Assembly (NCBI GenBank): GCA_001805445.1
Contig: MHGF01000022.1
Span: 10,613-74,612 of the forward strand
Direction of reading: 5' to 3'
Length of the DNA: 64,000 nt
Origin: Omnitrophica WOR_2 bacterium GWF2_43_52
Lineage (GTDB): Bacteria > Omnitrophota > Gorgyraeia > Gygaellales > UBA12090
Shown: positions 1 to 64,000 of the stretch, in pieces
Numbering within the stretch: position 1 is the first letter of the stretch
Layout of the letters: every line of letters begins with the position of its first letter
Position numbers and translations under genes: made by a program
The notes under the pieces: model-generated
What the model was told of the DNA's origin: nothing
Seen by the model: the letters and a program-made list of their open reading frames with translations, nothing else
Databases searched by the model: none

Positions 1-129
1 TTTTCTATACAACGAATCCTTTATTTCTTTAGCTTTTCCTAGTAATTCATACTCGTTATTTATGTTTTTAAAAATATCATCTGTGCTTTTTAACTTTACC
101 TCATCAGGAAGAAAATTATTAAAACTCAT
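1..129 (-). CDS. Partial CDS (5' end only; gene runs off the left edge of the window); unknown function
   Basis: ATG (complement of 127-129) opens an uninterrupted reading frame on the minus strand (MSFNNFLPDEVKLKSTDDIF...) to position 1; not in ORF track because truncated. Confidence 0.25.
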   Translation of the reverse strand, partial: MSFNNFLPDEVKLKSTDDIFKNINNEYELLGKAKEIKDSLYRK

Positions 130-183
130 CAATATGGTCACAATCTTTTCTTTATCTTCTGTAAGCGCCGAAGAGGCGTCGGA

Positions 184-2025
184 TTAATTCATAACGCCTA
201 ATTCCAAAGCGGCTGCTTTAGATAAAGCTTTGAACTTATCAACTAATACTTGTGCCGCATTCTTAAGAACCGTATCTTTAATTGCGTTTACATCTCTCAC
301 TAAACGAGTTATCCCGCTATTCAAGGTGTCTAAATATTTTTCTTCGTCTATTTTAAAATCGGCATAATAAGGATACTTCTTATCTATATCTTTCCACTCC
401 GATTGGTCTTTAAAGCTTGGGTTGCGGTTTAATAAATCAAACTGTGCTCGAACCTGCTTTCTTGCCTCTACCTGTGTTAGCGGCGAAGAGCCAGCAGATG
501 TTTTTTTAAGCATCTCGTAAATTTCCTCAAGCCTTAAAACAATATTTTCTTTATGTTGCAGACCGCGAAAATAAGCAAGTGCTTCCTTTATTCTCCCCAA
601 TAATTCTTTATTTTCTAAACCTGCAAACCCAACAAGATAAGATCTAAGCTTTTCAAAATCTTCCCAAGAAATATTCTTATCATCAAGCATATCTAAAATT
701 GCACGCCTTGCATCATAATCGGCTTGTATACTAAGCATAACTTCCTGTAGTGTAGGTTCTGGCGGGACACGATGTATCAAATCATGGGAAAAAGCCCCAA
801 GCACATAGCTAACAAACCCAATAGCGATTAGATCTAATATTTGCATTGATTTACCTTTGAATAGTGGACTTCCGGCCTTAAAACCGCCTTTAATTAAAGG
901 CTCAGATTTCCCGGTCATATCTGTCCCCCCGCTCATATAGCTTCTGACTGACTGTCCGTAGAGGCCGGGTACTGTTTCTTTGAGATTATACTCGCCTTGC
1001 TCAAAAGACTTCTTGTATTCATTAAAGTAAGTAGTCGTGTTCCATTGTTCTTTTGAAGTAAGATTGGTAAGGTTATGTGAATCAATAAGTTTACTATAGG
1101 GGTTAGCTGGTTTGCCGGTAAGCGGGTTAACCGGCTCACTGGTTGACCCGTTCACTGGTTCACCAAATCTATCCTTAAACCATCGTGAGAGAATAAGCGA
1201 AAAGTAGACCTGCCGTAAAGAGGCATAGCGCTTGGCGGTATTTACCTCTTTGGTGAGTTTCGGTAAAATAAGCTCCCGGATAAGTTGGGTAGAATATTGA
1301 TTAAGCTCTTTTAGCCTTAGATCTTTGAAACTATAATTTATTATCGTCCCTCGTCTTTCGTCCTTCGTCTCTCGTAAATAATCCTCCTCCAGCATCACCT
1401 TCAGGTTCGCCTTATACACATACGCGCTTGCGGAAAGCGAAGCCGAACCGGAATCTTCGCTCTCCCTGATAATTACCTCACCCGGCACAATCCAAGGCCG
1501 GGTTATGGTGGGAATAGTGATATTTTCTGTTCCAAAGAGCTCACCTGCTCTCTTATATAGCTTATCCCAATAGCTCTTTCCTTCGGGTGTTTGAGGTGAG
1601 GTAAAATTGGCGGTATCTTTCTTAAGCTGCAGGTCTGCCTCAAGGAGTATTTTTCCTATATCTGTCCTTTCAAGCTCAGGGTCAATGATCTGGCTTTCGG
1701 CATCCGGCCTCAAGTTTACCCAAAACTTGTCATTGGGCAGAGATATTCCTATAAGAAAATAATTAAGCAGTTCTTTAGCTTTATCCTGCAATTCCTCATC
1801 CTTTATATCCTTGAGGTCACCTTTATCTAAAAGAAGGTTAAAATTATCGGCAAGGCTGTCGTAGGAGAAATAGCGCAGGTGGAGGGGGCGGAATTTATCT
1901 GTACTCATTAACGGCATCTGGGTTAAATACTGCCCAATATTCAACTCTGCTATGCCTTGGGCAAAAACCGGCTGGGTAAATATCATACTTAGGGATAAAA
2001 ACAGGGAAATGATTTTCTTGAACAT
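184..2025 (-). CDS. Large secreted hypothetical protein (613 aa) with N-terminal signal peptide
   Basis: Long ORF, signal peptide MFKKIISLFLSLSMIFTQPVFAQG, AGGAGG Shine-Dalgarno 8 nt upstream of ATG; no recognisable catalytic motif. Confidence 0.6.
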   Translation of the reverse strand: MFKKIISLFLSLSMIFTQPVFAQGIAELNIGQYLTQMPLMSTDKFRPLHLRYFSYDSLADNFNLLLDKGDLKDIKDEELQDKAKELLNYFLIGISLPNDKFWVNLRPDAESQIIDPELERTDIGKILLEADLQLKKDTANFTSPQTPEGKSYWDKLYKRAGELFGTENITIPTITRPWIVPGEVIIRESEDSGSASLSASAYVYKANLKVMLEEDYLRETKDERRGTIINYSFKDLRLKELNQYSTQLIRELILPKLTKEVNTAKRYASLRQVYFSLILSRWFKDRFGEPVNGSTSEPVNPLTGKPANPYSKLIDSHNLTNLTSKEQWNTTTYFNEYKKSFEQGEYNLKETVPGLYGQSVRSYMSGGTDMTGKSEPLIKGGFKAGSPLFKGKSMQILDLIAIGFVSYVLGAFSHDLIHRVPPEPTLQEVMLSIQADYDARRAILDMLDDKNISWEDFEKLRSYLVGFAGLENKELLGRIKEALAYFRGLQHKENIVLRLEEIYEMLKKTSAGSSPLTQVEARKQVRAQFDLLNRNPSFKDQSEWKDIDKKYPYYADFKIDEEKYLDTLNSGITRLVRDVNAIKDTVLKNAAQVLVDKFKALSKAAALELGVMN

Positions 2026-2085
2026 CTTTTAATCCTCCTAAACTACCAATAACCTACCAAATTCAACCTCGTAGGTTGATTTTGG

Positions 2086-2134
2086 TTATCAAAAACAAAA
2101 AGCCAGACTGACCATTTTCTGAGTCTGTCTGGCT
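2086..2134 (-). terminator. Rho-independent terminator downstream of the ZIP transporter gene
   Basis: Hairpin agccagac...gtctggct followed on the minus strand by a U-rich tract (ttttgttttt). Confidence 0.5.
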
Positions 2135-2238
2135 TAAATTTTACTCGCCGCTTGCAGAGCGCCTCCACACTCTACAAGCTTGAACAGTTATATTGTTTTA
2201 TAAAGACTATATTAAGTATACAATAAAAAAAGATTTTG

Positions 2239-2973
2239 TCAAGCTATTTTGGTTAAAAGAAACATGAGAAAAATCCCAAATAAGAAGAAAGCTAAAGATA
2301 GGCCGGATCTTTTGGCATCTGTTTCCTTATGAATCTCGGGGACAAGGTCAGCGCTGGCTATATAGAGAAAACCTCCCGCGGTAAACGCAAGCAGTATATG
2401 AGAAAAACCTTCAATTGTATGAGAAATAAAATAGCCTAAGAGCGCTCCTCCAAAAGCAGTTAAAGCTGAGAGAAAATTATAAAAAAGCGCTTTTGCCTTG
2501 CTGAATCCTCCATACACCAATACCCCGAAATCCCCAAGCTCCTGAGGGATTTCATGGATAATCACAAGCAAGGTGGTAAAAAAACCTACCTGCGTGGAAA
2601 CGGAAAAACTTCCCGCTATGACCAAGCCGTCAATAAAATTATGCAGGCTGTCGCCGGCTATGTTAAGATAGGTAAAGGCGTGCTTATGGCAGACGCCGTC
2701 ATGGCAGTGGCGCCAAAAAAGGTATTTTTCCAGGAAAAAAAATAAAACAAAACCGCCCAATACAAAGATAAAAACAGCCTGCGTGCCGCCTTTTTCTATT
2801 GCCTCAGGGATAAGGTGGAGGAAAGCCCCACCCATCAGCGCGCCCGCGGAAAAGGCAACAAGCAAGAAAAGAATCGCGTTAAGAAACTTTTCCTTCATTG
2901 CCAAGGTCAAGACTCCGATAAGCGAAATAACGCTCACCGCAAATGTGCTTAATAAAATAAGTAAGAGTTGCAT
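2239..2973 (-). CDS. zupT: ZIP family zinc/metal transporter (ZupT-like)
   Basis: Multi-TM protein with the ZIP signature HEIPQELGDFGVL; start trimmed to the internal Met MQLLLILLS because upstream codons lie inside a repeat element. Confidence 0.8.
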   Translation of the reverse strand: MQLLLILLSTFAVSVISLIGVLTLAMKEKFLNAILFLLVAFSAGALMGGAFLHLIPEAIEKGGTQAVFIFVLGGFVLFFFLEKYLFWRHCHDGVCHKHAFTYLNIAGDSLHNFIDGLVIAGSFSVSTQVGFFTTLLVIIHEIPQELGDFGVLVYGGFSKAKALFYNFLSALTAFGGALLGYFISHTIEGFSHILLAFTAGGFLYIASADLVPEIHKETDAKRSGLSLAFFLFGIFLMFLLTKIA

Positions 2974-2979
2974 ACTTTT

Positions 2980-3075
2980 AACACGAATTAACACGAATTA
3001 CACACAAATGTACACGAATATAATTAAATAATTCGTGCCTGTTCGTGTTTGATTTGTGTGAATTCGTGTAAATTT
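2980..3075. repeat. Copy 1 of a roughly 90-bp imperfect palindrome built from ACACGAATT / AATTCGTGT and CACACAAAT words
   Basis: acacgaatta acacgaatta cacacaaatg tacacgaata | taattaaata | attcgtgcc tgttcgtgtt tgatttgtgtg aattcgtgta; right half is the inverted complement of the left half; 6 nt upstream of the zupT start. Confidence 0.8.
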
Positions 3076-3333
3076 TATTACCCTAGATTCGGTTTTCTGC
3101 CTTTATTAGCCTTCTTTGAACGCCAATTAAGTTTACCCCTTCTTTTACGCTTACTCATTGTGAGGACCGCTCCTTTCATGCAATAATTAATTTCTGGTAT
3201 AATTCTTGCCGTATTATAGCTTAGGCTTGCGAGAAAATCAACAACTATTGACAATAAGGAATCTTATGATTATAATATAATTAGAAATTTAAAGGTATAC
3301 TAGAGTTTTATACTAAGAAAGGAGCGATATTCG

Positions 3334-3639
3334 ATGAAAAAGGCTGTAGTTCTAACCATAATGATGCTTATGCCTCTTGCCATTATTAGTTGCACCACTA
3401 CTCAAAAAGGAGCGGCAGTAGGCGGATTAGGCGGGGCTGCCTTAGGTGGAATAATTGGCCATCAATCAGGACATGGCGGTGAAGGCGCGGCAATTGGAGC
3501 AGCGGTTGGCGCGATCTCAGGGGCGTTAGTCGGCGAGCAGATGGATAAAAAATTCTGCCCCGTATGCGGCGCTGAATACACCTCAGGGGTTACATACTGC
3601 TCAAAAGACGGCACAGAGCTAAAGTTAAAGCAAAAATAA
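3334..3639 (+). CDS. Small lipoprotein with glycine-zipper segment and C-terminal zinc-ribbon (C-x2-C ... C)
   Basis: Signal peptide plus lipobox-like IISC, Gly-rich GAAVGGLGGAALGGIIG, CPVCGAEYTSGVTYC. Confidence 0.5.
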   Translation: MKKAVVLTIMMLMPLAIISCTTTQKGAAVGGLGGAALGGIIGHQSGHGGEGAAIGAAVGAISGALVGEQMDKKFCPVCGAEYTSGVTYCSKDGTELKLKQK

Positions 3640-3725
3640 TTCTTTAAAGAAACTTCTTAAAGAAGTTTCTTTAAAGAAGCCAGGTTTTTTATTATTTTAA
3701 AAGGCCTGGCTTTTTTTATTTCCGA
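3640..3725. terminator. Bidirectional terminator region between convergent genes (tandem hairpins)
   Basis: Perfect 17-bp-arm palindrome ttctttaaagaaacttc ttaa gaagtttctttaaagaa followed by agccagg...cctggct hairpin and T7 run. Confidence 0.55.
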
Positions 3726-4319
3726 AACCGTGCTTGAGCCGGTTGTTACCGCGATTGCCTTTACCTTTGCATTGCGCGCGGTTTGAATATCAACGGTCAT
3801 ATCGCCGACAAAAAGCGTTTCTGAGTTTTTTGCTTTTAGCCTTTTCATAATGGTAATGATAATTTCCGGATCAGGTTTTCCCCGCGGGAGCTTGTCCGCG
3901 CATAAAATATAATCAAAAAACTCCTTGATTTTTAACTGCTTGACAATGATATTGGTAAATGCCGCAGGACGGTTAGAGGCAATAGCGATCTTAAAGCCAT
4001 GGCGTTTTAAATAGTGTAATAACCGCTTCGCGAAAGGAAGGAGCTTGGAATATTTTTTCAAGGAATCCCGATGGTGGCTGCGGTAAATCCTCAAGGCTTT
4101 CGTTATATCCTTTTCTTTGATAAACGCTGATACAAGCCTTGTATCTCCCCAGCCTACCGCCCTGCATATACGCCAAGGCTCTGCCTGAGGATACCCTAAC
4201 GTTTGAAGCGTAAAATTCATGCTTCTGACAATTGCTTCATAGGCATTAACCAAAGTGCCGTCAAGGTCAAAAATAACCACTCGTACACCGCGGGAATCCC
4301 GAACATTGCTGTTTTTCAT
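3657..4319 (-). CDS. HAD-superfamily hydrolase (phosphoglycolate-phosphatase-like)
   Basis: Motif I VVIFDLDGTLVN and C-terminal GDM..D motif typical of HAD hydrolases. Confidence 0.8.
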   Translation of the reverse strand: MKNSNVRDSRGVRVVIFDLDGTLVNAYEAIVRSMNFTLQTLGYPQAEPWRICRAVGWGDTRLVSAFIKEKDITKALRIYRSHHRDSLKKYSKLLPFAKRLLHYLKRHGFKIAIASNRPAAFTNIIVKQLKIKEFFDYILCADKLPRGKPDPEIIITIMKRLKAKNSETLFVGDMTVDIQTARNAKVKAIAVTTGSSTVSEIKKARPFKIIKNLASLKKLL

Positions 4320-4389
4320 AGAGTCATACTACCAATAAAAAACCCTTGGCATCTAAGAAGTTTTGCTTCATAGAATGCCAAGGGTAAAA

Positions 4390-4827
4390 CTATTGCGCTT
4401 TTTCTTCCGGGATTATCCCCATGAGCGGATCATCACTCATACCGGGAGTTTCAGGCATTGCTTCTATATTCTCGATAGAAATATTTCTTGCGATGTTCTG
4501 GCCATTGTTGAGCGCGTAATCAATACTCGCGGTATCGCCTATCTTAATTCCGCTTATATCCTTTACGCCTTCAAATTTTGTCTCCGCGTCTGTTATCAGG
4601 AGAAGCTCTTTTTCTTCATCAGTTTGATAGTCCATATAAATAACGGTTAACTTTGCTGCCTGCGAATCTATCTCCTTTACCTCACCCCAAACCCAGGAAA
4701 TTTCATCCGTTGCGGGCATACTCTCCGTTACCGCCTCTTCTACCGCTCTCGGCTCATGCTGGCAGAATCCTGCTCCCGCTAAAGAAAGTAACCCGATTAT
4801 CGTTAATGCGTACACCTTGGTTTTCAT
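4390..4827 (-). CDS. Secreted/periplasmic hypothetical protein (145 aa)
   Basis: ORF with signal peptide MKTKVYALTIIGLLSLAGAG; no family recognised. Confidence 0.45.
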   Translation of the reverse strand: MKTKVYALTIIGLLSLAGAGFCQHEPRAVEEAVTESMPATDEISWVWGEVKEIDSQAAKLTVIYMDYQTDEEKELLLITDAETKFEGVKDISGIKIGDTASIDYALNNGQNIARNISIENIEAMPETPGMSDDPLMGIIPEEKAQ

Positions 4828-4908
4828 ATTTATCCAGCCTCCTCTCTTTCTATAGAAGTACTATAAACAAATCTTATCTTATTGTCAAGGACAATCAGGA
4901 ATTCCCCT

Positions 4909-5511
4909 TTAGCCGGCATCCGGTTTGAGGATGCCCCCGGATATGATAAGCTTCATCCCATCTTCAATAGACATATCCATGAATTTTACATCCCGCTTAG
5001 CCACAAATACTAAAAACCCGCTCCATGGCCCCGGAGTTGTGCCTATAAGCACGTGAATAAGTTCTTCTCCTATTTTATCCTGTGCCTCTTTAAAACCCGT
5101 ATTGGTCATAAAACCAAGCGACCAAATACCTTTTGAAGGATATTCTATCAAAACGACTTTCTTAAAAGCCGCCTGATCCTTGGAAAAGAGAAAGCCGACA
5201 ATCTGTTTTGCCGAAGGATAAATCTGGCGTATTCCCGGAAGTTTGAGAAACCAGCCCTCAAAGGCATGCAAAACTTTTTTACCTAAGAAATGAGAAGCGA
5301 AAAATCCTGCTACCAAAACCAGGGTAATCCCTAAGACAATGCCTATCCCGGGGATAAAAAAACCGAACGTTTGTTCAAGATAGTTGTTGATAAACCCGCC
5401 GAAAATACCATCAATAAACTTAAAGATAAACGTGATAAGGTATACGGTAATAAAAAGGGGTAGAATCAACAGTAAGCCCGCGACAAAATAACGGCGTAAT
5501 TTTATCATCAT
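4909..5511 (-). CDS. DUF502 family membrane protein
   Basis: Two N-terminal TM helices then conserved ...KGIWSLGFMT...TTPGPWSGFLVFV...GGILKP region characteristic of DUF502. Confidence 0.6.
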   Translation of the reverse strand: MMIKLRRYFVAGLLLILPLFITVYLITFIFKFIDGIFGGFINNYLEQTFGFFIPGIGIVLGITLVLVAGFFASHFLGKKVLHAFEGWFLKLPGIRQIYPSAKQIVGFLFSKDQAAFKKVVLIEYPSKGIWSLGFMTNTGFKEAQDKIGEELIHVLIGTTPGPWSGFLVFVAKRDVKFMDMSIEDGMKLIISGGILKPDAG

Positions 5512-5748
5512 CTTTGTCTCCTCAGAATATATCGGTAACGGCACCCAAAAACTTGCCTGAGAAATCAGGAATGGTTACTTATAGATAAAAACTATGCCCT
5601 TCTCCTTTACCGGAATATATGAGAAAAGCATAGGGGCATACCTTTAAGGCCCACAAGAAATTAAAAAAATACCCTGCCCTTATCTTCTGTAAGCATTACT
5701 CTCACAAATAATAAAGGCAGGGTAAACAGCACGGTTAAAAACCCCTTG

Positions 5749-5967
5749 CTATTCTTTAGCTATAGCTAAAGCAATGACACCTGCTAAAATAAGGAATGGG
5801 CCTGCGCATCCTTTAATTAAGGTCCAGATTTCCCATCTCCATCTCACAACCAAATATGCCCCTAAAACCAAAAGAACAAGGCCTAATACGACTTTCAGGA
5901 CTGTTTTGAATATTTTGTCCGTATCTGTCTTTTCTGCTTCTTTTGTTTCCTTCACCTCTTCTGCCAT
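5749..5967 (-). CDS. Small membrane protein (72 aa), hypothetical
   Basis: Acidic N-terminus followed by two hydrophobic helices; lies downstream of repeat copy 2. Confidence 0.35.
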   Translation of the reverse strand: MAEEVKETKEAEKTDTDKIFKTVLKVVLGLVLLVLGAYLVVRWRWEIWTLIKGCAGPFLILAGVIALAIAKE

Positions 5968-6078
5968 TTTTCCACCTCCTTAATTTCGTTGTTTCGCGGT
6001 TACGTTGAATTATAATAAGAAAACAACTGCTCCCCCACCCTTCAGCTATAGTAGTTATCACTGAAAAAGCGTCTTTTA

Positions 6079-6172
6079 AACACGAATTCCCACGAATTAC
6101 ACACTAATCATCACGAATACAGCGACGAAGTAATTCGTGTGTATTTGTGTGTAATTTGTGCCTATTCGTGTA
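6079..6172. repeat. Copy 2 of the CACGAAT-word imperfect palindrome
   Basis: aacacgaattcccacgaattacacactaatcatcacgaatac...aattcgtgtgtatttgtgtgtaatttgtgcctattcgtgtaaaa. Confidence 0.8.
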
Positions 6173-6229
6173 AAATAAAGGTTTTTCAGCGGTAACTATA
6201 GTATATAGCTGAAGGCAACACAGGGACTT

Positions 6230-7141
6230 TTAATGTGGCCTGCTTTTCCATCTTCGGTGTATCCATCCCCATTCCTGAGGATACTTTTGTATGTATGACT
6301 CAATGATTGATGTAATCCTTTGTATGATAGCGTGTATTGTTTCATCATTGGTATCTTTTTTCTCAATACTTACTTCCGGTTCTATCATTAGTGTATGTGT
6401 ATCAGACGGCTGGCGTACAATAAACATAGGAAGTATCGGAGCCTGAGTTCTTAACGCGAGGATAGCCGGCCCTGTCGCGGTTGCTGCCTGCCTACCAAAG
6501 AAATCCACGAATACCCCGGCTGTACCGAAATTTTGGTCTAATTGGATAAAAAGCACCTCATTATTGCGTAGCGCCCTCAAAGAATTATCCACACACGCTT
6601 GGCGGGGCGTGCTATGAATAGAATGTATTCCCATCATAGCCCTGCGCTTCTCCAGAAAATCTTCCACCTTATCGTCTCGCATCTTGCGCAAAATCACGCT
6701 TACCTTATAGCCTTCCTGTCTTAATTTGGTAAGCGCTAAAGGGAAATTTCCGAAATGCGCGCTTACGGCAATGGCACCATTCCCCTTTAACAGGGCTTGA
6801 TCAAGATAGCATTTCCCTTCAATGGCCACCATTCCCTTTGCTCTTTGCGGGGCTTCAAGAATCGAAAGTAATTCAACACCGCTTTTTGCCATATTCTGGA
6901 AGCAATTTCGCGCGATGGTTACCTTTGCTTGCTTTGTTAAACGATTCTCAAAAGCAACCTCCAAACTCTCTAAAGCGATGTGCCGCTGTTTTACTGCTAT
7001 CCCATAAGCCATTGTGGCTATTGTCTGGGCAAAACCATAAAGCCATTTCCTGGGTAAACACCCAACTATCAAAGAACAAAGATATAATGATTCCCTGGCA
7101 AGCAAACGATTAAAACGCTTCCCAGCATCCTTTAAAGCCAT
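6230..7141 (-). CDS. lpxL: Lipid A biosynthesis lauroyl/myristoyl acyltransferase (LpxL/HtrB family)
   Basis: LPLAT HX4E-type motif AHFGNFP and C-terminal KYPQEWGWIHRRWK typical of LpxL. Confidence 0.75.
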   Translation of the reverse strand: MALKDAGKRFNRLLARESLYLCSLIVGCLPRKWLYGFAQTIATMAYGIAVKQRHIALESLEVAFENRLTKQAKVTIARNCFQNMAKSGVELLSILEAPQRAKGMVAIEGKCYLDQALLKGNGAIAVSAHFGNFPLALTKLRQEGYKVSVILRKMRDDKVEDFLEKRRAMMGIHSIHSTPRQACVDNSLRALRNNEVLFIQLDQNFGTAGVFVDFFGRQAATATGPAILALRTQAPILPMFIVRQPSDTHTLMIEPEVSIEKKDTNDETIHAIIQRITSIIESYIQKYPQEWGWIHRRWKSRPH

Positions 7142-7189
7142 ATAAGCTCCTACTAGTATAACAAATTTGTTCTTCTAAGCAAGTATTTT

Positions 7190-7675
7190 TTATCGCTTGT
7201 AGCCAAGTTTGCGCAGCAACCCCTTACGCCAGCGCACATCTTCTTCTTTTTCCAGCCCTTTCGGCCCTGCGCCGTCAATAACACCCATAATCCCCCTGCC
7301 TAAGGCTGTCTGGGCTACAATCACCTCAAGAGGATTCGCGGTCGCGCAATAAACAGTACAGACCTCCGCAATCATCTTTACACCATTAAGGATATTGATA
7401 GGATACCCCTGGCGTACTACTACTACAAAACAATGGCCGCAGGCAAGTTCCAAACAATTCTGCTCGGCCAAGGCTTTAAGTTCATCATCATTGCCATCGC
7501 TGCGCACAAGGCAAGCGCCTGAAGCCTCGGAAAATGCCACGCCAAACTTGATTGCCGGGCTTGATTGCGCGATCGTTTCATACATATCTTCAACTGTCTT
7601 AATAAAATGAGCCTGGCCAATAATAATATTGGCGTCATCGGGCTTCTTCATAGAAATTACTTTGAGCTCTACCAT
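7190..7675 (-). CDS. DUF355 / adenosine-specific-kinase-like small protein
   Basis: About 160-aa protein; resemblance to PF04008-type proteins is from memory only. Confidence 0.35.
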   Translation of the reverse strand: MVELKVISMKKPDDANIIIGQAHFIKTVEDMYETIAQSSPAIKFGVAFSEASGACLVRSDGNDDELKALAEQNCLELACGHCFVVVVRQGYPINILNGVKMIAEVCTVYCATANPLEVIVAQTALGRGIMGVIDGAGPKGLEKEEDVRWRKGLLRKLGYKR

Positions 7676-8559
7676 TGTCCCTTACCTCTTTTCTTGCCAT
7701 CATTGCTCCCCGGTTCTACATGTACCACGACGTCAGAAACCCCGTTTATCGCCGTTTTTATTTTCTCCTCAATCCTATCACATAACTTGTCTGCCTGCGT
7801 AACAGTCATATCCTTATGCACCAGGACGTGTAAATCTATATGGATATCGTCAGTTCTTCCCCGCGTCCTGATATCGTGGCATTCAAGCACCCCGTCGATA
7901 GCAGTGACGAGCGCCTCAATACTTTTTATCTCTACCATCGCGGTATCACATAAGACTTTTGAGCTGGAAAATACGATACTCCATGCCGCGTAAGCAATGA
8001 ATAATGCCACAATCAATGAACATACAGGGTCTAACAGAGGGTAGCCGATTTTTACCCCAATGAGCGCGCCTATCACTGTCAAGGAAGTCAAGATATCCGA
8101 ACGAGTATGAAGAGAATCTGCTACCAGAAAATCACTTTTTAATCTTTTGCCCATCCGGGATTCATATATCATGACACCGATATTGATGCCCATGGTAACA
8201 ATCATCACCGCAAAGCTCCAGAACGTAACCTCGGGCACGATGGGATGACGGAAACGTTCTAGCGTATCATGAATAATATAAAAAGCAATAATACTTAAGA
8301 TGAAGGCAATCACTATCGCGGCGAAAGTCTCATATTTCTTATGGCCGTAGGGATGATCCTCATCCTTAGGGCGCAGGCTGATGCTGACGCCGATAAGCCC
8401 AATGATATTTGAGGCCCCGTCAGAGAAAGAATGATACCCGTCACTTACCATCCCTGCACTTTTGGCGGTATAGCCGAAAACAACTTTTACAAGGGCAACA
8501 AACCAATTAAGCGCGAGCACCGCGATAAGGATATGTTTCACCTGCCTGCACTGTGCCAT
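7669..8559 (-). CDS. Cation diffusion facilitator (CDF) family metal efflux transporter
   Basis: Six TM helices, motif SDGYHSFSDGASN and C-terminal cytoplasmic domain typical of CzcD/FieF. Confidence 0.85.
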   Translation of the reverse strand: MAQCRQVKHILIAVLALNWFVALVKVVFGYTAKSAGMVSDGYHSFSDGASNIIGLIGVSISLRPKDEDHPYGHKKYETFAAIVIAFILSIIAFYIIHDTLERFRHPIVPEVTFWSFAVMIVTMGINIGVMIYESRMGKRLKSDFLVADSLHTRSDILTSLTVIGALIGVKIGYPLLDPVCSLIVALFIAYAAWSIVFSSSKVLCDTAMVEIKSIEALVTAIDGVLECHDIRTRGRTDDIHIDLHVLVHKDMTVTQADKLCDRIEEKIKTAINGVSDVVVHVEPGSNDGKKRGKGQW

Positions 8560-8560
8560 A

Positions 8561-9103
8561 TTATTCTAGGAAATCCATGGGATCAAGCAATTCCCCCTTG
8601 TTCCAGATTTCAAAATGTACATGCGGAATAACTCCATAGTGATTGGCGTTACCGGTTTTCCCAACTTCACCGACTATCTGGCCTTGGCGCAAAAGCTGGT
8701 TTTTCTTTACGCTTATTTTAGAAAGATGCCCGTACACCGTTACATACCCTTGGCCATGAAGTAAGCTGACATAATTACCCATCCCGCGGCTAAAACGGGC
8801 CTCTTGTACCTTCGCCTTCCTTACCGCGTAGACCGGAACACCCAGAGGAGCCTGCAAATCTATGCCGTTATGCTTACGGCTGCCGTTGCCGCGGCGTGCC
8901 TGAAAATCTCCCTCTCCCCAGCTATCATGACGAATGATAATCCTATCCTGCGTATAGTTAATAGGGCAACGAAAAAAAACCTTATCCAAATAATAAAGCT
9001 CGCCTGCCACATACAGGGGAAAAATGATTAAAAATATAAGTAAAATAAGATTGAGTATCCGTTGACGCATTTCGCTGAAAAACAAAAAAGCGATGGAGCC
9101 CAC
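8561..9103 (-). CDS. M23 family metallopeptidase
   Basis: HNGIDLQAP...GNYVSLLHGQGYVTVYGHL...HVHFEIW (HxxxD and HxH zinc motifs). Confidence 0.8.
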   Translation of the reverse strand: MGSIAFLFFSEMRQRILNLILLIFLIIFPLYVAGELYYLDKVFFRCPINYTQDRIIIRHDSWGEGDFQARRGNGSRKHNGIDLQAPLGVPVYAVRKAKVQEARFSRGMGNYVSLLHGQGYVTVYGHLSKISVKKNQLLRQGQIVGEVGKTGNANHYGVIPHVHFEIWNKGELLDPMDFLE

Positions 9104-9394
9104 CCGGGCTAAAGCCCGGGATCCTTTTCTTCTTGCCCCTTCGGGGCGGAATCCCGACCGACTCTTGTCTGTCCCGGCCGAAACGTCGGGACTCCATCCG
9201 CGCCCCTGAAGGCCGCGGTTTTGAAGCGTCGGGATAAATTAACCGATAGTTCACATTGGAATTGGTAGAAATTAATAGATATTTATGGAAATTGATTGCC
9301 TTTCTGTAACCTCTTTATATATAGCCGAACAATTAATTTCTATGAATCTCCACAAATTTCTATTAATTTCAACAAAGTTCCAGTTTCTTTTCAC

Positions 9395-11034
9395 TCATTT
9401 CTTGAAGATTATACCACAAAACCCTGCTAACGCACAACAGGCGAGGATAAAGATATCGCCCAGTCCGGTATAAAGGCTTCCTGTTGCGCGTAAAAAGACA
9501 TCCTGGAATTTTATTCCCGGAATAAAAATTTCTTTTCCGTTTTCTGAAACACGTGCCGTAATTTTACCAGTACCATCAATAAAACAGGATACTCCGGTAT
9601 TCGCCGCGCGCACCAAAGGAACCCTATTTTCAACCGCCCTAAACACCGAAGCGCTCAAATGCTGGAAAGGAGCGGATGTTTTCTGAAACCACGCGTCATT
9701 GGTGATAGTGACCAAAAATGCTGCTCCTTTCTTTACAAAGTTACGCGCCAATTCAGGAATAGTATCTTCAAAACAGATGAGAACGGAAAATATCGCAGAT
9801 CCTTGATTCTTGATTCTTGATGCTTGATTCGCATTATTCGTTGGCAATGAAAATAAAACATACTCCCTCCCGGAAGTAAAATCTCCAATAGGAACTATGG
9901 TTTCCAAGAATTTTAAGGAATTCTTTAAGGGAATATATTCTCCGAAAGGCACAAGGTGAAGCTTATCATAACGGCCCGAAAGCTTGCCTTCTTTATTTAT
10001 CAATAACGCGCTATTAAAATATTCCTCATTTTCTTTTACGACGGTACCAAACAATACAGGTATATTTGTTTTCTCCGCTAACGAAAAAATATGTTCTGCT
10101 ATCCATCTATCGTGCGTATCTCCATAAAATCCGGGGCTTGAAGCCTCCGGCCAGATAATAAGATCGGGATTTTCTAAGGCCGCTTTTTGTGTCAAGTGGG
10201 TATACCTCTCCAAAATGAGCGGCTGCGAACCCAAAGCCCATTTCAACTCTTGAGGAATATTACCCTGGATGAGGGAAAGCTTCACAACGAAGGGCGAAGG
10301 GCGAAGGGCGAAGGACGAAAGATACTGTAATTTTAAAAAACCATATAGTAGATAAATAAATAAAGTTATAATTGTAAAACATATATATCTTTTACTGATG
10401 GCCTTGTGCCCGCCACATTGCTTTGGCGGGCATCCGCCAATGCTTTGTGGCGGATGACTTGGTGACTTGGTGACCACGAAATTATATATCGTTACATTCA
10501 CCATCATTATCACAAACGATACCCCATATACTCCAAAGATATCGGCTATCTGAATTATGGGCAGATTAAGATATTGCGAATACCCCAAGAGCGCCCAGCC
10601 AAAGCCGGTCAACACATGCGAACGCACGTATTCAAGAATAACCCAGACGGAAGGAATAAGAAATAAGACGATGGACGATGCCTGCCTGCCTGTCGGCAAG
10701 GCAGGGACGAGGGACGAAATGATAATGCCGAAGAATCCGAAATATACAGCCAGATAGGCAATAAGGAGAATTTGGCCAAGCAGGGTAACGTGGATGAGCC
10801 AGTAAATAGTTATTGACCAAAAGATTATTCCGCAAAGATAAGATAAAAGAAAGGATTGGAGGCGGCTTTTATTCCGCAAGGCGAGAAATAAGGGAACAAA
10901 ACCAAACCAGGCAAGAATCCAAAGCCTGCCATCACAAAAAGGCAGGGCTGATACTATCCCCGATAAGATACTAAGAACTATACTCTTATATTTTTTGACT
11001 GGTGACGTGGTGACGTGGTGACGTGGTGACCTAT

Positions 11035-11050
<16 letters not shown>
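9395..11050 (-). CDS. lnt: Apolipoprotein N-acyltransferase Lnt, with a roughly 65-codon in-frame low-complexity insertion; true start probably downstream of 11050
   Basis: N-terminal polytopic membrane domain plus C-terminal CN-hydrolase domain ([10 protein letters not shown]...RAANTGVS); insertion at about 10265-10480; N-terminal 17 codons are encoded by an 8-mer tandem repeat. Confidence 0.8.
10994..11030. repeat. Tandem 8-mer repeat (GGTGACGT)x4 between secA stop and lnt
   Basis: gactggtgacgtggtgacgtggtgacgtggtgacc. Confidence 0.8.
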
Positions 11051-13947
<2,897 letters not shown>

Positions 13948-13950
13948 AGG

Positions 13951-14042
13951 AACACGAATAGGCACGAATCGCACACAAATCCACACAAATTGTCCCCGCA
14001 ATAATTCGCGGGAATTCGTGTGTAATGTGTGTTAATTCGTGT
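13951..14042. repeat. Copy 3 of the CACGAAT-word imperfect palindrome, abutting the secA start codon
   Basis: aacacgaataggcacgaatcgcacacaaatccacacaaatt...aattcgcgggaattcgtgtgtaatgtgtgttaattcgtgtt. Confidence 0.8.
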
Positions 14043-14049
14043 TGCTTAC

Positions 14050-15151
14050 TCAATATTTTACCTTCTGCATTTTTAAATATGCCTCTATAAACTCTTCCAA
14101 TTTTCCGTCCATGACCGCGTGCACATTGCCGGTTTCATAGTCAGTGCGATGGTCCTTCACCATACTATAGGGATGCATCACGTACGAACGCACCTGGCTT
14201 CCCCATTCAATCCTCTGTTTCTGGGAATACTGGGCCTGCAGTTTCTCCTCCTGCTTGCGCCGCTGGTCTTCATAGAGGCGCGCCTTCAGAATTTTAAGGG
14301 CAGTCTGCTTATTCTGAAACTGCGAGCGTTCATTCTGGCACTGCGCTACGACACCTGTGGGAATATGGGTAATCCTTACTGCGGAATCTGTGGTATTTAC
14401 CGACTGCCCTCCGGGGCCGCTGGAGCGATAGACGTCAATCCTCAAGTCTTTTTCTTCAACCTTGATATCTATTTCATCTGAAATCTGGGGCACCACATCC
14501 ACGGAAGCAAACGAGGTATGCCTGCGCTTATTGGCATCAAACGGCGATATGCGCACCAGCCGATGCACGCCAGACTCTGCCTTCAGATACCCGTACGCGT
14601 AGGCTCCTTCAATAAGCAACGTTACATTTTTTATCCCCGCTTCTTCTCCTTCAAGCATATCAATAGTTTTAACTTTATAGCCTTTGCCTTCGGCGAAGCG
14701 GCAATACATGCGCATAAGCATCTGTGCCCAATCGCAGGATTCAGTGCCGCCTGCCCCCGCGTTGATGGACAAAATCGCGCCGAGAGCGTCAAATTCACCG
14801 CTTAGCAAAAGCTTAAACTCTAAGGAGTCAATCCCTTTTACAATACTCTCTAAGTCCTTTTGTAAATCTGAAATTAATGACGCGTCTTTACTAGTGGCTA
14901 ACTCGGCTAAGTCCTGTAAGTCTTTGAGTTTACCCTGAATCTCATGAAACGGCTGTACCTTGGCTCTAAGAAGTTTTAGTTCCGCGATAATCTTGGTTGA
15001 CTTTTGGCTATCCTGCCAGAAATCAGACGCTGTCATCAGGGTATTCAATTCATTGATACGCGTTTCTACGGCAGGCGCGTCAAAGATACCCCCTTAGCTC
15101 GTTAAGCCTTTTGTTTAACTGTGCCAATGCCGCTTTAATTTCTTCTATCAC
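14050..15151 (-). CDS. prfB: Peptide chain release factor 2 (prfB) with programmed +1 ribosomal frameshift
   Basis: Frame-0 start GTG (complement 15149-15151) after AGGAG, then 23 codons (V IEEIKAALAQLNKRLNELRGYL) ending in AGG GGG TAT CTT TGA C (complement of about 15079-15095); +1 frame continues as DAPAVETRINELNTLMTASDFWQDS = the annotated ORF; SPF and GGQ-region motifs downstream. Confidence 0.85.
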
Positions 15152-15192
15152 TAAAAACTCCTATAATATGTTTTATAAGCTAAGTTAATTGT

Positions 15193-15301
15193 GGTTATCA
15201 GAAAATCAGGGTATCAGGATTTGGGTATCGGGATATCAGGTTTGTTTTTAACCCCCTACCTTCCGATTCCCTGATCCCCAAATCCCAATCTCCTGATAAC
15301 C
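15193..15301. repeat. Long imperfect palindrome made of ATCAGG/CCTGAT words between pilT and prfB
   Basis: ggttatcagaaaatcagggtatcaggatttgggtatcgggatatcagg ...loop... ccgattccctgatccccaaatcccaatctcctgataacc. Confidence 0.7.
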
Positions 15302-15332
15302 TACTATCCGCTTTTAACATAACACTACCCCA

Positions 15333-16403
15333 CTATCTTTTAATCCCCTTTATCATCAACTCAAACTCATCCTTATTATCGCTGAATTGCTTTGCCTCTT
15401 CCACCGTAACCTTTCCTTCTTTAACTAACTTGGCAAGCGATTGATTAAAGCTCTGCATGCCGAATATTCCGCCGTCTTCCAAATAGCGGGGAATCTCCCA
15501 TACCTTGCGCTCACGAATGAGGCGGGCAATGGTAGGAGTAAGCACCATAGACTCATACGCGGGCTCCCGGCCGGAGCCTTCTTTTAAAGGAATCAGCCTC
15601 AAAGAAATAACACCCTTTAATAATCCTGAAAGCTGTATCGCTATCTGTTCATGCTGATAAGGCGGGAAAAAGTTGATAATGCGTTCAACGGTTTGCGCCG
15701 CGTTAATAGTATGCAGGGTGCTTAACACCAACACCCCTGTCTCGGCAGCAGTCAAGGCCGCGGCCATAGTTTCATGGTCACGGATATTCCCGACATAAAT
15801 CACATCGGGGCTTTGCAGGGTAAACGCCCGAAGCGCGATGCCATAACTATAAACATCGGGGCCGAGTTCACGCTGATTAATAACCGATAATTGGTCGGTA
15901 AAGGTAAATTCTATCGGCTCTTCTACCGTAAGGATATGTTTTTTTGTATGCACATTGATATGTTCAATCATTGAGGCAATGGCAGTCGACTTACCTGAAC
16001 CCATCGAGCCTGTTAAAAGCACCAAGCCTCTCTTTTCTGTAGCTAATTTCTCAAAAACCTCATTGGGCAGGTTTAGTTCCTTGAAAGACTTTATATATTG
16101 ATTCACCTGGCGCACTACGATAGAGGCGGTATTGCGCTGCATAAAGATACTGACGCGAAAACGCTGTTTTTTATCTTCAAGGAACATGCCATAATCGATA
16201 TCTTTGTGTTCCCGAAACGCGGCCCGCTGGCTTTCCGAGGTTATCTGCTCAAGAGCCTGAAGGACATCTTCCACGCTCAAGTCATTTTCTGAAACAGGGA
16301 CAATCTGTCCGTCAATGCGCATATGCACAGGGCCGCCGGCACGGTAAAAAAGGTCCGAGGCGTTCCTGTCACTCATTGTTCTCAGATAATCTTTAATTGT
16401 CAT
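15333..16403 (-). CDS. pilT: Type IV pilus retraction ATPase PilT/PilU family
   Basis: PilT N-domain, Walker A GSMGSGKST, Walker B/His-box region; start trimmed to MTIKDYLRTM (preceded by GAGAGGG SD); ORF-track extension is encoded by a repeat. Confidence 0.85.
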   Translation of the reverse strand: MTIKDYLRTMSDRNASDLFYRAGGPVHMRIDGQIVPVSENDLSVEDVLQALEQITSESQRAAFREHKDIDYGMFLEDKKQRFRVSIFMQRNTASIVVRQVNQYIKSFKELNLPNEVFEKLATEKRGLVLLTGSMGSGKSTAIASMIEHINVHTKKHILTVEEPIEFTFTDQLSVINQRELGPDVYSYGIALRAFTLQSPDVIYVGNIRDHETMAAALTAAETGVLVLSTLHTINAAQTVERIINFFPPYQHEQIAIQLSGLLKGVISLRLIPLKEGSGREPAYESMVLTPTIARLIRERKVWEIPRYLEDGGIFGMQSFNQSLAKLVKEGKVTVEEAKQFSDNKDEFELMIKGIKR

Positions 16404-16410
16404 ATACCCT

Positions 16411-16500
16411 CTCTTTGTAACCGCAGAAACGCAGAATATTTGTAAAATGCCTTGTTTGCAAAAAACGCAGAAAGCTGCTCTATGGCTTTTGCACACATCG
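16411..16500. repeat. Copy A of a roughly 95-bp direct repeat (GTAACCGCAGAARCGCAGAAT...TGGCTTTTGCAYACATC)
   Basis: Aligns at about 85% identity to 16596-16690; immediately upstream of pilT. Confidence 0.75.
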
Positions 16501-16595
16501 TTTTTCCTTAGCGGCTCTGCGAAAGCTACTATTTTTATTAATTACTTTGCGCGTCTGCGGTTACTATACCTCTTTTTTACGGTTTAGGCAAAATA

Positions 16596-16690
16596 TATTT
16601 TTGTAACCGCAGAAGCGCAGAATGCTTGTTACGTAGCTTGTTTGCAGAAAACGCGGAAAAATTGCTTCATGGCTTTTGCATACATCATTT
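16596..16690. repeat. Copy B of the roughly 95-bp direct repeat; overlaps the last codons of ogt
   Basis: ttgtaaccgcagaagcgcagaatgcttgttacgtagcttgtttgcagaaaacgcggaaaaattgcttcatggcttttgcatacatc. Confidence 0.75.
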
Positions 16691-17077
16691 CTCTTTAGTT
16701 ACTCTGCGTAATCCGCGGTTCTTTAGCCGTTTCTCAAACTCAATCAGCTGCTTCTTTATCTCTTGCCCTTGCGAATACTGGCCTATCTCGCCGTTAGACT
16801 TCACCACCCGATGACAGGGAATAATAAAAGGATAGGGATTTTTCCTTAAGGCGCTTCCTACCGCCCTTATCGCTTTTGGCGCGCCTATACGCTTGGCAAT
16901 CCAACGATATGTTCTTAGCTCCCCAAAAGGAATTTTTAAGGTGGCTTCAAAAACCCTCAGCTGGAAATCCGTCAAGCGAAATCCGCCTCTGGCGTTTTGA
17001 TTTTGCTTGATCCTGAGCGCGGCCGGAGGATTTCCAATTTTCTGATTACGTTTCCGGATTTTCGGCTTTTTCATCAC
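16685..17077 (-). CDS. ogt: Methylated-DNA--protein-cysteine methyltransferase (Ogt/Ada C-domain)
   Basis: Active-site PCHRVV and HTH recognition region. Confidence 0.85.
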   Translation of the reverse strand: MMKKPKIRKRNQKIGNPPAALRIKQNQNARGGFRLTDFQLRVFEATLKIPFGELRTYRWIAKRIGAPKAIRAVGSALRKNPYPFIIPCHRVVKSNGEIGQYSQGQEIKKQLIEFEKRLKNRGLRRVTKEK

Positions 17078-18306
17078 GAAAACATTCTTTTCTTTCTTAA
17101 CAAACGATGGTACTTTAAAGCAAATCTATGAGATTCATCACGAATATGCTGAATCAAACGAAGCGCGGCCGAATCTCTTCTTAGTTTTATTGGTTGAGGC
17201 GCCGCCAGGGTATACATCACTTCTTCTTTCTTTGCCAAACTAATGATCGGTATAGTAAGACCTACAGTGTCTAATTCCTTTTTCGCTGCCGACAACTGTC
17301 CTTTGCCGCCGTCAACGACAATTAAATCCGGGAAAGGCCCCTGTTCCGCTTTTAGCCGATTATACCGCCGATAAATAGCTTCTGCCATCATTCTGTAATC
17401 ATCGCTCTGTGTAACCATCTTAATCCTGAACCTGCGGTAATTATCCTTATCGGCTACACCATTGTAAAAAGATACCATTGAAGCGGTTGCCTGTCTACCT
17501 AAAATAGTGGAGACATCAAAAGCCTCTATCCTGCGCGGCATAACAGACAGCCCCAAAACTTCTCTTACCTCACTCAGCGCTGCATCCGCGTTATATAAGG
17601 ATGGCCTCAACGTGCTTAAAGCAATCATCTTATCCCGTAACTGAGCTGCCTCTTCAAACTTATGCTCCCTGGCTTTTAACTCCATTTCCTGAGCAAGCGC
17701 TTTGCTTAACTCATCGCTCTTGCCTTCTAGAATCAGGCTGATGTGCTTTATGGTTTTCGCGTAGCCTGCCTTACTGATTTTCCCAATACAAGGAGCGGGC
17801 GAAAGTTTTATGCGATAATAAATACAGGCTTTTTTGGGAAGCACCTTACAGGAACGGTAAGGGAAACTGCGGCGGATAATCTTTAACGCCTCTTTCAATA
17901 AGCCAGCGCTGATATAGGGGCCGAAATAGGCAGCTCCATTATCCTCGCGTTTACGGGTCACATAAATCGCGGGAAATTCCTCATTGGTAATTTTGACGAA
18001 GGGAAAGCTCTTATCATCCCGAAGCGAAACGTTATATTTTGGCTTATATTCTTTGATAAGGCTTGCCTCTAAAAAAAGCGCCATGCTTTCGCTTGGGCAA
18101 AGCCGGTATTCTATATCCGTAACATTGCTCATCAGCCGCGTGGTCTTTGCCGAAAGCTCGCGCGCTAAATAACTGCTCACGCGTTTTCGAAGCGAAAGTG
18201 CCTTACCGATATAGATAATCGCGCCCAAGGCATCTTTCATCACATACACCCCTGGAGAATCCGGCATTGCGGCGATTTTTGATTTGAGCGTAGTGCTAGT
18301 ATTCAT
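17074..18306 (-). CDS. uvrC: Excinuclease ABC subunit C (compact UvrC lacking the C-terminal HhH domain)
   Basis: GIY-YIG N-domain (GVYVMKD...IYIGKA), UvrBC-interaction motif (EEAAQLRDKM), endonuclease domain (FRIKMV...DLIVVDGGKGQL...RDESHRFA); ends about 80 aa before the usual (HhH)2. Confidence 0.75.
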   Translation of the reverse strand: MNTSTTLKSKIAAMPDSPGVYVMKDALGAIIYIGKALSLRKRVSSYLARELSAKTTRLMSNVTDIEYRLCPSESMALFLEASLIKEYKPKYNVSLRDDKSFPFVKITNEEFPAIYVTRKREDNGAAYFGPYISAGLLKEALKIIRRSFPYRSCKVLPKKACIYYRIKLSPAPCIGKISKAGYAKTIKHISLILEGKSDELSKALAQEMELKAREHKFEEAAQLRDKMIALSTLRPSLYNADAALSEVREVLGLSVMPRRIEAFDVSTILGRQATASMVSFYNGVADKDNYRRFRIKMVTQSDDYRMMAEAIYRRYNRLKAEQGPFPDLIVVDGGKGQLSAAKKELDTVGLTIPIISLAKKEEVMYTLAAPQPIKLRRDSAALRLIQHIRDESHRFALKYHRLLRKKRMFS

Positions 18307-18359
18307 TGAGTACTGTAACCATTCTATCTGCTTTTACTCCGAGCAAATTTTTGTAGGAA

Positions 18360-19982
18360 TTAAATAGTTCGATCCCGCCTCATCCATTTCCATAACTGCC
18401 CTATCTCGTTGACCCGGAATATAAAGCAAAAAATAACATAAGAGGCTAACCCTGAGATAATAGAGAAACTTAAGCTTACTACTTTATGGAAAGCCGCGGT
18501 TTTTACAGAAACAAAATAACACACGGCACCCATACATACGCTTGCGATAAGAATCCTGGCGAAAGAATCCGCAATCTCATTCACCTTAAGGCCGCCGAGC
18601 CGTTTTTTCAAAATCACAAAAAGAATCAAAAATGTGTTAATGCCCGAGAGAGAGGTCGCTAACGCGATGCCACCTATTTTAAACGGTACTATAAGCAGGG
18701 CATTGAGTATCACGTTGCTGACCAGCGCCACTAATGCCGCTTTAGTCGGCGTCACCGTATCTTTGAGGGCAAAGAACGCGGACTGCAAAACCTTGGTTGC
18801 CCCATAGCTCGACAAGCCAATGCTATAGAAGAATAAGGCTGATGAGGTTTGCTGTATTGAGTAGGCATCAAACCTTTTTCCGCCGAAAAGGGCCGCGATA
18901 ATTGGCGTAGACAGCGCCATAAAGGCTGCTGAGGCAGGCAGCATCACGAAAAATACACAGCGCAGGCCCCAGGAAAGCGTATGCCTTAATGTATCGTGAG
19001 TATCTTCCAATACCTGCGTGGAAAACGCCGGCAGTATCGCCTGTGAAAGGGCATTGCTGAAAATCCCTAAAGGAAATTGGATTAACCTATAGGAAAAATA
19101 CAATACCGCCACCCCCCCTTCTCCTACTATCCGCGCCAATGAGCCGAATATGGAGTCCACAAAATTATTTAATTGATAAATACTTGAGCTTACCACACGC
19201 GGCGCCATAAGCCTGCCTACCGCGCCTGCCCCGGGATGCTTAAATCGCTTAAACAATGTAAGCCGGAATCCCTTTTTATATAAAACCGGGATTTGCACTG
19301 CCAACTGCAAGAACCCTCCGATCAAAACGCCTGATGCCAAGCCCGCTGTCCTCTCGCCAAATAAAAGGGCACAGATAATAATTGCAATGTTCATCAGGCA
19401 CGGCGCGAAGGCGGAAATAGAAAAGTGCTTTAAGGTGTTAAGGATTCCCATCGCGTACGCGGCCAAACCGGCCAGAAGGATATAAGGGAAAAGCAATCGC
19501 GTCAACCGTATGGTAGTTTCTAACTTTTCCGGTGAGGCAATAAACCCAGGGGCGATAAGCCGCACAATAACCGGCGCAAAGGCGATTCCCAGGATAGTGA
19601 GAGACATAAGGATAACCAGCATACTATTGAGCAAGCAGTTTACCAGCTCCCAGAATTCTTCTTTTGTGTGTTTGGCATTATATTCGCTCAATACCGGTAC
19701 AAAGGCGGCGTTGGCAGCGCCTTCTCCCACTAAATCCCGCAGGAGATTAGGAATCTTAAAAGCAATGACAAATGCCTGGGCATAAAGGTATACGCCAAAC
19801 ATTCGGGCTATCACCACATCCCTGATAAACCCCAGGATACGCGAGCATAGCGTAAAAAGGCCGATTATAGAGGCTGATCTGGCTATGGTTCGATTAGACT
19901 CACCATCAGCCCTAAGCGGCTTGTGGTGAGCGAAGTCGAACCAAGTCGAATGGGCTATATCTTTATTGGTTGACATCTTCAA
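18360..19982 (-). CDS. murJ: Lipid II flippase MurJ (MviN)
   Basis: 14-TM MOP-superfamily protein with conserved MurJ N-terminal motifs (RDVVIARMFG...). Confidence 0.85.
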   Translation of the reverse strand: MKMSTNKDIAHSTWFDFAHHKPLRADGESNRTIARSASIIGLFTLCSRILGFIRDVVIARMFGVYLYAQAFVIAFKIPNLLRDLVGEGAANAAFVPVLSEYNAKHTKEEFWELVNCLLNSMLVILMSLTILGIAFAPVIVRLIAPGFIASPEKLETTIRLTRLLFPYILLAGLAAYAMGILNTLKHFSISAFAPCLMNIAIIICALLFGERTAGLASGVLIGGFLQLAVQIPVLYKKGFRLTLFKRFKHPGAGAVGRLMAPRVVSSSIYQLNNFVDSIFGSLARIVGEGGVAVLYFSYRLIQFPLGIFSNALSQAILPAFSTQVLEDTHDTLRHTLSWGLRCVFFVMLPASAAFMALSTPIIAALFGGKRFDAYSIQQTSSALFFYSIGLSSYGATKVLQSAFFALKDTVTPTKAALVALVSNVILNALLIVPFKIGGIALATSLSGINTFLILFVILKKRLGGLKVNEIADSFARILIASVCMGAVCYFVSVKTAAFHKVVSLSFSIISGLASYVIFCFIFRVNEIGQLWKWMRRDRTI

Positions 19983-20132
19983 GAAGATATGTTATATATA
20001 ATATGTTTTTAAGTTTAGGAACTGAGTTTGTTTAATGTTTAATTATAAGTGTTGGATTTTCTATTTTAATTCATACCTTATAACTTCTCATTTATAATTT
20101 TCAATCTACAATTTACTTAACCGGAGGATGTA

Positions 20133-20405
20133 ATGGCTCAACGTAGACGTCAATCGCTCAAAGCACAGCGTAAAGACAAAAAAAGACACACCAAAAATGT
20201 TCAGATTAAAACCGCGATAAAGAAATCCCTCAAAGAATTGCAGGCAGCCTTAACCAGTAAAAATAGCGACGCGGCTAAAAAATGCCTTCGAGCAGTTACG
20301 TCCAAGCTTGCCAAAGCCGCCAAAAAGGATATTATTCACAAGAATGCCGCCCAGCGTAAAATTTCCCGCTTAAGTAAACGCGTCGTAACCCTCACTGCTT
20401 CATAA
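20133..20405 (+). CDS. rpsT: 30S ribosomal protein S20
   Basis: 90-aa highly basic helical protein; GGAGG SD 7 nt upstream of ATG; S20-like C-terminal half. Confidence 0.8.
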   Translation: MAQRRRQSLKAQRKDKKRHTKNVQIKTAIKKSLKELQAALTSKNSDAAKKCLRAVTSKLAKAAKKDIIHKNAAQRKISRLSKRVVTLTAS

Positions 20406-20415
20406 AGAACCAGAA

Positions 20416-21051
20416 TTAACGGCAGAGTTTAACGACTAACATTTCTAAAGCAAATTCCGGCTTGAGCTTGCCGGTTTTGAGATTGACATCTGTTTCTAAT
20501 AGGAAGTTTACTTTTTTTCTTTTATCTTCAAGAGTACTGCTCTGTTTCACCAGTTGATAGCGCAGCCCGCCAAGGATCCGCTCCGCTTTTTCTCCCGCCT
20601 TAAATAAATCTGCTAAAAGAACTAATGCCGAGTCAGCATTCTTTTTCTCTATTGCCCGCGCTAAGCTAAAGGCATTAACGCTCCCTGCCGTTTTAAAATG
20701 CGCCACTTCGGTAATTTTCAGCATGTGGCTTAAGAATATATTTCTTTCCTCCGGCATGCGCCCCACATCAAAAACAATAGTACTCTTTTCCGCCTGTGCC
20801 TTGAGATGGTTAACGCAATATTCCTGAAGCGCGCTTTTTAACTTAAGCATATCCTTAATCACCAAGAGCCGGTTTTTTGCCCTGACAGGAATACGGCCGA
20901 GCGCCTGCGTCAATAAAGGCAAAGTTAATTCTTTAGCCGAAAAAACATCGTAGTTAAAAGGCTCTAATTCCGGGGGGAATAATTGTTTCTTCAAAGACTG
21001 GATTTTTTCTTGTTTGGCGAGTTCGTCTTCACCGATAAGGAGGTACATCAT
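20416..21051 (-). CDS. holA: DNA polymerase III delta subunit-like (short HolA)
   Basis: N-terminal MMYLLIGEDE...NRLLVIKDM and C-terminal domain-III-like helices; lptE-holA synteny as in leuS-lptE-holA operons of other bacteria. Confidence 0.5.
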   Translation of the reverse strand: MMYLLIGEDELAKQEKIQSLKKQLFPPELEPFNYDVFSAKELTLPLLTQALGRIPVRAKNRLLVIKDMLKLKSALQEYCVNHLKAQAEKSTIVFDVGRMPEERNIFLSHMLKITEVAHFKTAGSVNAFSLARAIEKKNADSALVLLADLFKAGEKAERILGGLRYQLVKQSSTLEDKRKKVNFLLETDVNLKTGKLKPEFALEMLVVKLCR

Positions 21052-21108
21052 CTCAAGCTACTCTGGAGGCAATAGTAGTGTCTGCTGGAAGGAGAAATAA
21101 AACCTTTA

Positions 21109-21663
21109 CTACCAATTTTCAACCGTGCGTTCAATCACTCGGCGTGCCAGGTCACTAATAGCATCATCCAGGGCGGTTGCTTCGGTTTTGGCCTGAGCGC
21201 CGCTGGTAAAATAGGTGGCATCCCCCACAAAATTCGGTTCATCCCACACCGGATTTTCTTGGCCTTGCTTAGAGAGTGTCAGATGCATAATCAGGCTGAT
21301 ACGATATTCCGCGACATCCTCCTGATTATTCTCATAACGAAGCGCGTCCCGCTGATAATCAATAAGCTCACCTTTTAAGATTAAATCCGCGGCTTCCTTA
21401 TCCGCGATACGTAATCCGCCGTCAGACATAAAGCGGTTTATGACCGCGGTACGCAGATCATTCTCCATAAGAGGATGATACGTTCTATACCTTTGAGAGA
21501 GGCTCGTGGCATTTTCGGAAAGGATATCAACCTTATTGGCAAAGGGTTCGACATAGATTGTCTTCTCTACGCCTCGATATAAGGAATGGGTCGTATACCC
21601 GCAACCGAAAAGAGTAGAAAGTAGTAAGTAGTAAGTAGTAAGTAAGGAAAGTTTTGCCTTCAT
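21109..21663 (-). CDS. lptE: LptE-like LPS-assembly lipoprotein
   Basis: Lipoprotein signal LLSTLFGCG, size and position directly upstream of holA; start set at MKAKLSLL, which abuts the stop of the upstream TPR gene. Confidence 0.5.
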   Translation of the reverse strand: MKAKLSLLTTYYLLLSTLFGCGYTTHSLYRGVEKTIYVEPFANKVDILSENATSLSQRYRTYHPLMENDLRTAVINRFMSDGGLRIADKEAADLILKGELIDYQRDALRYENNQEDVAEYRISLIMHLTLSKQGQENPVWDEPNFVGDATYFTSGAQAKTEATALDDAISDLARRVIERTVENW

Positions 21664-22604
21664 TTTTTCTCCAATTCTTTTAATTTCTCCCGCGCCTGGG
21701 TAGCGCTTGCGCAATAGGAACAATTAGCCACTATTTCCCGATAATAAATACGGGCAGAGTCGTATTGTTTCTGTTTCTCATAGAATTCCGCTATTTTAAG
21801 GTTGCCCTCCGCCTCTTTTTCTTTCAGGCTGTCAATCTGGCTCTTGGCCTCTTCCTGCAGTGCTTCGTCAGGGTGTGATTTCACAAACTCCTCAAACTTT
21901 CGTTTTGCTTCCTGGGTCAATTCCTGGTCATATTCTGCTTTCGGGGCAATTCTATTAGCGCAATCGGCTACCTGAAACTTCGCGGGAGAAGACCACTCGT
22001 CTTCCGGATACGTAGTCACCACCTTTTCAAACTCATCCCGTGCCTCCTGATAACGGTTGAGATTCTTTAAGGTCATCCCCAAAAGATACTGGGCATGAGC
22101 GGCATGCTTTCCGTAAGGGGAATTCTCGACTACTTTCCGGAATATCTCAATAGAAGGGTTCTCAACCGGAAGTTCTAACCCCAGGGCCTTACGCTTCTCA
22201 CCTGACATAAATGCCTGCCCTATCGTAAGTTGACGCTCTATAATTTCATCTATCCGGGCGCTAAATGGATATTTATCAATGACTTTTTGATATGCCTTAT
22301 ACGCCTCGAAAGGTTTACGCGTAGCTTCAAAGGTTAACCCCAGGTAAAATTGCGCCTCAGAAGCCTCGTAAGCCTTAGGATAATACTTGATAAGTTTCTT
22401 GCATTCCTCAATGGCTTCCTGATATTTTGTTCTATCATAAAACTCCTGAATAAGCTTTAATTGCTCTTTGGGAGTGGGCTTAACGCTTTGTTTCGGATTT
22501 TTCCACTGGCTTGTCTTCGGGCTCCAGATCCAAAAACCATAACTTGGCCTCACCAACAACGAAAAAACGCTCAACCAGATAAGGGTAAAAATCACTTTTT
22601 TCAT
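21660..22604 (-). CDS. Secreted tetratricopeptide-repeat protein (BamD/YfiO-like)
   Basis: Signal peptide plus several TPR-like helical pairs. Confidence 0.45.
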   Translation of the reverse strand: MKKVIFTLIWLSVFSLLVRPSYGFWIWSPKTSQWKNPKQSVKPTPKEQLKLIQEFYDRTKYQEAIEECKKLIKYYPKAYEASEAQFYLGLTFEATRKPFEAYKAYQKVIDKYPFSARIDEIIERQLTIGQAFMSGEKRKALGLELPVENPSIEIFRKVVENSPYGKHAAHAQYLLGMTLKNLNRYQEARDEFEKVVTTYPEDEWSSPAKFQVADCANRIAPKAEYDQELTQEAKRKFEEFVKSHPDEALQEEAKSQIDSLKEKEAEGNLKIAEFYEKQKQYDSARIYYREIVANCSYCASATQAREKLKELEKK

Positions 22605-22715
22605 AGCCTTACTCTATCATATCATAGATACTTTGTCAACGCGGCAAAGCCGGGGCCGCTCTTAGTATTCATTAACAAGCTAGGCTCACGCGACAACGAC
22701 TGGCTAAAGGGTAGG

Positions 22716-25520
22716 CTAAACCTTCGGCAAGGTAAAACTGAATTTGGCCCCCTGTCCCAGTTCACTTTCAACCCACATTCTGCCATTATGCAGCTCGACT
22801 ATTTCTTTAGCAATAGAAAGGCCTAATCCCGTACCTCGTTCACCTGGAGATGCCGCGCGGCTGAATTGCTCAAACTTACTAAAAAGTTTAGGAATATTTT
22901 CTTTGGCAATCCCTATTCCTGTATCCGTTACCGCGCACTCAACGGTATCAATTTTATCAATAATGGAGATTTCAATGGAACCCCGCGGGGTAAATTTGAA
23001 GGCATTGCCTACCAAATTCGTAAAAACCTGAATAATCCTGTCCCTGTCTAAGGCAATCTCTATCTTCTCTTTGGAAAAGTTCTCTTTAAGCACTATATGA
23101 GTATCCTGTGTTTTAAAATGAAAGATTGCAACCACCCCTCGGGCAACACTCACGATATCCGTGATTTCTTTTTTTATTTTAAGCTTCCCTGCCTCAATCT
23201 TTGAAATATCCAGAAGGTTATCGATAATCCGCGAAAGCCTGTCAATATGCTCCAAGGCTAATACCAAAACCTCTTTCTGTGTAGTGCTTATCCCTCCGTG
23301 TAAACCTTCAAAAACCTGGGAAACGCCTTCTTTAATTACCGCCATGGGCGTACGCAGTTCGTGCGATACGACAGAAACAAACTCATCCTTGAGGCGTTCG
23401 ATTTCCTTACGCTGGGCGATATCCTCTTTTACCGCCACATAATGGGTAATCATGCCTTCGCTATTACGGATAGCGGAAATAGAACTAAATTCCCAGTACA
23501 ATTCACCGTTTTTCTTTTTATTGCGCAGCTCTCCCCGCCATTCCTTGCCGGCAGTAATGGTTCCCCACAACTGCTTATAGACATCGGCAGAAACCTCCCC
23601 AGATTTTAGTATCTTGATATTCTCGCCTACAGCTTCGTCAAAAGTATATCCGGTTAATTGCGTGAATTTTGGATTCACGTATTCAATTTTTCCCGCGGTA
23701 TCGGTTATTACGATACCGCTAGGAGCCTGCTCTATAGCCCTCTGCAGCCTGCGGATTTCTTCTTCCTGCTGTTTGCGTTTGATAAACTGCCCTATCTGGC
23801 TTCCGACAGAATCAAACATATGCAAAAGCTCAGCATCAGGCTTACGCAGCTCGTGGCTGAAAAACTCAAAGACGCCGATAACTTCGCGTTCAATGCGGAT
23901 AGGAAACCCGAATGCCCCATGAAGGCCTGCCTTGCCCGCAACCTCAACACGGGGGAAATTACTATCTTTGGTTACATCTTCAATCCATCCGGGCGTATTA
24001 TTCATCCATACCCGCCCCGGGAGCCCCACATGCGCGGGAAAACTGATCGTAAAACAGGCATTGATGAAATCATCCGCTTCAAGCTCAGGGACATGCCATA
24101 GTTCCGCGCAATTCAATTGATCGCTGATTTGATTAACCGTCCAGATTGCCCCCAAGTCCCAGCCCAGCGTTTCACAGACAATCTGAAGAATTTTAGAATT
24201 CGCCTCATGCAGTGTCATCGATGTTGACAAAAGCATCGCGACGGCATATTGCACGTCGGAACGCTGTTCCATGCGCTTACGCCTTGAGATATCTTCTTCC
24301 AGCTCGGCATTGGCGTTTTTCAGATTGGCATAGGACTGCCTCAATTTATTGCCTATCGTATTAAACGCGCTGGCTACTTCCGCTAACTCATCTCTATTCT
24401 TGACCACAATATCACTGCCCATACTCTCCATAGACATTGTATCTGCCACAGTATTAAGCAGAGATACAGTATTTTTGACGGATAGATAAAAAGCAATAAT
24501 AAAATAGCTCACTATAGCCAACATAATGCAGGCGAGAAGTTCAACAAAGTATTTCTTCCGGTTAAACCTCCTGATGCGCTCCTCTAGCAATCTATCAAGT
24601 GCCGGGCCAATTGCCTCGCAAAGCTTGAAATTCTCTTCGCTGGCGTTGGCCACAAGAGAATAATAATCGGCCAGAGATATCTCAATGGCCTCTTTGTTTA
24701 ACACCTGGGTATCCAGGAGCTGTAAAAAAAGCTCTGAAGCCGAATTATTCTCTTGCAGGGATATTCCCAATCGTGGCTTAAGTCCGGCATTATTGGTAAA
24801 AGCAGTTTCCATTCCCTTATTCATCAACTGCAAGGTAGTTTTTGTTGTGGCGCTTAACCCAAACAAAAGAGACCTCTCCGCAGGAGATTCAATTTTCTTT
24901 CTGGCTACCGCGGATAAAGCAAAAATTCCCGCCTGATTTAAAGATTCGCTGATAAGCGGAATTTTATTCACCAGCGCGTCCATCAGATAATAACTATCCA
25001 AATCAGGATCTAGGATAAGATTAGAGCTATCCCCCGCTTTGGTAATAAGTGAAAGGATGAGCGAATGAAAGAGAGTATACTCATCATACTTTTTCGATGA
25101 CACATCATCCCAGGATTTAGCTTTTAACTGTTGCCAGCGGGCTTTTATCTCTAGCCAGTCTTTGGTAACATCCAACATATCGCCAAGCCTTATGCTAGCC
25201 TCATCAATGATGGTAAAGGCATTGGTAATTTCTTCTTCTTTGGCGCTTATCCTTTCCTTAAAATAGATATCGCCATTATGATACATCGCCAGCATGCCTT
25301 TATACTGCTGAACATGGTTTAAAAGCCTTTCAAGCGGCAGAATATATTCAACCCCTTTTCTTTCTTTTTGGGCAAAGCTGGCCTTAAGATTGACCTCTGT
25401 AATCAAAAGATACATCACGACCCCAAGGGGAAGAACAAAAATCAAGCCGATGAGAAGGAATTTCTGCAGGTATTTGAGGGTATTGAGCAGCGTAATGGCT
25501 GGGGAAAAAATAGTTTTCAT
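22716..25520 (-). CDS. Sensor histidine kinase with periplasmic sensor domain, HAMP, GAF, PAS, HisKA and HATPase_c
   Basis: Two TM segments flanking a roughly 280-aa extracytoplasmic domain; H-box VSHELRTP; N, G1, G2 boxes at the C-terminus. Confidence 0.85.
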   Translation of the reverse strand: MKTIFSPAITLLNTLKYLQKFLLIGLIFVLPLGVVMYLLITEVNLKASFAQKERKGVEYILPLERLLNHVQQYKGMLAMYHNGDIYFKERISAKEEEITNAFTIIDEASIRLGDMLDVTKDWLEIKARWQQLKAKSWDDVSSKKYDEYTLFHSLILSLITKAGDSSNLILDPDLDSYYLMDALVNKIPLISESLNQAGIFALSAVARKKIESPAERSLLFGLSATTKTTLQLMNKGMETAFTNNAGLKPRLGISLQENNSASELFLQLLDTQVLNKEAIEISLADYYSLVANASEENFKLCEAIGPALDRLLEERIRRFNRKKYFVELLACIMLAIVSYFIIAFYLSVKNTVSLLNTVADTMSMESMGSDIVVKNRDELAEVASAFNTIGNKLRQSYANLKNANAELEEDISRRKRMEQRSDVQYAVAMLLSTSMTLHEANSKILQIVCETLGWDLGAIWTVNQISDQLNCAELWHVPELEADDFINACFTISFPAHVGLPGRVWMNNTPGWIEDVTKDSNFPRVEVAGKAGLHGAFGFPIRIEREVIGVFEFFSHELRKPDAELLHMFDSVGSQIGQFIKRKQQEEEIRRLQRAIEQAPSGIVITDTAGKIEYVNPKFTQLTGYTFDEAVGENIKILKSGEVSADVYKQLWGTITAGKEWRGELRNKKKNGELYWEFSSISAIRNSEGMITHYVAVKEDIAQRKEIERLKDEFVSVVSHELRTPMAVIKEGVSQVFEGLHGGISTTQKEVLVLALEHIDRLSRIIDNLLDISKIEAGKLKIKKEITDIVSVARGVVAIFHFKTQDTHIVLKENFSKEKIEIALDRDRIIQVFTNLVGNAFKFTPRGSIEISIIDKIDTVECAVTDTGIGIAKENIPKLFSKFEQFSRAASPGERGTGLGLSIAKEIVELHNGRMWVESELGQGAKFSFTLPKV

Positions 25521-25597
25521 AATTATTACGTTAGACTATACCATTGCTTCTTTTCTGTCAAGCGAATCCTTAGAGAGTATTGAAAAAATACTTTTTT

Positions 25598-25682
25598 ACA
25601 CGAATTCTCACGAATTCAATGCCGAATTACCACAAATTGCCGGCGAGACACATTCGTGTAAATGTAACAAAAATTCGTGCTT
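25598..25682. repeat. Copy 4 of the CACGAAT-word imperfect palindrome, 76 nt upstream of the histidine-kinase start
   Basis: tacacgaattctcacgaattcaatgccgaattaccacaaatt...cattcgtgtaaatgtaacaaaaattcgtgct. Confidence 0.8.
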
Positions 25683-25747
25683 AACTTAATCTTTCGGCAA
25701 CCTCCTTAAAATCCCCCAGTAGTTACCACTTTTTCAGTGGTAACTAT

Positions 25748-27241
25748 TTATCGCGGTAAATAAAAATAAGCGCCAGGAATACTGCTTAACCAGTGCGTAA
25801 TCTTCAATAAAAACCCAAGCGAATAATTCGTAGTAGCGGCAATCGGTGCCGCGATGGCAGGGAAAATGAGCGCGGACAAGCCAAGGCTAAAGCCCAAAAC
25901 GATAATCAGGCTTGTATAAGGAACGATGATCAGGTTAGCCAACACGGTTATCGGGCTTACAATCCTAAAATAGTAGGCTATGGCCCCGGCAGTCACAAAC
26001 CATGCCGCCAAAGAAACAGAAAAACAGTTGATACTCCATTTCTTTACCTGCATCGCTGTTTTTGTAAGGCGGTTTACGGCGGAAGGCCTTTCGGGCACAG
26101 GATTGCCGCGCGCGCCTAAAAAACTTTCAATACGCCCTGACAATAACACTATCCCCAAAACACTCACAAAAGAAAGCTGAAACCCGATGTCAAAGAGCTG
26201 TAAGGGATTAGCGCCTAAAATAATAAGCGCTGCCAAACCAAGGCTATTGGTAATCTGAGATTCTCTTTCCATTAAATAACCGCTGAGCACAATAATTGCC
26301 ATAATCGTTGCCCGCACCACTGAGGCACTTGCTCCCACCGCATACATATGCATAATCAAAAGAGGTATGGTAAGATAATAACGCGGTTTTCGCTTTATTC
26401 CTAAAGCCTTCAAAATAATTAAAACAACAAACGCAACGATTCCCACGTTAAAACCGCTTATGGCAATAATATGGCTTGTGCCTGTTCGCACAAAAGCGTC
26501 TCGGATAGCGTGAGGAAAATTCTGGCGTTCCCCCAGGATGATTCCCGAAAGGATACGGCTGTTTTCAGGCCAAAGGTAGGCTTCAAATATACTTTTAAAT
26601 GTATGTTTTGCCTTAAGGGCAAACGCCTTTACTCTATTGCTTTGCGCCTTTTGTAAAAAAACAATCCCATCTTCTTTGGTAACACTCAAGATATAGGCTA
26701 TCCCCTGGTTTTTAAGATACTCCCGATACGAAAAGCTTTTCCCGCCAAAATTAAACGGCCTATACAGCCTTCCCTCTAAAATCAAGCTATCCCCATAAGC
26801 AAATTTTTCTTTTTTAAACACATTGACGACGATGTATCCTTTCATTTCATAGTCTCTGCCTGCGACGATAAGTTTTTTACTGTTGAGAATAAAACTTACT
26901 TTGCGAGCGCTATAGGCAGGATCATTTTCAATGATTCCCTCTATGTGAACAGGCAGCGAGTGTTGTAGATTTAAAGAGGCGTTGTGCCGGTAATGCGGGA
27001 AAAGATAATTATTACAATGTAAGGCGCCTAACCCAAAACAAAACACTAAAAAAATAAAGGAAAAGAGGGCGTCTTTCTCCTTACTCCATACTGCAATCAC
27101 CAAAGAAAGGGCGCACCAAATAAACCATACAAAAAATGGGATAGCGCTAGCGTAAGCTATCACTATCCCAAGGATAAAAAATACCGCTACAGCGGTAAGA
27201 ATGGGAATTTGGTTTAAATGAGCGGTAATTTTATTCAACAA
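25748..27241 (-). CDS. comEC: ComEC/Rec2-family DNA internalisation channel protein (no metallo-beta-lactamase domain)
   Basis: DUF4131-like N-terminus, competence domain with HIIAISGFNVG; protein ends without an MBL fold. Confidence 0.75.
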   Translation of the reverse strand: MLNKITAHLNQIPILTAVAVFFILGIVIAYASAIPFFVWFIWCALSLVIAVWSKEKDALFSFIFLVFCFGLGALHCNNYLFPHYRHNASLNLQHSLPVHIEGIIENDPAYSARKVSFILNSKKLIVAGRDYEMKGYIVVNVFKKEKFAYGDSLILEGRLYRPFNFGGKSFSYREYLKNQGIAYILSVTKEDGIVFLQKAQSNRVKAFALKAKHTFKSIFEAYLWPENSRILSGIILGERQNFPHAIRDAFVRTGTSHIIAISGFNVGIVAFVVLIILKALGIKRKPRYYLTIPLLIMHMYAVGASASVVRATIMAIIVLSGYLMERESQITNSLGLAALIILGANPLQLFDIGFQLSFVSVLGIVLLSGRIESFLGARGNPVPERPSAVNRLTKTAMQVKKWSINCFSVSLAAWFVTAGAIAYYFRIVSPITVLANLIIVPYTSLIIVLGFSLGLSALIFPAIAAPIAATTNYSLGFLLKITHWLSSIPGAYFYLPR

Positions 27242-27572
27242 TAATGCTGTCTTTTAAAAGTTCAAATTTCCTGTTTCCTATGCCCTTGACTTTTTTAATA
27301 TCCTCTATTGTCTTAAATCCTCCGCTGGTCACGCGGTACTCAATAATCCTTGAGGCTAATTCAGGGCCGATTCCGGGGAGGGAAATCAATTCATCCGGAG
27401 AAGCATTTCCAAGATTGATTTTTTTACTACTGCTTTCTTGTGAAGAGATATCGGAAAAATAATTTTTAAAGCGGGGGTTGTGCTTAGCAATATAAGAAAT
27501 ACTGATGCCTAGAAACACAACAGAAGAAACAAAAAGCAAGACTATTTTTTCCTGGCGCGTGAGGTTAACCAT
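27231..27572 (-). CDS. comEA: ComEA-like helix-hairpin-helix DNA-binding competence protein
   Basis: N-terminal TM anchor then tandem HhH (INLGNASPDELISLPGIGPELASRII ... KVKGIGNRKFELL). Confidence 0.8.
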   Translation of the reverse strand: MVNLTRQEKIVLLFVSSVVFLGISISYIAKHNPRFKNYFSDISSQESSSKKINLGNASPDELISLPGIGPELASRIIEYRVTSGGFKTIEDIKKVKGIGNRKFELLKDSIIVE

Positions 27573-27576
27573 GCGG

Positions 27577-28674
27577 CTACAACTGCTTTGTTCGATACCC
27601 TTTTTTCTCTAAAAGCCTCAGGATGCCTTTATCGCCTAGCATATGCCCTGAGCCCACGACAACAAAATACGTCCCTTGTGTTTTTAGAAAACCATCTATT
27701 TTGGAAGCCATTGTAAGGTTACGCTCATAAAAAAGCTTTTCGTATATCGGCAGAAAGCGAGGATGTTCCGCCAAGCCTTTAAAGGCCATCTGCTCCATTG
27801 CTTTGGCATTGCCGGAAACCCACGATGCGTATAAGGCATCCACCCTTTTTTCAAGATTATCCAAATCCGTAAGGGTAGATACCAAAAATAGGTCTTGATG
27901 GGCATCCGAAAAGTTATTAAATAGCGTAACCTGAAAATCAATACTCTCAAGCTCCATGATTTTTTTGTCTTTGGCTTTCTTGAGAAAATGAATGTCAATG
28001 CCTGCTTCAGTATCAAAACCCCGCAGTTTCAATTCTATGGCTGAAAGTGTCATTGCTACAAACCACGGTTTAAATATCTCAAACTGGCTGATATCAAGCC
28101 CTAAGGCAGCACATCTGGTTTTTACCAACGCGTAACTTTCGGCTGATACGTGGTTTTTAAACGTATCGCCTGCCTGGTATACTGAGGTGGATAAGGTGAG
28201 CATTTGCATGTGGGAAAGTTTACCGGCATCGGTAATATCAGCCTCTACAACAAGGGTATCGGCGGCACGAAAGGCATCTTCAATTTTCTGCGGCAGAGGG
28301 TACCATCCCGGCTTGGCGGCATGAATAGAGCCGAGTAAATATACGTTACTGCCTGCGGAAGATTTAATTTCCCATAAGAAACAGGTAGCTGATTGAGAAG
28401 AACTTCCGAGGGAAAGTGTTGAGGCTGAAGCATTACCCTGCCTTACGGCGGGTGAGGTTTTAGCAACAACAGCTTGAGGGGCTTCGGATATTCTGCTTAT
28501 TTCATCTTTATCATAGGTTAAGGTAACACCTTGAAAGTTAACCTTGATAGTGGTATCAGTCTTTTCTACGATTTTTCCTTCAACTTTAGTGCCGGATTTC
28601 AGGTAAATCGTATCCGCGAAAACAGAAGCCGGCAAGAGTACTATTCCAAGAAGAAAGAGTATTTTTCTAATCAT
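27577..28674 (-). CDS. TraB/GumN family protein
   Basis: Signal peptide; conserved FLWEIKSSAGSNVYLLGSIH motif. Confidence 0.65.
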   Translation of the reverse strand: MIRKILFLLGIVLLPASVFADTIYLKSGTKVEGKIVEKTDTTIKVNFQGVTLTYDKDEISRISEAPQAVVAKTSPAVRQGNASASTLSLGSSSQSATCFLWEIKSSAGSNVYLLGSIHAAKPGWYPLPQKIEDAFRAADTLVVEADITDAGKLSHMQMLTLSTSVYQAGDTFKNHVSAESYALVKTRCAALGLDISQFEIFKPWFVAMTLSAIELKLRGFDTEAGIDIHFLKKAKDKKIMELESIDFQVTLFNNFSDAHQDLFLVSTLTDLDNLEKRVDALYASWVSGNAKAMEQMAFKGLAEHPRFLPIYEKLFYERNLTMASKIDGFLKTQGTYFVVVGSGHMLGDKGILRLLEKKGYRTKQL

Positions 28675-28685
28675 TGTACCAGAGG

Positions 28686-31118
28686 CTATACTACGATACT
28701 GACCAATTTTGAGGGGACGACAATGATATTTTTAACCTGTTTTCCCTGAAGCCAGGGAATAAGCTTTTCGTCACTGAGCACACGCTTTTTAAGCTTTTCT
28801 TCATCGATATCCGAAGCCACCTCTATTTTAAAACGCACCTTGCCGTTTACCTGGACTACCATCGTTACCATCGCTTCAACCAATAAAGTAGGGTCATGCA
28901 GAGGCCATTGGCTTTTAAAAATGCTTTCCTCGTTGCCTAAAATCTGCCAAAGCTCTTCCGCAAAATGCGGCATAAAAGGGCTTAACATAAGGACAAGCTT
29001 TGAAAAAACCTCCTTATCCGCGCCCAACTGATAGATGGCATTCACTAACTCCATAAGGCTGGCGATCGCGGTATTGAATTTGAAAGCAGCGACGTCATCT
29101 GAAACTTTTTTTATAGTCTTATGTAAGATACGTATAAGGTGAGGCTCCGGCGTATCTTTCAAATTCTCCTGGATGCGCCAGACGCGGTTTAAAAATTTAA
29201 ACGCCCCTTCAATCCCGCGGTCATCCCACTCAAGCTCGGTTTCCGGTGGCGCGGCAAAAAGAATAAACAACCGTAAGGAGTCCGCGCCGTATTTTTGAAT
29301 GATTGAGTCAGGGTCAACGATATTGCCTTTTGACTTTGACATTACTTCGCCATCTTTTAACACCATGCCTTGGGTAAGCAGGCATCGAAATGGCTCATCG
29401 TGGCCGCTGCAATTATCGGCTGCGGATGGAAAATCTACCATTCCTAAATCCCTAAAAAACTTGGTAAAAAAACGGGAATAAAGCAGATGCAAAATCGCAT
29501 GCTCAATCCCTCCGATATATTGGTCAACCGGCATCCAATAGCGAGCTTCCTGCGTATTAAATGGGGCAGAATCATCTTTTGGTGAGCAAAATCGTAAGAA
29601 ATACCATGAAGAATCAAAAAAAGTAGCCATAGTATCGGTTTCCCGACGGGCAGGAGCATCGCATTGTGGGCAGGCCACATTCACAAATGACTCAACCTTT
29701 CCTAAGGGGCTGCCGCCTTCTCCGGTAAACGGGGCGTCCGCCGGTAACACAACCGGCAAATCTTTATACGGCACGCCAACCACGCCGCAAGCCTTGCAAT
29801 AAATCATAGGAATGGGTGTGCCCCAATAGCGCTGGCGCGAAATCAACCAATCCCGCAGGCGCCAATGAGTTACAATTTTGCCCATCCCTTTATCCTGCAT
29901 CCACTGGGCAATTTTTGTTTTGGCTTCTTGATTCGGCAAGCCGTTAAACTCACCTGAATTAACCTGCAGGCCATCACCCGCATAGGCTCCAGTCATCTCA
30001 TCTGGTGACTTGGTGACTTGGTGACTTGGTGACTTTATCACAATTCGCATCGGCAGATGATGTTCCTTGGCAAAAAGAAAATCCCGCTGATCATGAGTCG
30101 GCACCGCCATAATTGCCCCTGTGCCGTATTCCATCAATACATAATCCGCAATCCAGATGGGGATAACCTCATTATTCACCGGATTAACGCAGAATGTGCC
30201 GGTAAAAAGCCCTTCTTTCTTAACATCTTCCTTAACCCTGGCTATTTTACTTTCCTTGGATACCTTATCGATAAAGTCCAGAACGTCCTTCTCCTGAGGT
30301 TTCCCCTTAATCAACTCCTTGACCAAAGGATGTTCCGGCGCAAGGACCACATAGGTTGCCCCAAAAATCGTATCTGCCCGCGTGGTAAAAACCGTAATGA
30401 CGGTATCATTTTCTTTTAAACGAAAATATATTTCTACCCCCTGGCTTTTTCCTATCCAATTCTTCTGCATAGCGATAACCCGCTCAGGCCAGTGTTGCAG
30501 CCGGTTTAAGTCATCCAAAAGACGCTCTTTATAGTCGGTAATTTTTAGAAACCACTGTTCCAGCTCTTTTTGCTGGACAGGGTTATGACAGCGCCAGCAT
30601 TCTCCGTCAATAACCTCTTCATTGGCCAAGGTCGTCTGGCACGAAGGGCACCAGTTGACGCTTGAGGCCTTTTGGTAGGCAAGGCCGCGCTCATACATCT
30701 TCAGGAATATCCACTGATTCCACCTGTAGTAAGTACTATCGCAGGTTGAGAGCTCCCTCTCCCAATCATAGGAAAAACCCATTTTCTCTAATTCTATCTT
30801 CATCCAGTCAATACACTTATGGGTCCAGCTATCGGGCTTGGTATTATTTTTGATGGCGGCATTTTCCGCCGGCTGGCCAAAGGCGTCAAAACCCATAGGA
30901 TGCAGCACCGAATAACCCTCAAGCCATTTATAGCGGCTATAGACATCGCCAATGGTATAGTTACGCACGTGGCCCATATGGATTTTCCCGGACGGATAAG
31001 GAAACATCTCCAGGCAATAGAACTTTTTCTTTTCCGGAGCGTGCGAGGCCTTAAAAATCTGCTTCTCCTGCCAATAGCACTGCCACTTCTCTTCTATTTC
31101 TTTAAATGAATAGCTCAT
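28686..31118 (-). CDS. leuS: Leucyl-tRNA synthetase, containing an in-frame 8-mer tandem-repeat insertion
   Basis: HIGH (HMGHVRNY) and KMSKS (VMSKSKGN) motifs, CP1 editing domain; repeat (GGTGACTT)x4 at 30004-30035 encodes [11 protein letters not shown]. Confidence 0.95.
30004..30035. repeat. Tandem 8-mer repeat (GGTGACTT)x4 inside leuS
   Basis: ggtgacttggtgacttggtgacttggtgactt; same 8-mer family as 10455-10478 and 10994-11030. Confidence 0.85.
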
Positions 31119-31127
31119 CTATTGTTA

Positions 31128-31511
31128 CTATATCCGCGCGGGAATAAGTGAAATCATCGTGCGTATCCCCCGCAGTACTTTCTCCATTTCGCAAGGCTTG
31201 GTTAAATAATGGTCTGCTTCCATGTTATAACACTTCTCGAGAGACGCCAACTCATCCTGTGCGCTCATAATCATTACCGGACGCCACTTATCCTTATGCT
31301 TTTCCCGTATTTCCTTGAGCACCTCAAAACCGTTAAGCTTAGGCATCATTAAATCCAGGAGAATAACATCGGGATTAGTTTCTGTGAGCTTTTCTAACGC
31401 TTCCTGGCCGTCATAGGCAACGACCGGCTCATAGCCTTCCCTGGTTAAACGATTCTTAAGCACCTCTATGATATCCTTATCATCATCAACCACTAATATT
31501 TTATACGCCAT
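31128..31511 (-). CDS. Stand-alone response-regulator receiver domain (CheY-like)
   Basis: ILVVDDD...DLMMPKLNG...K; no output domain. Confidence 0.85.
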   Translation of the reverse strand: MAYKILVVDDDKDIIEVLKNRLTREGYEPVVAYDGQEALEKLTETNPDVILLDLMMPKLNGFEVLKEIREKHKDKWRPVMIMSAQDELASLEKCYNMEADHYLTKPCEMEKVLRGIRTMISLIPARI

Positions 31512-31680
31512 CGTTTTTATCGTGTAGTGCTCCGTGACAAAAAGTTATGTCACCGTCGAGTACACCGTGACATTAATTCTTGCAAAATAACCAAACATCA
31601 ATTTCCAATAACCAAATAATAACCAATGTGCCAATTATCAAACGATTTGGTTATTGGTGATTGATACTCAATCATTTTAG

Positions 31681-32538
31681 TCACAGCGCACTAGTGGTGC
31701 CGATTAGTTTTTTGACCACTGCCAAATTCTGTTTATCCGCGGACTCGGAATCTTTCGGTGTCTCCAGGATAAAAGCAACGTCTTTGAGGCGCCTGTCATG
31801 TAAGAGCCGCCGAAAACCTGCTAAACCGATTTTTCCTTTACCAATATGTTCATGCCTGTCACGGTGGCTGGATAAAATATCCTTCGTATCGTTTAAATGA
31901 ATGAGCTTAAGCCGCTCAAAACCAACGATGGTATCTAACTGGCGCATGGTTTCTTTATAGCCATCTTCAGAAGCTAAATCATAGCCTGCGGCATAGGCGT
32001 GGCAGGTATCTAAACATATTCCTACCCTCTGTTTTTGCTCTAAACCATCAATAATCCGGCGGCTATGCTCAAAACAATACCCTAACCAAGAGCCTGATCC
32101 GGAAGTATTTTCCAAAAGAAGCTTGACCGGTGATTTTTTTGTCCTCTTTAAAATCATATTGAGTGCCGAAGTAATCCTTTTAATACCTAAATCCTCCCCG
32201 CTTTTTTTATGGCTGCCCATATGGGTTACGATATACTCTACGCCCAAGGCCTCGGCCTCTTTAATGTCTTCAATATAAGCCTTAACCGAATCCCTGTATA
32301 ATACCGCAAAAGGCGAGGCAAGGTTTATAAGATACGGCACATGCATAAACACGGGCGCAATATTACTTTCTGTCCTACGTTTTCTAAACTCCTCGATATC
32401 CTCAAGGCTTAAGCGCGCTTTACGCCACTGGCGGGGATCACGGGAGAATATCTGCATTGTAGTAACCCCAAGCGCCTTTGCCCTATCAATCGCCTCATAA
32501 ATATGCCCCGCCACTGAAACATGAACACCTATACGCAT
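31681..32538 (-). CDS. nfo: Endonuclease IV (AP endonuclease, xylose-isomerase-like TIM barrel)
   Basis: IHLNDTKDILSSHRDRHEHIGKGKIG metal-binding signature. Confidence 0.85.
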   Translation of the reverse strand: MRIGVHVSVAGHIYEAIDRAKALGVTTMQIFSRDPRQWRKARLSLEDIEEFRKRRTESNIAPVFMHVPYLINLASPFAVLYRDSVKAYIEDIKEAEALGVEYIVTHMGSHKKSGEDLGIKRITSALNMILKRTKKSPVKLLLENTSGSGSWLGYCFEHSRRIIDGLEQKQRVGICLDTCHAYAAGYDLASEDGYKETMRQLDTIVGFERLKLIHLNDTKDILSSHRDRHEHIGKGKIGLAGFRRLLHDRRLKDVAFILETPKDSESADKQNLAVVKKLIGTTSAL

Positions 32539-32620
32539 TGTTAAATTTTAGCACACTCAGAAGCTAATTGCCAATAAAAAAGGGCAGGTCTACCCCGCCC
32601 AAAACGCAGACAAAAATGTT

Positions 32621-33388
32621 TTATCGTTGTGTCCCTTCCTTTATGTGATACGCAACTTTATTCTTCTTACAAAACTTAATAACTGCCTGAGCTGAACTGT
32701 TGTAGAATTCCTTAGTATATTTAAATTCAGAAGATTTAACGCTATAGTTAAGCCGGCCAAATATAATTTTGTTTACAAATGATACTGCCTCTAAGATCTC
32801 CCTCAAATCCTGCTTAATTAAATTTGGCGTTGGGTATGGTTCCATGCTCACCCAAGTTTTGAATCCTCTACTACTCAGGTTCTTTAAGGTTTTAACTCTG
32901 TCCTTAAAAGGAGCGGAATTCGGCTCAAATTCCTTCCTGAAATCTTCGCTCAAGGATACCAAAGTAATGCCATATTCATTATTCGTACTTTGCCCGTTTC
33001 TGTCCGCTAATTCTTTGGGATAGGTACCCTTAGTTAGCACTGTGCAACGAATACTATTTTGATTAAGCCTATCAATAATTTTAAGGCTTAATTCGCCTAC
33101 TTCCGGTTGATTATACATGAATGGATCCGTAGAAAAACACATGTGGACATATTTTATTTTTTCTTTATAGCGAGGGATCTCCTTGTCTAGAAGCTCTAAT
33201 GCATTAGAAACAATCTTAGGCCGGCACCAATCTTCATAGGTTTTGACTATACCACATCTTTTTTTCATCATATAAGCGTAGCAGGGATATTTACAGCCAT
33301 GAGAACAACCCTCTACATGGTTTAAGCAAAAGTCGGCATATTCAACGCCGCTTTGATAAAGTAAAGTTTTACGCTCTATCTGATTCAT
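32621..33388 (-). CDS. COG1533/SPL-like radical-SAM-related protein with variant three-Cys cluster C-x3-C-x3-C
   Basis: GCSHGCKYPCYAY resembles the GCxHxCxYCYA core of DNA-repair-photolyase-like radical SAM proteins but with a one-residue insertion; start overlaps the upstream gene by 20 nt. Confidence 0.45.
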   Translation of the reverse strand: MNQIERKTLLYQSGVEYADFCLNHVEGCSHGCKYPCYAYMMKKRCGIVKTYEDWCRPKIVSNALELLDKEIPRYKEKIKYVHMCFSTDPFMYNQPEVGELSLKIIDRLNQNSIRCTVLTKGTYPKELADRNGQSTNNEYGITLVSLSEDFRKEFEPNSAPFKDRVKTLKNLSSRGFKTWVSMEPYPTPNLIKQDLREILEAVSFVNKIIFGRLNYSVKSSEFKYTKEFYNSSAQAVIKFCKKNKVAYHIKEGTQR

Positions 33389-34466
33389 CTTTAAATTGAA
33401 TTATATCGTTTTCTTCTATGGCTTTTCTCTGGCGCCCCTTAGGCGTGAATGGAGGAATTCTTCGAATTTTGATTTTATTCTTTGCTTCTAAACATTTTAA
33501 GGTATCCCTGAATTGACTCTCTAAGTAAACAGTCGAATCGATATTATCCTCAAGCAACGATTTAAATGATACTTCTTTGCCGAGATATTTTTTAAATAAT
33601 AACTCTATTATCTCACTTTGTTTTATATCCGCAAGTTCAAATAATTCTAGCTGACCAGAGCGGAATCCGCGATATTCCACTCGTCCGAGATTGTATTTAG
33701 CAAAAGACGATTTCATAATAGAACAGCCCATATAATAATTAGATAAATGAAAAAGATAATAATAAGTTTTGCGTTTCTCAGGAAATTCAAGTTTATAATA
33801 ATACACAAATTTAGAAAATGTCTTTAGCTGTTCCCTGTAGTGCTCGATAATTCCTTTCTCTCTTGCCTGCCCTTTCAATGTTTTGAATATCTGCCAACCG
33901 TTTCCACCAAATAAATCATTGTAAACATTCTCAACTCTTGGTGCAGATAAAAACTGATTTATTCGCGTAAACATAAAATTCAACAATATCTCTGATTTCT
34001 CAACGCTCATAATCTTTTTTAAAGTTTCCATCTTTATTTTGAATCCAAATGGATCTATAAAAACGAATGTTGGCGCAATATTCTTTACCGTACTAATAAC
34101 ATTATTTATGGTTTCATCAAAATCTTTGTCCACCATAAATGGCTTTATTTTAATCTTCGAATAATCCAGAATTTTCTGTATATTCTCCAAGTGTTCTTTG
34201 CTTTCATCAACAATAATAACATTTATATCTCGAGAGTTTTTTAAAGCTATCCTCTCAATAGCCTGACAGACTAATACCGGTGAACCATAAAAAAGCTTTC
34301 CTTCTTTATCTTTATATCCCCCAATCCCACCAAAACCATCGATAAAATTAAGTTTATTATATTTCCCGACAATTTTTATCCATTTATCAATATAATCAGC
34401 AAAAACAGAGTGCTTGGTTTTAGTCTGTTCTTCGTACTCCCAGGTTTTAAATGGCAATTCACCCAT
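33369..34466 (-). CDS. TcmP-like (three-Cys-motif partner) protein with methyltransferase-fold motifs
   Basis: LNFIDGFGGIGGY (FxGxG SAM-binding motif-I-like) and FVFIDPFGF (DPPY/DPPF-like motif IV) about 90 aa apart; family name recalled from memory, not verified. Confidence 0.4.
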   Translation of the reverse strand: MGELPFKTWEYEEQTKTKHSVFADYIDKWIKIVGKYNKLNFIDGFGGIGGYKDKEGKLFYGSPVLVCQAIERIALKNSRDINVIIVDESKEHLENIQKILDYSKIKIKPFMVDKDFDETINNVISTVKNIAPTFVFIDPFGFKIKMETLKKIMSVEKSEILLNFMFTRINQFLSAPRVENVYNDLFGGNGWQIFKTLKGQAREKGIIEHYREQLKTFSKFVYYYKLEFPEKRKTYYYLFHLSNYYMGCSIMKSSFAKYNLGRVEYRGFRSGQLELFELADIKQSEIIELLFKKYLGKEVSFKSLLEDNIDSTVYLESQFRDTLKCLEAKNKIKIRRIPPFTPKGRQRKAIEENDIIQFKDESDRA

Positions 34467-34479
34467 AATTATACTTTTG

Positions 34480-35460
34480 TTAAAACTGTTTAAATTTATA
34501 TTTACGAGTTAACAGTTTAACTTTTGCTTGTAAATCAGAATCAGACCCGCAAGCTGAAGCTTTTTTTATATTATAAGCTTCTGCTAGGGGTTGAAAAATA
34601 TTCTCGGTTAAGTCGTATATCTTTTTATGTAATCCTTCGCAATACTCAAAAATATCACATTCCATCAAGAGATCATCAAAATATGATTTGAGATTGTCTT
34701 CTTTTGACTTTCCATACGTAATACCTTGCTGAAAATAGTATGGCCATTGCCGGGAAAGAAAATGGTAGAATTTCTCATCGTTATCGTGGAAAAGAAATCC
34801 GCTATGATACCTAAAATGAGCCATTTTATCCCTATAAAGTTTAAATAGCTCAAACCACTCATTATTGCTATCATCGAGTATTTCCATTTTAATAAGATTG
34901 TTTATATCATCCTGATATTTTTCATCAGCTGAAACAATGGTTTTTTTACCCGAAGCAGCTGACGTTTTTAAGCCATCCTTGACTTTCTTTACAATCTCGG
35001 CAAAACTCGCTCTGCCGAAATTACCCCATGATAAAACAGCGCTTATGACTTCAGCGGTAGAATCTAAAATTGAATACATATTGATTAATAAAAGCTGAAG
35101 GCACCTGTTGAAGTGCTTAGGCGCTGAGGGATCAAAAGGCTCATTTTTTAGTTTCTTTATGGGGTTATAGGTATCAGCGTCATATTTTTTCATCAAATCA
35201 AACAACTCATGGTAATCCTCAAAAGAGGATTTTATTAAATCGACACTTGCGCCAAGATGAGAAAACATTATTCTTTGGTCATCAGCCAAGAACTTCGGGC
35301 ATTTATCAAAAGAAAAATAGTCTGCCTCAACATAAAATTTAAACAAAGGTTCAGGAATAACCTTGCTATTACGTGCCACTATCCATGAATCTTCGGGACA
35401 TGTTCTGGCTAATAGTGCTGATACAACAACATCTGCGGTTAAGCAATCTTTAAATTTCAT
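34480..35460 (-). CDS. Hypothetical protein of the cassette (possible HEPN-like R-x4-H motif)
   Basis: 326-aa ORF, AT-rich, tightly spaced with neighbours; YRDKMAHF motif. Confidence 0.3.
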   Translation of the reverse strand: MKFKDCLTADVVVSALLARTCPEDSWIVARNSKVIPEPLFKFYVEADYFSFDKCPKFLADDQRIMFSHLGASVDLIKSSFEDYHELFDLMKKYDADTYNPIKKLKNEPFDPSAPKHFNRCLQLLLINMYSILDSTAEVISAVLSWGNFGRASFAEIVKKVKDGLKTSAASGKKTIVSADEKYQDDINNLIKMEILDDSNNEWFELFKLYRDKMAHFRYHSGFLFHDNDEKFYHFLSRQWPYYFQQGITYGKSKEDNLKSYFDDLLMECDIFEYCEGLHKKIYDLTENIFQPLAEAYNIKKASACGSDSDLQAKVKLLTRKYKFKQF

Positions 35461-35565
35461 TATTCTAATCTTTCAATAATTATTTCTTAGACCAAGCGCC
35501 AATGTCATGTGCAGTCAACTGGATTTAATCAATTTAAACCAGCATATTACGCTACGAACTGCGAA

Positions 35566-36831
35566 TTATTTAGAGAAAATGCCATGGTCAACAAGCAATG
35601 GTGTTATAGAAGCGTCAACTAAACATCCGACAATTGCGCCCTTGCCTTCTTCAAATAGTTTTCGCGCCTCAATATTGTAATTTTCTCGAAGCTTTTTTAA
35701 GTCGGAGACATTTTCATTCCTTTTTAAATCAGTTTCGAGTTTAGCCATAAAATTAACAAGGTTATCGTAATTTAAACCTAATAAAAGCGTATTTCCTAAA
35801 ATAAAATCTTTAACTTCTATATGTTTCGCCGTTGCCGCAATCCATTCTTTTTGCGAAATATGATTTGCCCCTACGGCAAAGAGGGCACAAATATACCCCT
35901 CTGCGAGGGTTGCCTTTAGTGAATATATTGAACTTTTCTCTAAGTCATTTTCATCTAACAGTTTTTCTAATGCTAATATCCGCGCGTAGCTCTCTTCGTA
36001 CTTCTTTTCATTCGCTATTTTAGAAATATCTTGTGTTTCTTTAAGAGCATACTTCATGATTTTTTCCTTATCGATATTATTCTTTGCAGTATCGCCATTT
36101 TCGCGAATTGGAGGAAATACTTTCTCCGTGAAATCTACTATCTCTAATTTCCACCATAAATGATTTTTATGGTCGCCGAACTTACGGTAACGCTTACTCG
36201 GATAGTAATAGTCGTGGTCTGAAGGCGATATAGATTTACTATGAAATTGCTCCAAATTCTTAAAATCAGTTATGTTCAATCGAAATAAAATCGCGTCCAA
36301 CGGAATTTCCCGAGTTATAAGTGAGCTTATCTCGTCATATCTTCCTCGATTTAAATGTATTATCAATTCATTCGTTCTAAATAAATATGAGCAGGCCAGG
36401 GATTCCGTTAAAAACGGAACTCCTTCTAAAGCTTTTTGTTCTTCGTCAGAATAAAGGTCTGAAAAACAAAATTCATAGAAAGTCAGAGGATTTAGATAAT
36501 TCCCATTCGCATCTTCTATTTCAAAATAATCATTGAATTTTTCATCTTCATACGTCCAGATTTTTGCTCGACAGTAGTTATTCGCGTATAATTCCATTTT
36601 ATATGTAACACTGAATTTCTTTTTAGATATTTTCTCTACCGCTGAATCATCGTAGCTAGTTTTATTTTTAATCGTCTTTAGATAAAATGCTGGAAGTGGG
36701 GTAAGAGAAATGCTAACAATCTGATCTATCCCAGTAGGATTTACTATTTTTTCTATTAATGGACATTTGCAATGTAAACACGCTTTAATATTATCATCAT
36801 ATGATTTGTTGCATTTAGGACACTGTTTCAT
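35566..36831 (-). CDS. Hypothetical protein with N-terminal zinc ribbon (first gene of cassette operon)
   Basis: CPKCNKSY...CLHCKC at N-terminus; GAGGAGG SD upstream. Confidence 0.4.
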   Translation of the reverse strand: MKQCPKCNKSYDDNIKACLHCKCPLIEKIVNPTGIDQIVSISLTPLPAFYLKTIKNKTSYDDSAVEKISKKKFSVTYKMELYANNYCRAKIWTYEDEKFNDYFEIEDANGNYLNPLTFYEFCFSDLYSDEEQKALEGVPFLTESLACSYLFRTNELIIHLNRGRYDEISSLITREIPLDAILFRLNITDFKNLEQFHSKSISPSDHDYYYPSKRYRKFGDHKNHLWWKLEIVDFTEKVFPPIRENGDTAKNNIDKEKIMKYALKETQDISKIANEKKYEESYARILALEKLLDENDLEKSSIYSLKATLAEGYICALFAVGANHISQKEWIAATAKHIEVKDFILGNTLLLGLNYDNLVNFMAKLETDLKRNENVSDLKKLRENYNIEARKLFEEGKGAIVGCLVDASITPLLVDHGIFSK

Positions 36832-36867
36832 GGTTACCTCCTCACATCTCTTTAGTTAACTTAAAAA

Positions 36868-36912
36868 ACAAAAACCTCCGCCACTACTGGCGAAGGTTTT
36901 AATTATTTTTAC
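36868..36912 (-). terminator. Rho-independent terminator after the XRE regulator gene
   Basis: ccttcgccagtagtggcggagg hairpin followed by tttttgtttttt on the minus strand. Confidence 0.55.
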
Positions 36913-36991
36913 GTGGCAGTTCCCCCTTCAAACATACCACTTTACTTATACTTAATCGTTGTCTTACATATAGCATAAATTTACCGCCGAG

Positions 36992-37189
36992 TCAAACAAT
37001 TTTTGCCAAGTCATCAAGCGAAATGCCTAAAGATTTTGCTATGCCAACCATAGTGGAAAAAGTAGGATTTTTTGACTCCCCAGATTCAATCTTCACAATC
37101 GTGTTAAAAGATACATCTGCCAAGCAAGCCAGTTTTTCTTGAGATAAACCTTTTTTTAGCCTTAATTCTCTAATTTTCTTAGCTGACAT
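36992..37189 (-). CDS. XRE-family helix-turn-helix transcriptional regulator (65 aa)
   Basis: LRLKKGLSQEKLACLADVSFNTIVKIESG... HTH_3 pattern. Confidence 0.85.
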   Translation of the reverse strand: MSAKKIRELRLKKGLSQEKLACLADVSFNTIVKIESGESKNPTFSTMVGIAKSLGISLDDLAKIV

Positions 37190-37337
37190 TCTCTGACTTT
37201 ATATACTTTTACATATAAACTTTTATTAATAGCGTTTGCCCTATAGCGAATTTAATATACCACATTTTGAGCTTATTTTCCAATCAAAATCGGCAGCAAG
37301 ATGGGCATCAAGAAGCATTGATTTTTGCTTACTTGTA

Positions 37338-37362
37338 TTAAATAAAGCCTAACTTTATTTAA
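37338..37362. promoter_or_regulatory. Perfect 10-bp-arm palindrome, candidate operator for the XRE regulator
   Basis: ttaaataaag cctaa ctttatttaa in the XRE promoter region. Confidence 0.35.
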
Positions 37363-37392
37363 TAAACACGCTATGAAATTATCCCGGACTAT

Positions 37393-37440
37393 AAAATTTT
37401 TGCACGAAAACAGCTCTTTTTTACGTCTTATATAGTAGGA
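37393..37440 (+). promoter_or_regulatory. Conserved promoter-like motif copy C1 (AAAATTTTTGCACGAAAA-N13-ACGTCTTATATAGTAGG)
   Basis: Near-identical to copies at 39032-39080 and 41574-41623; diverged copy at 43104-43150. Confidence 0.5.
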
Positions 37441-37502
37441 GTATAGTGGTAAAAACTATAACCATTTATGCCAAAAAACGCACTATATGAGGAGGGGAAT
37501 AA

Positions 37503-38207
37503 ATGTTCAAAAAATATTCAAAGCGGATAAAACAAAGAATACGCAATTTAAGAAGCCGAGGCTGGTCATTGGGAGAAATTGGTTTAAAAACGGGCATACC
37601 TAAGAATACCCTGTCTGAATGGGTCAGAGATATTCAGCTTTCTAAGGCTCAAGAAAAACGAATAAAAGAAAAGGAAATAGCATCAGCGGCCATTGGAAGA
37701 GATATAGCCAGAAAAATATTGCGTGAAAAAATTGATAAATGGAAGGAAAAAATACGAGAAAAGGTAAAACATTTTGGCAAATCAGCTTTACTAAATCAAG
37801 AAATGGGAAAACTTGTATGTGGATTATTATATCTGTGCGAAGGCTCTAAGTATCCTTCTACCAGATGTTTGATTTTCGGTAACTCCGATCCTAGAATAAT
37901 CAAGGCGTTCCTTAATTTATTAAGGAACTATTTCCGTATTCGAGAGGACAAGTTACGCTGCAGAATCACTCCTCGTTGGGACCAAAACATTAATAAGTTG
38001 CAGATTTTCTGGTCAAATATTACTAAGATTCCTATTGAACAATTCTACCACACAATACCTGACAAGCGTACCAAAGGCAAGACTACTGGAAAGGAAGATT
38101 ATCAAGGAGTTTGCGTTATATATTATTGCGATACCTCATTACAATTTGAGTTACAATCAATCGGTGAAGCAGTAATTAAAGGTGTAGGGGGGAAATCGAA
38201 AAGTTAG
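37503..38207 (+). CDS. HTH-domain protein (234 aa), possibly a degenerate homing-endonuclease or transposase-like protein
   Basis: N-terminal HTH (GWSLGEIGLKTGIPKNTLSEW); weak LAGLIDADG-like GLLYLCEGS; abuts tRNA-Ala. Confidence 0.4.
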   Translation: MFKKYSKRIKQRIRNLRSRGWSLGEIGLKTGIPKNTLSEWVRDIQLSKAQEKRIKEKEIASAAIGRDIARKILREKIDKWKEKIREKVKHFGKSALLNQEMGKLVCGLLYLCEGSKYPSTRCLIFGNSDPRIIKAFLNLLRNYFRIREDKLRCRITPRWDQNINKLQIFWSNITKIPIEQFYHTIPDKRTKGKTTGKEDYQGVCVIYYCDTSLQFELQSIGEAVIKGVGGKSKS

Positions 38208-38280
38208 TGGAGCTGGAGGGGATCGAACCCTCTGCCTCTTCCATGCCATGGAAGCGCTCTCCCAGGTGAGCTACAGCCCC
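38208..38280 (-). tRNA. tRNA-Ala (anticodon GGC)
   Basis: Reverse complement folds as GGGGCTG/CAGCTCC acceptor with G3:U70, D-stem GCTC/GAGC, anticodon loop AT-GGC-AT, T-loop TTCGATC; no encoded CCA. Confidence 0.85.
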
Positions 38281-38346
38281 ATAAAAGCAGATTTAAGAAC
38301 TAAGAATTAAGATCTAAAAAAAACTATTTTTAAAACGACAAGTTAA

Positions 38347-38739
38347 TTATTCTTGCTTTAAATACTCCGATAGCTTCTCCCAAGTGCGGCTGCCCATGAC
38401 TCCATCTGCATTTAATCCATTTGCTTCCTGGAATTTTCTGATTGCTTCTTTGGTCGCGGAACCGATTTGCCCGTCTGCCTCACCTTTATAAAATCCGGCA
38501 TTCTTTAGCGCGGTTTGAATCTCGGTGGCTACCGGCATCTTAAAGACTACTTTTTGCTTTTTCGTGGCATCGGTCAAGGCCTCTGACAACGCATTCACCT
38601 TGTCTTTTAAGGCGCTATTCTCCTTTTGCAGGCGCTCAACTTGCCCTTCAAGCGAATTTATTTTACCCTGATACTCCAGCGTGGCGCATCCTGATGCCCC
38701 AAAAATTAAAAATAACCCTAAAAATATAGTTCTACCCAT
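38347..38739 (-). CDS. Lipoprotein with coiled-coil segment and C-terminal peptidoglycan-binding (PG_binding_1) domain
   Basis: Lipobox LIFGASGC; ...FYKGEADGQIGSATKEAIRKFQEANGLNADGVMGSRTW; start set at internal ATG (ORF-track start is a TTG). Confidence 0.6.
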   Translation of the reverse strand: MGRTIFLGLFLIFGASGCATLEYQGKINSLEGQVERLQKENSALKDKVNALSEALTDATKKQKVVFKMPVATEIQTALKNAGFYKGEADGQIGSATKEAIRKFQEANGLNADGVMGSRTWEKLSEYLKQE

Positions 38740-38789
38740 TTGGCTTTTCTCCTTTTTTAGAAGAGTAATTATACCCCAGCTTTCTTTGT

Positions 38790-38818
38790 TTGACAAATAT
38801 TATTTTAGGTGCTATATT
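38790..38818 (+). promoter_or_regulatory. Consensus sigma-70 promoter driving tRNA-Leu
   Basis: TTGACA - 17 nt - TATATT, 17 nt upstream of the tRNA 5' end. Confidence 0.5.
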
Positions 38819-38835
38819 TTACTCATTCTTCCTTT

Positions 38836-38918
38836 GCTGGAGTGGTGGAATGGCATACACGCCAGTCTCAAAAACTGGTGGGGTCACACCCGTGTGGGTT
38901 CAACTCCCACCTCCAGCA
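38836..38918 (+). tRNA. tRNA-Leu (anticodon CAA), type II with long variable arm
   Basis: GCTGGAG/CTCCAGC acceptor stem, anticodon stem CCAGT/ACTGG with loop CT-CAA-AA, variable arm GGGGTCACACCC, T-arm GTGGG TTCAACT CCCAC, discriminator A; embedded in spurious N-terminal extension of ORF 38681..39613. Confidence 0.75.
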
Positions 38919-39031
38919 TTTATTATTTTTGGGTTCTCCCGTCCCTCTTGTTAGCTTGCGCGGCGGGATCCCGCTACGCGGGAAACTCCCTTCCCCGGCA
39001 CCATATCTTCCTCCTATCTCATAATCTCCTG

Positions 39032-39080
39032 AAAATTTTTGCACGAAAACCGCCTCTTACTCCGTCTTATATTGTAGGAG
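39032..39080 (+). promoter_or_regulatory. Conserved promoter-like motif copy C2
   Basis: gaaaatttttgcacgaaaaccgcctcttactccgtcttatattgtaggagg directly upstream of ORF6N-1 ATG. Confidence 0.5.
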
Positions 39081-39088
39081 GCGAAGAT

Positions 39089-39613
39089 ATGGCTGATTTA
39101 ATATCTACAGAAATAATAACTGCAAATATTTTAGTTATAAGAGGTAAAAGGGTTATGCTAGATAGTGATTTAGCTGTGCTTTATGGCGTAAAGACCGGAA
39201 GATTAAACGAACAGGTAAGTAGAAACATTAAAAGGTTTCCGGAAGACTTTATGTTTCTGCTTACCAAAGAAGAGGCTTTAAGCTTGAAATCGCATTTTGC
39301 GACTTCAAGCTGGGGCGGCGTAAGAAAACTCCCTCGCGCCTTTACCCAAGAAGGTGTCGCTATGCTCTCAGGTGTGTTAAGCAGCGAACGCGCAATTATG
39401 GTCAATATACAGATTATGCGCGCCTTTACTCATCTAAGGCGCATGCTTCTAACCAATAAGGACCTCAAACGAAGAATTGAAGAAATGGAAGAGAAATACG
39501 ATAAGCAGTTTGCGATAGTATTTCAAGCTTTAAAACAATTATTGGAACCTGCGCCGACAAAACCAAAATCGCAGATTGGGTTTCGTATGTATAATGATTC
39601 TGAAAAAAGTTAA
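39089..39613 (+). CDS. ORF6N-domain DNA-binding protein, paralog 1
   Basis: VMLDSDLAVLYGVKTGRLNEQVSRNIKRFPEDFMFLLT core; AGGAGG SD; ORF-track N-terminal extension rejected. Confidence 0.75.
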   Translation: MADLISTEIITANILVIRGKRVMLDSDLAVLYGVKTGRLNEQVSRNIKRFPEDFMFLLTKEEALSLKSHFATSSWGGVRKLPRAFTQEGVAMLSGVLSSERAIMVNIQIMRAFTHLRRMLLTNKDLKRRIEEMEEKYDKQFAIVFQALKQLLEPAPTKPKSQIGFRMYNDSEKS

Positions 39614-39697
39614 ATTCTAATGGCGAGGGTGGTATAATATTATATATTCAATCATTCTTAGAACAAAGTTAATAACTCAAAAAAGGAGACAGAAACC

Positions 39698-40015
39698 ATG
39701 TTCATTAAAGGCATGACTTTAACAAGTACTGTGCTATTAGCTTGGGGGTTTTATTATATTATCCTTAGAAAGGCTTATGATAAACAAAGCAGGTCAAGAA
39801 ATAATTGGATTATAGGATTAATTTTTATGTTAAGTTCTAAATTATACGACATCATCATGTATAAAATTCATCATGGCATCAAAGATGAAATCAACTCAAC
39901 CGATACTGCATTTTTTATAATATCTATTTTTGTTTCGATAGCAACCATAGCAAAGATATTAAATAAAATAGAAAAAATAAAAAAACTGGATTCGAAGGAC
40001 GAAAATATTAGTTGA
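39698..40015 (+). CDS. Small membrane protein (105 aa), hypothetical
   Basis: Two hydrophobic helices; AT-rich island cargo; GGAGA SD. Confidence 0.35.
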   Translation: MFIKGMTLTSTVLLAWGFYYIILRKAYDKQSRSRNNWIIGLIFMLSSKLYDIIMYKIHHGIKDEINSTDTAFFIISIFVSIATIAKILNKIEKIKKLDSKDENIS

Positions 40016-40039
40016 CGCTTTTCAATCGAAAGTTATTAA

Positions 40040-40654
40040 ATGGCACACATAACACATGTTCCTTTAAATTTTGAAGAAGCTTGGGATTTAGCTGACTTGG
40101 AGGGCAGGAAACATGATTTGGAGTGGGTGAAAGAAGTCAGTCAAAAATATCTACAATGTTTTGACAAAATTAGCGATTTTATTATTCATGATGTTTTCTG
40201 TTCTGCAATAATTGTGAGATATGGACGCGCTCATAACAAAGGGCGTAAGAAAATTATGCCAGCCGAATGTTTCAAAGGCTTAACGCAAGAAGAAAAAGAT
40301 AAGCATAATTTTTTTATGAACTTGCGAAATAAACATTACGCGCATTCTGCGAATAACTACGAATATAATATCCCCAAAGCATGGATTAGAAACATAGATT
40401 CTCCTGGCCCAGAGTTTGATCAGGTAGGTGTAGTACATGAACGTATTGTCGGATTAAGTATCCAAGAAATACGGGATATTATGTCTTTGGTAGAAAAATT
40501 ATTACCGAACCTAGAAAACAAGATTAAAGAAACAAAAAATACGGTAACAGAGATTGCAAAACGGATTTCGATTAGCGAATTGATAAAAAATAAATTTCCA
40601 GAAATACTTACGACAAAGGAATCCGCCGGACAACCAAGAAAACGAAAACTTTAA
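40040..40654 (+). CDS. Hypothetical protein (204 aa) with possible HEPN/Abi-like RN-x4-H motif
   Basis: NLRNKHYAHS motif; AT-rich; flanked by small TM proteins. Confidence 0.35.
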   Translation: MAHITHVPLNFEEAWDLADLEGRKHDLEWVKEVSQKYLQCFDKISDFIIHDVFCSAIIVRYGRAHNKGRKKIMPAECFKGLTQEEKDKHNFFMNLRNKHYAHSANNYEYNIPKAWIRNIDSPGPEFDQVGVVHERIVGLSIQEIRDIMSLVEKLLPNLENKIKETKNTVTEIAKRISISELIKNKFPEILTTKESAGQPRKRKL

Positions 40655-40690
40655 GTTGGAAAACAATGAGTATCCGGAGGCTAAAAGAAA

Positions 40691-41083
40691 ATGGATATAA
40701 GAAAAATTAAAAGAAGGCAGTGGTTGATTGTGATTCTTTTGGGTATCCCGACTTTTATACTAGGAAGATTCTTTCTGAAATATTACAGTAATTTATTGAC
40801 TATAGTCGTACTTCTTGTATGGCTGGGTACCCTTCGACTTATACTCCTTTTAGTTGAGAAAATTCAGAGAAAACCTATTAAGCAGATTCAAAAGAAAATA
40901 GACGCTTATGAGAAAATAACAAAAGAAGAATTTGAATTTTGGCAGAAGAATTACAATGGTCTTACAAATTATGGCACTTATGAAAATTATTTAAGAATCT
41001 GTGACTTGCCTCCAGACAAGCGAGATCCTTTCAGAGGGGTAGATTTTTCGAAAATATTTAAAACAAATAAAAATGAACATTAA
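40691..41083 (+). CDS. Small membrane protein (130 aa), hypothetical
   Basis: Two N-terminal TM helices then a charged soluble tail. Confidence 0.35.
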   Translation: MDIRKIKRRQWLIVILLGIPTFILGRFFLKYYSNLLTIVVLLVWLGTLRLILLLVEKIQRKPIKQIQKKIDAYEKITKEEFEFWQKNYNGLTNYGTYENYLRICDLPPDKRDPFRGVDFSKIFKTNKNEH

Positions 41084-41195
41084 TAAAATTATATTCTGAT
41101 AAGAGTTATTAAAGTTTTAGCTATAAAGATAGAAGAAACATAAATTTTCATCTCCGAAACAAATTTTTTTGTTGGCTCTCAAACCATCTCCACAA

Positions 41196-41232
41196 AAGGC
41201 TCGGCATGCCGCACCGCCGAGTTTTTTTTGTT
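41196..41232 (+). terminator. Rho-independent terminator after the 39.7-41.1 kb gene trio
   Basis: ggctcggcatgccgcaccgccgag followed by T8. Confidence 0.55.
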
Positions 41233-41573
41233 GCTGATTGCGGCATAGCGGACGAGCATAGGTAGTTTTTAGGGGACTAGAGCGAGGACGCTGGGGTTGG
41301 CGGCGCCGCCGCCAGCCCCAAGCCTAGCCGAACACGCACGGCATTAGCTGGAAGCCTACCGCCGAGGCAGGCGCCGAGTGAGTCCCGCTCCCAAGCGGGG
41401 CGAACGGTGCAAGGGAGATGCGGAAGCGCGCCCAAGCTCGCGGGACATTATTTCATTGACGAGGAATTGTGATTGTAATAATCTTGGAGTGAATAGTTTA
41501 TTTGACAAATTGCCTTTTGGGGCATTCCTCATAGGAAGAGCACTATCTTGTTCCTTTTCCTAAGATTCCCTCT

Positions 41574-41623
41574 AAAAAATTTTGCACGAAAATAGCTTCC
41601 TTTTACGTCTTATATAGTAGGGG
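41574..41623 (+). promoter_or_regulatory. Conserved promoter-like motif copy C3
   Basis: aaaaaattttgcacgaaaatagcttccttttacgtcttatatagtagggg. Confidence 0.5.
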
Positions 41624-41720
41624 CAATATTTTAACCCTAATTTGGCCAATTAGATGCCAAAGTAAACCTTGATGCGCCATTTTGGCACATCAAATCGGGC
41701 GTTGGAAGGAGGAATACACT

Positions 41721-42293
41721 ATGTCTAAGGCTATCACCGCGGAAATCATCGCTGCAGAAATTCTAGAATTTAGAGGAAAAAAGGTAATGCTGGATCGTGA
41801 TTTAGCAACACTTTATGGAGTTACTCCTAAAGTTTTGAATCAAGCAGTAAAAAGAAATATCAAACGTTTTCCTGAGGATTTTATGTTTCAGCTCTCTTGG
41901 GAAGAAACAGATTCTTTAAGGTCACAATTTGTGACCTTAAAGAATACAAGACTCGAAGCCTCCAAAAGAGGCAAACATATTAAATATCTCCCCTATGTTT
42001 TTACAGAACACGGTGTAGCTATGCTCTCCAGCGTTTTAAACAGCGAAAGAGCCATACAAGTGAACATCCAAATTATGAGGGCTTTTACTAAATTAAGAGA
42101 AATGCTGCTAACTCATAAAGACTTAGCAGAAAAGATTGAGACCCTTGAGAAGAAATACGCCGAACATGATCAGGCTATTAAGGCAATATTTGAAGCAATT
42201 AAACAGCTCCTTGAGCCGCCGCTAGCAAAACCAAAGCCACAGATTGGATTCCGCTCTTATAAAGAGCCTACAGAAGAAGTAAAATATGCCTAA
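41721..42293 (+). CDS. ORF6N-domain DNA-binding protein, paralog 2
   Basis: VMLDRDLATLYGVTPKVLNQAVKRNIKRFPEDFMFQLS; start set at MSKAITAEI after GGAAGGAGG SD. Confidence 0.75.
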   Translation: MSKAITAEIIAAEILEFRGKKVMLDRDLATLYGVTPKVLNQAVKRNIKRFPEDFMFQLSWEETDSLRSQFVTLKNTRLEASKRGKHIKYLPYVFTEHGVAMLSSVLNSERAIQVNIQIMRAFTKLREMLLTHKDLAEKIETLEKKYAEHDQAIKAIFEAIKQLLEPPLAKPKPQIGFRSYKEPTEEVKYA

Positions 42294-42585
42294 TTCGATC
42301 TCAACAGAAGTAATAACCAGTAAAATCTTTATGTTAAGAGGTAAAAAGGTAATATTGGATAGAGATTTAGCCCTGCTTTATGGTGCAACAACTAAACGGC
42401 TAAATGAACGGGTAAGAAGAAATGAAAAACGGTTTCCTGAGGATTTCATGTTTCAATTAACAAAACCCGAGAAAATCGAACTGGTCGCAATTTGCGGCCG
42501 GTTCGATTCTATGAAACATTCAACTGTTTTACCCTATGCCTTTACCGTATGTTTCGGCTTACTGGAGGAGAGCGTGATTTTTTGA
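42286..42585 (+). pseudogene. Truncated ORF6N-domain paralog 3 (pseudogene fragment)
   Basis: Intact N-terminal 70 aa (VILDRDLALLYGATTKRLNERVRRNEKRFPEDFMFQLT) then premature stop; downstream DNA (about 42586-42610) still matches ORF6N-1 nt about 39290-39320 (tcgcattytgcgacttcaagcyggg). Confidence 0.55.
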
Positions 42586-42633
42586 GGTCGCATTCTGCGA
42601 CTTCAAGCCGGGGATACGTTAGATAGGCTTTTG

Positions 42634-43056
42634 CTAAAAACTTACCCTATCCCCTATTTTTATTTCATTCTTCTTCGCAAAGCCGGCGTTTACTTCTAAG
42701 ACATACAACGCCTTATCGCCAGGCGTGAGGCTTTCGCAGGTTTGGTTACAGGTAGGGACATCGGTTTTTATATCCACGATCCGCTTATCTTTATCAATCC
42801 AGATGATATCCAAGGGGAAACGCATATTTTTCATCCAAAAGCTGTAGCGCGCTTCTTTTTCAAAAACAAAAAGCATCCCCTTGCTTTCGGGCAAGCCTTC
42901 CCGGTACATTAAGCCTCTCTGCCTCAAGGCATCAATATCCGCGATTTCCGCCTCTACGCAGACATCGTTAAGGCAAACCCGCGTAATCGGCTCTTGGGCA
43001 CAAAGGACAGTGCAAAAAATCAGCCAAGAGATAAAAGTTATTGTTTTTACTCGCAT
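42634..43056 (-). CDS. DUF192 family secreted protein
   Basis: Signal peptide and MRFPLDIIWIDKDKRIVDI core typical of DUF192. Confidence 0.6.
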   Translation of the reverse strand: MRVKTITFISWLIFCTVLCAQEPITRVCLNDVCVEAEIADIDALRQRGLMYREGLPESKGMLFVFEKEARYSFWMKNMRFPLDIIWIDKDKRIVDIKTDVPTCNQTCESLTPGDKALYVLEVNAGFAKKNEIKIGDRVSF

Positions 43057-43103
43057 ATCAAACCTGTGAAAAATGAATGGGTTATGTTATAATAAGTATA
43101 CTA

Positions 43104-43150
43104 CAAAATTTTTGGGAATAAAATGAGAACTTTTTACGTCTAATATGGTG
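43104..43150 (+). promoter_or_regulatory. Diverged copy C4 of the conserved promoter-like motif, upstream of the ECF sigma gene
   Basis: acaaaatttttgggaataaaatgagaactttttacgtctaatatgg; shares AAAATTTTTG and TTTTTACGTCTnATAT blocks with C1-C3. Confidence 0.45.
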
Positions 43151-43161
43151 AAAGGGCAATA

Positions 43162-43701
43162 ATGGACGAAGATTTAGAACTTATCAATAAGTTCAAAAGC
43201 GGACATTTGGAGGGTTTTGAGATGCTGGTGAAAAAATATCACACAAGGGTTATCACTATTGCCAATTCCTTCGTTGGCAATACCAGCGATGCCGAAGATA
43301 TCGCCCAGGAAACGTTTCTTAAAATATACCATACTCTGGAAAGCTTTAAGGCCCAGGCAAAATTCTCCAGCTGGCTTTATAGAATTACCGTCAATACTGC
43401 CTATGACCATTTACGAAAAAATAAACACAAGCCTCTATCGCTTGATGAGATTGACTACTCTGCTATAAGCGACAATAAAAACCGCGAAGACCTGGTAGCC
43501 AAAGAAGCGATGCAAGAAGCCTTGAATAAAATCCCCTTTGATTTTAGAAGCGCGCTTACTTTGAAAGAAATTGAAGGCCTCTCCTATCAAGAAATTGCCG
43601 AGGCCTTAAAAATAACTATCGGCACGGTAGAATCGCGCATTTTCAGGGCGCGCCAAATACTTAAAAAACTGCTTACGCACAAGGAGCCAGACAAAAGATG
43701 A
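43162..43701 (+). CDS. ECF-type RNA polymerase sigma factor (sigma-70 family group IV)
   Basis: Region 2 (DAEDIAQETFLKIYHTLESF...WLYRITVNTAYD) and region 4 (LSYQEIAEALKITIGTVESRIFRARQ). Confidence 0.9.
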   Translation: MDEDLELINKFKSGHLEGFEMLVKKYHTRVITIANSFVGNTSDAEDIAQETFLKIYHTLESFKAQAKFSSWLYRITVNTAYDHLRKNKHKPLSLDEIDYSAISDNKNREDLVAKEAMQEALNKIPFDFRSALTLKEIEGLSYQEIAEALKITIGTVESRIFRARQILKKLLTHKEPDKR

Positions 43702-44180
43702 ACTGCGCACACTCAAGACGTATAAGCCGCTACGCGGATAACGAACTCCCTCAAAAAGAAAAAGAGTTTTTAGACAAGCACATATTCACCTGCCCTCCCT
43801 GCCTGCACGAGCTAAAGGCCATTACTTCAATAAAAGAACGCATCCTTAAAAATAAAGTTGATACGAATGCCGGATTCTTCTGGCAGACGCTTAAAAAGCG
43901 CATCGATACAGAAGCACGCGCTGTATCAACGAAAGAAATGTTTTCCTTGGACTTCGGTAGTTGGGCAAAGCGGCTGATTCCCGTTCCGATTTTTGCAAGC
44001 CTTCTCGTGCTTGCGTTCTTAACTATAAACTCTAGAAACTCAAATTTAATTGATGCATACCTATTTACCAATCAAGACAGCAGTGTTTTAGAGCTGATGG
44101 ATAATGCCGGTAGCCAATCAGAGATAAATATACTGCTGTATAACCAAACCTCTTTCTTACGCTCGCAATCGATATGCTAA
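43698..44180 (+). CDS. Zinc-finger (zf-HC2) anti-sigma factor with one TM segment
   Basis: HIFTCPPCLHEL motif; ATGA start overlap with the sigma gene. Confidence 0.7.
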   Translation: MNCAHSRRISRYADNELPQKEKEFLDKHIFTCPPCLHELKAITSIKERILKNKVDTNAGFFWQTLKKRIDTEARAVSTKEMFSLDFGSWAKRLIPVPIFASLLVLAFLTINSRNSNLIDAYLFTNQDSSVLELMDNAGSQSEINILLYNQTSFLRSQSIC

Positions 44181-44211
44181 AGCGCAGAGAAAAGGATAAA
44201 AGGAGGTCACA

Positions 44212-44748
44212 ATGAAAAAAACAGCTATCTACGCGGTAACACTCACTGTTATTTCTCTTGGGGCAGGAGCGGTGATAGGCGTGGCGGTTGACCACCAGCT
44301 CATAAAGAAACGCCTGCAGCGTTTGCACCATGACAAAATAGCAAAATTTCAACAGGCCAGACAAGGAGGGCCAAAGGAACTATTTGAAAAGATATCTAGT
44401 GCTTTGCGCCTTGATGATAAGCAAAAAGAAGTTGTTAAACAAATTTTAGAAAAGACGCGTAACGACATTGCCGAAATCGGCAAAGAAGCACATGAGAAGA
44501 TGCTTACGGTGCGTAACGAAAGTAATGACAGGATGCGGGAAATCCTTAATCCCCAGCAGCAGCAACAATTTCAGAAGATGTTATCCGACTTGGAAGAAAA
44601 AGGACAAAAGGCGCGCCGCTTCTTACAAAGGCGCTTAAGCCCGCAGCCTCCCGCGCCGGGAGAGGCTCCCGAGGCAGATGAGCATCTTCCTCCTCCCCCG
44701 CCACCTGGAGCGCCTGAAGATTTTCCTGAACCACCGGAAAATTTCTGA
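44212..44748 (+). CDS. Periplasmic Spy/CpxP-like (LTXXQ-motif) protein with Pro-rich C-terminus
   Basis: Signal peptide; LDDKQKEVVKQIL and LNPQQQQQFQKML repeats; PPPPPPGAPEDFPEPP tail. Confidence 0.45.
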   Translation: MKKTAIYAVTLTVISLGAGAVIGVAVDHQLIKKRLQRLHHDKIAKFQQARQGGPKELFEKISSALRLDDKQKEVVKQILEKTRNDIAEIGKEAHEKMLTVRNESNDRMREILNPQQQQQFQKMLSDLEEKGQKARRFLQRRLSPQPPAPGEAPEADEHLPPPPPPGAPEDFPEPPENF

Positions 44749-44773
44749 TTAAAGAGAACTTCACCTTATAGCA

Positions 44774-44818
44774 AAAGAGGAGAGGCGCCTTTCTAATGAG
44801 TTGCCTCTCCTCTTTTTA
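44774..44818 (+). terminator. Rho-independent terminator after the sigma/anti-sigma/Spy-like operon
   Basis: aaagaggagaggc ... gcctctcctcttt then TTTAT. Confidence 0.6.
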
Positions 44819-45833
44819 TCCTTAACTGCCCACAGGCTCCTTCTATATCCTGGCCGCGGGATTTCCGCAGCGTCACCACAAGCCCTGCCCGTATCAAAGC
44901 GTGGCTGAATTTTTCGGTCTCGCCTTTATCCGGGGCCTTATAAGGCAATTCCTTTACCGGATTATAGATGAGTAAATTAACCTTGGCATTCCAGCCTTTT
45001 AAAAGCCTGATAATATCTTGAGCGGCTTCTTGCGAACAATTAATTCCTTTAAGTAAAGCATATTCAAAAGTAACCTGACGATTGGTATCTACAGCGTATT
45101 TTTTACAGGCTGCGATTAATTCATTAAGCGGATATTTCTTATTAACAGGCATGAGGCGGCTTCTCGTGAGGCTATCGGCGGAGTGCAAAGATACCGAAAG
45201 CTCTATTTGTAAACCCTCAGAAGCCAAGCGCTTAATTCCCGGAATAATTCCTGATGTAGAAACCGTTATCCTGCGCGCGCCAATACCGAAACCTTCCTTG
45301 CTATTAATAATTCGTATTGCCTTAAGAACATTATCATAATTATCGAGAGGCTCTCCCGTACCCATAAATACAACATGCGTAACCCTCCCCGCACCCCCGC
45401 GGTGCGTGTGGGTTATTGCCAAAAGCTGTGCCAGGATTTCCCAGGCCTTTAAATTCCTCTTGAAACCCAACAATCCGCTCGCGCAGAAATCGCAGGCATA
45501 TTTACAACCAACCTGCGATGAAAGACACACAGTATTTCTGCCTCGAGCAGGTATTACTACCGACTCAACTGAACTCCCATCTTCTAAACGAAAAAGGAAT
45601 TTTCTTGTTCCATCCCTTGATTCCTGCAAAGTAATTAATGCTATCGCCCTATGGGCGAATGTTTCCGTGAGCCGGCTTCGTAGGGACGCGGAAAGATTGG
45701 TCATTGCATCAAAGGAACACGCTCCCCTCTGGTATAACCAAGAAAATATCTGTTTGGCATGATATAACGGCTCATGCCAGTCTTTCAAAACAGATTCTAC
45801 TTCTTGCAGGGAGCAATTTTTTATATCGGTCAT
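44793..45833 (-). CDS. rlmN: 23S rRNA/tRNA m2A methyltransferase RlmN (radical SAM)
   Basis: CKYACDFCASG radical-SAM cluster and RlmN-specific C-terminal Cys. Confidence 0.9.
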   Translation of the reverse strand: MTDIKNCSLQEVESVLKDWHEPLYHAKQIFSWLYQRGACSFDAMTNLSASLRSRLTETFAHRAIALITLQESRDGTRKFLFRLEDGSSVESVVIPARGRNTVCLSSQVGCKYACDFCASGLLGFKRNLKAWEILAQLLAITHTHRGGAGRVTHVVFMGTGEPLDNYDNVLKAIRIINSKEGFGIGARRITVSTSGIIPGIKRLASEGLQIELSVSLHSADSLTRSRLMPVNKKYPLNELIAACKKYAVDTNRQVTFEYALLKGINCSQEAAQDIIRLLKGWNAKVNLLIYNPVKELPYKAPDKGETEKFSHALIRAGLVVTLRKSRGQDIEGACGQLRIKRGEATH

Positions 45834-47107
45834 TGCCGTAGTATAGTTTTTACTATCTCGCGCGCCTTAATGGCCTCAACATTGCCACGCACCTCTTGCA
45901 TCCGCGGAGTAAGGCTCACAACAACCAGAAACCTCATGATTGATGAAATAAAAAAAAGAAATAATAAGCGGTATCCAAAGAGTTCAGGGACATGCGTTGC
46001 TAAATATCCGCCAATCAACGCCCCCGCGCTGCTGGCCAATCCGTTAATGACGTTAAAATAAGAAAAGCATCGCGTGCGTTTTGCCGCGCTGACGCTGTCA
46101 AAAATAAAATTAGTAACACACAGGTTAAAACCGCTCCAGGCAAATCCGCCTAAAATCTGGACAAACACTAAGAAAACAGGATGACGGTAAATAATCCACG
46201 GCAAGGGAAGGCTGGCAATAAAACACGCGGTAAATTTCAAGACACGGATATTCCCCACCCTGTCCGCGAGCCTGCCCCAGCGCTCTATCAACAAAAGGGA
46301 AGTAATGGGAACGGTAACCATCACGAGCGTATACGTGATATAGCTTAGTTTCATATCCCGGAGCATAAAGACGGCAAAAAACGGCGCGGCGATATTAACG
46401 CAAAAATTTAGCCCCGCGGCAAAGAAAACAAATTGGGCGAAATTACTTTCTTTCGCGCGTTTTAAAAAAGCTAAAAAGCTAAAGTAGCTTTCATGGCTAT
46501 GCCTGAAGGTAGGCTCATACATCTTCATCAGAAAATAGCAGCAACTCACGCGCGCTACCAATGCGAAAATAAGAATGATAAGGAATCCCGCGAGTATGTT
46601 ATGCTTAAAAAGCTGTAGAATCACTCCCGCGGAAAGCGATGAAACAACAACCATAAACCCCAGTGCCCTGTTACGCCAGCCAAAATAAGCCCCTCGCTTA
46701 GACGCGGGGATATACTCGCTCATAAGCGAAAGCCATGGCCCTAAGCTTACCGCGCCAAAACCAGTAAAGATGACCACTAAAACAATCAGCATCACCGCGG
46801 GATTGTTCTTGATACAATACGGAATAAACATAATAGGAAGTAAGGTCAACGCCTGAAAAAACACAGAACTTAGAATAATTTTTTTACGGCTGGCGAGGCG
46901 TTCGGTAAAATCCGCGCTCTTTAACTGGATTAACGCGGAACAAAGATTGGGCAGAGAACTTAAAAGGCCAATTTGCTTAACAGAAGCTTTGAGCATAAGC
47001 GCATAGGGAATGATGTAATCTTGCGTAAAACCAATCATTATGGAAGCGCCTATACCATCCCAATATGAAACACGCAGGCTCTTTCTAATTTTGTTATCTT
47101 TAGACAT
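45830..47107 (-). CDS. MFS transporter
   Basis: 12-TM profile, MFS motif-A-like GRLADRVG. Confidence 0.8.
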   Translation of the reverse strand: MSKDNKIRKSLRVSYWDGIGASIMIGFTQDYIIPYALMLKASVKQIGLLSSLPNLCSALIQLKSADFTERLASRKKIILSSVFFQALTLLPIMFIPYCIKNNPAVMLIVLVVIFTGFGAVSLGPWLSLMSEYIPASKRGAYFGWRNRALGFMVVVSSLSAGVILQLFKHNILAGFLIILIFALVARVSCCYFLMKMYEPTFRHSHESYFSFLAFLKRAKESNFAQFVFFAAGLNFCVNIAAPFFAVFMLRDMKLSYITYTLVMVTVPITSLLLIERWGRLADRVGNIRVLKFTACFIASLPLPWIIYRHPVFLVFVQILGGFAWSGFNLCVTNFIFDSVSAAKRTRCFSYFNVINGLASSAGALIGGYLATHVPELFGYRLLFLFFISSIMRFLVVVSLTPRMQEVRGNVEAIKAREIVKTILRQ

Positions 47108-47280
47108 CTTATAAATAAAGAAATAACCAATCCCAAAATCTCAAGAACCAAATAAATCCCACTATCCAATGACCATAGTATCAAACTGTTTGGTAATTGA
47201 TAAATTGATTATTGGATATTATCTGGTTATTGCCTGCCTCTGGCAGGGATCTTGGTTATTGGTTATTTTCCTCTGCCTGT

Positions 47281-48306
47281 TTAGGGCTGAATAATAATTT
47301 TGATGGATTCCTTTGACTCAACCATAAGCCGAAAACCATCCCCTATGTTCGCTAAAGGGAACCGATGGGTAATTAACGGATTCACTTCAATTTTCTTAGC
47401 CCGAAGCAACTCTAAGGCCTGCGCGTTATCCGACGGGCTTGAGCCGTATGAATGGAGTATCTTTATGTTATTACGCCAAAAATCATTTACCGGGATATTA
47501 AAGGTTACCCCAGGAGAGGTAGGCGCGAAACAAAGAATAGCCCCCGCGCGCTCTACGGTATTGAGCGCCTGGTTAAAAACAGACTGAGCGCTCGCGCAGA
47601 TAATCACGATATCCGCTAAACGGTTTTCATTTACCCCGCGCAAGGAAGTAACGATATCCTCTTTCGCGTTAAAGACGAAATCCGCGCCTAATTCTTTGGC
47701 TTTCCTTAAGCGGAATTCGTTGATATCGGTCATAATAACTCTTCCTGCGCCGGAAGCCTTGGCTAATAAAAGGTGCAGTAACCCCGAAATGCCACTGCCT
47801 AAAACAAGCACAGTATCCGTTGTCTTAACCTGAACTGCTCTCTGGGCGCGCAACACGCAGGCAAGCGGCTCTATAAACGTTCCCTGTTCGAATGAAACCT
47901 CATCGGGCAAAAGCAAGCTGCCGCGTTCTACATTAATCGCGGGCACCCGGATATATTCCGCGAAACCACCGGGAAAATAGTTTGTTGTATGCAGCATCTG
48001 GCAGGCAGTATGATTACCGGCTACACAATAGCGGCAGCTATTACAAGGAACATGATGGGCTACAAACACCCTATCGCCGACTTTATACTTCTTAAGCCCC
48101 TGGCCTATTTCAGTAATTTCACCGGTTGCTTCATGGCCTAAGACTAAGGGCGCCTTTTTAATCCGATACCATTCCATAACATCGGAGCCACAAATCCCGC
48201 TTGCCTTCACTTTAAACAGGAATTCCCCGGCCTCGATTTTTGGCTTGGGCATTTCTTCAAGGCGCACATCATTGTTGCTATAATACATTCCTACCCGCAT
48301 CTTCAT
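47281..48306 (-). CDS. Zinc-dependent alcohol dehydrogenase (MDR family; threonine/sorbitol dehydrogenase-like)
   Basis: GHEATGEITEIG...GDRV zinc signature, structural-zinc Cys cluster (CNSCRYCVAGNHTAC), GxGxxG. Confidence 0.85.
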   Translation of the reverse strand: MKMRVGMYYSNNDVRLEEMPKPKIEAGEFLFKVKASGICGSDVMEWYRIKKAPLVLGHEATGEITEIGQGLKKYKVGDRVFVAHHVPCNSCRYCVAGNHTACQMLHTTNYFPGGFAEYIRVPAINVERGSLLLPDEVSFEQGTFIEPLACVLRAQRAVQVKTTDTVLVLGSGISGLLHLLLAKASGAGRVIMTDINEFRLRKAKELGADFVFNAKEDIVTSLRGVNENRLADIVIICASAQSVFNQALNTVERAGAILCFAPTSPGVTFNIPVNDFWRNNIKILHSYGSSPSDNAQALELLRAKKIEVNPLITHRFPLANIGDGFRLMVESKESIKIIIQP

Positions 48307-48343
48307 CTCTTTCTTACCATTGGAAAAGAAAACTAAAACATTC

Positions 48344-49144
48344 TTAATGATATTCTACATTCTTAATCTCGTTGAATACCTCAAGCGCTTTCTTTACATT
48401 GGCATCCTTATGCACTATCGCCTGCAAGGCCTTAGCCATAGCTACCGGGTACTTACTCTGCCACACATTCCTTCCTAAATTAATGCCAATCGCTCCTTTT
48501 TGCATTCCATCATAAACAAATTCCAAGACCTCTTTTTCTGTTTCGCATTGAGGGCCGCCGGCAATCACTACAGGAACAGGACAGCCTGCGACAACCTTAT
48601 CAAAATCCTTATCACACCAATAGGTTTTCACAATCCGCGCTCCTAATTCCGCGCAGATGCGGCAGGCTAAACCCAAATACCGCGCGTCGCGCTTCTCCAA
48701 TTCCTTGCCTACCGCGGTAACAGACATTACAGGAATCCCGTACGCTTCACATTCATTAACTAATTTTGAAAGATTCATAAGCGTCTGATGTTCATACTCG
48801 CTTCCTACAAAAACAGAAATCCCTACAGCCGAAGCATTAAGACGGATAATCTCTTCTATAGAAGTAGTCAGGCCCTCATGAGCTAAATCTTTTCCAACCA
48901 TACTCGTTCCGCCTGAAACCCGTAAAATAATCGGTTTGGTATTTGACGGATCTATCGCCGAACGCAAAACTCCCCGGCTGACAAATAAAGCGTCATAATA
49001 AGGCAAAAGCGGCCTGATAGTTTCCCCGGGCTTTTCCAGACATCTGGTCGGCCCCTGAAAATATCCATGGTCAATAGGCATAAAAAAACATTTCCCGTCT
49101 GACGGAATTACCTGAGCTAAACGATTCTTCATTCCCCAGTCCAT
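48344..49144 (-). CDS. DhnA-type class I aldolase family protein (COG1830; LsrF / ADH-synthase-like)
   Basis: ...GARIVKTYW... Schiff-base lysine region and overall DhnA-like layout. Confidence 0.65.
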   Translation of the reverse strand: MDWGMKNRLAQVIPSDGKCFFMPIDHGYFQGPTRCLEKPGETIRPLLPYYDALFVSRGVLRSAIDPSNTKPIILRVSGGTSMVGKDLAHEGLTTSIEEIIRLNASAVGISVFVGSEYEHQTLMNLSKLVNECEAYGIPVMSVTAVGKELEKRDARYLGLACRICAELGARIVKTYWCDKDFDKVVAGCPVPVVIAGGPQCETEKEVLEFVYDGMQKGAIGINLGRNVWQSKYPVAMAKALQAIVHKDANVKKALEVFNEIKNVEYH

Positions 49145-49164
49145 GTTATAACCTCCTTATAAAA

Positions 49165-49325
49165 TTTGGTTACTATTAGTTACTAAGCGAATTACAAAAA
49201 TAGCTTATTTGTTACAAACAGTTACTATCCGTTACTTAAGAAACGTATAATCAAAACGTAACTATTAGTAACCGTTAGTAACTATCCATGATATTTTCCC
49301 GGCTTTAGTAACTGTTTGTAACTCC
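49165..49325. promoter_or_regulatory. Dense array of about 12 GTTACTA/TAGTAAC sites in the leader of the aldolase operon
   Basis: ggTTACTAttaGTTACTA...GTTACaaacaGTTACTAtccGTTACT...GTAACTAttaGTAACcgttaGTAACTA...GTAACtgtttGTAAC. Confidence 0.6.
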
Positions 49326-49329
49326 TATG

Positions 49330-50814
49330 TTAAAATCCATACCAATAATTCACCAGCGGCTTGGCGCCTTTGGTCTGATCAATAATTATATTTTTCTGCC
49401 TTGTGTATTCCAGAAATCCTTCCCTGCCCAGCTCCTTGCCAAAGCCGCTTTGCTTAAAACCGCCATAAGGAGCCTCGTTGTAAAACATCCCGTAGGTATT
49501 GATCCAGCAGGCCCCGGCATTGATCCGGGAGGCCAACTTTTGAGCCAAGGCCGTATCCTCTGACCAGATAGCGCAGGCCAAGGCAAAATCTGTGGCATTG
49601 GCTAATTGGATGGCCTCATCCCTATCTGAAAATTTACTCACGCAGGCCACCGGCCCAAAGACCTCTTCCTTAAAAATAGCCATGTGGGGCATAACATCAG
49701 TCAATACCGTTGGCTCAAAAAAGAAACCGTTTCGCAGTTCTGGATTATCCGGAATTTTCCCGCCGCAAAGCAGTTTTGCGCCCTCACTCTTTGCCTTTTC
49801 CACATATTCAATTACTTTTCTACGCTGGGCATCACTCATCAAAGGCCCCATCTGGGTTTCATAATTCAGTCCGTCACCTAATTTAATCTTTTTTGCCTTC
49901 TCCACAAACTCGGTAATAAATTTATCATATATATCATCTTCAACAAAAATCCTCGACAATGCCGTGCACATCTGCCCTTGGTTAAGAAAAATAGAACACA
50001 GAGAGCCGTTTACCGCCAACTCTAAGTCTGCATCTTTCAAAACTATCCCCGCGGACTTACCGCCCAGTTCCATAATTAGCTTTTTGACATTCCTGGAGGA
50101 ATAGCCGATAATCTTTTTTCCCACTTCCGGGCTTCCGGTAAAAGAAATTATATCCACCCTTTTATCCGCGCAGAGCTGTTCACCGGCAACATCACCGCTG
50201 GCATTGATGATATTAACCACTCCCTTCGGTAAACCAGCTTCCTGAATAATCTTAGCTAATTCTAAAACACTCAAAGGGGTTAAGCTAGAAGGCTTTAAGA
50301 TAACGGTGTTTCCCGCGGCTAAAGCTTGGGCTAATTTCCAAGAGGCAATTAAAAGCGGATAGTTCCAAGGGACAATCAAGACCGCTACACCTAAAGGCTC
50401 GCGTACCAACTGGCTTCTGGCATTCTCTAATTCCTTTGTTTCTTCTTTCAAAAACTCTTCTAAATGATTAGCAAAGTATTCAAAGGTCTTAGCGCTGGAG
50501 GGCACATCCATAAAGGTAGATTCCTTGATTGGCTTACCGGTATTCAAAGTCTCTAAGCGCGCCAATTCACCGGCCTTATCAAGAATGCCTTGTGAGATTT
50601 TTAAGAGAAAATCCTTACGCTCGACTAAAGCAATCTCCCTCCAGGATCCCGAATCAAAAGCCGCGCGCGCCGAAGTTACCGCGGCTTCAATATCGCCTTT
50701 TGAGGCCAGTGCCGCCTCAGCAATAATTTCACCGTTTGCGGGATTGGTTATCTTCTGTTTGTTTGAAGAATCTTTGAATTCGCCGTTAATGTATAAAGGA
50801 TAATAGGAATCCAT
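49330..50814 (-). CDS. NAD(P)-dependent aldehyde dehydrogenase
   Basis: ELGGKSAGIV glutamate motif and catalytic Cys (QGQMCTALSR). Confidence 0.9.
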   Translation of the reverse strand: MDSYYPLYINGEFKDSSNKQKITNPANGEIIAEAALASKGDIEAAVTSARAAFDSGSWREIALVERKDFLLKISQGILDKAGELARLETLNTGKPIKESTFMDVPSSAKTFEYFANHLEEFLKEETKELENARSQLVREPLGVAVLIVPWNYPLLIASWKLAQALAAGNTVILKPSSLTPLSVLELAKIIQEAGLPKGVVNIINASGDVAGEQLCADKRVDIISFTGSPEVGKKIIGYSSRNVKKLIMELGGKSAGIVLKDADLELAVNGSLCSIFLNQGQMCTALSRIFVEDDIYDKFITEFVEKAKKIKLGDGLNYETQMGPLMSDAQRRKVIEYVEKAKSEGAKLLCGGKIPDNPELRNGFFFEPTVLTDVMPHMAIFKEEVFGPVACVSKFSDRDEAIQLANATDFALACAIWSEDTALAQKLASRINAGACWINTYGMFYNEAPYGGFKQSGFGKELGREGFLEYTRQKNIIIDQTKGAKPLVNYWYGF

Positions 50815-50854
50815 TTTCGGACTTTAAAAAGGGTAAAAATACTTTAATTTTCCC

Positions 50855-50886
50855 TTGACTATACCATACTAAGTATGGTATATAAA
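50855..50886. promoter_or_regulatory. Consensus-like promoter with an embedded perfect 21-bp palindrome
   Basis: TTGACT ataccatact a agtatggtat ataaat; palindrome ATACCATACTAAGTATGGTAT. Confidence 0.45.
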
Positions 50887-50989
50887 TAAGTGAGCGGTAA
50901 GACCGCTGCGGGTTGTTCCAAGTGTTCCCTTCCGTATGGTTGGCCATAGCTTGGACACTTCAAGCCTGCAGGGCGCGCTCATTTTCATT

Positions 50990-51631
50990 TTATGGCAGAT
51001 ATACGCTGTCATACCTGACCTTTTCTTTCCAAAACACATTAAACCACTCCATATCGCGTTTTTCGTATTTCCTAAAGATTCCCCAACAGAATATATCCAC
51101 CGCCTGTAATCCTAAACTCTCATGCGATAAATAATGATAAATATCAACAGGAATCTTAGGATCAATCCTCCCTTTCAACTCCCTCATAATGTAAGAATTG
51201 AATTCTGCTATTTCCGGCCTTGCCTTGCTTTTATCCACAACTAAATATATCCTTGAGTGCGCCGCTTCAAGAGGAATTTTGTCCATAGCGAGCCGTACAA
51301 CATAATTGTAAACCCGCTCTTTATCTTTCGTAAGGTGGGCATAAAGCCGTTTTTTATTCAAAGTGAGCGAATAAATGTCAAACTCTATACCCTTACACTG
51401 GCTATAAAAATACTTCAATACTCCGAGAGAGGTCTTTGAGCCTTTTAATTCCATCATATCCGATTTTTTATTGAGCTTACGTTTTATCGTGTTTTTGACG
51501 GAATTGATTAACGAGCGGTTTGCCGCGGATCCCATTAACGCAAGAATAGTAACGGTAAAAAAATTGGAGGGTTTCTTGTTCACAAAATCAAACCCCAAAT
51601 CACCGCTTTCATCAAGATACAAATAAAGCAC
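50990..51631 (-). CDS. DUF3800 family protein
   Basis: N-terminal MLYLYLDESGD motif characteristic of DUF3800. Confidence 0.55.
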   Translation of the reverse strand: MLYLYLDESGDLGFDFVNKKPSNFFTVTILALMGSAANRSLINSVKNTIKRKLNKKSDMMELKGSKTSLGVLKYFYSQCKGIEFDIYSLTLNKKRLYAHLTKDKERVYNYVVRLAMDKIPLEAAHSRIYLVVDKSKARPEIAEFNSYIMRELKGRIDPKIPVDIYHYLSHESLGLQAVDIFCWGIFRKYEKRDMEWFNVFWKEKVRYDSVYLP

Positions 51632-51774
51632 TTTTACCCTACCTTTTGCGCAACCACGCTTTCAAATCCGGAGGTATTTATACTGCCTTAACGCGGACCA
51701 TGTGATGAAACTTCCTCAGCACGCTCAATTAAGAAGACTTAATTTTTCGCGAAATGCTTTTCTTCCGCGGGCAC

Positions 51775-52245
51775 TCATCTTTTCTCAATTAATTCTTCCA
51801 ATTTAACTATAATCTCATCTAATTTGTCTTTAATGCTATCCCCAAAAGAACTGCCGTCTAAAGAACTTAGATCTTCCTTTATGGAACTCACATCGCTCTC
51901 AAGCGAACTTAAATCATTCAACTTTGCGTCTACCGAACTTAAATGGCTCTCAATATCTAATAAATCTGTTCTATCACTCTCGAGCGACTTTAAATTGCTT
52001 AATTTTGCGTCTATTGAACTTAAATGGCGTTCAATGTTAGATAAATCTGTTCTATCCAATGAACTGATTAACTTGTACGAAATTGAGCTTACATCACTTT
52101 CAATTGAACTTAAACACATTTTAAACCAAACCAGAAAAATAATAAGTAAAACAAAACATATATACACTACCATTCCTTGCCCTCCTTTTCGGATATATTC
52201 ACGATTAGGGCAATAACTTTCATTGCCATTAAGCGCGGGTGGCAA
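51775..52245 (-). CDS. Membrane-anchored coiled-coil protein with internal tandem repeats; N-terminal extension doubtful
   Basis: Repeats RTDLxxIExHLSSxDAKLxxLxSLESD x2; likely true start at MVVYICF; upstream codons overlap the 160-bp repeat element. Confidence 0.4.
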   Translation of the reverse strand: MPPALNGNESYCPNREYIRKGGQGMVVYICFVLLIIFLVWFKMCLSSIESDVSSISYKLISSLDRTDLSNIERHLSSIDAKLSNLKSLESDRTDLLDIESHLSSVDAKLNDLSSLESDVSSIKEDLSSLDGSSFGDSIKDKLDEIIVKLEELIEKR

Positions 52246-52390
52246 GGTTGTGTTTGAGTAGGGCGTACGGAAATTTTTGCAGCTTGGCCGCCGAGCGACA
52301 GCGAGGCGTGCAAAAATTTACGCCGAGTGAGGCTTACCGCAGGAGTAAGCCGAACGTCCCTGCGAAAACATAACCTTGACAGGACCCGCG
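52232..52390. repeat. Copy A of a roughly 160-bp GC-rich hairpin-rich repeat element
   Basis: About 95% identical to 57781-57940; internal inverted repeats ggcgtacggaaatttttgca / tgcaaaaatttacgcc and gcttaccgcaggagtaagc. Confidence 0.85.
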
Positions 52391-53413
52391 TCACTTTATC
52401 CTCACCTGTTTAAACAGCTCAAACAAACGGCTAAAAGGCACATACCAGCGGGAAAGTTTACCCATCTCTCCCTTTAATTTCATCTTCCCCTGCATCACCG
52501 CCACAAAGGGGTCAAGTTTGCCTAAGAATACCAACTGCCAAACATCGGTGGGTGCGCTAATCACAAAGGGCGCGTTATTATCGGCGTCTAGCTTCGTTAT
52601 CTTTCCCTTCTCAAAAGTAAATTTAAAATCCTTGGCATGGCCATCCAAGGTAATCGCAAGCTGCAAAGTCAAATCCAGCTCCCCGCCTTTTTTAGCAATC
52701 AATTCATCTTTATTCACCAAATCCACAATCGCCTGGATATGCTCTTTAGAAAACATCACATACGCATTATCTTGGCTCAAGTTTTCCTTAAGTGCTTTAT
52801 CCAAATCATCCAAAATCTCTTTTTTAAATAATCGGGCAACTGCCGCCACCTTTACCGCCTCCTCTAAGGTTTCAATCATATACAGGCAATCGCTGAATTT
52901 ATCGGCCACCGAAACTACGCCATGGTTCTTGGCTATCACCAAATTGCTGGCCTTTAAAGCATCGATGATTAACTCTGGCCTGGTAATAGCTGGAGTATCT
53001 TGCTCTACCACAGGAATAGTTCCCAAATAAAGCTTACTCTCAAAAGTTAAGGTTTTTAATTCCGAGCACACCGCGAAATAGGCGTTAATAAGACTAGGGT
53101 GGCAATGGATAATGGTTTTATGCGGGAAATTCTCATAGACCAAACGGTGCAGAGGAAATTCGGTAGTCAGGAGCTTATTCTTTAAATCTTCTTCGCTCTT
53201 TAAGTCAATTTTGATAATATCATCGGAAGTTAAACTCCCCAAACTTGTGCCGGTTGCGGTAACCAAGATATTATTTTCATCAAGCCTCGCGCTTAAATTC
53301 CCAGAACGCCCCACCACAAGGCGTAAATCATATAATTTCCTCCCGATAGTGATAATATCATCCCGTAACGATTTTTCTTTTCCAAATATCATCGCACAAA
53401 TCCGTAATCTCAA
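52391..53413 (-). CDS. Class II aldolase/adducin-domain protein fused to a C-terminal SCP2 sterol-carrier domain
   Basis: N-terminal class II aldolase fold with HCHPS metal motif; C-terminal 100 aa resemble SCP2 (LDPFVAVMQGKMKLKGEMGKL). Confidence 0.65.
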   Translation of the reverse strand: MRLRICAMIFGKEKSLRDDIITIGRKLYDLRLVVGRSGNLSARLDENNILVTATGTSLGSLTSDDIIKIDLKSEEDLKNKLLTTEFPLHRLVYENFPHKTIIHCHPSLINAYFAVCSELKTLTFESKLYLGTIPVVEQDTPAITRPELIIDALKASNLVIAKNHGVVSVADKFSDCLYMIETLEEAVKVAAVARLFKKEILDDLDKALKENLSQDNAYVMFSKEHIQAIVDLVNKDELIAKKGGELDLTLQLAITLDGHAKDFKFTFEKGKITKLDADNNAPFVISAPTDVWQLVFLGKLDPFVAVMQGKMKLKGEMGKLSRWYVPFSRLFELFKQVRIK

Positions 53414-53487
53414 TGCCAGGCACTTTCCGTTATAACGGAATCCCGCCTAAGGCGGGAAAAAGGCGTTTTAGTGCCAGACGTTGAACT

Positions 53488-54426
53488 TCATCTTGCAATC
53501 CTAAGATGAAAGTGTTGGGTAATTAAATTGCTGGGAGTTATATCAAAAGCCGGATAAAAGCCCTTTACCCCGTATGGCGCAAGGCGTATGCCTTGATATT
53601 CCAACAGTTCTTTGTCCGGACGGATTTCAACCTTAATATCTTTTCCAGTTTTGGCGCTTGAGGCGGGCGGACAAAGAACGTAAAAAGGTATCTTAAAATG
53701 TTGCGCTACAAGGGCAATCTGGTAAGTGCCGATTTTATTGGCGATATCGCCATTCTGCGCTAATTGATCAGCGCCAACTATTACCTTCGTAATTTTCCCC
53801 TGGCTCATAATACTGGCTACCATCCCATCTGTCATTATGGTAACCGGAAAACCGGCTAAATTTAACTCCCACGCGGTTAAACGGCTGCCTTGCAGATAGG
53901 GCCTAGTTTCGGTAACAAAAAACTCAATGTGTTTACCTTGGCTACGGCAAAACTCAGCAATCAAGGCAAGTTCACCACTAACATTACAATGGGTAAGAAT
54001 AATATCTTTATCTTGAATAATTTCTGCTACTTCCTGCGCACGCTGAATACGCTTTTCTTTAAGAACCTCAAGAAATCCGTTAATCTTTCTTTCGACATCA
54101 CCGGTCTTTGCCCAACCCAAAACCATATCGGTTAAAAATTTAAACGGCAAAGTAGGGCGAGTGGCATTAATAACTCTAGCTACTTTTTCAAAAAGCGGCT
54201 GTATATTCTTCTTATCTTTATTCTGTTTTAATACTAACAAAAATATACAAAACACCAAAAGCACCTGTCCAAAAGCCCGGGTCTTCATATCTTTGATAGC
54301 CTTTGCCGCCTCCTGATACGTCTTTGCCTTTACATACGCAAGCTTTTGCGGTAGAAGAGTTTCATCAAGGATAAAAAGCGTGTTGCCTTTAAGTTGTATC
54401 GGCCAAAAAAGTGGTGAGAATTTCAT
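53488..54426 (-). CDS. mtnA: Methylthioribose-1-phosphate isomerase (MtnA / eIF-2B family)
   Basis: VIVGADQLAQNGDIANKIGTYQIALVAQHFKIPFYVLCPPASS; assignment from memory of the eIF-2B-like family. Confidence 0.65.
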   Translation of the reverse strand: MKFSPLFWPIQLKGNTLFILDETLLPQKLAYVKAKTYQEAAKAIKDMKTRAFGQVLLVFCIFLLVLKQNKDKKNIQPLFEKVARVINATRPTLPFKFLTDMVLGWAKTGDVERKINGFLEVLKEKRIQRAQEVAEIIQDKDIILTHCNVSGELALIAEFCRSQGKHIEFFVTETRPYLQGSRLTAWELNLAGFPVTIMTDGMVASIMSQGKITKVIVGADQLAQNGDIANKIGTYQIALVAQHFKIPFYVLCPPASSAKTGKDIKVEIRPDKELLEYQGIRLAPYGVKGFYPAFDITPSNLITQHFHLRIAR

Positions 54427-54434
54427 ATTCGTTT

Positions 54435-55184
54435 TTATATTCCCTCTAACCTCTTCACTGTTTCAAGGGCAATCTCAATTAACTTACTTTCCGCCATATA
54501 ATAGAGCGGATTCATAAAGCCCATTTCACCGGTAATCACATTATCGCTTACCGCCAGAATTGAGCCGGCCTTTACATTGTAGGTCTGGGCAATAGTTAAC
54601 AATGTCGAGGAAACCATATCCACGGCAATCGCCCCCTCTTTGCGCTTTGCTTCAACAAGTTCCCTGGTTTCTCTTAAGAGCGCGTCGGTAGTCCAGACAC
54701 AGCCGCGGTGCACCGTTACTCCTAAATCCTTGGCTGCCTTCTCCAAAGTATCACTGATCTTTTTATCAGCTACGGTCTCAAAATCTTTATCCACATAATA
54801 CGGAGTAACCCCATCACCGCGGATTATCTTATCCGCCACCACCAAATCACCGACTTTTATCTTTTCATCCATTGCCCCGCAGGTGCCGATACGGATGATA
54901 TTTGATATCTGGGCATTGCACATTACCTCAGTAGTAATTGAGGTATCGGTAGAAAACCTGCCGCCGTTTATCGCGGTAACCTTAATTCCGCTATAAGTTC
55001 CGGTATACATCGTATATTCCATAAAGGAAAAATTCCGCACTGGGCTTTCTATCTTTTTAATCAGGACATCAAGCCTGTCTTTTGGCCCGGGGACTATCGC
55101 GTATTTACCCACATCCTGCGGCCTTAACTGTACCATTTCGGTTAAATCTTTTCCTGTTAGGTGAACCTCTTTTTGCATTTGCAT
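54435..55184 (-). CDS. Nucleoside phosphorylase, PNP/UDP family 1 (candidate MTA phosphorylase)
   Basis: PNP_UDP_1-like fold motifs (IVPGPKDRLDV, GTCGAMD); context next to mtnA. Confidence 0.65.
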   Translation of the reverse strand: MQMQKEVHLTGKDLTEMVQLRPQDVGKYAIVPGPKDRLDVLIKKIESPVRNFSFMEYTMYTGTYSGIKVTAINGGRFSTDTSITTEVMCNAQISNIIRIGTCGAMDEKIKVGDLVVADKIIRGDGVTPYYVDKDFETVADKKISDTLEKAAKDLGVTVHRGCVWTTDALLRETRELVEAKRKEGAIAVDMVSSTLLTIAQTYNVKAGSILAVSDNVITGEMGFMNPLYYMAESKLIEIALETVKRLEGI

Positions 55185-55486
55185 CTCTTTTTCTCCTCAA
55201 TGAGCACTTGACTTATGGAGTCCGAAGGACGAACATAAGTCAATGTGCGAATTGATCCCGCCGAGTGTGGGAAAATTATCCGCGGGATAGCCCTTCTTGT
55301 ACCAATTTAAGGAGAGGGTTTATCGAAGAGAATTTTCCCACATCTTACGAGGCGGGATGTTTAATGACAATATGCCTTACGGAACGAGCGAAGAGAGTGA
55401 ACGTAAGTCACTGCGCGAATTAACTCCGCCGAGCCCCAGCCTCTGGCGGGGTGTTGGCGAGACGGAGTAATCATTCTCTCTCTTTA
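55185..55486 (-). ncRNA. Roughly 300-nt structured leader/possible riboregulator upstream of the phosphorylase-mtnA-aldolase operon
   Basis: Two tandem about 60-nt repeats each with an 8-bp stem (gacttatg..cataagtc / gccttacg..cgtaagtc), a long-range pairing tcccgccgagtgtgggaaaa / ttttcccaca..ggcggga, and a UUCG-capped hairpin just before the SD. Confidence 0.3.
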
Positions 55487-56413
55487 TTAAACTGTTAGCT
55501 GTAAATCAATTATATTCTCCAAATTCTTACCTAAAATCTTTTCCTTTTGCTCTTTGTCAATATCCAATTCTTTAATTACCTGAATCGAACCAAGGACATC
55601 TTTATTTGCCGGATAATCCGAACCCCATAATAAATGTTCAGCTCCAAATGTATCCAGAGCCATTTTCAAGATATTCTTTGATTTCACCGCGCTGGTATCG
55701 CAGTAAATATTCTTAAAAATATCAGAGGGGAATTTCCCTAAGTCCTTCACGATATTTCTCATCCGTAACATCGTATACACGGTGTCAAACCTGTCTTTTA
55801 AAAATGGCAGCACCCCTCCAAAATGGGCAAAGACAAATTTTAAGGAAGGGAAATTGGTAAAAATACCGGACATCATCATCTTAGAAACGCACATGGTCAT
55901 ATCAAAGACATATTCAATGACTGGGGTAAGCAATGGGTCATTGACTCTTTCAAACCCGATAGGGTTAATCGTCTGGGTATGCACAAAAAGGGGAATCTTT
56001 TCTGCCTGTGCTTCTTCATATAAGGGATAAAACCTCCTATCATCAAGATACACACCGTTATAGCTTGAGGCAAGCGAAATACCCTGTAAGCCCAATTCCT
56101 TACGGCAACGTTTAAACTCATACAACATTTTCTCTTTACTCTGGACAGGGATAATCCCTAAACCGATAAATTTATGCGGGTATTTACGAATAACCTTGGA
56201 CAAACCATCATTATAGAGTTTACAGGCTTTTTCCTCATCGCTTAATTTAATATGGGCATCAGTAGTAGGATAATGTAATATTGCTTTCTCAACCACAGCC
56301 TCATCCATCCCCTTTAACTGAGCCTCTATATCAGCCCAGCTTGGATTATAAAAAGAGGCAACCTTCAAAATATCCTCCGGCAAATAATGGCTATGCGCGT
56401 CGATGATTTTCAT
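55487..56413 (-). CDS. Amidohydrolase-2 family metal-dependent hydrolase
   Basis: MKIIDAHSHY N-terminal metal-binding motif and TIM-barrel hydrolase pattern. Confidence 0.7.
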   Translation of the reverse strand: MKIIDAHSHYLPEDILKVASFYNPSWADIEAQLKGMDEAVVEKAILHYPTTDAHIKLSDEEKACKLYNDGLSKVIRKYPHKFIGLGIIPVQSKEKMLYEFKRCRKELGLQGISLASSYNGVYLDDRRFYPLYEEAQAEKIPLFVHTQTINPIGFERVNDPLLTPVIEYVFDMTMCVSKMMMSGIFTNFPSLKFVFAHFGGVLPFLKDRFDTVYTMLRMRNIVKDLGKFPSDIFKNIYCDTSAVKSKNILKMALDTFGAEHLLWGSDYPANKDVLGSIQVIKELDIDKEQKEKILGKNLENIIDLQLTV

Positions 56414-56473
56414 TGTTTAATACTACGAATTTACGCGAATTTATGCCTGCTTAGCAAGCAGGCTCATCAAATT

Positions 56474-56525
56474 GACACGAATATTCGTGTTAATTCGGCT
56501 CTTGATTCGCGGGAATTCGTGTTAT
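56474..56525. repeat. Copy 5 (short) of the CACGAAT-word palindrome; encodes the last 11 codons of the upstream hydrolase
   Basis: attgacacgaatattcgtgttaattcggctcttgattcgcgggaattcgtgtt. Confidence 0.75.
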
Positions 56526-57317
56526 AAAATCTGTTATTTTTTCCCTTAAAATATCTTCCGATTCAAAAAAATTGCTATTATGAGCGCCGCGAATCTCTAA
56601 GAATTCTTTTGGTGTCGCCGCTTCATCATAAAGCTTCCTGCCCAAACGAAAAGGCACAATCTCGTCATTACTGCTATGGATTATTAACTTTGGAATTCCT
56701 ATAGTTTTAATCTTCTGTACCGAATCAAACCTGCTGGCAAATACCCAATGCGGCAGGAACGGATAGAGAAACTTTATCATATCCTTTGCAGAAGTAAAAG
56801 AACTATCAATAATAAGCGCGGCCATTCTCTTCTTTACTGCTCCATCAATGATAACCGCTCCTCCGAGGGATTCTCCATAACCAATTATATTCTCTGGCGC
56901 TATCCCGCGAGAAATTAAATACTCATACGCCGCCGCTATATCAAGGTAAAAACCTTTTTCTGAAGGCCTTCCCTGGCTCCTTCCATAGCCACGATAATCA
57001 AAGATAAATACATTACAGCCAAGCTTACTAAAAAACTTTAATTTCTCAATCCTATGGCTGATATTGCCGGCATTCCCGTGGGCAAAAAGGACGGTATATT
57101 TCGCGGCCGGCCCAACAATAAGCCATCCGTTAAGTGTAGTGCCGTCAGAACTCCGCACGTTGACATCCGTATAAGGCATCCCAAGGTCATCAGGCTTACC
57201 GGCAATCTCTTTTTCCGGATAAAAAAGGCTTCGTTTCTCGATAAAACGTAAATAAAGAACAAATGCTACAATTGTTACGAGCGCTAAAAACGCGTGAGCT
57301 GATAATCGCGAAGCCAT
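56490..57317 (-). CDS. Alpha/beta hydrolase (S9/BAAT-like) with N-terminal membrane anchor
   Basis: GYGESLGGAV nucleophile elbow and His-containing C-terminus. Confidence 0.75.
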   Translation of the reverse strand: MASRLSAHAFLALVTIVAFVLYLRFIEKRSLFYPEKEIAGKPDDLGMPYTDVNVRSSDGTTLNGWLIVGPAAKYTVLFAHGNAGNISHRIEKLKFFSKLGCNVFIFDYRGYGRSQGRPSEKGFYLDIAAAYEYLISRGIAPENIIGYGESLGGAVIIDGAVKKRMAALIIDSSFTSAKDMIKFLYPFLPHWVFASRFDSVQKIKTIGIPKLIIHSSNDEIVPFRLGRKLYDEAATPKEFLEIRGAHNSNFFESEDILREKITDFITRIPANQEPN

Positions 57318-57321
57318 CAGT

Positions 57322-57753
57322 TTAAGTATGCGTTTGTTTTTCTTCTAAGATTCTTTTTATCATCTCTTCGTGATAAGCTGCCTTGATTTTTGTTAGCCCT
57401 TCCTGTCCGGCATCTTTTACAATTGCCTTTTCTATGGCATTAAGCTTTACGTCTAAAAAGATAAATTCAGGGTCAATTTTTTTGCCTTTATATTTTAACT
57501 GCAGACAGGCTTTTTCTTTTTCGACAATATACGACCTAAATTCATTAACTAATTTCTCTAAAGGCTTTTTCTCCTGTGGCATATAGGAACCTTTGAGTTC
57601 TTTTTCCATCTCTTTTAAAATAAACTCATCAATCTCTAGTTGAGTGAATTTGCGTTCATAGCGGTCAAAGGCTTCTTTGGTAGTCTTATAAAGCCATGTC
57701 AAATAACGAATTCTTAGATTCTTCTCGTCTTTTTTATCCACTCCCCCCTCCAT
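57322..57753 (-). CDS. Hypothetical protein (143 aa), helical
   Basis: ORF with no recognisable motif; preceded by the 160-bp repeat. Confidence 0.4.
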   Translation of the reverse strand: MEGGVDKKDEKNLRIRYLTWLYKTTKEAFDRYERKFTQLEIDEFILKEMEKELKGSYMPQEKKPLEKLVNEFRSYIVEKEKACLQLKYKGKKIDPEFIFLDVKLNAIEKAIVKDAGQEGLTKIKAAYHEEMIKRILEEKQTHT

Positions 57754-57780
57754 TTATAATTTACTAATGTTGCGCATGCT

Positions 57781-57940
57781 AGCGCGGGCGGCGAGGTTGT
57801 GTTTGAGCAGGGCGTACGGAAATTTTTGCAGCTTGGCCGCCGAGCGGTAAGCGAGGCGTGCAAAAATTTACGCCGAGTGAGGCTTGCCGCAGGAGCGAGC
57901 CGAACGTCCCTGCGAAAACATAACCTTGACAGGACCCGCG
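57781..57940. repeat. Copy B of the roughly 160-bp GC-rich hairpin-rich repeat element
   Basis: See copy A; hairpin gcttgccgcaggagcgagc carries compensatory changes relative to copy A (A-U to G-C). Confidence 0.85.
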
Positions 57941-57942
57941 CC

Positions 57943-58716
57943 CTATTTCCCGGGGTGTTCCTGCTTAAACGGTATCACCGGAGCAGTCCAGGGAGTCTGT
58001 TGATTTATCACTGCGATCTCCAGAGGACAAACATTTGCCGGAACCGTCAACGCGAACTTAACTGCGTTCTCAATCGCCTCAGTACTCATAAGGCGCGAGG
58101 TATTGGCGGTAATATCCTTAAGTTTTCCGGTTAAGTCCGTATCGGTTACTCCCGGCAAAATAGAAGTTACCTTAATCCCATGGTCACGCATCTCCCAGAA
58201 TAACCCCTTACAAAATGCGCGCAGGCCTACTTTCAGAGAACTGTATACCACAAAATTTCTAGGAACAGGGTCACACAAGGTTGAGCCTGAAACCATATTG
58301 ATGATTGCACCTGCTTTATTTTTTATCATATCATTTATCACTAAGCGAATCAAACGCACATAACCTAAATAATTGGTAAAAGCCAATTTCTCAAAATCCT
58401 CAATAGGTTGCTTCTCAAAAGGCGACTGGCTTGATACCCCCGCATTATTAATAAGAATATCTGTCGTACCAAATTTCTCTTTGGTTTTATTAACTAAATT
58501 CTCTAAATCGGCTAATTGCGTTACATCGCAGCCTATCGGGAGAACGTCAACCTTATATTTTTTGCGAATTTCATCCGCCGTTTCCTTAAGCGGGCCTTCT
58601 CCACGGGCGGCGAGTGCCAGATTAATCCCTAAACTTGCGGCGGTACAGGCCAAGGCCTTGCCAATTCCCCTGCTGGCCCCGGTCACAATCGCGGTTTTTC
58701 CTTTTAAGTCGGACAT
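57943..58716 (-). CDS. Short-chain dehydrogenase/reductase (FabG-like)
   Basis: TGASRGIG cofactor motif and Tyr/Lys catalytic region. Confidence 0.85.
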   Translation of the reverse strand: MSDLKGKTAIVTGASRGIGKALACTAASLGINLALAARGEGPLKETADEIRKKYKVDVLPIGCDVTQLADLENLVNKTKEKFGTTDILINNAGVSSQSPFEKQPIEDFEKLAFTNYLGYVRLIRLVINDMIKNKAGAIINMVSGSTLCDPVPRNFVVYSSLKVGLRAFCKGLFWEMRDHGIKVTSILPGVTDTDLTGKLKDITANTSRLMSTEAIENAVKFALTVPANVCPLEIAVINQQTPWTAPVIPFKQEHPGK

Positions 58717-58786
58717 CTTAAACCTCCCATAAATTACAGGTCAACAGCCGATGGTCTATAGACTATGGACCATTGACTATCGGCCT

Positions 58787-59968
58787 TTATCTATTTTCTC
58801 GTAGAATCTTATTTGACGCAATCGCTAAAATTAAAATAATTACCCCTAACCCCAAGAAGCTTAAACCAAAACTCTGCTGCATAAAAATCCCGGCTACGCC
58901 TACGCCCAATCCCCCGCTGGCAAAACGTACCGCGCTGTTTAGGCTGGCTAATTCCGGGCGCAATTTATCCGGAAAATCTGTCAACACGGTGGAAACCGCG
59001 TTATGGTTCATTGTCCAGGCAATGCCAAAGATAAAAAGAACTATCGCTAAATAAACGAAAGAAAACGGCTTAATTAAAAGAAACGTTGCAAGCGATAATC
59101 CTGCCAATCCCAAAGTCGCGGCAAACCCCATTCCTTTTTTATCAGTAACCCAGCCGCCAAAAGGCTGGCCGAATATTCCGCTAAAAACTACCAAGCTTAA
59201 AAGCAGGCTCACCTGCGCTTGTGTATACTGTAAAGAAGAAAAATATACGCCTAACCAATTATATATACCGTGATAAGCCAGGCTTAAAATCAGGATATAG
59301 ATAAATATCCTTACTATGCGGCGCTCTTTAATTATATGTAAATAATTTACCTCATAATCATATTCTACTTTTGATTTAAAGTCAAAGAACAGAAAAACCA
59401 ATACCGCGTTTACCAGCGCGAAAACCGCCGGTAGTATAAAAAGCATCCGCCAGGGTAAAACCGCGCTTAAAATAACGCCGGCAAACGCGGCAATAAAGGT
59501 AGCGCTGAAAAAAGCACCCACCATCCGCCCCCGGATTTCCTTAGGCGCAAGCTCACCCGTGAGAATCAACGCTATAGGCGTTGTGGCGCTGGCGGCGATT
59601 CCGGCAAAGATTCGGCTTGAAAAAAGGCCAAGGGCCGAAGTGCTTAAACCTCCGATTAAACTTGCCAAAGCAAATACCAAAAGGCAAACCGTTTTAATTG
59701 CCTTGACTGAATGCCTTTTTACCAGAGGGGCATAGATAAGCGCCGCCAGGCCATAAGGAATCATATATAATGAAATTACCCTGGCAATCTCAAAGCTGCT
59801 TCTATGCAAATCTCCGGCGATTGCCGGAATTACCGCGGCAACACAGGCGGTATTAAAGGATACGACTGCCCCCTCAAGCCATAAAAGAGCAAAAATTACC
59901 TTGGAATTAGGGACAGACACTAATTTATTTTTAACCATACTATTGGTGTCTGTCCCTAATTCCTTCAA
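58787..59968 (-). CDS. MFS transporter
   Basis: 12-TM profile with MFS motif A. Confidence 0.8.
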   Translation of the reverse strand: MKELGTDTNSMVKNKLVSVPNSKVIFALLWLEGAVVSFNTACVAAVIPAIAGDLHRSSFEIARVISLYMIPYGLAALIYAPLVKRHSVKAIKTVCLLVFALASLIGGLSTSALGLFSSRIFAGIAASATTPIALILTGELAPKEIRGRMVGAFFSATFIAAFAGVILSAVLPWRMLFILPAVFALVNAVLVFLFFDFKSKVEYDYEVNYLHIIKERRIVRIFIYILILSLAYHGIYNWLGVYFSSLQYTQAQVSLLLSLVVFSGIFGQPFGGWVTDKKGMGFAATLGLAGLSLATFLLIKPFSFVYLAIVLFIFGIAWTMNHNAVSTVLTDFPDKLRPELASLNSAVRFASGGLGVGVAGIFMQQSFGLSFLGLGVIILILAIASNKILRENR

Positions 59969-60386
59969 TTACTTCCTTAAATATCTTTAAATTATCTTGA
60001 GAATGTTTATTGATAAAACCCTCAACCTGCTCATCATTAAACTTCGCCTTCCCATCCATCTCAAAGTGTTGGATCCAGGTCATTTCTGTACCTTCAGGCT
60101 TTGGGGTATAGAGCCAGATAATCTTCATATACTTAAACGGAAACTTCGGCTCTTCTCTTTCTGAATAGGTAAAATATTTTTCTTTAAAAAGCAGCCGCCA
60201 TGACTGCCAGGATTTTCCCTCATCGTCAGTCAGGCGAAAAGTAATCTTATTATCTTCTTTCTTAACTATCTCGGCCTTTTGGTATTCGCTCCCAAATAAC
60301 TCCGTCCAGCGCGGGATGTCGTTAGAGATATCAAAGATTAACTCATACGGCGCGTTGATAATTATTGAGTTACAAGTGTGTCCCAT
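59940..60386 (-). CDS. SRPBCC (Bet v1/polyketide-cyclase-like) domain protein
   Basis: About 148-aa protein, NAPYELIFDISNDIPRWTELF N-terminal pattern. Confidence 0.5.
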   Translation of the reverse strand: MGHTCNSIIINAPYELIFDISNDIPRWTELFGSEYQKAEIVKKEDNKITFRLTDDEGKSWQSWRLLFKEKYFTYSEREEPKFPFKYMKIIWLYTPKPEGTEMTWIQHFEMDGKAKFNDEQVEGFINKHSQDNLKIFKEVIEGIRDRHQ

Positions 60387-60494
60387 TAGTTCCTCCCTTC
60401 GGTCGGAAAAGATAACAGAGTACAGAGTACAGAAAAAAATAACACTATTACAAACTATCTGCCGGACAAGCTCAACAGAATCACCAAATTCTCA

Positions 60495-60833
60495 TCAACG
60501 CTCAAGGATTAAATCAATCCTGCGCTTTAGATCAGGGAGTTTATGTTGGATAACATCCCAAACAATCTCCCAGTTTACGCCAAAATAGAAATGAATAATC
60601 TTATCCCTCATTCCCGCGATCTTTTTCCATTCAACTTCAGCATGCTTCTTCTTAAATTCGCCGGGAATATTCTTTGCTGCCTCTCCGATAATCTCCGGAT
60701 TTCTAATTATCGCATCTTGAATCATAGAATTTTTCAATAGTCCTTGAAAAGAAACGCCTTTTGTGTAATTGTCTATTCGTTTTATAGACTCTAAAATATC
60801 ATAAAGGAATTCCTCTGTTCTCCTCTTAGACAT
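60495..60833 (-). CDS. hepT: HepT-like HEPN toxin (DUF86)
   Basis: R-x4-H HEPN motif MRDKIIHFY; 8-nt overlap with upstream nucleotidyltransferase gene. Confidence 0.8.
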
Positions 60834-61137
60834 AGATTAAACTCCTCTTAATTTCCTCGGCTACTTGCTTTATCCTTATGCTTTTTACTCCACAAGGAGT
60901 CAAAATGTCTACCTTCCTTTTAAACAAATTTTCCAGATAATCCACCAAATCAATATAATTATCAAAAGATGGTTTTTTAAACTCTACTACCAGGTCTATA
61001 TCACTCTTCTTGGTCTCGGTTCCTCTGGCAAAAGAACCAAATACCCCCACCTTCTTAACCCCATACTTCTTTAAGACATCCCAATGCACTCTTAGCAGCT
61101 TCAGTATTTTCTTGTCCGCAAGATTGACTGTTTTCAT
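60826..61137 (-). CDS. mntA: MntA-like minimal nucleotidyltransferase antitoxin
   Basis: [23 protein letters not shown] (GS-x9-DxD). Confidence 0.8.
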
Positions 61138-61140
61138 ATT

Positions 61141-61455
61141 TTATCTCCCCGACAAGCTCAACAGAATCGCCAAGTCCTCATCCGCACTCAATGAATGCGG
61201 CGCGTTTTTGGGCATAAAGATAAATACTCCCGGCTTCATTTTAATCTTCTTGCGCCTTAAAATAAAAGTTCCTGTTCCCTTTAAAACGGTTACCGCTGCC
61301 TCGCGGGTTGAGGTATGCTCGGACATATCACTGCCCTTAGCCATGCAAAAAAGCGTATGGTTTGAAATATTTGTCTTTACCAAAACCTTGCTGAAAATCC
61401 CCTCTCTGGGGAACTCCATCATTTTTTCCAAATCCTGAATTACAGATTTCACCAT
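61141..61455 (-). CDS. Cupin-domain protein
   Basis: About 100-aa double-stranded beta-helix pattern with conserved His. Confidence 0.55.
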   Translation of the reverse strand: MVKSVIQDLEKMMEFPREGIFSKVLVKTNISNHTLFCMAKGSDMSEHTSTREAAVTVLKGTGTFILRRKKIKMKPGVFIFMPKNAPHSLSADEDLAILLSLSGR

Positions 61456-61465
61456 CGGTAACCTC

Positions 61466-62260
61466 TCATTGTAAGAATGCGACTACCCTACTCCAGGCCG
61501 CACCTGTGCCTTTTATCTTTACCGGAAAACACTGAACTTTAAAGCCGCTATCGGGAAGCTTCTCTAAATTAGCAAGCCTCTCTATATGGATAAATTCTCT
61601 TTTCCTTCCGTAAAAATGCGATGGATATAAAGGCTTTTTCTCTTCTAAAAACTCCTTAAGCATAAATTTATACGGCCGGTCAATGCCCATGGTGTCCACG
61701 CCGAAGATTTTTATTTCTCTGTTCAGCAGATAATCTATCGCCGAGATATTCACTCCCGGATATTCAGAAAAATACTTAGGCCCGCCGTAAAGTTTATCCG
61801 CGCCCGTATGCAAAAGCACGATGTCTTGGGGCTTTAAGGTATATTTTATCTTCTTTAGGGCATCTTCTATATCCTGGGCAGTGATTGTTTCATTAGGTTT
61901 CTTATGGGTAAGCGTAAGCTTAACTCCGTCGCAATAACACCATTCCAGGGGAATTTCCTCGGCAGTCTTAGACGGCCTGCCCTCTGATTTTGAACCGTAA
62001 TGAAAAGAGTAATCTAAGTGGGTGCCGACATGCACCGGGGAATGTACCACTTCAAGAGAAAGAAATTCCTCATCCGGCACATCATCTTTCTTAAGGATAC
62101 GCTTACCCAAAAGATATTGAATCTTGCCCTTAAAGGTTTTTCCCATAATGACACGGTTGAATTTCTCCACCCCGTCCTTATGAGAAACCCTCTCAATCTC
62201 CACATGGTGGACCTCAAAGGCCTTCTCGTCTATCGGCAGACTCAAGTCAATTATTCTCAT
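61466..62260 (-). CDS. Cyclase-family protein (kynurenine-formamidase-like)
   Basis: HVGTHLDYSFHYG metal-binding signature. Confidence 0.75.
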   Translation of the reverse strand: MRIIDLSLPIDEKAFEVHHVEIERVSHKDGVEKFNRVIMGKTFKGKIQYLLGKRILKKDDVPDEEFLSLEVVHSPVHVGTHLDYSFHYGSKSEGRPSKTAEEIPLEWCYCDGVKLTLTHKKPNETITAQDIEDALKKIKYTLKPQDIVLLHTGADKLYGGPKYFSEYPGVNISAIDYLLNREIKIFGVDTMGIDRPYKFMLKEFLEEKKPLYPSHFYGRKREFIHIERLANLEKLPDSGFKVQCFPVKIKGTGAAWSRVVAFLQ

Positions 62261-62280
62261 ATTAATCTTCTAAACCATCT

Positions 62281-63009
62281 ACGCACCGCGGGGGTGCGTT
62301 ATTGGTTATCATTCTAGTATTTGTTGTTTTATTGCCGCCAAATCTCTTTGATATCCAATCATATCATTGACAAACTTTTTATATTGGTCCACAGCTATGT
62401 TTATCACATTTTCATACCTACAAATACGATTAGTAACTTCCAAGATATATTCTTTATAAGAAGAATATATCCAAGACTCGGGAATATCTGTTAGATATGC
62501 CGTAACGGGGTTCAAATGAATGTATCTTGTAAGGTGGAGCAACTGTTCGTCCGTTTTAATCAAGACATTCTTAAATCGTCCTTCCCATAACGGCCCTTTT
62601 CGCTTATGTTTTATGTTAAAATATTTCGTGTAGCTATTAAAAATATTATTCATAAAAAGTGATATGCCATTATCTTTTAATTGCTTTAAAATAAAATGGG
62701 TATGGGTAGGCATAATACAATAAGATACGATATCTACCAGTTTATCTTGCTTATTCTTTAAACAATCACTCAGATACTCATCAATTGTATGTTTATTGGC
62801 ATCTTTCGTTCTAAGAAAGTCTGAAAGCCTTAAGGAATGTCCTTCACATTGATAATATCTAATTGCTACAATTATCCTTAAATATTCTGATTCATTATTA
62901 AATATCTTAAATCCCGCGATACTTTTATTAAAAACATGATAAAACTCTCCTATCGCTAATGGTTCTTTTCTATACATTGTAAACAAACCATACGCACCGC
63001 GGGGGTGCG
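62281..63009 (-). mobile_element. RAYT (REP-associated tyrosine transposase, IS200/HUH-like) gene flanked by two copies of an 18-bp REP-like hairpin
   Basis: ACGCACCGCGGGGGTGCG at 62281-62298 and 62992-63009; enclosed ORF has YHVFNKS N-terminus, HuH motif HTHFIL and catalytic Tyr region. Confidence 0.7.
62309..62986 (-). CDS. REP-associated tyrosine transposase (RAYT / IS200-like Y1 HUH transposase)
   Basis: See mobile element; 225 aa. Confidence 0.7.
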   Translation of the reverse strand: MFTMYRKEPLAIGEFYHVFNKSIAGFKIFNNESEYLRIIVAIRYYQCEGHSLRLSDFLRTKDANKHTIDEYLSDCLKNKQDKLVDIVSYCIMPTHTHFILKQLKDNGISLFMNNIFNSYTKYFNIKHKRKGPLWEGRFKNVLIKTDEQLLHLTRYIHLNPVTAYLTDIPESWIYSSYKEYILEVTNRICRYENVINIAVDQYKKFVNDMIGYQRDLAAIKQQILE

Positions 63010-63017
63010 GAGAAAGG

Positions 63018-63266
63018 TTATACCCTCGCTGCCGCTACTAGCTTTGACTGTATCGTCTTTTCAATCTCATTTACCGAGCAAAATTTGGTTATTTCTTTAG
63101 GGCTGAGTTTCACCCCAAAAACCTTTTCCAGGACAATCACAAACTCCACCATCTCGGTAGAATCCACTCCGATTCCATCACAGAGCTTCATATCATCCCT
63201 CACTTCATTCGGTTTTAATTTTAGAAGATTTATCAGCGTTTCTCTTATCTTATCTTTCACTTCCAT
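63018..63266 (-). CDS. Acyl carrier protein-like
   Basis: Phosphopantetheine-attachment motif GVDSTEMVE; start set at MEVKDKI after GGAGGAAG SD. Confidence 0.6.
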   Translation of the reverse strand: MEVKDKIRETLINLLKLKPNEVRDDMKLCDGIGVDSTEMVEFVIVLEKVFGVKLSPKEITKFCSVNEIEKTIQSKLVAAARV

Positions 63267-63323
63267 TTCTTCCTCCGCTTCATAACGGGCAGGCACAAGG
63301 CCTGCCCCTACATTGTCCATACT

Positions 63324-64000
63324 CTATATATGATGTTCCCCTTTCGTTGCCCCGGCTTCCCACTTTCCGACCCCTGCCATAACATCCTGGAAACAGAGTT
63401 TGGCGAGCATATCAAAGTTACTTTCCATGATCCTATTGATTCTCCCAGGCTTAGAAAAAAACTCCCGCATGCACCATGCCCCCAGCCTGCCCAATTCTTC
63501 TATTGAAAGATGATCCGTAGGCATAACCGGATGCAGGAAATCCCAATCGCGGAAATCTATCTTCGCCGGATTAATCCAATTTTTCTTCATGCCGATTCTC
63601 CACATCGGAGAATTCGGAGCCGGAGTCACATAGCCGATCCAAAGGATATCCGGATCAACCTCGTCGGTAAACTCGTATCTTTGCTTGATGATTTTCTCAT
63701 CGTCATAATCAAAACCCATCATAATATCCGCAACCACCGCGATATCATTGCGCCGTAAGATATCAATGGTCTTTTTGATCTGGTCAATGGTAATGCCTTT
63801 GGCAATTTTCTTTAATTCCTCGGGCGTAGTAACCTCAATGCCAAAGACCCCGATAAAAAGCCCGGCCTTTTTCATTAAAGGAAGGATGGATTCACAGTTA
63901 ACCCAGTCAACGGCCCTGCCTAAAGAAACCCATTTGATAGGGATATTTCTTTCTAACTTTAGCTCGCAGAATTCCTTTACCCGTTCGGGATTGACATTAA
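63324..64000 (-). CDS. Radical SAM superfamily protein, C-terminal part (gene continues beyond the right window edge)
   Basis: Reading frame stays open upstream of the ORF-track Met to position 64000; ...LMKKAGLFIGVFGIEV...ADIMMGFDYDDEK... is typical of the second half of a radical-SAM TIM barrel. Confidence 0.5.
   Translation of the reverse strand, partial: NVNPERVKEFCELKLERNIPIKWVSLGRAVDWVNCESILPLMKKAGLFIGVFGIEVTTPEELKKIAKGITIDQIKKTIDILRRNDIAVVADIMMGFDYDDEKIIKQRYEFTDEVDPDILWIGYVTPAPNSPMWRIGMKKNWINPAKIDFRDWDFLHPVMPTDHLSIEELGRLGAWCMREFFSKPGRINRIMESNFDMLAKLCFQDVMAGVGKWEAGATKGEHHI

Follow-up and report, generated by a model that had tools for sequence, protein, structure and literature searches.

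CACGAAT palindromes of an Omnitrophota genome as probable gene-less copies of a small nuclease cassette

The stretch of DNA analysed here (64,000 nucleotides, hereafter the window) carries five dispersed palindromes built from CACGAAT words. We consider it probable (about 0.7) that these palindromes are MITE-like, non-autonomous units made up of the terminal inverted repeats of a small selfish nuclease cassette without its gene. At its 5′ end, the full cassette would start with (A/T)(G/A)A, followed by two or three phased CAC[G/A/T][A/G]AT words placed 9-10 nt apart; its centre would be the gene for a PD-(D/E)XK nuclease of about 125 aa (TIGR04256 “GxxExxY”, Pfam PDDEXK_3), held tightly between the arms, and its 3′ end would repeat the same words inverted, followed by T(C/T)(T/A). 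Such a unit presumably moves, or moved, as DNA, and its words would likely be recognised by the GxxExxY nuclease, acting in trans in the case of the gene-less shells. The paired arms could then fold out of a polycistronic transcript as a hairpin, which would join the upstream stop codon to the downstream start and, in this way, make insertion at tight operon junctions tolerable.

Structure of the window copies

The original prediction claimed five CACGAAT palindromes, and all five are present at or near the positions proposed for them. On both strands, the window contains 24 matches to CACGAAT, compared with 6.29 +/- 2.49 in shuffled sequences (none of 100 shuffles reached 24), and the five clusters hold 21 of them. 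The copies, listed below with the z values of their hairpin folds, are imperfect palindromes of 89-108 nt, non-coding and dispersed.

2978..3072, no strand assigned: copy 1, left arm 2981-3019, loop 3020-3030, right arm 3031-3069; z -6.8 and -7.0
6077..6174, no strand assigned: copy 2, left arm 6080-6118, right arm 6133-6171; z -6.3 and -9.2
13949..14045, no strand assigned: copy 3, left arm 13952-13990, right arm 14004-14042; z -5.7 and -4.6
25595..25683, no strand assigned: copy 4, degenerate, left arm 25598-25637, right arm 25652-25680
56420..56527, no strand assigned: copy 5, left arm 56422-56482, right arm 56483-56522; z -7.1 and -7.3

A long hairpin is obtained for every copy on both strands, with z from -4.6 to -9.2 in copies 1, 2, 3 and 5; in copy 4, which is degenerate, the values reach only -2.0 and -2.7. 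Copy 5, originally placed at 56474-56525, does exist, but its extent had to be redrawn, as the full-size palindrome covers 56420-56527; its left arm (ACTACGAATTTACGCGAATT...) is interrupted by a small nested hairpin at 56445-56463 (GCCTGCTTAGCAAGCAGGC). Copy 2, for its part, is nested in the loop of an outer hairpin of another family (6052-6198, TAGTTATCACTGAAAAAG...TTTTTCAGCGGTAACTA).

The arms are made of CACGAAT together with the variants CACAAAT and CACTAAT. For instance, the left-arm words of copy 1 read ACACGAAT, ACACGAAT, ACACAAAT and ACACGAAT. In copies 1-4, the words start at offsets 3/13/24/34 on the + strand, and the phasing of the words in the window copies is about 10 nt (TRF period 10). 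The polarity is the same in all five copies, with CACNAAT first and ATTNGTG second, and the outer termini of copies 1 to 4 read AA-CAC, AA-CAC, AA-CAC and TA-CAC (here and below, the hyphen marks the boundary of the element). The loops are 0-14 nt long and contain no ORF, and pairwise scores of the relative orientation of the five copies are mixed. Because column identity in the alignment of the five copies is only about 59%, the window copies are old, and none of them is a recent insertion.

Other long intergenic hairpins abound in the window, with the same build and different words:

9256-9376: hairpin with GAAATT words
15193-15302: hairpin with GGTATCAG words
31584-31678 and 47108-47280: hairpins with AATAACCAA words
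49145-49329 and 25721-25750: hairpins with GTTAC words, the latter separate from copy 4

Gene context in the window

The genes next to the five copies have no common function. Copy 1 lies between the stop codon (3078-3080) of a 26-aa basic ORF and the ATG of the ZIP transporter gene (2973), copy 2 between the stop of the lipid A acyltransferase gene (6230) and the start of a 72-aa ORF (6061), and copy 4 between the stop of a comEC-like gene (25748) and the start of a histidine kinase gene (25520). Copy 3 fills the junction from the prfB stop to the secA ATG (13947), and copy 5 adjoins both the ATG of an amidohydrolase gene (56413) and an alpha/beta hydrolase ORF (56490-57317). The preceding stop is separated from the copy by 8 nt in the case of the 26-aa ORF and by 7 nt in the case of prfB, and the outermost CACGAAT word lies 8 nt from the start of the ZIP gene, 19 nt from that of the 72-aa ORF, 5 nt from that of secA, 78 nt from that of the histidine kinase gene and about 8 nt from that of the amidohydrolase gene. 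No Shine-Dalgarno sequence is found between the outermost word and the ATGs of the ZIP, secA and amidohydrolase genes.

The copies had been described as lying just upstream of minus-strand genes. The distances to the start codons are corrected here from 6-110 to 5-78 nt, and the orientation carries no information, because nearly all genes of the window are on the minus strand and each copy is equally downstream of one of them. Likewise, the overlaps of the copies with predicted ORFs are real as geometry. GTG/TTG-extended ORFs (2239-2994 and 11035-14001) enter copies 1 and 3, and the hydrolase ORF 56490-57317 has, as predicted, its final 11 codons and its stop (56490-56492) in the right arm of copy 5. 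Both N-terminal extensions are ORF-track artefacts, the true starts being ATG 2973 and ATG 13947; in one database gene call, SecA is given as 983 aa versus 970 aa.

The element in other phyla and in phages

A genome collection with one genome per species was scanned for CACGAATTNNCACGAATT, and at least 119 loci were recovered. Single hits mean little in such a scan, because about 280 are expected by chance (16 bases in 1.2e12). Clusters of three or more words are present in 84 of the 119 loci listed, and ++/-- palindromes in 47 (of the at least 119 loci). The hosts include Flavobacterium, Bacteroidales, Saprospiraceae, Cloacimonadota, Planctomycetota, Verrucomicrobiota, Acidobacteriota, Chloroflexota, Calditrichia and Nitrospirota, among others. 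Additionally, the pattern occurs on 78 phage contigs, 51 of which have three or more words, and a BLAST search of a plasmid collection gave one unannotated partial match.

When the arrays are pooled, tight arm pairs among the matches listed run from CACGAAT to ATTCGTG in 73 cases and in the opposite order in 2, and consecutive words are spaced by 9 nt in 75 cases and by 10 nt in 128. Among the matches listed, only one of about 47 pairs with variant words is compensated, and the conserved unit is the word and not the base pair. Regarding their location, 40 of the arrays among the matches listed lie between co-directional genes, 8 between convergent genes, 4 between divergent genes and 6 within predicted ORFs. 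Copies found in the same MAG or in the same phage contig have in common only the palindrome and its T-run/A-run extension.

Strong folds and 3′-proximal or inter-cistronic positions across phyla would also suit RNA elements of the host that are selected for their structure in the transcript, for instance, terminators, processing sites or stabilisers of mRNA. However, which strand folds better does not depend on how the locus is transcribed (21 versus 19 among the matches listed, p = 0.29), variant words lack compensatory changes, and the strict polarity of the words would not be expected if only structure mattered. There is no U-tract, and the 5′ flank carries a T-run and the 3′ flank an A-run, which is the reverse of a terminator. 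Finally, Rfam 15 gave no relevant family at the gathering score in the window, in a permissive search of 2900-6300 or in 18 loci from other phyla; the only matches were generic ones resembling miRNA precursors, far below the threshold. An origin as host RNA elements is, consequently, quite improbable. In the literature searched, no description was found of the CACGAAT word or of such repeats in Flavobacterium or Omnitrophota.

Some features of these loci were set aside. An apparent asymmetry of the arms in other phyla, with one arm made entirely of CACGAAT and the other including variants, was discounted as ascertainment bias, because the search pattern required two perfect words. The opposed arms of locus L141, 3.4 kb apart, were rejected as a single unit; they belong to two elements placed around phage portal and terminase genes. 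The ORFs found between the arms in loci L204 and L131 have no Pfam match.

The GxxExxY nuclease and its arms

At locus L033, an ORF of 124 aa with a match to Pfam PDDEXK_3 (E = 4e-40) occupies the space between the arms, which are separated by 444 nt. A tblastn search with the product of this ORF found seven homologues in the word-selected loci, and all seven are placed directly between CACNAAT arms or against them, with the arms within 70 nt. These homologues belong to TIGR04256 “GxxExxY” (130-150 bits, with a cutoff of 35), and both the D...ExK triad and the GxxExxY motif are invariant in the homologues. The GxxExxY protein has been listed as having an unknown function and as having undergone multiple transfers among divisions and viruses (PMC3424549); this table entry and one incidental mention are all that was found in the literature on GxxExxY, PDDEXK_3 and TIGR04256. 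Searches with the nuclease in PADLOC, PHROGs and PDB sequences gave faint matches to Cas4-like proteins or endonucleases, with no solved structure and no defence system.

As the seven homologues came from loci that had been selected by their words, a second sample was gathered by the protein alone (L215-L294), which removes this ascertainment bias. In total, 576 of 600 metagenome candidates were confirmed, 80 were kept, and 73 of these have both flanks. At least two words are present on the left in 69 of the 73 loci and at least two inverted words on the right in 70, with both in 67, while the wrong polarity on both sides was seen in 6 of the 73. The density of words in the flanks of these protein-selected loci is 20.6 per kb, compared with a background of 1.5 per kb. 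Split arms lie flush against the ORF in 92% of the protein-selected genes, and about 10% of the nuclease genes have complete palindromes at their sides in place of split arms. A phage homologue with 38% identity has CACGGAT arms.

The termini of the cassettes are symmetric, (A/T)(G/A)A-CAC...GTG-T(C/T)(T/A), with A at position -1 in 76% and, at position -2, G in 65% and A in 30%. Inside the arms, the ORF is tightly packed: the median distance between its stop codon and the arm is 7.5 nt, and its ATG is often only 2-8 nt away from the other arm. In several cases, the cassette fits exactly into the interval that separates a stop codon from the ATG of a valS-like gene, in the same geometry as the prfB/secA junction of the window. 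The variant of the word, with A or G as its fifth letter, is not related to GC content (0.374 versus 0.377) and follows the relatedness of the nucleases, as the nearest neighbour has the same variant in 62 of 77 cases compared with 55% expected, a value reached by 22 of 500 permutations.

It could also be that the palindrome exists independently, as an element in its own right or as a host structure, and that the GxxExxY gene is a homing parasite that enters its loop, in which case the window copies would be unoccupied targets and not decayed or non-autonomous cassettes. Homing endonucleases are known among the PD-(D/E)XK enzymes, palindromes without the gene are more numerous than those with it (7 gene-bearing among the at least 119 word-selected loci), complete palindromes flank some of the genes on one or both sides (L215, L275, L081 and L105), and other hairpins are nested in palindromes, as in window copy 5 and in L167. 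By contrast, the high proportion of genes with split arms flush to the ORF and the conservation of the outer termini do not favour this possibility, and no pair of a gene-bearing and a gene-less copy was found at one orthologous site. The inheritance of the word variant along with the protein lineage fits a single unit, but it also fits a specialised parasite with its target. All things considered, we regard a homing parasite as rather improbable, but as the most serious of the alternatives.

A search for target-site duplications gave no consistent direct repeat at the termini of 60 cassettes or at pairs of copies, with relatives too diverged for an empty site at base resolution. Similarly, no clean pair of filled and empty CACGAAT sites was found. 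Two pairs of loci that looked like the same cassette in different flanks (L273/L287 and L278/L293) were rejected, since they are partly orthologous or tandem.

The window copies as shells of the cassette

The preferred reading, in which the window palindromes are shells of the nuclease cassette, follows from what their arms have in common with those of the gene-bearing units, that is, the words, the polarity, the terminal A-CAC and the approximate phasing, together with the lack of an ORF between them. The match is not exact, as each window arm has four words spaced by 10/11/10 nt, whereas the cassette arms have two or three words, 9-10 nt apart. When a profile of the arms was built only from protein-selected cassettes, the window copies were the top seven matches of the window, although each match is weak (E = 0.04-1.8). 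No GxxExxY gene was found by tblastn in the window, in the 10 kb past its left end (about 74 kb overall) or in any of the fetched Omnitrophota loci. As no such gene lies between their arms, the window copies are filed as gene-less derivatives and not as full cassettes.

Orthologous sites in relatives

The window SecA is encoded on GCA_003499645.1, and its homologues belong to Candidatus Omnitrophota; another protein of the window has a 100% match named Omnitrophica WOR_2 bacterium GWF2_43_52. Some of the assemblies (L121-L123, L206 and L207) are effectively identical to the window and, thus, uninformative as a strain comparison, and in three relatives, L124, L125 and L127, gene order is kept and SecA identity is 82%, 75% and 73%. 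No CACGAAT array was found in these three across a syntenic block of 23 kb in which the window has three, and CACGAAT palindromes are absent upstream of their orthologues of secA, the ZIP gene and the 72-aa ORF. The comparison with related genomes put forward in the original prediction, therefore, reveals a presence/absence polymorphism at orthologous sites, for which we infer the direction (insertion versus loss). The gap between prfB and secA illustrates the differences:

Window: 102 nt, CACGAAT palindrome
L124: 108 nt, GCGTCTT/ACGCACGACGTACA words, an unrelated hairpin
L127: 93 nt, CTAAATCC words, an unrelated hairpin
L125: 1 nt (TAA-A-ATG)

Because these orthologous gaps differ completely, the CACGAAT element is not a conserved control site of these genes. 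Genome-specific palindromes fill the tight operon junctions independently.

These results bear on the proposal that the words constitute an operator, or a binding array for a global regulator or nucleoid protein of the host that controls the downstream genes. In agreement with such a role, the words are kept as sequence and not as base pairs, they are phased by about one helical turn, and the copies lie 5-78 nt from start codons. Nevertheless, the sites are missing at the orthologous junctions of the three syntenic relatives, the divergent intergenic location that would suit an operator is rare (4 of the 52 classified arrays), and the element is found on phage contigs, with its arms bound to a nuclease cassette and no regulon. 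In addition, a scan of promoters found promoter-like sites to be neither enriched nor coincident with the copies, and the neighbouring genes lack a common function. The operator is, accordingly, rejected as the least credible of the explanations considered. The window palindromes are not regulators of the ZIP gene, secA or other neighbours, and they should not be read as regulatory sites.

A second candidate enzyme in the window

The window has an intact gene of the RAYT type (REP-associated tyrosine transposase) at 62309-62977, with matches to Pfam Y1_Tnp (32 bits, cutoff 23) and NCBIfam REP_Tyr_transpos (E = 8e-17) and with both the HUH and the Tyr motifs, so that the palindromes might be REPIN-like elements mobilised by its product. 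That no target-site duplication was found would fit HUH-type chemistry and, in L210, a three-word ATTCGTG arm is located about 75 nt downstream of a RAYT homologue. However, on either side of the window gene and of all four homologues examined there is another small hairpin, which is GC-rich (GCACC/CCACC-N5-GGTGC/GGTGG then ...ATGGTTT), in place of CACGAAT arms, no RAYT homologue was found in any word-selected locus, and the arms go with GxxExxY genes instead. Mobilisation by the RAYT is, therefore, unlikely and largely refuted by the flanks of the RAYT genes.

Comparison with known elements

The original prediction considered an ERIC- or MITE-like unit. The MITE-like kind is retained, since the copies are non-coding, dispersed, absent in relatives and provided with arms in common with a gene-bearing cassette, while ERIC itself is not. 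Like the MITEs Correia, RUP and Nezha, the palindromes are short and non-coding, occur as several diverged intergenic copies that are absent from the orthologous sites of relatives, and have inverted-repeat ends in common with a rarer gene-bearing element. Unlike in MITEs, the only partner here is a PD-(D/E)XK nuclease of about 125 aa and not a transposase of the DDE, HUH, serine or tyrosine type, each inverted repeat consists of two to four phased 7-nt words, no target-site duplication is seen, and transposition would have to be assumed. ERIC/IRU elements are also imperfect palindromes of about 100 nt in transcribed intergenic regions, but ERIC has a specific enterobacterial consensus, no known partner gene and no word array; the distinction is made by description. 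The word build of the window copies is unlike that of ERIC, and their host belongs to the Omnitrophota.

The ends of Tn7, Mu and IS21 contain several phased transposase sites of about 20 bp, and these ends are far apart and served by DDE transposases. They resemble the cassette in having several direct short words in one end, inverted in the other, although binding of the words by GxxExxY is putative.

REPs, which are accompanied by a Y1 HUH transposase, are single hairpins of 20-40 nt with an unpaired GTAG or CGTC tag (Di Nocera et al. 2013, PMC3733652). The REP/REPIN-RAYT system and the element described here are both palindromic extragenic repeats that lie mostly between co-directional and convergent genes, with one dedicated small enzyme gene flanked by repeats. 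REPs do not duplicate their target, and no duplication was seen here. The two differ in that the present arrays of words are about 90 nt long, lack the tag and go with a PD-(D/E)XK nuclease, and the RAYT of the window has its own separate REP.

The intervening sequence (IVS) of the Coxiella 23S rRNA is a selfish, horizontally acquired insert, the stem of which encloses a small ORF and allows RNase III to remove the insert from the host transcript, so that insertion is tolerated (PMC4990558). As a stem-bounded selfish insert with a small ORF, it is the closest documented analogue of a tolerated insertion. However, the IVS lies in rRNA helices and its ORF (S23p) is of a different family, while the cassette has conserved sequence words and its excision from mRNA would be conjectural.

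Implications

For this genome, the CACGAAT element is an ordinary selfish repeat. The palindromes are, nonetheless, a source of annotation errors, as they yield false N-terminal extensions (e.g., SecA with 983 aa versus 970 aa) and can donate C-terminal codons to neighbouring genes, as copy 5 does.

The parent of these shells, a word-armed PD-(D/E)XK mini-cassette present across phyla and phages, appears to be undescribed. It would account for a repeat that occurs in Flavobacterium, Bacteroidales, Planctomycetota, Verrucomicrobiota, Omnitrophota, Acidobacteriota, Chloroflexota and phage contigs and that is missing from Rfam and from the literature searched. The large TIGR04256/PF13366 family, which occurs in bacteria, archaea and viruses and has a function listed as unknown, would thereby gain a concrete, testable role and a candidate DNA substrate. 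More tentatively, and with the odds against it, the GxxExxY protein may be the sole enzyme of an unrecognised class of mobile elements, in which the nuclease would read phased 7-nt words, and the self-pairing ends would keep insertions silent at the stop/start junctions of operons and, possibly, in rRNA. Such elements would spread across phyla and phages and leave behind gene-less shells like those of the window, and the other word-built palindromes of this genome (those with GGTATCAG, AATAACCAA, GAAATT and GTTAC words) could, by extension, derive in the same way from comparable cassettes or from the RAYT system.

Other palindromes and hairpins

In addition to the CACGAAT element, with its five palindromes, at least four more intergenic palindrome families of ~60-170 nt are found in the window, each built from different tandem words (GAAATT, GGTATCAG, AATAACCAA and GTTAC(T/C)A). 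In relatives, the same gaps are filled by different words again (CCTAAACC, GCGTCTT), and the GAAATT family is also present in the syntenic Omnitrophota locus L124, at a non-orthologous site.

Palindromes and hairpins (window coordinates unless a locus is named)
9256-9376, 15193-15302, 31584-31678, 47108-47280, 49145-49329, 6052-6198, 25721-25750 and 16417-16564: further word-built palindromes
62309-62977, minus strand: intact RAYT-like HUH tyrosine transposase gene
62280-62297 and 62991-63008, with a third copy at 45391-45408: RAYT-flanking hairpin
59903-59963, and L295 16044-16100 (~4 kb past the window's left end): near-perfect hairpin GGGACAGACACTAAT...ATTGGTGTCTGTCCC
L295 13712-13955 (~2 kb past the window's left end, upstream of a FUR-family gene): run of CGCGAAT/GCGGAT words

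The RAYT (REP-associated tyrosine transposase) gene has the hairpin GCACCCCCGCGGTGCGTA(G)ATGGTTT on either side, and an identical layout of gene and flanking hairpins was observed in four homologues, from Omnitrophota, Scalindua and Tritonobacter. The outer stem of this hairpin (TAACCA...TGGTT) is similar to the AATAACCAA word family.

The CACGAAT element may have a minimal relative in the GGGACAGACACTAAT...ATTGGTGTCTGTCCC hairpin, which carries one CACTAAT/CACCAAT word only and whose terminus, AGA|CAC, is cassette-like. The words of the L295 run keep a single orientation throughout, with no inverted partner.

Leader-like motif, RNAs and small repeats

The window also holds features of other kinds.

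55185-55486 (two copies), L124 19350-19456 and, in a second syntenic relative, L125 18417-18582: AATTCGC-[hairpin]-GCTCATTGAGGAGG motif
52232-52390 and 57781-57940: GC-rich structured repeat, ~160 nt, intergenic, the two copies ~95% identical
50886-50985, plus strand: DUF3800-V RNA (Rfam, 70.9 bits against a gathering score of 37.4)
9104-9230: GC-rich stretch with several hairpins, between lnt and an M23 peptidase gene
3078-3158, minus strand: strongly basic 26-aa ORF MSKRKRRGKLNWRSKKANKGRKPNLG
9798-9830, 10288-10319, 10996-11030, 21613-21644 and 30003-30035: tandem repeats of 4-5 units of 7-8 nt
~36800-44800: low-GC island (0.36)

The leader-like motif recurs, and its final part is the Shine-Dalgarno sequence for the gene that follows; neither this motif nor the stretch at 9104-9230 had a match in Rfam. 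Gene callers dispute the start of the M23 peptidase (180 vs 149 aa). The DUF3800 gene (50990-51631) adjoins the DUF3800-V RNA, which was called on the opposite strand.

The 26-aa ORF, left out of the 100-aa ORF list, has a good promoter-like site in front of it (3241-3213) and is kept upstream of the ZIP gene in both L124 and L125. The tandem units, perfect or near-perfect, are GATTCTT, CGAAGGG, TGACGTGG, AGTAGTA and TGGTGACT, and the majority of these repeats lie within ORFs (lnt, leucyl-tRNA synthetase); the AGTAGTA run is inside a long TTG-started ORF (21109-21723), yet 5′ of the called LptE gene. The low-GC island, which is probably an integrated element, contains genes on the plus strand (ORF6N domains, an HTH_3 repressor and ORFs of unknown function) as well as tRNA-Ala and tRNA-Leu, and it is bordered by an ECF sigma/anti-sigma pair.

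GxxExxY cassettes at a shared junction

In several metagenomic genomes (loci L219, L223, L227, L239 and L291, picked by the GxxExxY protein alone), the GxxExxY cassette, a nuclease gene between word arms, occupies one common junction: the gene on one side ends in ...DSMEFALLKK*, and the valS-like gene on the other begins with MSEIPKAYEPQSVEDKWY. Among these cassettes the words of the arms differ (CACGAAT in some, CACGGAT or CGCGGAT in others), and this divergence suggests that the cassette at the valS junction is an old insertion that has been vertically kept.

Follow-up and report, generated by a model that had tools for sequence, protein, structure and literature searches.

A composite low-GC islet around a TcmP–radical-SAM pair, a candidate nucleic-acid-modifying module, in an Omnitrophica genome

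Introduction

The 64,000-nucleotide stretch of the Omnitrophica WOR_2 bacterium GWF2_43_52 genome analyzed here (the window; contig MHGF01000022.1) carries five closely spaced minus-strand genes between an nfo-like AP_endonuc_2 gene (31681-32538) and a tRNA-Ala(GGC) gene (38207-38280, minus strand). Do these genes work as one system, and on what would they act? The original prediction held that an XRE gene and the four genes behind it form one integrated, previously undescribed defense or modification system. Our analysis favors, with a probability of roughly 0.58, a small composite defense islet whose core would be a two-enzyme nucleic-acid-modifying module.

Results

In the order of transcription, the genes encode a 65-aa XRE/Cro-C1-type HTH protein (36992-37189), p421, a 421-aa orphan protein with an N-terminal zinc ribbon (35566-36831), p326, a 326-aa HEPN-like protein that we regard as a separate defense-island module (34480-35460), TcmP, a 365-aa protein with a class-I SAM-methyltransferase fold and a C-terminal winged helix (33369-34466), and its three-Cys partner, a 255-aa radical-SAM protein of the SPL/COG1533/DUF5131 clade (rSAM; 32621-33388). 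The p421 and p326 genes are 105 nt apart and the p326 and TcmP genes 13 nt apart, and the TcmP and rSAM genes overlap by 20 nt at the rSAM start. A strong terminator-like hairpin with a 13-bp stem and a T-run (36871-36900, minus strand) lies in the spacer between the XRE gene and p421; the spacer folds with a z of -3.4, and the p421 gene starts only about 40 nt downstream of the hairpin. Another terminator-like hairpin 3' of the rSAM gene (32582-32600, minus strand; 7 pairs, 6 of them GC, then a TTTTTTAT T-run) closes the cassette. One strand, tiny gaps and a terminator at each end indicate that the four genes are probably co-transcribed. GC content is 0.30-0.36 over 33-38 kb (about 34%) vs 0.40-0.47 in the rest of the window, and because this trough adjoins tRNA genes we consider the tract to be of foreign origin. 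The tRNA-Ala gene borders the low-GC tract, and an additional ORF, p234 (37503-38207, plus strand), lies between it and the XRE gene. Every feature first described holds: the five ORFs and the distances between them, the two terminators, the motifs and the GC trough, including the XRE gene and terminator placed ahead of a low-GC cassette. Since every protein has homologs in which its motifs are kept, these motifs are well beyond chance.

The 365-aa protein had been associated with the TcmP family, and a profile search bears this out, with 162.9 bits against TIGR04474, far over the cutoff of 53. Its AF2 model, the only confident one among those of the five proteins, has a class-I SAM-methyltransferase fold, with RlmJ/YhiR and Trm1 as its nearest structures; at the sequence level, no PDB chain matched. 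Motif I, the SAM-binding loop (D43-G-F-G-G-I-G49; 34320-34340, minus strand), keeps D43, G47 and G49 invariant across 47 homologs. Motif IV, a (D/N)PP(Y/F)-like catalytic loop of amino-methyltransferases (D138-P-F-G141; 34044-34055, minus strand), keeps D138, P139 and G141 invariant and F140 in at least 90% of the same homologs. The methyltransferase fold with FxGxG-type and DPFG motifs thus stands on both the predicted structure and conservation. Residues about 275-335 (33462-33644, minus strand) score 27.1 bits against Pfam GMT-wHTH (GA 27), and the AF2 secondary structure of the C-terminus (H-E-H-H-E-E) fits a winged helix-turn-helix.

The downstream protein passes Pfam Radical_SAM (57.3 bits, GA 29.5), which confirms its assignment to the radical-SAM enzymes, matches phrog_13321 at 7e-22 and gives below-cutoff profile matches to Rv2578c, PA0069, mobile-pair B and DUF5131. 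Its cluster loop GCSHGCKYPCYA (G27-A38; 33275-33310, minus strand) reads G27-C28-S-H-G-C32-K-Y-P-C36-Y-A and places the cysteines as C28-x3-C32-x3-C36. The one-residue insertion that had been noted as turning the loop into CX3CX3C is real and is a conserved trait of the subfamily (39/40 relatives): GC[SA]HGCx[YF]PCYA is found in essentially all members (C28 in 39/40, C32 and C36 in 40/40), whereas distant rSAMs and SPL-like partners retain CX3CX2C. An alignment of 40 sequences has 46 invariant positions, C240 and the cluster cysteines included (C28 in 39/40). SAM cleavage by this enzyme is not guaranteed, the cluster loop being non-canonical.

Conservation of the TcmP/three-Cys neighborhood was found across diverse bacteria and archaea: in genes called crudely as longest ORFs, mostly on MAG or metagenome contigs, a three-Cys partner adjoins or is fused to TcmP in about 77 of 80 loci. 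The partner is of the CX3CX3C type in 43 loci, a DUF5131 protein in 16 (328 bits in one example) and SPL-like in 18, including fusions of about 710 aa; one locus has distant canonical rSAMs. In 43 of the 80 loci, the gene directly 3' of TcmP encodes a relative of the window rSAM with 52-80% identity. Downstream partners follow TcmP at a median gap of 3.5 nt and overlap it in 13/44 cases, and about a fifth of the TcmP homologs listed (24 among 120) are fusions of roughly 470-640 aa with Radical_SAM. The rSAM is more conserved than TcmP in 35/35 loci (median identities 59% vs 44%), and all seven TcmPs on viral contigs are paired. The claim of an undescribed system is too strong for this core, since the pairing of TcmP with a three-Cys protein already exists as a family concept in NCBIfam and its DUF5131-partnered form is the PADLOC candidate PDC-M30/M41; we found no functional test of the pair in the literature searched.

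The operon-linked neighbors of the pair are mainly Type IIG/Eco57I methyltransferases, ResIII, N6 and N4 methyltransferases and PLD-SNF2 proteins. Two loci (L022 and L031) have the order mod-tcmP-rSAM-res, a truncated one (L036) has its 3' part, and L101 is a dense defense island. In Gordonia prophages, TcmP and DUF5131 come right after the immunity repressor and close to the integrase, and the pair also occurs beside recombinases or transposases. Reading the neighborhood as a defense island is reasonable, and guilt by association suggests a defense role for family members. About one in three of the loci with enough flanking sequence hold the pair alone, with no restriction gene linked to it, which counts against defense by a pure modification module.

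The R-x4-H motif proposed for p326 holds throughout its family: in R210-D-K-M-A-H215 (34816-34833, minus strand), a candidate HEPN Rx4-6H catalytic motif with the family consensus RNKxAH, R210, K212 and H215 never vary among 56 members with identities as low as about 21%, and at least 90% of them keep N211. A HEPN fold was not reproduced by Foldseek, which found nothing with a predicted model of moderate quality, and no HEPN profile matched significantly. The p421 zinc-ribbon pattern (C4-P-K-C7 ... C18-L-H-C21-K-C23; 36763-36822, minus strand) is kept in four full-length relatives and gives a weak NCBIfam zinc-ribbon match (E 0.002); Pfam, PHROG, PDB, phage and plasmid sequences gave no match to p421. 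The search of 5.8 billion clusters found 6 relatives; p421 relatives occur on an integrase/primase element and beside a helicase-REase and a Fic gene. The XRE protein matches Pfam HTH_3 (9e-15) and PADLOC 'control protein'/capH-like models. It is kept in a close relative of the locus (L100), is absent from the other TcmP loci and is probably a local regulator.

Discussion

Our data point to a horizontally acquired islet beside tRNA genes, in which three modules that would move independently are combined with a local XRE regulator. The TcmP-rSAM pair would be a conserved functional unit, a two-subunit enzyme that modifies nucleic-acid bases; the gene overlap in the window provides translational coupling, and other organisms have both proteins fused in a single polypeptide. 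TcmP, the faster-diverging, amino-methyltransferase-type Rossmann partner, may choose the target and present a flipped base; it has intact SAM-binding and DPFG loops and a winged helix and probably N-methylates the base. For the strongly conserved rSAM we propose cleavage of a second SAM and a radical reaction on the nucleotide handled by TcmP. From these patterns we infer that the two proteins form a complex, act on DNA or RNA by such chemistry and have a defense phenotype. The output could be a base mark or a lesion used in genetic conflict, either marking self-DNA or disabling invading nucleic acid. Next to it, p326 would be a putative HEPN-like RNase, probably an abortive-infection or back-up effector, and p421 an orphan zinc-ribbon protein that elsewhere resides on mobile or defense loci.

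One integrated system of all five genes would agree with their packing on one strand between two terminators, with the low GC common to all of them and with L100, which keeps the gene order. However, L100 is a close relative (proteins 87-89% identical) rather than independent evidence, its TcmP gene is broken into two ORFs, and no other locus combines the genes. Relatives of p326, p421 or XRE were found in 0 of 80 diverse TcmP loci, so that a co-evolving set of four or five genes is not supported. Relatives of p421 occur in unrelated mobile or defense contexts with none of the other cassette genes, and many genomes have the TcmP-rSAM pair as a self-sufficient unit; we consider a single system improbable. 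A better, still doubtful candidate is a three-gene system in which p326 is coupled to the pair, for instance as an RNase effector whose release or licensing depends on a modification state sensed or made by the pair; p421 and XRE would then be bystanders. The 13-nt gap in the window speaks for it, as do three other lineages (L012, L110 and L123) where TcmP-like genes of various subtypes have a p326 relative beside them or in the vicinity; in L012 a gene for Abi_2, a HEPN family, lies between the two. DUF3644, an unrelated HEPN protein, overlaps the rSAM stop codon in L125, L126 and L128, and defense by a DUF3644 protein depends on its Rx4-6H histidine (bioRxiv 10.1101/2024.01.29.577857). A reading as independent modules may thus understate the link between HEPN proteins and the pair. 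Against such coupling, p326 is missing from the 80 TcmP genome loci, the DUF3644 cases belong to one lineage, and in L110 the p326 and TcmP-like genes are 5 kb apart with three other defense-type genes between. Moreover, most p326 loci are the 3' ends of SNF2-PLD and Eco57I-type methyltransferase operons with no TcmP (at least 11/28 loci have p326 following the Eco57I gene, together with SNF2-PLD if the contig reaches far enough), and HEPN proteins are ubiquitous in defense islands, so that occasional adjacency is expected.

The target of the pair raises two further alternatives. TcmP could act on RNA and have no defense role at all, its nearest solved structures being RNA rather than DNA methyltransferases. 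A housekeeping or stress pair, in which TcmP, like RlmJ and Trm1, methylates a base of a tRNA or rRNA and the rSAM then elaborates it, would follow the precedent of methyltransferase-then-rSAM pathways known for tRNA, such as the Trm5-then-TYW1 logic of wyosine synthesis. We think it very unlikely, as the pair is patchy across bacteria and archaea, its contexts vary, its GC content is foreign, and it turns up inside R-M operons, within the lysogeny modules of prophages and beside recombinases or transposases; the winged helix and the SPL-clade partner suggest DNA. The second alternative is a DNA-repair module under SOS-type control, with an SPL-like rSAM reversing a lesion as spore photoproduct lyase does and TcmP as its lesion-binding subunit. 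The partner does belong to the SPL/COG1533 'DNA repair photolyase' clade, LexA/S24-type genes lie near the pair in 7 loci (operon-linked in 3-4), and nfo adjoins the cassette in the window. Yet the rSAM reaches about a tenth of the cutoff score with either curated model, PA0069 or Rv2578c, TcmP has a full catalytic methyltransferase signature, needless for a mere lesion binder, S24/LexA-like repressors are typical of mobile elements too, and the nfo adjacency is unique to the source genome among the loci compared; this reading is equally improbable.

The window rSAM shares with SPL/COG1533 enzymes (PA0069 and Rv2578c families) and DUF5131 proteins its clade by best profile matches, a GCxHGC...CYA-type cluster region near the N-terminus and a comparable size, and SPL, MJ0683-like and DUF5131 proteins share one megacluster in RadicalSAM.org (megacluster 5). 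It differs in its low scores against the curated models (47 vs a cutoff of 430 and 45 vs 360 for the two SPL/COG1533 families, and 20 vs 28.9 for DUF5131), in the inserted Pro that makes CX3CX3C out of what is CX3CX2C in SPL-like and about Cx6-7Cx2C in DUF5131 proteins, and in its obligate partnership with TcmP. RlmJ/YhiR (23S rRNA m6A2030 methyltransferase) and Trm1 (tRNA m2,2G26 methyltransferase) are 9-13% identical to TcmP, which unlike them has an extra winged helix, is mobile and has an Fe-S enzyme partner. The HEPN defense RNases, including HEC-08 (a DUF3644 HEPN domain), AbiD/AbiF and the HEPN toxins of HEPN-MNT pairs, are the comparison for p326, although at 326 aa it is twice a minimal HEPN domain and forms its own small family.

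The embedding-derived PADLOC candidates PDC-M30/M41 are the DUF5131-partnered sister form of the pair: the window TcmP matches PDC-M30A (1e-26) and PDC-M41A and likewise adjoins a three-Cys protein, and both forms often lie inside R-M-type operons. In PADLOC, the B component is a DUF5131 protein of about 241 aa. The window rSAM matches it only with its own first ~110 residues (E about 1e-5), and instead passes Pfam Radical_SAM and has the CX3CX3C loop. An analogy of logic only is offered by Type III and Type IIG R-M. The second subunit of the pair is a radical-SAM enzyme rather than a nuclease or helicase, with no known restriction activity, but both couple or fuse a sequence-reading subunit of methyltransferase fold to a second catalytic subunit, and both are mobile and patchily distributed, with a faster-diverging recognition partner.

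Organization of the window locus

The cassette comprises five minus-strand ORFs, whose order, spacings, low GC content and XRE-side terminator had been described accurately in the original prediction. The gene encoding the XRE protein (65 aa, 36992-37189), which scores 54.8 bits against Pfam HTH_3 (gathering threshold 23) and is a member of the XRE/Cro-C1 HTH group, is followed by the genes for p421 (421 aa, 35566-36831), p326 (326 aa, 34480-35460, after a 105-nt gap), the three-Cys-motif partner TcmP (365 aa, 33369-34466, after a 13-nt gap) and a radical-SAM protein, rSAM (255 aa, 32621-33388), whose gene overlaps that of TcmP by 20 nt. An AP_endonuc_2 (nfo-like) gene ends at 32538 on one side; on the other, a plus-strand ORF of 234 aa (p234, 37503-38207) lies between the XRE gene and tRNA-Ala (38207-38280), with tRNA-Leu (38835-38919) beyond. 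GC content is 0.30-0.36 across 33-38 kb versus 0.40-0.47 in the rest of the window, and an identical locus is found in many groundwater assemblies.

A 13-bp terminator-like hairpin (36900-36871) follows the XRE gene and another (32600-32582) follows rSAM, the last gene; because the four genes are bracketed by these two terminators, they are probably co-transcribed in the window. The p421 start codon lies only ~40 nt past the end of the strong upstream hairpin (spacer 36832-36991), which leaves no room for a promoter downstream of it, so that cassette expression may need read-through or the leader hairpin. A promoter-like site (36931-36902) is present just upstream of this hairpin. Promoter-like matches within the cassette (28 versus 21.6 ± 4.9 in shuffled sequence) did not exceed expectation, and a search of the leaders for RNA elements returned the two tRNAs and no other known element. 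On the nfo side of the island, no att-type direct repeat copying the 3' end of tRNA-Ala was found, and an integrase is absent, so integration at the tRNA is only a possibility.

Several further features surround the tRNAs. A 49-nt direct repeat, 84% identical between its copies (37393-37441 and 39032-39080), lies upstream of p234 and of an ORF6N-domain gene and includes the promoter-like pattern TTTACG-16-TATAGT. The repeat may serve these plus-strand genes, one on either side of the tRNAs, as a common promoter/operator through which both are regulated together, perhaps via the XRE protein. The p234 ORF stops exactly at the tRNA-Ala 3' end, and its product has only weak N-terminal HTH/transposase-like matches in profile libraries; its stretch GLLYLCEGSK is reminiscent of a LAGLIDADG motif, with no profile behind it. 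Because a second low-GC patch lies past the tRNAs (0.29-0.35 at 39.5-41.2 kb), the variable region extends to both sides of the tRNA pair. Positions 38681-41300 carry three ORF6N (KilA-N/antirepressor-like) genes and several small genes without assignment; the mechanically called ORF 38681-39613 crosses tRNA-Leu and is over-called, the real ORF6N gene being ~174 aa.

TcmP and a three-Cys radical-SAM protein form a conserved pair

Co-occurrence was examined starting in turn from TcmP, p421 and p326. The TcmP scan took one genome per species and covered ±8 kb around TcmP in 80 loci spread over highly diverse bacteria and archaea; counts rest on up to 80 loci per scan, fetched mostly from MAG or metagenome contigs, some truncated, with genes called as simple longest ORFs. 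A three-Cys partner was adjacent to or fused with TcmP in ~77/80 loci, and this pairing or fusion identifies TcmP and the three-Cys radical-SAM protein as a conserved unit, an association already implied by the NCBIfam family name. The partner falls into three classes. In 43 loci it is a 52-80% identical copy of the window rSAM, nearly always immediately 3' and on the same strand; in 16 it is instead a DUF5131 protein (328 bits for one example); and in 18 it is an SPL-like radical-SAM protein with a canonical CX3CX2C motif, either separate (~330 aa) or fused to TcmP (~710 aa, with Pfam SPL, GMT-wHTH and Radical_SAM matches). The overall count takes in one locus where a fused SPL-like domain is accompanied by a DUF5131 gene (L073) and one with distant canonical radical-SAM proteins (L083). 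Fusions of TcmP with CX3CX3C-type radical-SAM proteins also exist (~635 aa). Where the partner gene is downstream of TcmP, the gap between the two has a median of 3.5 nt. The comparison shows TcmP and the three-Cys protein to be an obligate, often fused pair.

The two members have diverged to different degrees. In 35/35 loci compared, rSAM was closer to the window copy than TcmP was (median identity 59% versus 44%), one rSAM subfamily partners TcmPs as far apart as 28% identity, and TcmP itself has the three partner classes. This imbalance, seen across loci L015-L094, points to partner swapping or fast evolution of TcmP. TcmPs of 28-32% identity occur beside rSAMs of 58-73% in, for example, loci L075, L076, L091 and L057.

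The cassette is probably a composite of separate modules

The original prediction had treated all the genes from XRE to rSAM as one candidate undescribed system, a proposal that finds no support as a unit: no relative of p326, p421, XRE or p234 was found within ±8 kb of TcmP in any of the 80 loci. In these loci, conservation of gene neighbourhood extends to the TcmP/three-Cys pairing but not to the zinc-ribbon (p421) and p326 genes. Viewed from p421, one relative (69% identical) belongs to an element that also encodes an integrase, a DUF927 primase and an S78 protease, and another (76%) is flanked by an Upf1-like helicase-REase fusion on one side and a Fic gene on the other; p326 and TcmP are absent from both loci. 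Viewed from p326 (28 loci), an Eco57I/MmeI-type methyltransferase gene is directly upstream, often overlapping, in at least 11, and in those loci a SNF2-PLD helicase-nuclease gene precedes the methyltransferase wherever the contig reaches far enough. TcmP-like genes lie near p326 in three of the 28 loci and are of differing subtypes: a 27% identical TcmP with DUF5131, separated from p326 by an Abi_2 gene (L012); a 41% TcmP with a 54% rSAM, 5 kb from p326 past DUF4365 and RES genes (L110); and a 26% TcmP-like gene 153 nt from p326 (L123). The full order XRE-p421-p326-TcmP-rSAM was found again only in locus L100, a close relative of the window, as its proteins are 87-89% identical. Judged by this distribution of homologs, at least three apparently independently mobile modules make up the cassette.

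Some loci have features of their own. In L100, TcmP is split into ORFs of 86 aa and 213 aa (3135-4228) on a contig of 2x coverage, possibly through a sequencing error or because the gene is decaying. A recurrent restriction-modification (R-M)-like operon (L012-L014, L098, L099, L102-L104) consists of a SNF2 helicase-PLD nuclease fusion, an Eco57I/MmeI-type methyltransferase and then p326, with an optional small variable gene before p326, whose product (225 or 316 aa) seems to have a membrane-like N-terminus. In L014, a 422-aa gene after p326 carries its own HEPN-like motif, RNSLVH, and is followed by an nSTAND NTPase; it was considered as a p421 relative and ruled out, having no detectable similarity.

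TcmP is a predicted methyltransferase and rSAM a predicted variant radical-SAM enzyme

TcmP matches TIGR04474 with 162.9 bits against a cutoff of 53 (residues 13-258, profile positions 1-262 of 263), which bears out the original assignment, and its C-terminus has a borderline Pfam GMT-wHTH domain. An AlphaFold model built with 47 homologues in the alignment is very confident (pLDDT 93.5, pTM 0.91) and predicts a class I SAM-dependent methyltransferase fold, a Rossmann-like seven-strand arrangement with the SAM-binding motif I and the catalytic motif IV, as had been anticipated for this protein. Residues D43, G47 and G49 (DGFGGIG) and D138, P139 and G141 (DPFG) are invariant in the family, so the SAM-binding and catalytic loops are intact. 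A search of PDB sequences with the TcmP profile gave no meaningful match. Alignment and model together show a predicted complete amino-methyltransferase catalytic signature and a winged helix.

The window rSAM matches Pfam PF04055 Radical_SAM with 57.3 bits (gathering threshold 29.5, residues 23-200) and departs from the canonical CX3CX2C, its cysteines being C28-x3-C32-x3-C36. Other accepted radical-SAM enzymes also stray from the canonical cluster spacing. The variant had been noted in the window, and it is no local oddity: it is kept across the subfamily, with GC[SA]HGCx[YF]PCYA in essentially every close relative and the cluster cysteines conserved in 39/40 (C28), 40/40 (C32) and 40/40 (C36) relatives. 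In all, 46 positions, including a further cysteine, C240, are invariant across bacteria and archaea; this conservation shows the partner to be a strongly constrained, predicted SPL-clade radical-SAM enzyme. The protein scores below cutoff against the PA0069 (NCBIfam NF033668, 44.9 versus 360) and Rv2578c (NF038135, 47.3 versus 430) families, and appears from these scores to be related to these COG1533 families without being a member. It is also weakly similar, below cutoff, to 'radical SAM mobile pair B', and matches phrog_13321, an uncharacterised phage family. Against DUF5131 (Pfam PF07505) it scores 20.1 (threshold 28.9) over its N-terminal half only, whereas a true DUF5131 partner of TcmP scores ~328 bits in the example measured. 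With NCBIfam scores reaching roughly one-tenth of their cutoffs, and the DUF5131 score under threshold, the window subfamily is, by profile comparison, covered by no curated model.

p326 is a likely HEPN-like protein and p421 an orphan

p326 has no significant match in Pfam, NCBIfam, PADLOC or PHROGs. An exhaustive profile search of 1.84 billion proteins yielded only 153 representatives; those of full length are all ~330 aa and unfused. Across 56 members reaching down to ~21% identity, seven positions are invariant and three of these are R210, K212 and H215; together with N211, present in no fewer than 90% of members, they form RNKxAH, a textbook HEPN Rx4-6H signature. The R-x4-H motif first noticed in the window is thus a family feature, but the HEPN assignment built on it drew no significant HEPN profile: the window protein matched none, and its 56 relatives gave only sub-threshold matches to HEPN_Apea (0.0015), DUF4145, HEPN_Swt1 and Ribonuc_2-5A. 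AF2 gave a model of moderate quality (pLDDT 72, one good model of five), for which Foldseek returned no significant match in the PDB. We consider p326 likely to be a HEPN-like RNase. p421 has six relatives in 5.8 billion clusters, nothing significant in Pfam, NCBIfam, PADLOC or PHROGs, and no match in phage and plasmid collections; its predicted N-terminal zinc ribbon, CPKC...CxxCxC, is confirmed as a conserved pattern in the four full-length relatives. PDB sequence searches with p326 profiles and with p421 gave no meaningful match.

The pair keeps company with restriction-modification and phage genes

Among 110 operon-linked neighbours of the pair, R-M components dominate: Eco57I/Type IIG methyltransferases (8-10), ResIII (8), N6_Mtase (6), N6_N4_Mtase (3) and PLD/SNF2 (3), with LexA/S24 (3-4), Schlafen-AlbA2 and T5orf172 also present. 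Two loci (L022, L031) have the Type III-like order mod - tcmP - rSAM - res, in which neighbouring genes overlap or nearly abut, and a truncated one (L036) has tcmP - rSAM - res at the contig start. In two others (L040, L042) the pair is downstream of SNF2-PLD and an Eco57I methyltransferase, and in L058 a fused TcmP-SPL protein lies between these two genes. The closest divergent copy (L101, 72% identical TcmP) has rSAM as its sole cassette partner; the island around it also contains Type I R-M, AbiE, and methyltransferase plus HNH genes. The pair is bare in roughly a third of the loci that have room on both sides. The Type III-like embedding places it between mod (N6_N4_Mtase) and res (ResIII helicase), likewise in L096, the nominal phage record MT836112; this record is unverified, resembles a cellular R-M-type locus and was dropped as phage evidence.

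The pair also occurs in phages. In the Gordonia temperate phages ThankyouJordi and Easley, TcmP (gp42) comes immediately after the immunity repressor in the same orientation, and is convergent with a DUF5131 gene (gp41), beside the integrase. The slot next to the immunity repressor is the usual place of prophage exclusion genes. In ThankyouJordi (MK801727.1, 33401-35979; L095) the pair lies between the repressor gp43 and the integrase gp38, gp42 being annotated 'methyltransferase' and gp41 hypothetical. A partner was present in 7/7 IMG/VR contigs with TcmP; on one of them a large serine recombinase adjoins the pair, and on another a Mu-type transposase lies not far away. Three IMG/VR loci (L125, L126, L128) share the order Eco57I methyltransferase - T5orf172/ResIII helicase - TcmP - CX3CX3C rSAM - DUF3644 (HEPN), with an 8-nt overlap between the end of rSAM and the beginning of DUF3644; the first four genes of this block are common to L048 and L049. 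A DUF3644 protein defends in a histidine-dependent manner (bioRxiv 10.1101/2024.01.29.577857), and together with the gene overlap this makes a recurrent HEPN add-on to the pair worth considering.

Discussion

In the mechanism that we propose, TcmP would be the target-selecting, base-flipping and probably methylating subunit, and rSAM would act on that same nucleotide by conserved radical chemistry; the outcome would be a base mark or lesion that serves genetic conflict. p326 would most simply be a separate HEPN-type effector. A precedent for methylation followed by radical transformation exists in wyosine synthesis, where Trm5 acts before TYW1. The winged helix, the SPL clade and the R-M embedding suggest that the substrate is DNA, whereas the structures nearest to the TcmP model, RlmJ and Trm1, both suggest RNA. 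The catalytic motif of Trm1 is probably also DPFG.

A more specific version, which we regard as improbable, makes the pair an R-M analogue in which the radical-SAM protein replaces the nuclease as the 'restriction' arm. Short DNA sites would be read by the winged helix and the base-flipping amino-methyltransferase pocket of TcmP, which would methylate those in the cell's own DNA, and rSAM, bound or fused to TcmP, would abstract hydrogen from the exposed nucleotide at unmethylated foreign sites to yield a replication-blocking lesion, crosslink or strand break, with HEPN proteins (p326, DUF3644) as optional back-up RNases. If the pair does make or read a nucleic-acid modification, joining methyltransferase-type recognition of the target to radical chemistry, it would represent a new enzymatic principle for epigenetic marking or antiviral defence. 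The radical-SAM reaction would likewise be new, and the cluster loop of the enzyme has the unusual, conserved form CX3CX3C. The pair is widespread in bacteria, archaea and prophages and lies repeatedly inside R-M operons. The window holds a compact, clonable example, with an adjoining HEPN-like gene that may cooperate with the pair, and is a good experimental entry point to a widespread enzyme pair with possibly new radical-SAM chemistry.

Searchable literature yielded no study of function for TcmP, for DUF5131 or for this rSAM subfamily, and what it contains on the pair, PDC-M30/M41, GMT-wHTH and COG1533/SPL defence is limited to passing mentions in annotations and to a PADLOC preprint. According to this preprint, PDC-M30/M41 belong to a set of 145 candidates picked out because they are embedded in BREX, DISARM and Type I R-M loci ('guilt by embedding'). 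The A components of PADLOC PDC-M30 and PDC-M41 match TcmP (1e-26 and 3e-11), and their B components match rSAM weakly and partially (8e-5 and 1.5e-5, residues 12-122). These PADLOC entries are the DUF5131-partnered form of the pair. The window locus is neither a categorically new architecture nor unique to the window, and the four-gene cassette is itself no new system; its value lies in the pair, not in the combination. Its core is of a catalogued but uncharacterised kind, the TcmP/three-Cys pair, and what is new in the window version, as far as profile and alignment comparisons indicate, is a partner subfamily outside the curated models with a conserved, non-canonical CX3CX3C loop.

What the first reader, a model, noticed from the sequence alone, without database searches (positions are those of the whole stretch)
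32621..33388. Radical-SAM/SPL-like protein with a C-x3-C-x3-C cluster instead of canonical C-x3-C-x2-C
The motif ...YADFCLNHVEGCSHGCKYPCYAYMMKK matches the GC-H-C-YCYA pattern of COG1533 'DNA repair photolyase'-type radical SAM proteins, except for an inserted proline between the second and third cysteines. A fourth cysteine lies 7 residues upstream. If real, this changes the geometry of the [4Fe-4S]/SAM site, or marks a non-canonical Fe-S enzyme that needs its MTase-fold partner.
Basis: partly seen in the sequence, partly recalled or inferred. Interest (0 to 1): 0.6.

Follow-up and report, generated by a model that had tools for sequence, protein, structure and literature searches.

The report
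Radical SAM enzyme with proline-inserted cysteine motif
This gene encodes a DNA-repair-lyase-like radical SAM enzyme whose iron-sulfur-binding motif carries one extra, strictly conserved proline (C-x3-C-x3-C instead of C-x3-C-x2-C); it forms a mobile two-gene cassette of unknown function with a methyltransferase-like DNA-binding partner (TcmP), found in many bacteria, archaea and viral contigs.

Summary
Window 32621-33388 (-) encodes a 255-aa radical SAM protein (GenBank OGW98861.1, Omnitrophica WOR_2). Its motif GCSHGCKYPCYA reads directly from the DNA. C28, H30, C32 and C36 are invariant in 76 family representatives. The proline is a one-column insertion, present in 53 of those 76. The other 23 have the canonical C-x3-C-x2-C and are interleaved with the variant.

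The protein is closest to spore photoproduct lyase in sequence profile and predicted fold, but it reaches the cut-off of no curated subfamily. The "fourth cysteine" (C21) is conserved only among close relatives (9% family-wide).

The gene overlaps by 20 nt an upstream TcmP gene ("three-Cys-motif partner protein": class I methyltransferase fold plus winged helix). This pairing holds in 63 of 80 genome loci and 53 of 62 viral loci, and natural TcmP-radical SAM fusions exist. The cassette often sits beside type IIG or type III restriction-modification genes.

The proline variant is not tied to TcmP. Five divergent C-x3-C-x3-C members lack TcmP, and TcmP elsewhere pairs with C-x3-C-x2-C or C-x6-C-x2-C proteins.

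Most likely this is a working radical SAM enzyme with a tolerated motif variant, acting with TcmP on DNA. Its chemistry is unknown. Verdict: new variant of a known kind, moderate interest.

The parts
32621..33388 (-). Radical SAM protein, 255 aa, SPL/COG1533-like, variant cluster motif (GenBank OGW98861.1)
   Evidence: ORF. PF04055 57.3 bits against cut-off 29.5. AF2 model pLDDT 91.8; best PDB fold match is spore photoproduct lyase 4fhc. Exact sequence is named 'radical SAM protein' in NCBI.
33281..33307 (-). Codons for C28-S-H-G-C32-K-Y-P-C36: the C-x3-C-x3-C motif
   Evidence: DNA read. C28/H30/C32/C36 are 100% conserved in 76 representatives. Aligned to the SPL cluster cysteines.
33284..33286 (-). 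Codon ccc = Pro35, the one-residue insertion between the aromatic residue and the third Cys
   Evidence: Single-column indel: Pro in 53 representatives, gap in 23. Pro in 53/53 of those with the insertion.
33326..33328 (-).
   Evidence: Cys in 120/120 close homologues but in 9% of family representatives.
33369..34466 (-). TcmP, three-Cys-motif partner protein, 365 aa (GenBank OGW98860.1)
   Evidence: TIGR04474 162.9 bits against cut-off 53. PADLOC PDC-M30A 1.1e-26. AF2 pLDDT 93.9. Immediately upstream on the same strand in 63/80 genome loci and 53/62 viral loci.
33687..34466 (-). TcmP residues about 1-260: class I SAM-methyltransferase fold, motif I IDGFGGIG, motif IV-like IDPFGF
   Evidence: Foldseek hits to RlmJ, DUF519, Trm1 and O-methyltransferases. 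Invariant D43, G47, G49, D138, P139, G141. Strand order from DSSP.
33462..33644 (-). TcmP residues 275-335: winged helix-turn-helix (GMT-like wHTH)
   Evidence: PF22560 27.1 bits against cut-off 27, E 6e-6.
33369..33388 (-). 20-nt overlap between the TcmP stop and the radical SAM start (operon, probable translational coupling)
   Evidence: ORF coordinates. In other loci the gap is typically -31 to +100 nt. Natural fusions in the same order.
32621..38206 (.). Low-GC island (34-38% against about 44%) holding the cassette, between nfo (31681-32538) and tRNA-Ala (38207-38280)
   Evidence: Composition, tRNAs, nfo. Neighbours of the cassette differ in every related locus.

Best explanation
The gene encodes a functional radical SAM enzyme of the spore-photoproduct-lyase/COG1533-like branch. 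Its [4Fe-4S]-binding triad has the spacing C-x3-C-x3-C because one proline is inserted between the conserved aromatic residue and the third cysteine (GCxHGCx[Y/F]-P-CYA). This is a fixed, selectively maintained variant of the canonical loop that still does the canonical job. C28, C32 and C36 hold the cluster, the fourth iron binds SAM, and Y34, D88 and K120 contribute to the SAM site as their aligned counterparts may do in SPL.

The enzyme is half of a mobile two-gene cassette. The co-translated upstream protein, TcmP, combines a SAM-binding class I methyltransferase fold (with an amino-methyltransferase-like DPFGF loop) and a winged-helix DNA-binding domain. The most likely working model has TcmP binding DNA and presenting a target nucleotide. 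The radical SAM partner then uses the 5'-deoxyadenosyl radical to abstract a hydrogen atom, and together they install or remove a DNA modification. Mobile elements and defence islands would use this alongside restriction-modification systems.

Shown here: the motif and its conservation, the fold, the pairing, the fusions and the restriction-modification neighbourhood. Inferred only: cluster binding, SAM cleavage, DNA as substrate, and the chemistry.
For: Motif:
- Invariant C28/H30/C32/C36; Pro in 53/53 members with the insertion.
- The triad and flanks align to the SPL motif, with Pro as the only insertion. The SPL signatures (S/T)xTD, TK and EPxxxxxxxR are kept; D88, K120 and R164 are 97-99% conserved.

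Fold: AF2 pLDDT 91.8. The motif sits in the loop between a beta strand and helix 37-44. Top PDB hits are SPL and then other radical SAM enzymes.

Functional equivalence of the two spacings:
- 23 of 76 representatives are canonical and interleaved with the variant. 12 of 23 have a variant member as nearest neighbour.
- Fitch parsimony gives 12 changes on the NJ tree.
- One locus carries a canonical and a variant paralogue in tandem.

Partnership:
- TcmP passes TIGR04474.
- It lies directly upstream in 63/80 genome loci and 53/62 viral loci.
- About 20 natural TcmP-radical SAM fusions of roughly 630 aa all carry the variant motif.
- TcmP has a methyltransferase fold with conserved SAM motifs plus a wHTH.

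DNA/conflict context:
- An Eco57I-type IIG enzyme occurs in 11/80 genome loci, directly upstream of TcmP in at least L057, L060 and L067.
- A type III-like N6_N4 methylase lies directly downstream in 17/62 viral loci and ResIII in 11/62.
- PADLOC lists TcmP plus a three-Cys protein as candidate systems PDC-M30 and PDC-M41.
- Relatives at 62-91% identity occur across bacterial and archaeal phyla and at 49-61% on viral contigs, which indicates horizontal transfer.
Against: - No biochemical data exist for any member. I found no paper on TcmP function or on a C-x3-C-x3-C radical SAM motif.
- The second spacing (x2) positions the aromatic residue and the third Cys against SAM in solved radical SAM enzymes, so an extra residue there could impair SAM binding. 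AF2 does not model the cluster and I could not read model coordinates.
- The substrate is inferred only from SPL similarity, the wHTH and the neighbours. Defence-island neighbourhood is weak evidence for any mechanism.
- About 10 of some 70 genome loci with enough flank, and all ten divergent members looked up, lack TcmP. The radical SAM protein can therefore work without it.
- The NJ tree is star-like and unbootstrapped, so the number of indel events is uncertain.
Confidence: 0.6

Rival explanations
1. The proline insertion disables SAM binding. The protein would then be a radical-SAM-derived Fe-S (or zinc) protein with a structural, redox or regulatory cluster, possibly with invariant His30 as a fourth ligand. 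TcmP would be the only SAM-using enzyme of the pair.
For: The x2 spacing between the second and third Cys is the least variable part of the motif in known radical SAM enzymes (my knowledge, not tested here). H30 is 100% conserved inside the motif. Pfam is the only library whose cut-off the protein passes; all curated NCBIfam radical SAM subfamilies are missed by wide margins.
Against: H30 and the whole GCxHGC context are just as invariant in the canonical C-x3-C-x2-C members of the same family and in the Halopiger TcmP-partnered radical SAM protein, so His30 is not specific to the variant. Residues aligned with the conserved SPL signature motifs (D88, K120, the EP...R motif) stay 88-99% conserved in a set dominated by variant members. 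Variant and canonical members are nearest neighbours and occur in tandem.
Confidence: 0.12
2. The C-x3-C-x3-C spacing is an adaptation to the TcmP partner: the cluster loop is remodelled to form the interface or to receive SAM or electrons from TcmP.
For: Every TcmP-adjacent member of this family has the variant: 63 genome loci, 53 viral loci and about 20 fusions. The 17 distant canonical members on viral contigs and 5 canonical representatives have no TcmP.
Against: Five divergent variant members (P0144, P0153, P0168, P0218, P0259) also have no TcmP within the flanks, at hmmsearch E<=1. TcmP pairs with a canonical C-x3-C-x2-C radical SAM protein in Halopiger and with C-x6-C-x2-C Gp37/Gp68 proteins in Burkholderia and Rhodococcus. 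The correlation inside the family is therefore explained by descent: one TcmP-linked subclade arose within an already variant lineage.
Confidence: 0.1
3. It is a stand-alone DNA repair lyase (an SPL-type 'DNA repair photolyase', as JGI annotates relatives). Its position next to endonuclease IV in this window would reflect a repair role, with TcmP as an accessory damage-recognition factor.
For: SPL is the closest solved relative. JGI names cluster members 'DNA repair photolyase'. nfo lies directly downstream. C84 (67% conserved) sits one residue from the position of the SPL catalytic Cys.
Against: The SPL catalytic Cys aligns with F85, not with a Cys. Only one family member gave even a weak hit to the SPL model TIGR04070 (37 bits against a cut-off of 400). 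nfo is not a neighbour in any of the 80 related genome loci. The cassette sits in a low-GC island, is horizontally mobile and neighbours restriction-modification genes, which is not the pattern of a housekeeping repair gene.
Confidence: 0.13

Closest known systems
Spore photoproduct lyase (SplB; PDB 4fhc/4fhg)
   Same: Radical SAM partial barrel. It is the only PDB family hit by the family profile (E 5e-6) and the best fold match (TM 0.69-0.71). The two share GCxxxCxYCY-type motif flanks, the (S/T)xTD, TK and EPxxxxxxxR signatures, and SPL acts on DNA.
   Different: SPL has the canonical C-x3-C-x2-C. About 12% identity. The SPL catalytic Cys aligns with Phe85. This protein is about 85 residues shorter (255 aa against 340 aa). 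No member reaches the SPL model cut-off. SPL is a sporulation repair enzyme, not a mobile cassette with TcmP.
PA0069 / Rv2578c family radical SAM proteins (COG1533 'DNA repair photolyase', uncharacterised)
   Same: Best NCBIfam similarities (E 1e-12 and 8e-12) over residues about 19-203, with the same GCxHGCxYC[YF]A-type motif context. I recall the COG1533 motif pattern from memory; I did not read those sequences here.
   Different: Scores of 45-47 bits against cut-offs of 360-430, so it is not a member. Those families are longer (317-348 positions) and canonical in spacing. No TcmP link is known to me.
TcmP + phage Gp37/Gp68 (DUF5131, PF07505) pairs; PADLOC candidates PDC-M30 / PDC-M41
   Same: The same partner family (TcmP) sits next to a small three-Cys protein that ends in CYA. 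The N-terminal strand-hairpin plus Cys loop gives weak DUF5131 and PDC-M30B/M41B hits. The pairs lie on plasmids and in defence-type contexts.
   Different: DUF5131 partners have C-x6-C-x2-C. This protein scores 20.1 bits against the 28.9 cut-off for PF07505 and passes PF04055 instead. PDC systems are candidates only; I found no functional test.
Halopiger xanaduensis pHALXA02 radical SAM + TcmP pair
   Same: A radical SAM protein with GCRHGCKFCY next to an annotated TcmP.
   Different: Canonical C-x3-C-x2-C. 26% identity, 349 aa, and the opposite gene order (radical SAM first).
Known non-canonical radical SAM cluster motifs (ThiC C-x2-C-x4-C, HmdB C-x5-C-x2-C, some QueE C-x14-C-x2-C; from my own knowledge)
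   Same: Precedent that the triad spacing can differ while SAM radical chemistry is kept.
   Different: Most documented variants change the first spacing and keep C-x2-C. Here the second spacing changes by a single invariant Pro, and it alternates with the canonical form within one family. Library searches for C-x3-C-x3-C in radical SAM enzymes found only an apparent misprint for NifB and unrelated peptides.

Membership tests
Radical SAM superfamily (PF04055) | Profile match above the Pfam gathering score | tested here: met
   57.3 bits against cut-off 29.5, residues 23-200.
Radical SAM superfamily (PF04055) | Canonical C-x3-C-x2-C triad | tested here: not met
   The spacing is C-x3-C-x3-C. 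The three Cys are invariant and align to the SPL triad with one inserted Pro.
Radical SAM superfamily (PF04055) | Partial (beta/alpha) barrel with the Cys loop after strand 1 | tested here: met
   AF2 pLDDT 91.8. Loop 27-36 is followed by helix 37-44. 31 PDB hits at E<=1e-3, all radical SAM enzymes.
Radical SAM superfamily (PF04055) | SAM-binding residues outside the triad | tested here: inconclusive
   D88, K120 and the E155-P156...R164 motif align with the conserved SPL motifs and are 88-99% conserved. Their contact with SAM is inferred, not shown.
Radical SAM superfamily (PF04055) | [4Fe-4S] binding and reductive SAM cleavage | not testable with these tools
   Needs anaerobic reconstitution, EPR and a 5'-deoxyadenosine assay.
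Spore photoproduct lyase (TIGR04070) | Model cut-off and the catalytic Cys (C140 in PDB 4fhc) | tested here: not met
   No hit for the window protein. One relative scores 37 bits against cut-off 400. The SPL C140 position aligns with F85.
PA0069 (NF033668) / Rv2578c (NF038135) radical SAM families | Score at or above the curated cut-off | tested here: not met
   44.9 against 360 and 47.3 against 430. The same holds for ten divergent relatives.
DUF5131 / phage Gp37/Gp68 (PF07505) | Pfam gathering score; C-x6-C-x2-C motif | tested here: not met
   20.1 bits against 28.9, N-terminal half only. The motif differs from the Burkholderia and Rhodococcus Gp37/Gp68 proteins.
Radical SAM mobile pair B (TIGR04470) | Score at or above the curated cut-off | tested here: not met
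   33 bits against 410.
TcmP-partnered three-Cys-motif protein (context defined by TIGR04474) | Adjacent gene passes TIGR04474 | tested here: met
   162.9 bits against cut-off 53. NCBI and JGI name homologues TcmP.
TcmP-partnered three-Cys-motif protein (context defined by TIGR04474) | Conserved adjacency or fusion with a protein bearing three clustered Cys | tested here: met
   20-nt overlap in the window. 63/80 genome loci and 53/62 viral loci. Fusions.
PADLOC candidate system PDC-M30 / PDC-M41 | Both components match the PADLOC profiles | tested here: inconclusive
   A component: 1.1e-26 (M30A) and 3.1e-11 (M41A). B component: only 8.4e-5 and 1.5e-5, over the N-terminal 110 residues.
PADLOC candidate system PDC-M30 / PDC-M41 | Demonstrated anti-phage activity | not testable with these tools
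   Only correlative mentions found. The source preprint does not discuss it.

The most novel reading that the evidence does not exclude
TcmP plus its three-Cys radical SAM partner is an uncharacterised two-enzyme system that makes a new radical-SAM-dependent DNA modification (or performs a new anti-phage or anti-restriction reaction). It has spread by horizontal transfer through bacteria, CPR, DPANN and other archaea and their viruses. The Pro-inserted C-x3-C-x3-C loop would be the first documented family-wide change of the 'x2' spacing that still supports SAM radical chemistry, with natural canonical/variant pairs available as built-in controls.
Probability: 0.3. Interest if true: 0.75.

Novelty: new variant of a known kind. 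Interest (0 to 1): 0.5.

Why it matters
- The C-x2-C half of the radical SAM motif is usually treated as fixed, because it positions the aromatic residue and third cysteine against SAM. This family has thousands of members in which one proline is inserted there, and close relatives, even tandem paralogues, keep the canonical form. That is a natural experiment on how much the SAM/cluster site tolerates.
- Motif-based annotation that demands C-x3-C-x2-C will miss these proteins.
- The gene belongs to a widespread, horizontally mobile TcmP cassette whose function nobody has tested.
- The cassette's SPL-like fold, DNA-binding methyltransferase-like partner, natural fusions and repeated placement beside type IIG and type III restriction-modification genes make it a concrete candidate for a new DNA modification or defence activity.

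Tried and rejected
Runs that gave nothing or failed:
- Single-sequence searches of both proteins against PDB sequences gave only noise. A TcmP profile against PDB also gave nothing meaningful.
- The first genome scan, with a 42-sequence alignment, failed for lack of a conserved stretch. It was redone with 11 closer sequences.
- Literature searches for TcmP, DUF5131, Gp37/Gp68, PF22560/GMT-wHTH, PDC-M30/M41 and C-x3-C-x3-C found no functional study.
- The third protein search (with the profile) returned mostly the same close relatives and added little diversity.
- Collections of cultured phages and plasmids hold no close relative, only a metagenomic 'Bacteriophage sp.' at 54%.
- Direct repeats flanking the island that would mark an integration site were not found.

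Ideas considered and rejected:
- C21 as a fourth cluster ligand. It is only 9% conserved.
- The variant motif as a marker of TcmP dependence.
- Orthology with SPL, PA0069, Rv2578c, DUF5131 or mobile-pair B. All are below cut-off.
- The two upstream ORFs (326 and 421 aa) as parts of the system. They have no homologues in 80 related loci.
- Functional linkage to nfo. It is absent from all related loci.

Full report
**1. The observation**

Window 32621-33388 (minus strand) is a clean 255-aa ORF that starts with ATG. The exact protein is in GenBank as OGW98861.1, 'radical SAM protein', from Omnitrophica WOR_2 bacterium GWF2_43_52. JGI names cluster members 'DNA repair photolyase'.

**2. Is it more than chance?**

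The word-indexed search found 5,897 homologues. The exhaustive search of 50%-identity cluster representatives found 2,135 at E<=1e-3 and 139 at E<=1e-30.

- All 120 closest homologues (77-93% identity) carry C-x3-C-x3-C.
- Among 76 full-length representatives, C28, H30, C32 and C36 are 100% conserved.
- 53 of the 76 have GCxHGCx[Y/F]PCYA and 23 have the canonical GCxHxCxYC. MAFFT resolves the difference as a single column that holds Pro or a gap.
- The inserted residue is Pro in 53 of 53.
- C21 is a local feature: 120/120 in close homologues but 9% across the family.
- Two other cysteines are partly conserved: C84 at 67% and C240 at 82%.

**3. What kind of protein is it?**

Pfam Radical_SAM is passed (57.3 bits against 29.5). 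DUF5131 is missed (20.1 against 28.9).

In NCBIfam the best similarities are Rv2578c, PA0069 and 'radical SAM mobile pair B'. All are tenfold below their cut-offs. The same holds for ten divergent relatives, so the family has no curated model.

A 42-sequence family profile hits only spore photoproduct lyase in the PDB (E 5e-6). The triad aligns as GCsHgCkYPCy against GCMGHCHY-CY. The motifs cfstD, TK and EPgaap...R align with the SPL stretches AACTSD, VTK and EPGTSSFDGR. The catalytic Cys of SPL falls on F85.

The AlphaFold2 model is confident (pLDDT 91.8, pTM 0.89). The motif lies in the loop before helix 37-44. Foldseek ranks SPL first (TM 0.69-0.71), followed by SuiB, HydE, lipoyl synthase, viperin and other radical SAM enzymes.

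The protein is therefore an SPL/COG1533-like radical SAM protein. It is not an SPL orthologue.

**4. Distribution of the two spacings**

A neighbour-joining tree built without the indel column interleaves the two forms. Twelve of the 23 canonical representatives have a variant member as nearest neighbour. Fitch parsimony needs 12 changes, against 19.6 (minimum 14) for shuffled labels. There is phylogenetic signal, but there are also several switches. The tree is star-like and unbootstrapped, so the exact count is uncertain.

One metagenomic locus (L171) carries a canonical paralogue and a variant paralogue in tandem. All outgroups I could read (SPL, the Halopiger radical SAM protein and the Gp37/Gp68 proteins) have x2 before the third Cys. 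The Pro is therefore most simply a derived insertion that became dominant in this family and was lost again several times.

I read this as evidence that both loops do the same job.

**5. The partner**

The upstream gene (33369-34466, minus strand) overlaps the radical SAM start by 20 nt. [quoted passage not shown] It has a C-terminal GMT-like winged helix.

Its model (pLDDT 93.9) is a seven-stranded class I methyltransferase fold. The best geometric matches are RlmJ/DUF519, Trm1 and O-methyltransferases. The invariant residues include motif I (D43, G47, G49 in IDGFGGIG) and a motif IV-like loop right after strand 4 (D138-P139-F-G141-F). That loop resembles the (D/N)PP(Y/F) loop of amino-methyltransferases; this comparison is my inference.

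No solved relative exists by sequence.

**6. Is the pairing conserved?**

A scan of one genome per species found 597 relatives. The best 80 are 62-91% identical. They come from Omnitrophota, Nitrospirota, Planctomycetota, Patescibacteria, DPANN archaea, Methanosarcinales and other groups, which indicates horizontal transfer.

- TcmP lies directly upstream on the same strand in 63 of the 80 loci. About ten loci with enough flank lack it.
- On IMG/VR viral contigs, 62 relatives (49-61% identity) all have the variant motif, and 53 have TcmP upstream. Seventeen distant relatives (27-33% identity) are canonical and have none.
- About twenty of the 120 best TcmP homologues are natural TcmP-radical SAM fusions of roughly 630 aa. 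All carry the variant motif.
- No third gene is conserved.

**7. Is the variant motif tied to TcmP?**

It is not. I looked up ten divergent representatives: five canonical (P0140, P0136, P0146, P0157, P0204) and five variant (P0144, P0153, P0168, P0218, P0259). None has a TcmP within the flanks at hmmsearch E<=1.

Conversely, annotated TcmP genes on plasmids sit next to proteins with other spacings:

| Host plasmid | TcmP neighbour | Cys spacing |
|---|---|---|
| Halopiger xanaduensis | radical SAM protein (GCRHGCKFC) | C-x3-C-x2-C |
| Burkholderia glumae | Gp37/Gp68 protein | C-x6-C-x2-C |
| Rhodococcus sp. USK13 | Gp37/Gp68 protein | C-x6-C-x2-C |

. TcmP partners thus come in three Cys spacings. 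The TcmP-linked subclade of this family simply descends from an already variant lineage.

**8. Context**

In the window the cassette lies in a low-GC island (34-38% against about 44%) between nfo and tRNA-Ala.

- An Eco57I-type IIG restriction-modification gene occurs in 11/80 genome loci, and lies directly upstream of TcmP in at least L057, L060 and L067.
- A type III-like N6_N4 methylase lies directly downstream in 17/62 viral loci, and a ResIII helicase in 11/62.
- Other DNA methylases are frequent neighbours.
- PADLOC profiles for the candidate systems PDC-M30A and PDC-M41A match TcmP (1e-26 and 3e-11). The B profiles match the radical SAM protein only weakly.
- PHROG 13321 (unknown function) matches at 7e-22.

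**9. Mechanism**

I commit to two claims.

- (a) The protein is a working radical SAM enzyme whose cluster loop tolerates one extra Pro. I rate this at high confidence.
- (b) It acts together with TcmP on DNA, to install or remove a modification used by mobile elements alongside restriction-modification systems. I rate this at moderate confidence. It is inferred from the SPL-like fold, the winged helix, the methyltransferase-like base-binding loop, the fusions and the neighbours.

Cluster binding, SAM cleavage, the substrate and the chemistry are untested.

The rivals are a SAM-blind Fe-S protein, a partner-driven remodelling of the loop, and a plain repair lyase. Each is given with evidence in the Rival explanations section.

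**10. Novelty**

Curators evidently knew that TcmP has 'three-Cys' partners, and the protein is already annotated as radical SAM. I found no description of a conserved C-x3-C-x3-C radical SAM motif and no functional study of TcmP.

I class the finding as a new variant of a known kind and give it an interest of 0.5.

Noticed in passing
window 37393-37439, 39032-39078, 41575-41621, 43106-43152: A 47-nt promoter-like repeat (AAAATTTTTGCACGAAAA...TTTTACGTCTTATATAGTAGG, 64-89% identity to the first copy). Each copy lies just upstream of a plus-strand gene: a 234-aa protein with a weak PHROG transcriptional-regulator hit, two ORF6N/Rha-like proteins and an ECF sigma factor. It may be a shared regulatory element.
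   Followed up: no
window 34480-35460 (-) and 35566-36831 (-): Two ORFs (326 aa; 421 aa with an N-terminal zinc-ribbon-like CxxC...CxxC) in the same low-GC island. Neither has a Pfam, NCBIfam, PADLOC or PHROG family, and neither has a homologue next to the cassette in 80 related genome loci.
   Followed up: partly
window 38207-38280 (-) tRNA-Ala(GGC); 38835-38919 (+) tRNA-Leu(CAA); 38681-39613 and 41682-42293: The island ends at a pair of tRNA genes followed by two paralogous ORF6N/Rha-type antirepressor-like genes (a 185-nt repeat, 64-71% identity). This looks like the remains of an integrated element. No flanking att-like direct repeat was found.
   Followed up: partly
L171 1979-2794 (+) and 2971-3783 (+): Tandem paralogues of the family in a prophage-like contig. 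The first has the canonical GCAHNCGYCYA and the second the variant GCSHGCKYPCYV. Neither has a TcmP neighbour.
   Followed up: partly
P0121, P0297, P0299, P0326 and others (about 630 aa); P0124 (1002 aa); P0133 (592 aa): Natural TcmP-radical SAM fusion proteins, all with the variant motif. P0124 has about 750 residues before the radical SAM domain, so it may carry further domains.
   Followed up: partly
L100, L111, L112, L114, L115, L118, L119, L123, L129, L130, L132 (viral contigs): Two TcmP-like genes in tandem (about 377 aa, then about 289 aa) precede the radical SAM gene. In these elements the partner itself is duplicated.
   Followed up: no
L177 (Burkholderia glumae plasmid p79s2p, NZ_CP100265.1 99316-106500): Two TcmP genes, a Gp37/Gp68 protein, a separate 499-aa radical SAM protein and a dTMP kinase lie together. 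This hints at a link to nucleotide or DNA-base metabolism.
   Followed up: no
L166 571-3760 (+): A canonical-motif family member (P0157) lies directly after a C5 DNA methylase and an N6/N4 methylase. A PAPS-reductase-like gene, another methylase and RusA lie downstream, in a phage-like contig.
   Followed up: no

Follow-up and report, generated by a model that had tools for sequence, protein, structure and literature searches.

A TcmP family protein encoded beside a radical-SAM enzyme has a predicted methyltransferase fold and a candidate SAM site distantly related to those of RlmJ

RlmJ of E. coli methylates A2030 of 23S rRNA (m6A2030) and rejects single-stranded DNA (PMC3814359). In this enzyme, K18 is catalytic, H19 contacts SAM, S100 forms a bond to the amino-acid portion of SAM, and E118 is the ribose ligand, while the tyrosine of motif IV plays no base-stacking role (PMC3814359). 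As in T4 Dam and M.TaqI, the catalytic Asp-Pro of RlmJ motif IV is positioned by the motif X lysine (PMC3814359). The three-Cys-motif partner (TcmP) proteins, which form 6,728 clusters when grouped at 50% identity, are already catalogued as TIGR04474 and as PADLOC defence candidates, with no demonstrated function for any entry. The PADLOC candidates PDC-M30 and PDC-M41 are defined through their embedding in known defence systems, and the literature searched on TcmP, DUF5131, PDC-M30/M41 and defence systems that combine radical-SAM proteins with methyltransferases yielded catalogue mentions and no experiment on any family member. Among radical-SAM enzymes, Megacluster-5 of RadicalSAM.org groups spore photoproduct lyase with DUF5131, and very few members of the superfamily are known to act on DNA (thymidine-hypermodification paper).

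The locus described here comprises a TcmP gene and a radical-SAM gene within a 64,000-nucleotide stretch of DNA, the whole of which is referred to as the window. The genes and the elements that delimit them are as follows:

33369..34466, minus strand: TcmP gene (three-Cys-motif partner protein), 365 aa, ATG-started open reading frame with a TIGR04474 match
32621..33388, minus strand: gene of the radical-SAM partner, 255 aa (PF04055, 57.3 bits; gathering cut-off, 29.5)
33369..33388, minus strand: 20-nt overlap of the TcmP end and the partner start (translational coupling), at the join point of natural fusions
32582..32600, minus strand: terminator-like hairpin between the end of the cassette and nfo, at a GC step from 0.37 to 0.45

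The 365-aa protein has 100% identity to a hypothetical protein in GenBank from Omnitrophica WOR_2 bacterium GWF2_43_52, and the TIGR04474 profile matched residues 13 to 258 at 162.9 bits (curated NCBIfam cut-off, 53), placing it in the TcmP family. It was also matched by the PADLOC A-subunit models (PDC-M30A, 1e-26; PDC-M41A, 3e-11). The corresponding B-subunit models, which are DUF5131-type, matched the partner weakly, over its N-terminal 110 residues (8e-5 and 1.5e-5). The window pair shares with the TcmP family, PDC-M30 and PDC-M41 a two-gene logic with a three-Cys partner; however, its partner is of the CX3CX3C, spore-photoproduct-lyase-like type rather than the DUF5131 type.

The earlier note on this DNA had suggested that the 365-aa protein has a Rossmann fold, and structure prediction agreed. 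The AlphaFold model (pLDDT 92; pTM 0.90) shows seven strands in methyltransferase order, followed by a C-terminal winged helix, so that a non-Rossmann outcome did not occur. Two domains were delimited:

33681..34466, minus strand: class I SAM-methyltransferase-like domain, residues 1-262 (AlphaFold with DSSP, Foldseek, hhalign)
33462..33644, minus strand: winged helix-turn-helix at the C terminus, residues 275-335 (PF22560, 27.1 bits; cut-off, 27)

According to AlphaFold and DSSP, the first domain contains a motif X helix, strands 1 to 7, and a helical insertion at residues 166 to 214. A Foldseek search of the PDB returned 360 matches at E ≤ 1e-3; the 50 listed all had the class I methyltransferase fold, and nearly all were methyltransferases, as were most matches in the viral library BFVD. 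The features expected of a class I enzyme, namely a seven-stranded Rossmann-like sheet, motif I, an acidic residue at strand 2 and motif III, were all found. PF22560 matched 28 of 30 homologues, and its helix-strand pattern is present in the AlphaFold model. The winged helix, the least conserved region of TcmP (24% mean pairwise identity), is likely a target-recognition domain.

The motif I and FVFIDPFGF sequences were located where the earlier note had placed them, and they were accompanied by further conserved segments:

34407..34418, minus strand: motif X core T-K18-H19-S in the N-terminal helix (K18 in 132/134, H19 in 123/134), aligned with RlmJ K18 and H19
34314..34352, minus strand: motif I, residues 39-51, LNFIDGFGGIGGY (D43-x-F-x-G47-x-G49-x-Y51), aligned with RlmJ D40-x-H42-x-G44-x-G46-x-Y48
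34275..34289, minus strand: Y-G61-S62-P63-V motif (G61 in 132/134, S62 in 133/134, P63 in 128/134), aligned with RlmJ G99-S100-P101
34200..34220, minus strand: strand 2 with the motif II acidic residue, VIIVD87ES, a D/E column aligned with RlmJ E118
34113..34130, minus strand: motif III region DKDF116D117E, opposite RlmJ D143-G-F145
34041..34067, minus strand: motif IV FVFID138-P-F-G-F, residues 134-142, its D-P aligned with RlmJ D164-P165

D43 and D138 are 95 residues apart. Among 30 homologues, D43, G47, G49, Y51, D138, P139, F140 and G141 were invariant, F116 and D117 were at least 90% kept, and the D87 column, judged by eye in the alignment, held D or E. In a set of 134 TcmP representatives with a mutual identity of at most about 50%, motif I was kept at D43 (132), F45 (113), G47 (133), G49 (131) and Y51 (126), motif IV at D138 (133), P139 (132), F140 (115) and G141 (128), and F116 in 114. 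Beyond motifs I and IV, conservation extended to K18-H19, G61-S62-P63, D87, F116-D117 and E159...F164-M165. The same picture emerged from 77 full-length copies in GTDB species genomes, 74 of which carried motif I, 77 DP[FY]G, and 73 the ordered pattern I...GSP...IV; 547 unrelated open reading frames from these loci, each 200 aa or longer, gave 1, 2 and 0, respectively. Thus, the two motifs, whose recurrence in partner pairs elsewhere had been raised as a check, are near-invariant in relatives, and their conservation holds across the whole family, including copies with other partner types. Taken together, the model and the alignments make it nearly certain that TcmP has a methyltransferase fold with a SAM site.

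To place TcmP among methyltransferases, structural and profile comparisons can be considered side by side. The highest TM-scores among the PDB matches listed belonged to RlmJ entries (7p9i_B, 0.45/0.57 over 307 columns; also 2oo3), making RlmJ (PF04378, formerly DUF519; 4BLU series, 7P9I, 2OO3) the best TM-score neighbour. For hhalign, a diverse profile of the TcmP N-terminal domain was compared with 76 RlmJ sequences; a plain RlmJ homologue search gave only sequences at least 83% identical, and the RlmJ profile was built from a metagenome scan. The two profiles matched at 95.1% (E 3.1e-8), with residues 17 to 139 of TcmP against 17 to 165 of RlmJ and a score of 60.6, compared with at most 23.7 for 30 column shuffles and 16.9 for an RsmJ control. 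Shallow RlmJ alignments gave weaker matches (85%; 31%, E 5e-4, over motif I), and RlmJ as a single sequence gave weak or spurious ones. Neither PF04378 nor any other Pfam methyltransferase model matched any of 30 TcmP members even at E ≤ 10, and searches of PDB sequences (phmmer and two profile searches) and of PHROGs returned nothing useful. The methyltransferase fold of TcmP is visible only to structure prediction and profile-profile comparison.

Both proteins carry, in the same order, the motif X helix with K18-H19, D-x-[HF]-x-G-x-G-x-Y, G-S-P, an acidic motif II residue and D-P. Checked against the crystal-structure paper, RlmJ K18, H19, S100, E118 and D164 correspond to K18, H19, S62, D87 and D138 of TcmP, which are 92 to 99% conserved where measured (PMC3814359). 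Each RlmJ residue with a SAM-contact or catalytic role has a conserved counterpart in TcmP, namely H19, D43/F45/G47/G49, S62, D87, F116/D117, and D138 with K18. The differences are equally clear. Motif IV reads DPFG in TcmP and DPPY in RlmJ; the helical subdomain of RlmJ (about residues 50 to 96) is reduced to a short hairpin, producing a 41-residue alignment gap; and Y4 and H6 of the RlmJ N-terminal tail are not evidently kept. TcmP in turn has a helical insertion after strand 5 and the C-terminal winged helix. Moreover, RlmJ is a solitary housekeeping gene, whereas TcmP is mobile, patchily distributed and always paired with a radical-SAM enzyme. Since DPFG replaces DPPY and the helical subdomain is gone, TcmP is best regarded as a sister of RlmJ and not as a member of its family. 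The alignments and the model support homology between the two and suggest that TcmP is a distant relative of RlmJ, a genuine RlmJ-type SAM enzyme that is probably active.

Other methyltransferase groups resemble TcmP less closely. RsmD and m5C enzymes have in common with it the general class I fold and a motif I rich in glycine, and the RsmD-like 2esr was among the Foldseek matches; however, the match to RlmJ covers more of TcmP, and K-H and G-S-P are RlmJ-specific motifs. The catalytic Pro-Cys of motif IV and the ENV of motif VI that mark m5C methyltransferases were absent from TcmP, in which no invariant or near-invariant cysteine was found in either the 30 homologues or the 134 representatives. 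Consequently, while the methyltransferase likeness noted earlier held, its m5C/RsmD-type label did not: the nearest relative is RlmJ, of the gamma-class N6-amino type, and a conserved catalytic Cys is lacking. With gamma-class DNA amino-methyltransferases such as M.TaqI, TcmP shares the motif order X-I-II-III-IV...VIII, with a recognition domain at the C-terminal end, but these N6-adenine and N4-cytosine enzymes have [DN]-P-P-[FYW] where TcmP has D-P-F-G, and no sequence model of theirs matches it. The PROSITE N6_MTASE pattern, [LIVMAC]-[LIVFYWA]-{DYP}-[DN]-P-P-[FYW], did not match V-F-I-D-P-F-G, and the second proline and the aromatic residue were missing in 77/77 copies. As motif IV is DPFG and not (D/N)PP(Y/F/W), transfer to an amino group is not assured.

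The partner is, by its Pfam match and predicted structure, a radical-SAM superfamily enzyme. Its cysteine spacing, CX3CX3C, is not the canonical radical-SAM CX3CX2C:

33275..33310, minus strand: cluster motif G-C28-S-H-G-C32-K-Y-P-C36-Y-A (CX3CX3C), with residues invariant in 39 sequences

In these 39 partner sequences, G27, C28, H30, C32, C36 and Y37 were invariant, and the CX3CX3C motif recurred in 42 other loci. The best PDB match of the AlphaFold model (pLDDT 85.7) was spore photoproduct lyase (TM 0.72; E 3.6e-8), from which the partner differs in being about 85 residues shorter, in having CX3CX3C for CX3CX2C, and in being coupled to a methyltransferase-like protein. TIGR04070 did not match the window's partner, and its NCBIfam scores lay far under the cut-offs for true spore photoproduct lyases.

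The earlier note had also linked TcmP to this Cys-cluster protein, a link borne out at nearly every locus. An adjacent or fused three-Cys partner was found by pattern at 76 of 83 other loci and by HMM or eye at three more (about 79/83 in total), and the remaining 4 lie at or near contig ends. Natural TcmP-partner fusions numbered 13, giving proteins of about 630 aa; from these and the gene overlap, we infer a TcmP-partner complex. The partners fall into three related, interchangeable types, CX3CX3C, DUF5131 and SPL-like, the last of which matches Pfam SPL above threshold. They belong to the spore-photoproduct-lyase, DUF5131 or PA0069 group, and all three types fall in the radical-SAM group containing the DNA-acting spore photoproduct lyase. 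Partner types were exchanged between closely related TcmPs in 13/74 cases, and sequence conservation is much higher in the partner than in TcmP (e.g., 73% versus 29% identity). TcmP and partner modules recombine freely.

TcmP homologues are spread patchily over many bacterial and archaeal phyla and occur on 72 plasmid records and in 3 distinct phages (5 records) among 50,697 phage records. One homologue, in a temperate phage of Gordonia, adjoins the immunity repressor and has a DUF5131 partner. At five loci, the pair lies between type III Mod and Res genes in a Mod-TcmP-rSAM-Res operon, and at three others it has restriction-modification, Abi or OLD-type neighbours. Several TcmP loci lie among housekeeping genes without defence neighbours. 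In the window, the cassette is part of a low-GC island; integration of the island at tRNA-Ala was considered, and neither a repeat of the tRNA end nor an integrase was found. The genes upstream of the cassette (326 aa, 421 aa, HTH and 234 aa) were rejected as parts of the system, having no relatives at the 83 other loci and no known family. Directly downstream is nfo (endonuclease IV), with its own promoter-like site; nfo was beside the pair at none of the other loci, and a functional link to the cassette was rejected on the basis of the terminator-like hairpin, the GC step and this lack of recurrence. The gene leuS is also nearby.

We propose, with a probability of roughly 55%, that TcmP is the SAM-binding methyltransferase-fold subunit of a mobile two-enzyme DNA modification or defence cassette. 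Its layout from N to C terminus (motif X helix, Rossmann core, helical insertion, winged helix) follows the gamma-class amino-methyltransferase plan. TcmP would bind SAM, recognize a nucleic-acid site via the winged helix and helical insertion, flip out a base, and probably transfer a methyl (or other SAM-derived) group onto it. The radical-SAM partner would use a second SAM and a [4Fe-4S] cluster to act by radical chemistry on that same flipped-out nucleotide. The most likely substrate would be DNA, a target that we consider rather probable, even though the substrate of the nearest characterized relative, RlmJ, is rRNA rather than DNA. The role would most likely be DNA modification or antiviral defence, a choice to which we give about even odds. 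A restriction-modification-like logic can be envisaged, in which TcmP would be the variable targeting or marking subunit and the radical-SAM enzyme the constant effector. A more specific and tentative version, which we consider somewhat unlikely, is a DNA-directed system in which a variable-recognition TcmP steers the radical-SAM enzyme to specific DNA sites, leaving a radical-derived base mark or acting as a radical "restriction" arm, with the three partner types as alternative effectors. If so, the "restriction" arm could use radical chemistry instead of a nuclease.

The earlier note had left open whether the protein is a modification enzyme or a SAM-binding scaffold, and the data are compatible with both. 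We favour an active transferase, with some reservation, since D138 and K18, which are residues of catalytic type, are strictly conserved. The alternative, which seems unlikely, is that TcmP is a dead pseudo-methyltransferase serving as a targeting or base-presenting scaffold or as a SAM sensor, with the radical-SAM enzyme doing all the chemistry. This would fit the DPFG in place of DPPY, the slow evolution of the presumably catalytic partner beside a fast-diverging, partner-swapping TcmP, and the concentration of variability in the winged helix and helical insertion. However, the loss of the motif IV tyrosine need not abolish activity, because RlmJ itself does without base stacking by that residue. 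Furthermore, known pseudo-methyltransferases usually let exactly such catalytic positions drift, whereas D138, P139, K18 and H19, needed for RlmJ chemistry, are 92 to 99% conserved in a family of this size. That motifs I and IV are chance look-alikes in a non-methyltransferase protein has a negligible probability: the failure of Pfam and PDB sequence searches to recognize the domain is what such a protein would give, but the resemblance is refuted by the confident methyltransferase-fold model with the motifs at the expected strand ends, by their near-invariance in the family and near-absence from background open reading frames, and by the profile-profile match to RlmJ.

The nature of the substrate separates the remaining explanations. 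In one, the pair would modify rRNA or tRNA: TcmP, like RlmJ, would methylate a base in RNA, and its radical-SAM partner would be RNA-directed. We consider this improbable: the only characterized relative does act on 23S rRNA A2030 and rejects single-stranded DNA, and some loci lie amid housekeeping genes (with leuS near in the window), but several observations weigh against it, namely a patchy spread through many phyla of bacteria and archaea, the position of the cassette within a low-GC island, and homologues that are carried by plasmids, belong to a prophage immunity module or are embedded in restriction-modification operons. In addition, the partners are nearest a DNA lyase by fold, one type also by Pfam family, and TcmP has lost the RlmJ helical subdomain and gained a winged helix. 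A DNA-repair function, in which the spore-photoproduct-lyase-like enzyme would reverse a lesion or crosslink with TcmP as a lesion-recognition accessory, is less probable still. The best structural match of the partner, the JGI label "DNA repair photolyase" on homologues and the position directly upstream of nfo all point in this direction; the separation of nfo by hairpin, promoter-like site and GC step, its absence beside the pair elsewhere, and the low NCBIfam scores of the partner point away from it. Repair would also leave unexplained the conserved SAM-methyltransferase active site, the restriction-modification embedding and the prophage-repressor neighbour.

The TcmP family is large, spans many phyla, plasmids and a prophage, and already has a name and an entry in a catalogue of defence candidates. 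The fold, the partner group and the module exchange replace this loose annotation with a specific hypothesis that names residues for mutagenesis. Since DNA is a known substrate of very few radical-SAM enzymes, a widespread second DNA-acting class would matter for radical-SAM enzymology and phage defence; if the pair instead works on RNA or in repair, the gain would be an ordinary functional annotation. Both proteins of the pair are positively charged, with a net charge of +10 for the methyltransferase-like domain of TcmP (residues 1 to 262) and +12 for the partner.

The window copy of TcmP (three-Cys-motif partner protein, TIGR04474) is a genuine reading frame whose product matches a GenBank hypothetical protein of Omnitrophica WOR_2 bacterium GWF2_43_52 at 100% identity. 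Methyltransferase motifs I and IV, claimed in an earlier note from the sequence, are both present, with D43 and D138 spaced 95 residues apart. The sole Pfam match of the protein is a C-terminal winged helix.

33369-34466, minus strand: TcmP, ATG start, 365 aa
TcmP residues 39-51: motif I, LNFIDGFGGIGGY
TcmP residues 134-142: motif IV, FVFIDPFGF
TcmP residues 275-335: C-terminal winged helix, PF22560
32621-33388, minus strand: radical-SAM partner, 255 aa, 20-nt overlap with the end of TcmP

The structure of TcmP was predicted using AlphaFold2 with a homologue alignment (pLDDT, 92; pTM, 0.90). The model comprises an N-terminal helix (residues 13-33), strands 1 to 5 alternating with helices, a helical insertion (residues 166-214), strands 6 and 7 as an antiparallel pair, and a helix-strand winged-helix module. 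As in class I methyltransferases, motif I is placed at the end of strand 1 and motif IV at the end of strand 4. A Foldseek search of the PDB returned 360 matches (E ≤ 1e-3), and the best 50 of these were all class I methyltransferase-fold enzymes. Among these 50, the top TM-scores belonged to RlmJ, the Escherichia coli 23S rRNA m6A2030 methyltransferase (7p9i_B, 6qdx, and 7p8q), and to its Legionella homologue 2oo3; the alignment with 7p9i_B had a TM-score of 0.45/0.57 over 307 columns. Matches in a viral structure library were mostly methyltransferases too. Since the model and the PDB matches both give a methyltransferase fold, the Rossmann-type fold proposed earlier stands at the level of prediction.

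Both motifs are kept in the family. D43, G47, G49, Y51, D138, P139, F140, and G141 are invariant in 30 homologues (40 to 71% identity). When 1.84 billion cluster representatives were scanned in full with HMMER (E ≤ 1e-3), 6,728 family members were found, and in 134 of these the same residues are 84 to 99% conserved. In GTDB species genomes, motif I is found in 74/77 full-length TcmP copies and in 1/547 unrelated ORFs from the same loci, and DP[FY]G in 77/77 and 2/547, respectively, so other TcmP copies do carry the two motifs. The ordered arrangement of motif I, GSP, and motif IV occurs in 73/77 copies versus 0/547 background ORFs. A chance resemblance, one rival reading of the motifs, is thereby rejected. 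Four further features are near-invariant: K18-H19 in the N-terminal helix, G61-S62-P63, D87, which is the acidic residue at the end of strand 2, and F116-D117.

Sequence-to-profile methods detected no methyltransferase domain in TcmP, and the outcome of profile-profile comparison with RlmJ varied with profile depth. A full-length TcmP profile (A3, 75 sequences) against 22 enterobacterial RlmJ sequences gave 31% (E = 5e-4); the TcmP N-domain (134 sequences) gave 85% (E = 6e-6) against 121 RlmJ sequences (RlmJ and 120 homologues at least 83% identical) and 95.1% (E = 3.1e-8) against 76 sequences reaching down to 46% identity. In the last comparison, TcmP residues 17-139 were aligned with RlmJ 17-165 at a score of 60.6, versus at most 23.7 for 30 column-shuffled controls; RsmJ, another E. 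coli methyltransferase used as a control, scored 16.9 against TcmP. The two proteins have in common K18-H19 at identical positions, D-x-[H/F]-x-G-x-G-x-Y, (Y)-G-S-P, the strand 2 acidic residue, and D-P at motif IV. In RlmJ, the amino-acid part of SAM is held by H19 and S100, the ribose by E118, and the adenine by D143, with H42 stacked on the adenine; D164 and K18 are catalytic, and alanine mutation of either abolishes activity (PMC3814359). The methyltransferase fold predicted for TcmP comes with a SAM pocket that looks intact and with a catalytic Asp/Lys pair of the RlmJ type. However, the RlmJ helical subdomain corresponds to a 41-residue gap in TcmP, motif IV reads DPPY in RlmJ and DPFG in TcmP, RlmJ Y4 and H6 are without clear equivalents, and TcmP has an extra helical insertion and winged helix. 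Because of these differences, TcmP is classed as a sister to RlmJ, outside the RlmJ family, and its layout is that of the gamma-class amino-methyltransferases. Nor is it an enzyme of the m5C or RsmD type, to which the earlier note likened motif I, because it has no conserved cysteine.

The partner is a radical-SAM protein (PF04055, 57.3 bits) with weak matches to the PA0069 and Rv2578c families and to DUF5131. Its cluster motif, G-C-x-H-G-C-x-[YF]-P-C-Y-A, has three invariant cysteines spaced CX3CX3C, whereas the canonical spacing is CX3CX2C. The best structural match of its model (pLDDT, 85.7) is spore photoproduct lyase (TM, 0.72; E = 3.6e-8), with other radical-SAM enzymes well behind. C240 is a fourth invariant cysteine, and C115, in a core strand, is near-invariant; by analogy with the catalytic cysteine of spore photoproduct lyase, either could be a hydrogen-atom donor.

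Among 83 non-redundant loci from GTDB genomes and other assemblies (designated by L numbers), an adjacent or fused three-Cys protein was found by pattern in 76 and by HMM or eye in 3 more; the remaining 4 lie at or near contig ends. The radical-SAM partner is obligatory; fusion ties it physically to TcmP in 13 loci, as does the 20-nt gene overlap in the window. Three partner types occur, and spore photoproduct lyase and DUF5131 fall in one megacluster (RadicalSAM.org).

Partner types at TcmP loci, counted by pattern
Window type, CX3CX3C: 42 loci, 6 fused; radical SAM, fold nearest spore photoproduct lyase
DUF5131, CX7CX2C: 14 loci, 0 fused; PF07505, 347 bits
About 340 aa, CX3CX2C: 20 loci, 7 fused; Pfam SPL, 61-74 bits versus a cut-off of 27

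Window-type partners remain 52 to 80% identical while their TcmP drops to 28%; compared with the window, the partner is 73% and TcmP 29% identical at L069, and 70% and 32% at L049. In 13/74 cases, the nearest TcmP relative has a different partner type (TcmP identity, 44 to 60% in 12 and 32% in one), as in L069 versus L056, L049 versus L064, and L053 versus L052. These swaps and the conservation contrast show module shuffling and unequal evolutionary rates: TcmP is the module that varies, whereas the radical-SAM partner is a constant module that comes in three interchangeable types. Mean pairwise identity within TcmP is 24% in the winged helix, 27% in the helical insertion, and 33 to 36% in the core.

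In tight operons at L006, L015, L024, and partly L029, the pair lies between a 676-aa N6/N4 methyltransferase (Mod-like) and a 972-aa ResIII helicase. At L066, a distant TcmP with an SPL-type partner also sits between Mod-like and ResIII genes, which points to at least two independent insertions.

L006, 2971-9851: Mod-TcmP-rSAM-Res operon
L066, 2223-9666: Mod-TcmP-rSAM-Res operon
L088 (Gordonia phage ThankyouJordi), 3263-5841: TcmP homologue gene 42, repressor gene 43, convergent DUF5131 gene 41
L093, 1-185 and 12027-13101: CofH-like flanks

Other neighbours are restriction-modification, AbiEii, HNH, OLD-like, or Eco57I-like genes, and at some loci the pair stands alone amid housekeeping genes. 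TcmP is matched by the PADLOC candidate models PDC-M30A and PDC-M41A, such candidates being defined by embedding in known defence systems. Homologues occur on 72 plasmid records and, among phages, only in three Gordonia temperate phages, where the gene, annotated "methyltransferase," comes directly after the immunity repressor with a DUF5131 gene facing it, a placement typical of prophage-encoded defence genes. At L093, the pair, an Eco57I-like methyltransferase, Methylase_S, and Bro-N form a block between two CofH-like radical-SAM genes, possibly an island that came in between cofH duplicates or the parts of a split cofH.

Both proteins are basic in charge. We propose that TcmP would recognise a nucleic-acid site, flip out a base, and probably transfer a SAM-derived group, after which the partner would act on the exposed nucleotide by radical chemistry. 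DNA is the favoured target because of the resemblance of the partners to spore photoproduct lyase, the TcmP winged helix, and the restriction-modification operon embedding; defence or modification is the favoured role because the pair is mobile and, in a prophage, sits in the immunity module. The pair might make a complex DNA mark, subject unmarked DNA to a restriction-like attack by radical chemistry, or be an accessory to type III systems. Less likely rivals are a dead TcmP scaffold, an RNA enzyme, and a repair enzyme, besides the chance resemblance rejected above.

The family is catalogued but uncharacterised, and the methyltransferase nature of a homologue had been noted informally, in phage annotation. 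In the literature searched, we found no functional study of the family and no description of the RlmJ relationship and residue-level map, the three interchangeable partner types, or the rate contrast between TcmP and partner. The original motif observation was correct and useful; its interest, moderate now, would be high if the DNA-directed radical mechanism were true.

In the window, the pair lies in a low-GC island (GC: TcmP, 0.32; partner, 0.37; nfo, the adjacent endonuclease IV gene, and leuS, 0.45 to 0.46).

32582-32600: terminator-like hairpin, which together with a separate promoter-like site divides the cassette from nfo
32600-38280: low-GC island, GC 0.32-0.37, flanks 0.44-0.46
34480-35460, minus strand: 326 aa, no known family matched
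35566-36831, minus strand: 421 aa, N-terminal zinc ribbon, no known family matched
36992-37189, minus strand: 65-aa HTH_3 regulator
37503-38207, plus strand: 234 aa, weak PHROG regulator matches only
38207-38280, minus strand: tRNA-Ala(ggc), the island ending at its 3' end

Neither an integrase nor a repeat of the tRNA-Ala end was found at the island, and nfo never accompanies the pair at other TcmP loci. With a stop 13 nt upstream of TcmP, the 326-aa gene may share its transcript. None of the four other island genes has relatives at the 83 other loci, so they may be separate unknown cargo or a defence pair. Beyond the island, paralogous proteins encoded at 38681-39613 and 41682-42293 (both plus strand) bracket small ORFs and have a long near-identical segment in common (…VMLD.DLA.LYGV…NIKRFPEDFMF…); on visual inspection they resemble ORF6N/antirepressor-type DNA-binding proteins, and this would indicate a second mobile region. 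The real start of the first is probably downstream, since the listed frame crosses tRNA-Leu(caa) at 38835-38919. A 346-aa protein at 44793-45833 (minus strand) with CKYACDFCASG looks by eye like RlmN, a radical-SAM rRNA/tRNA methyltransferase, and is unrelated to the cassette.
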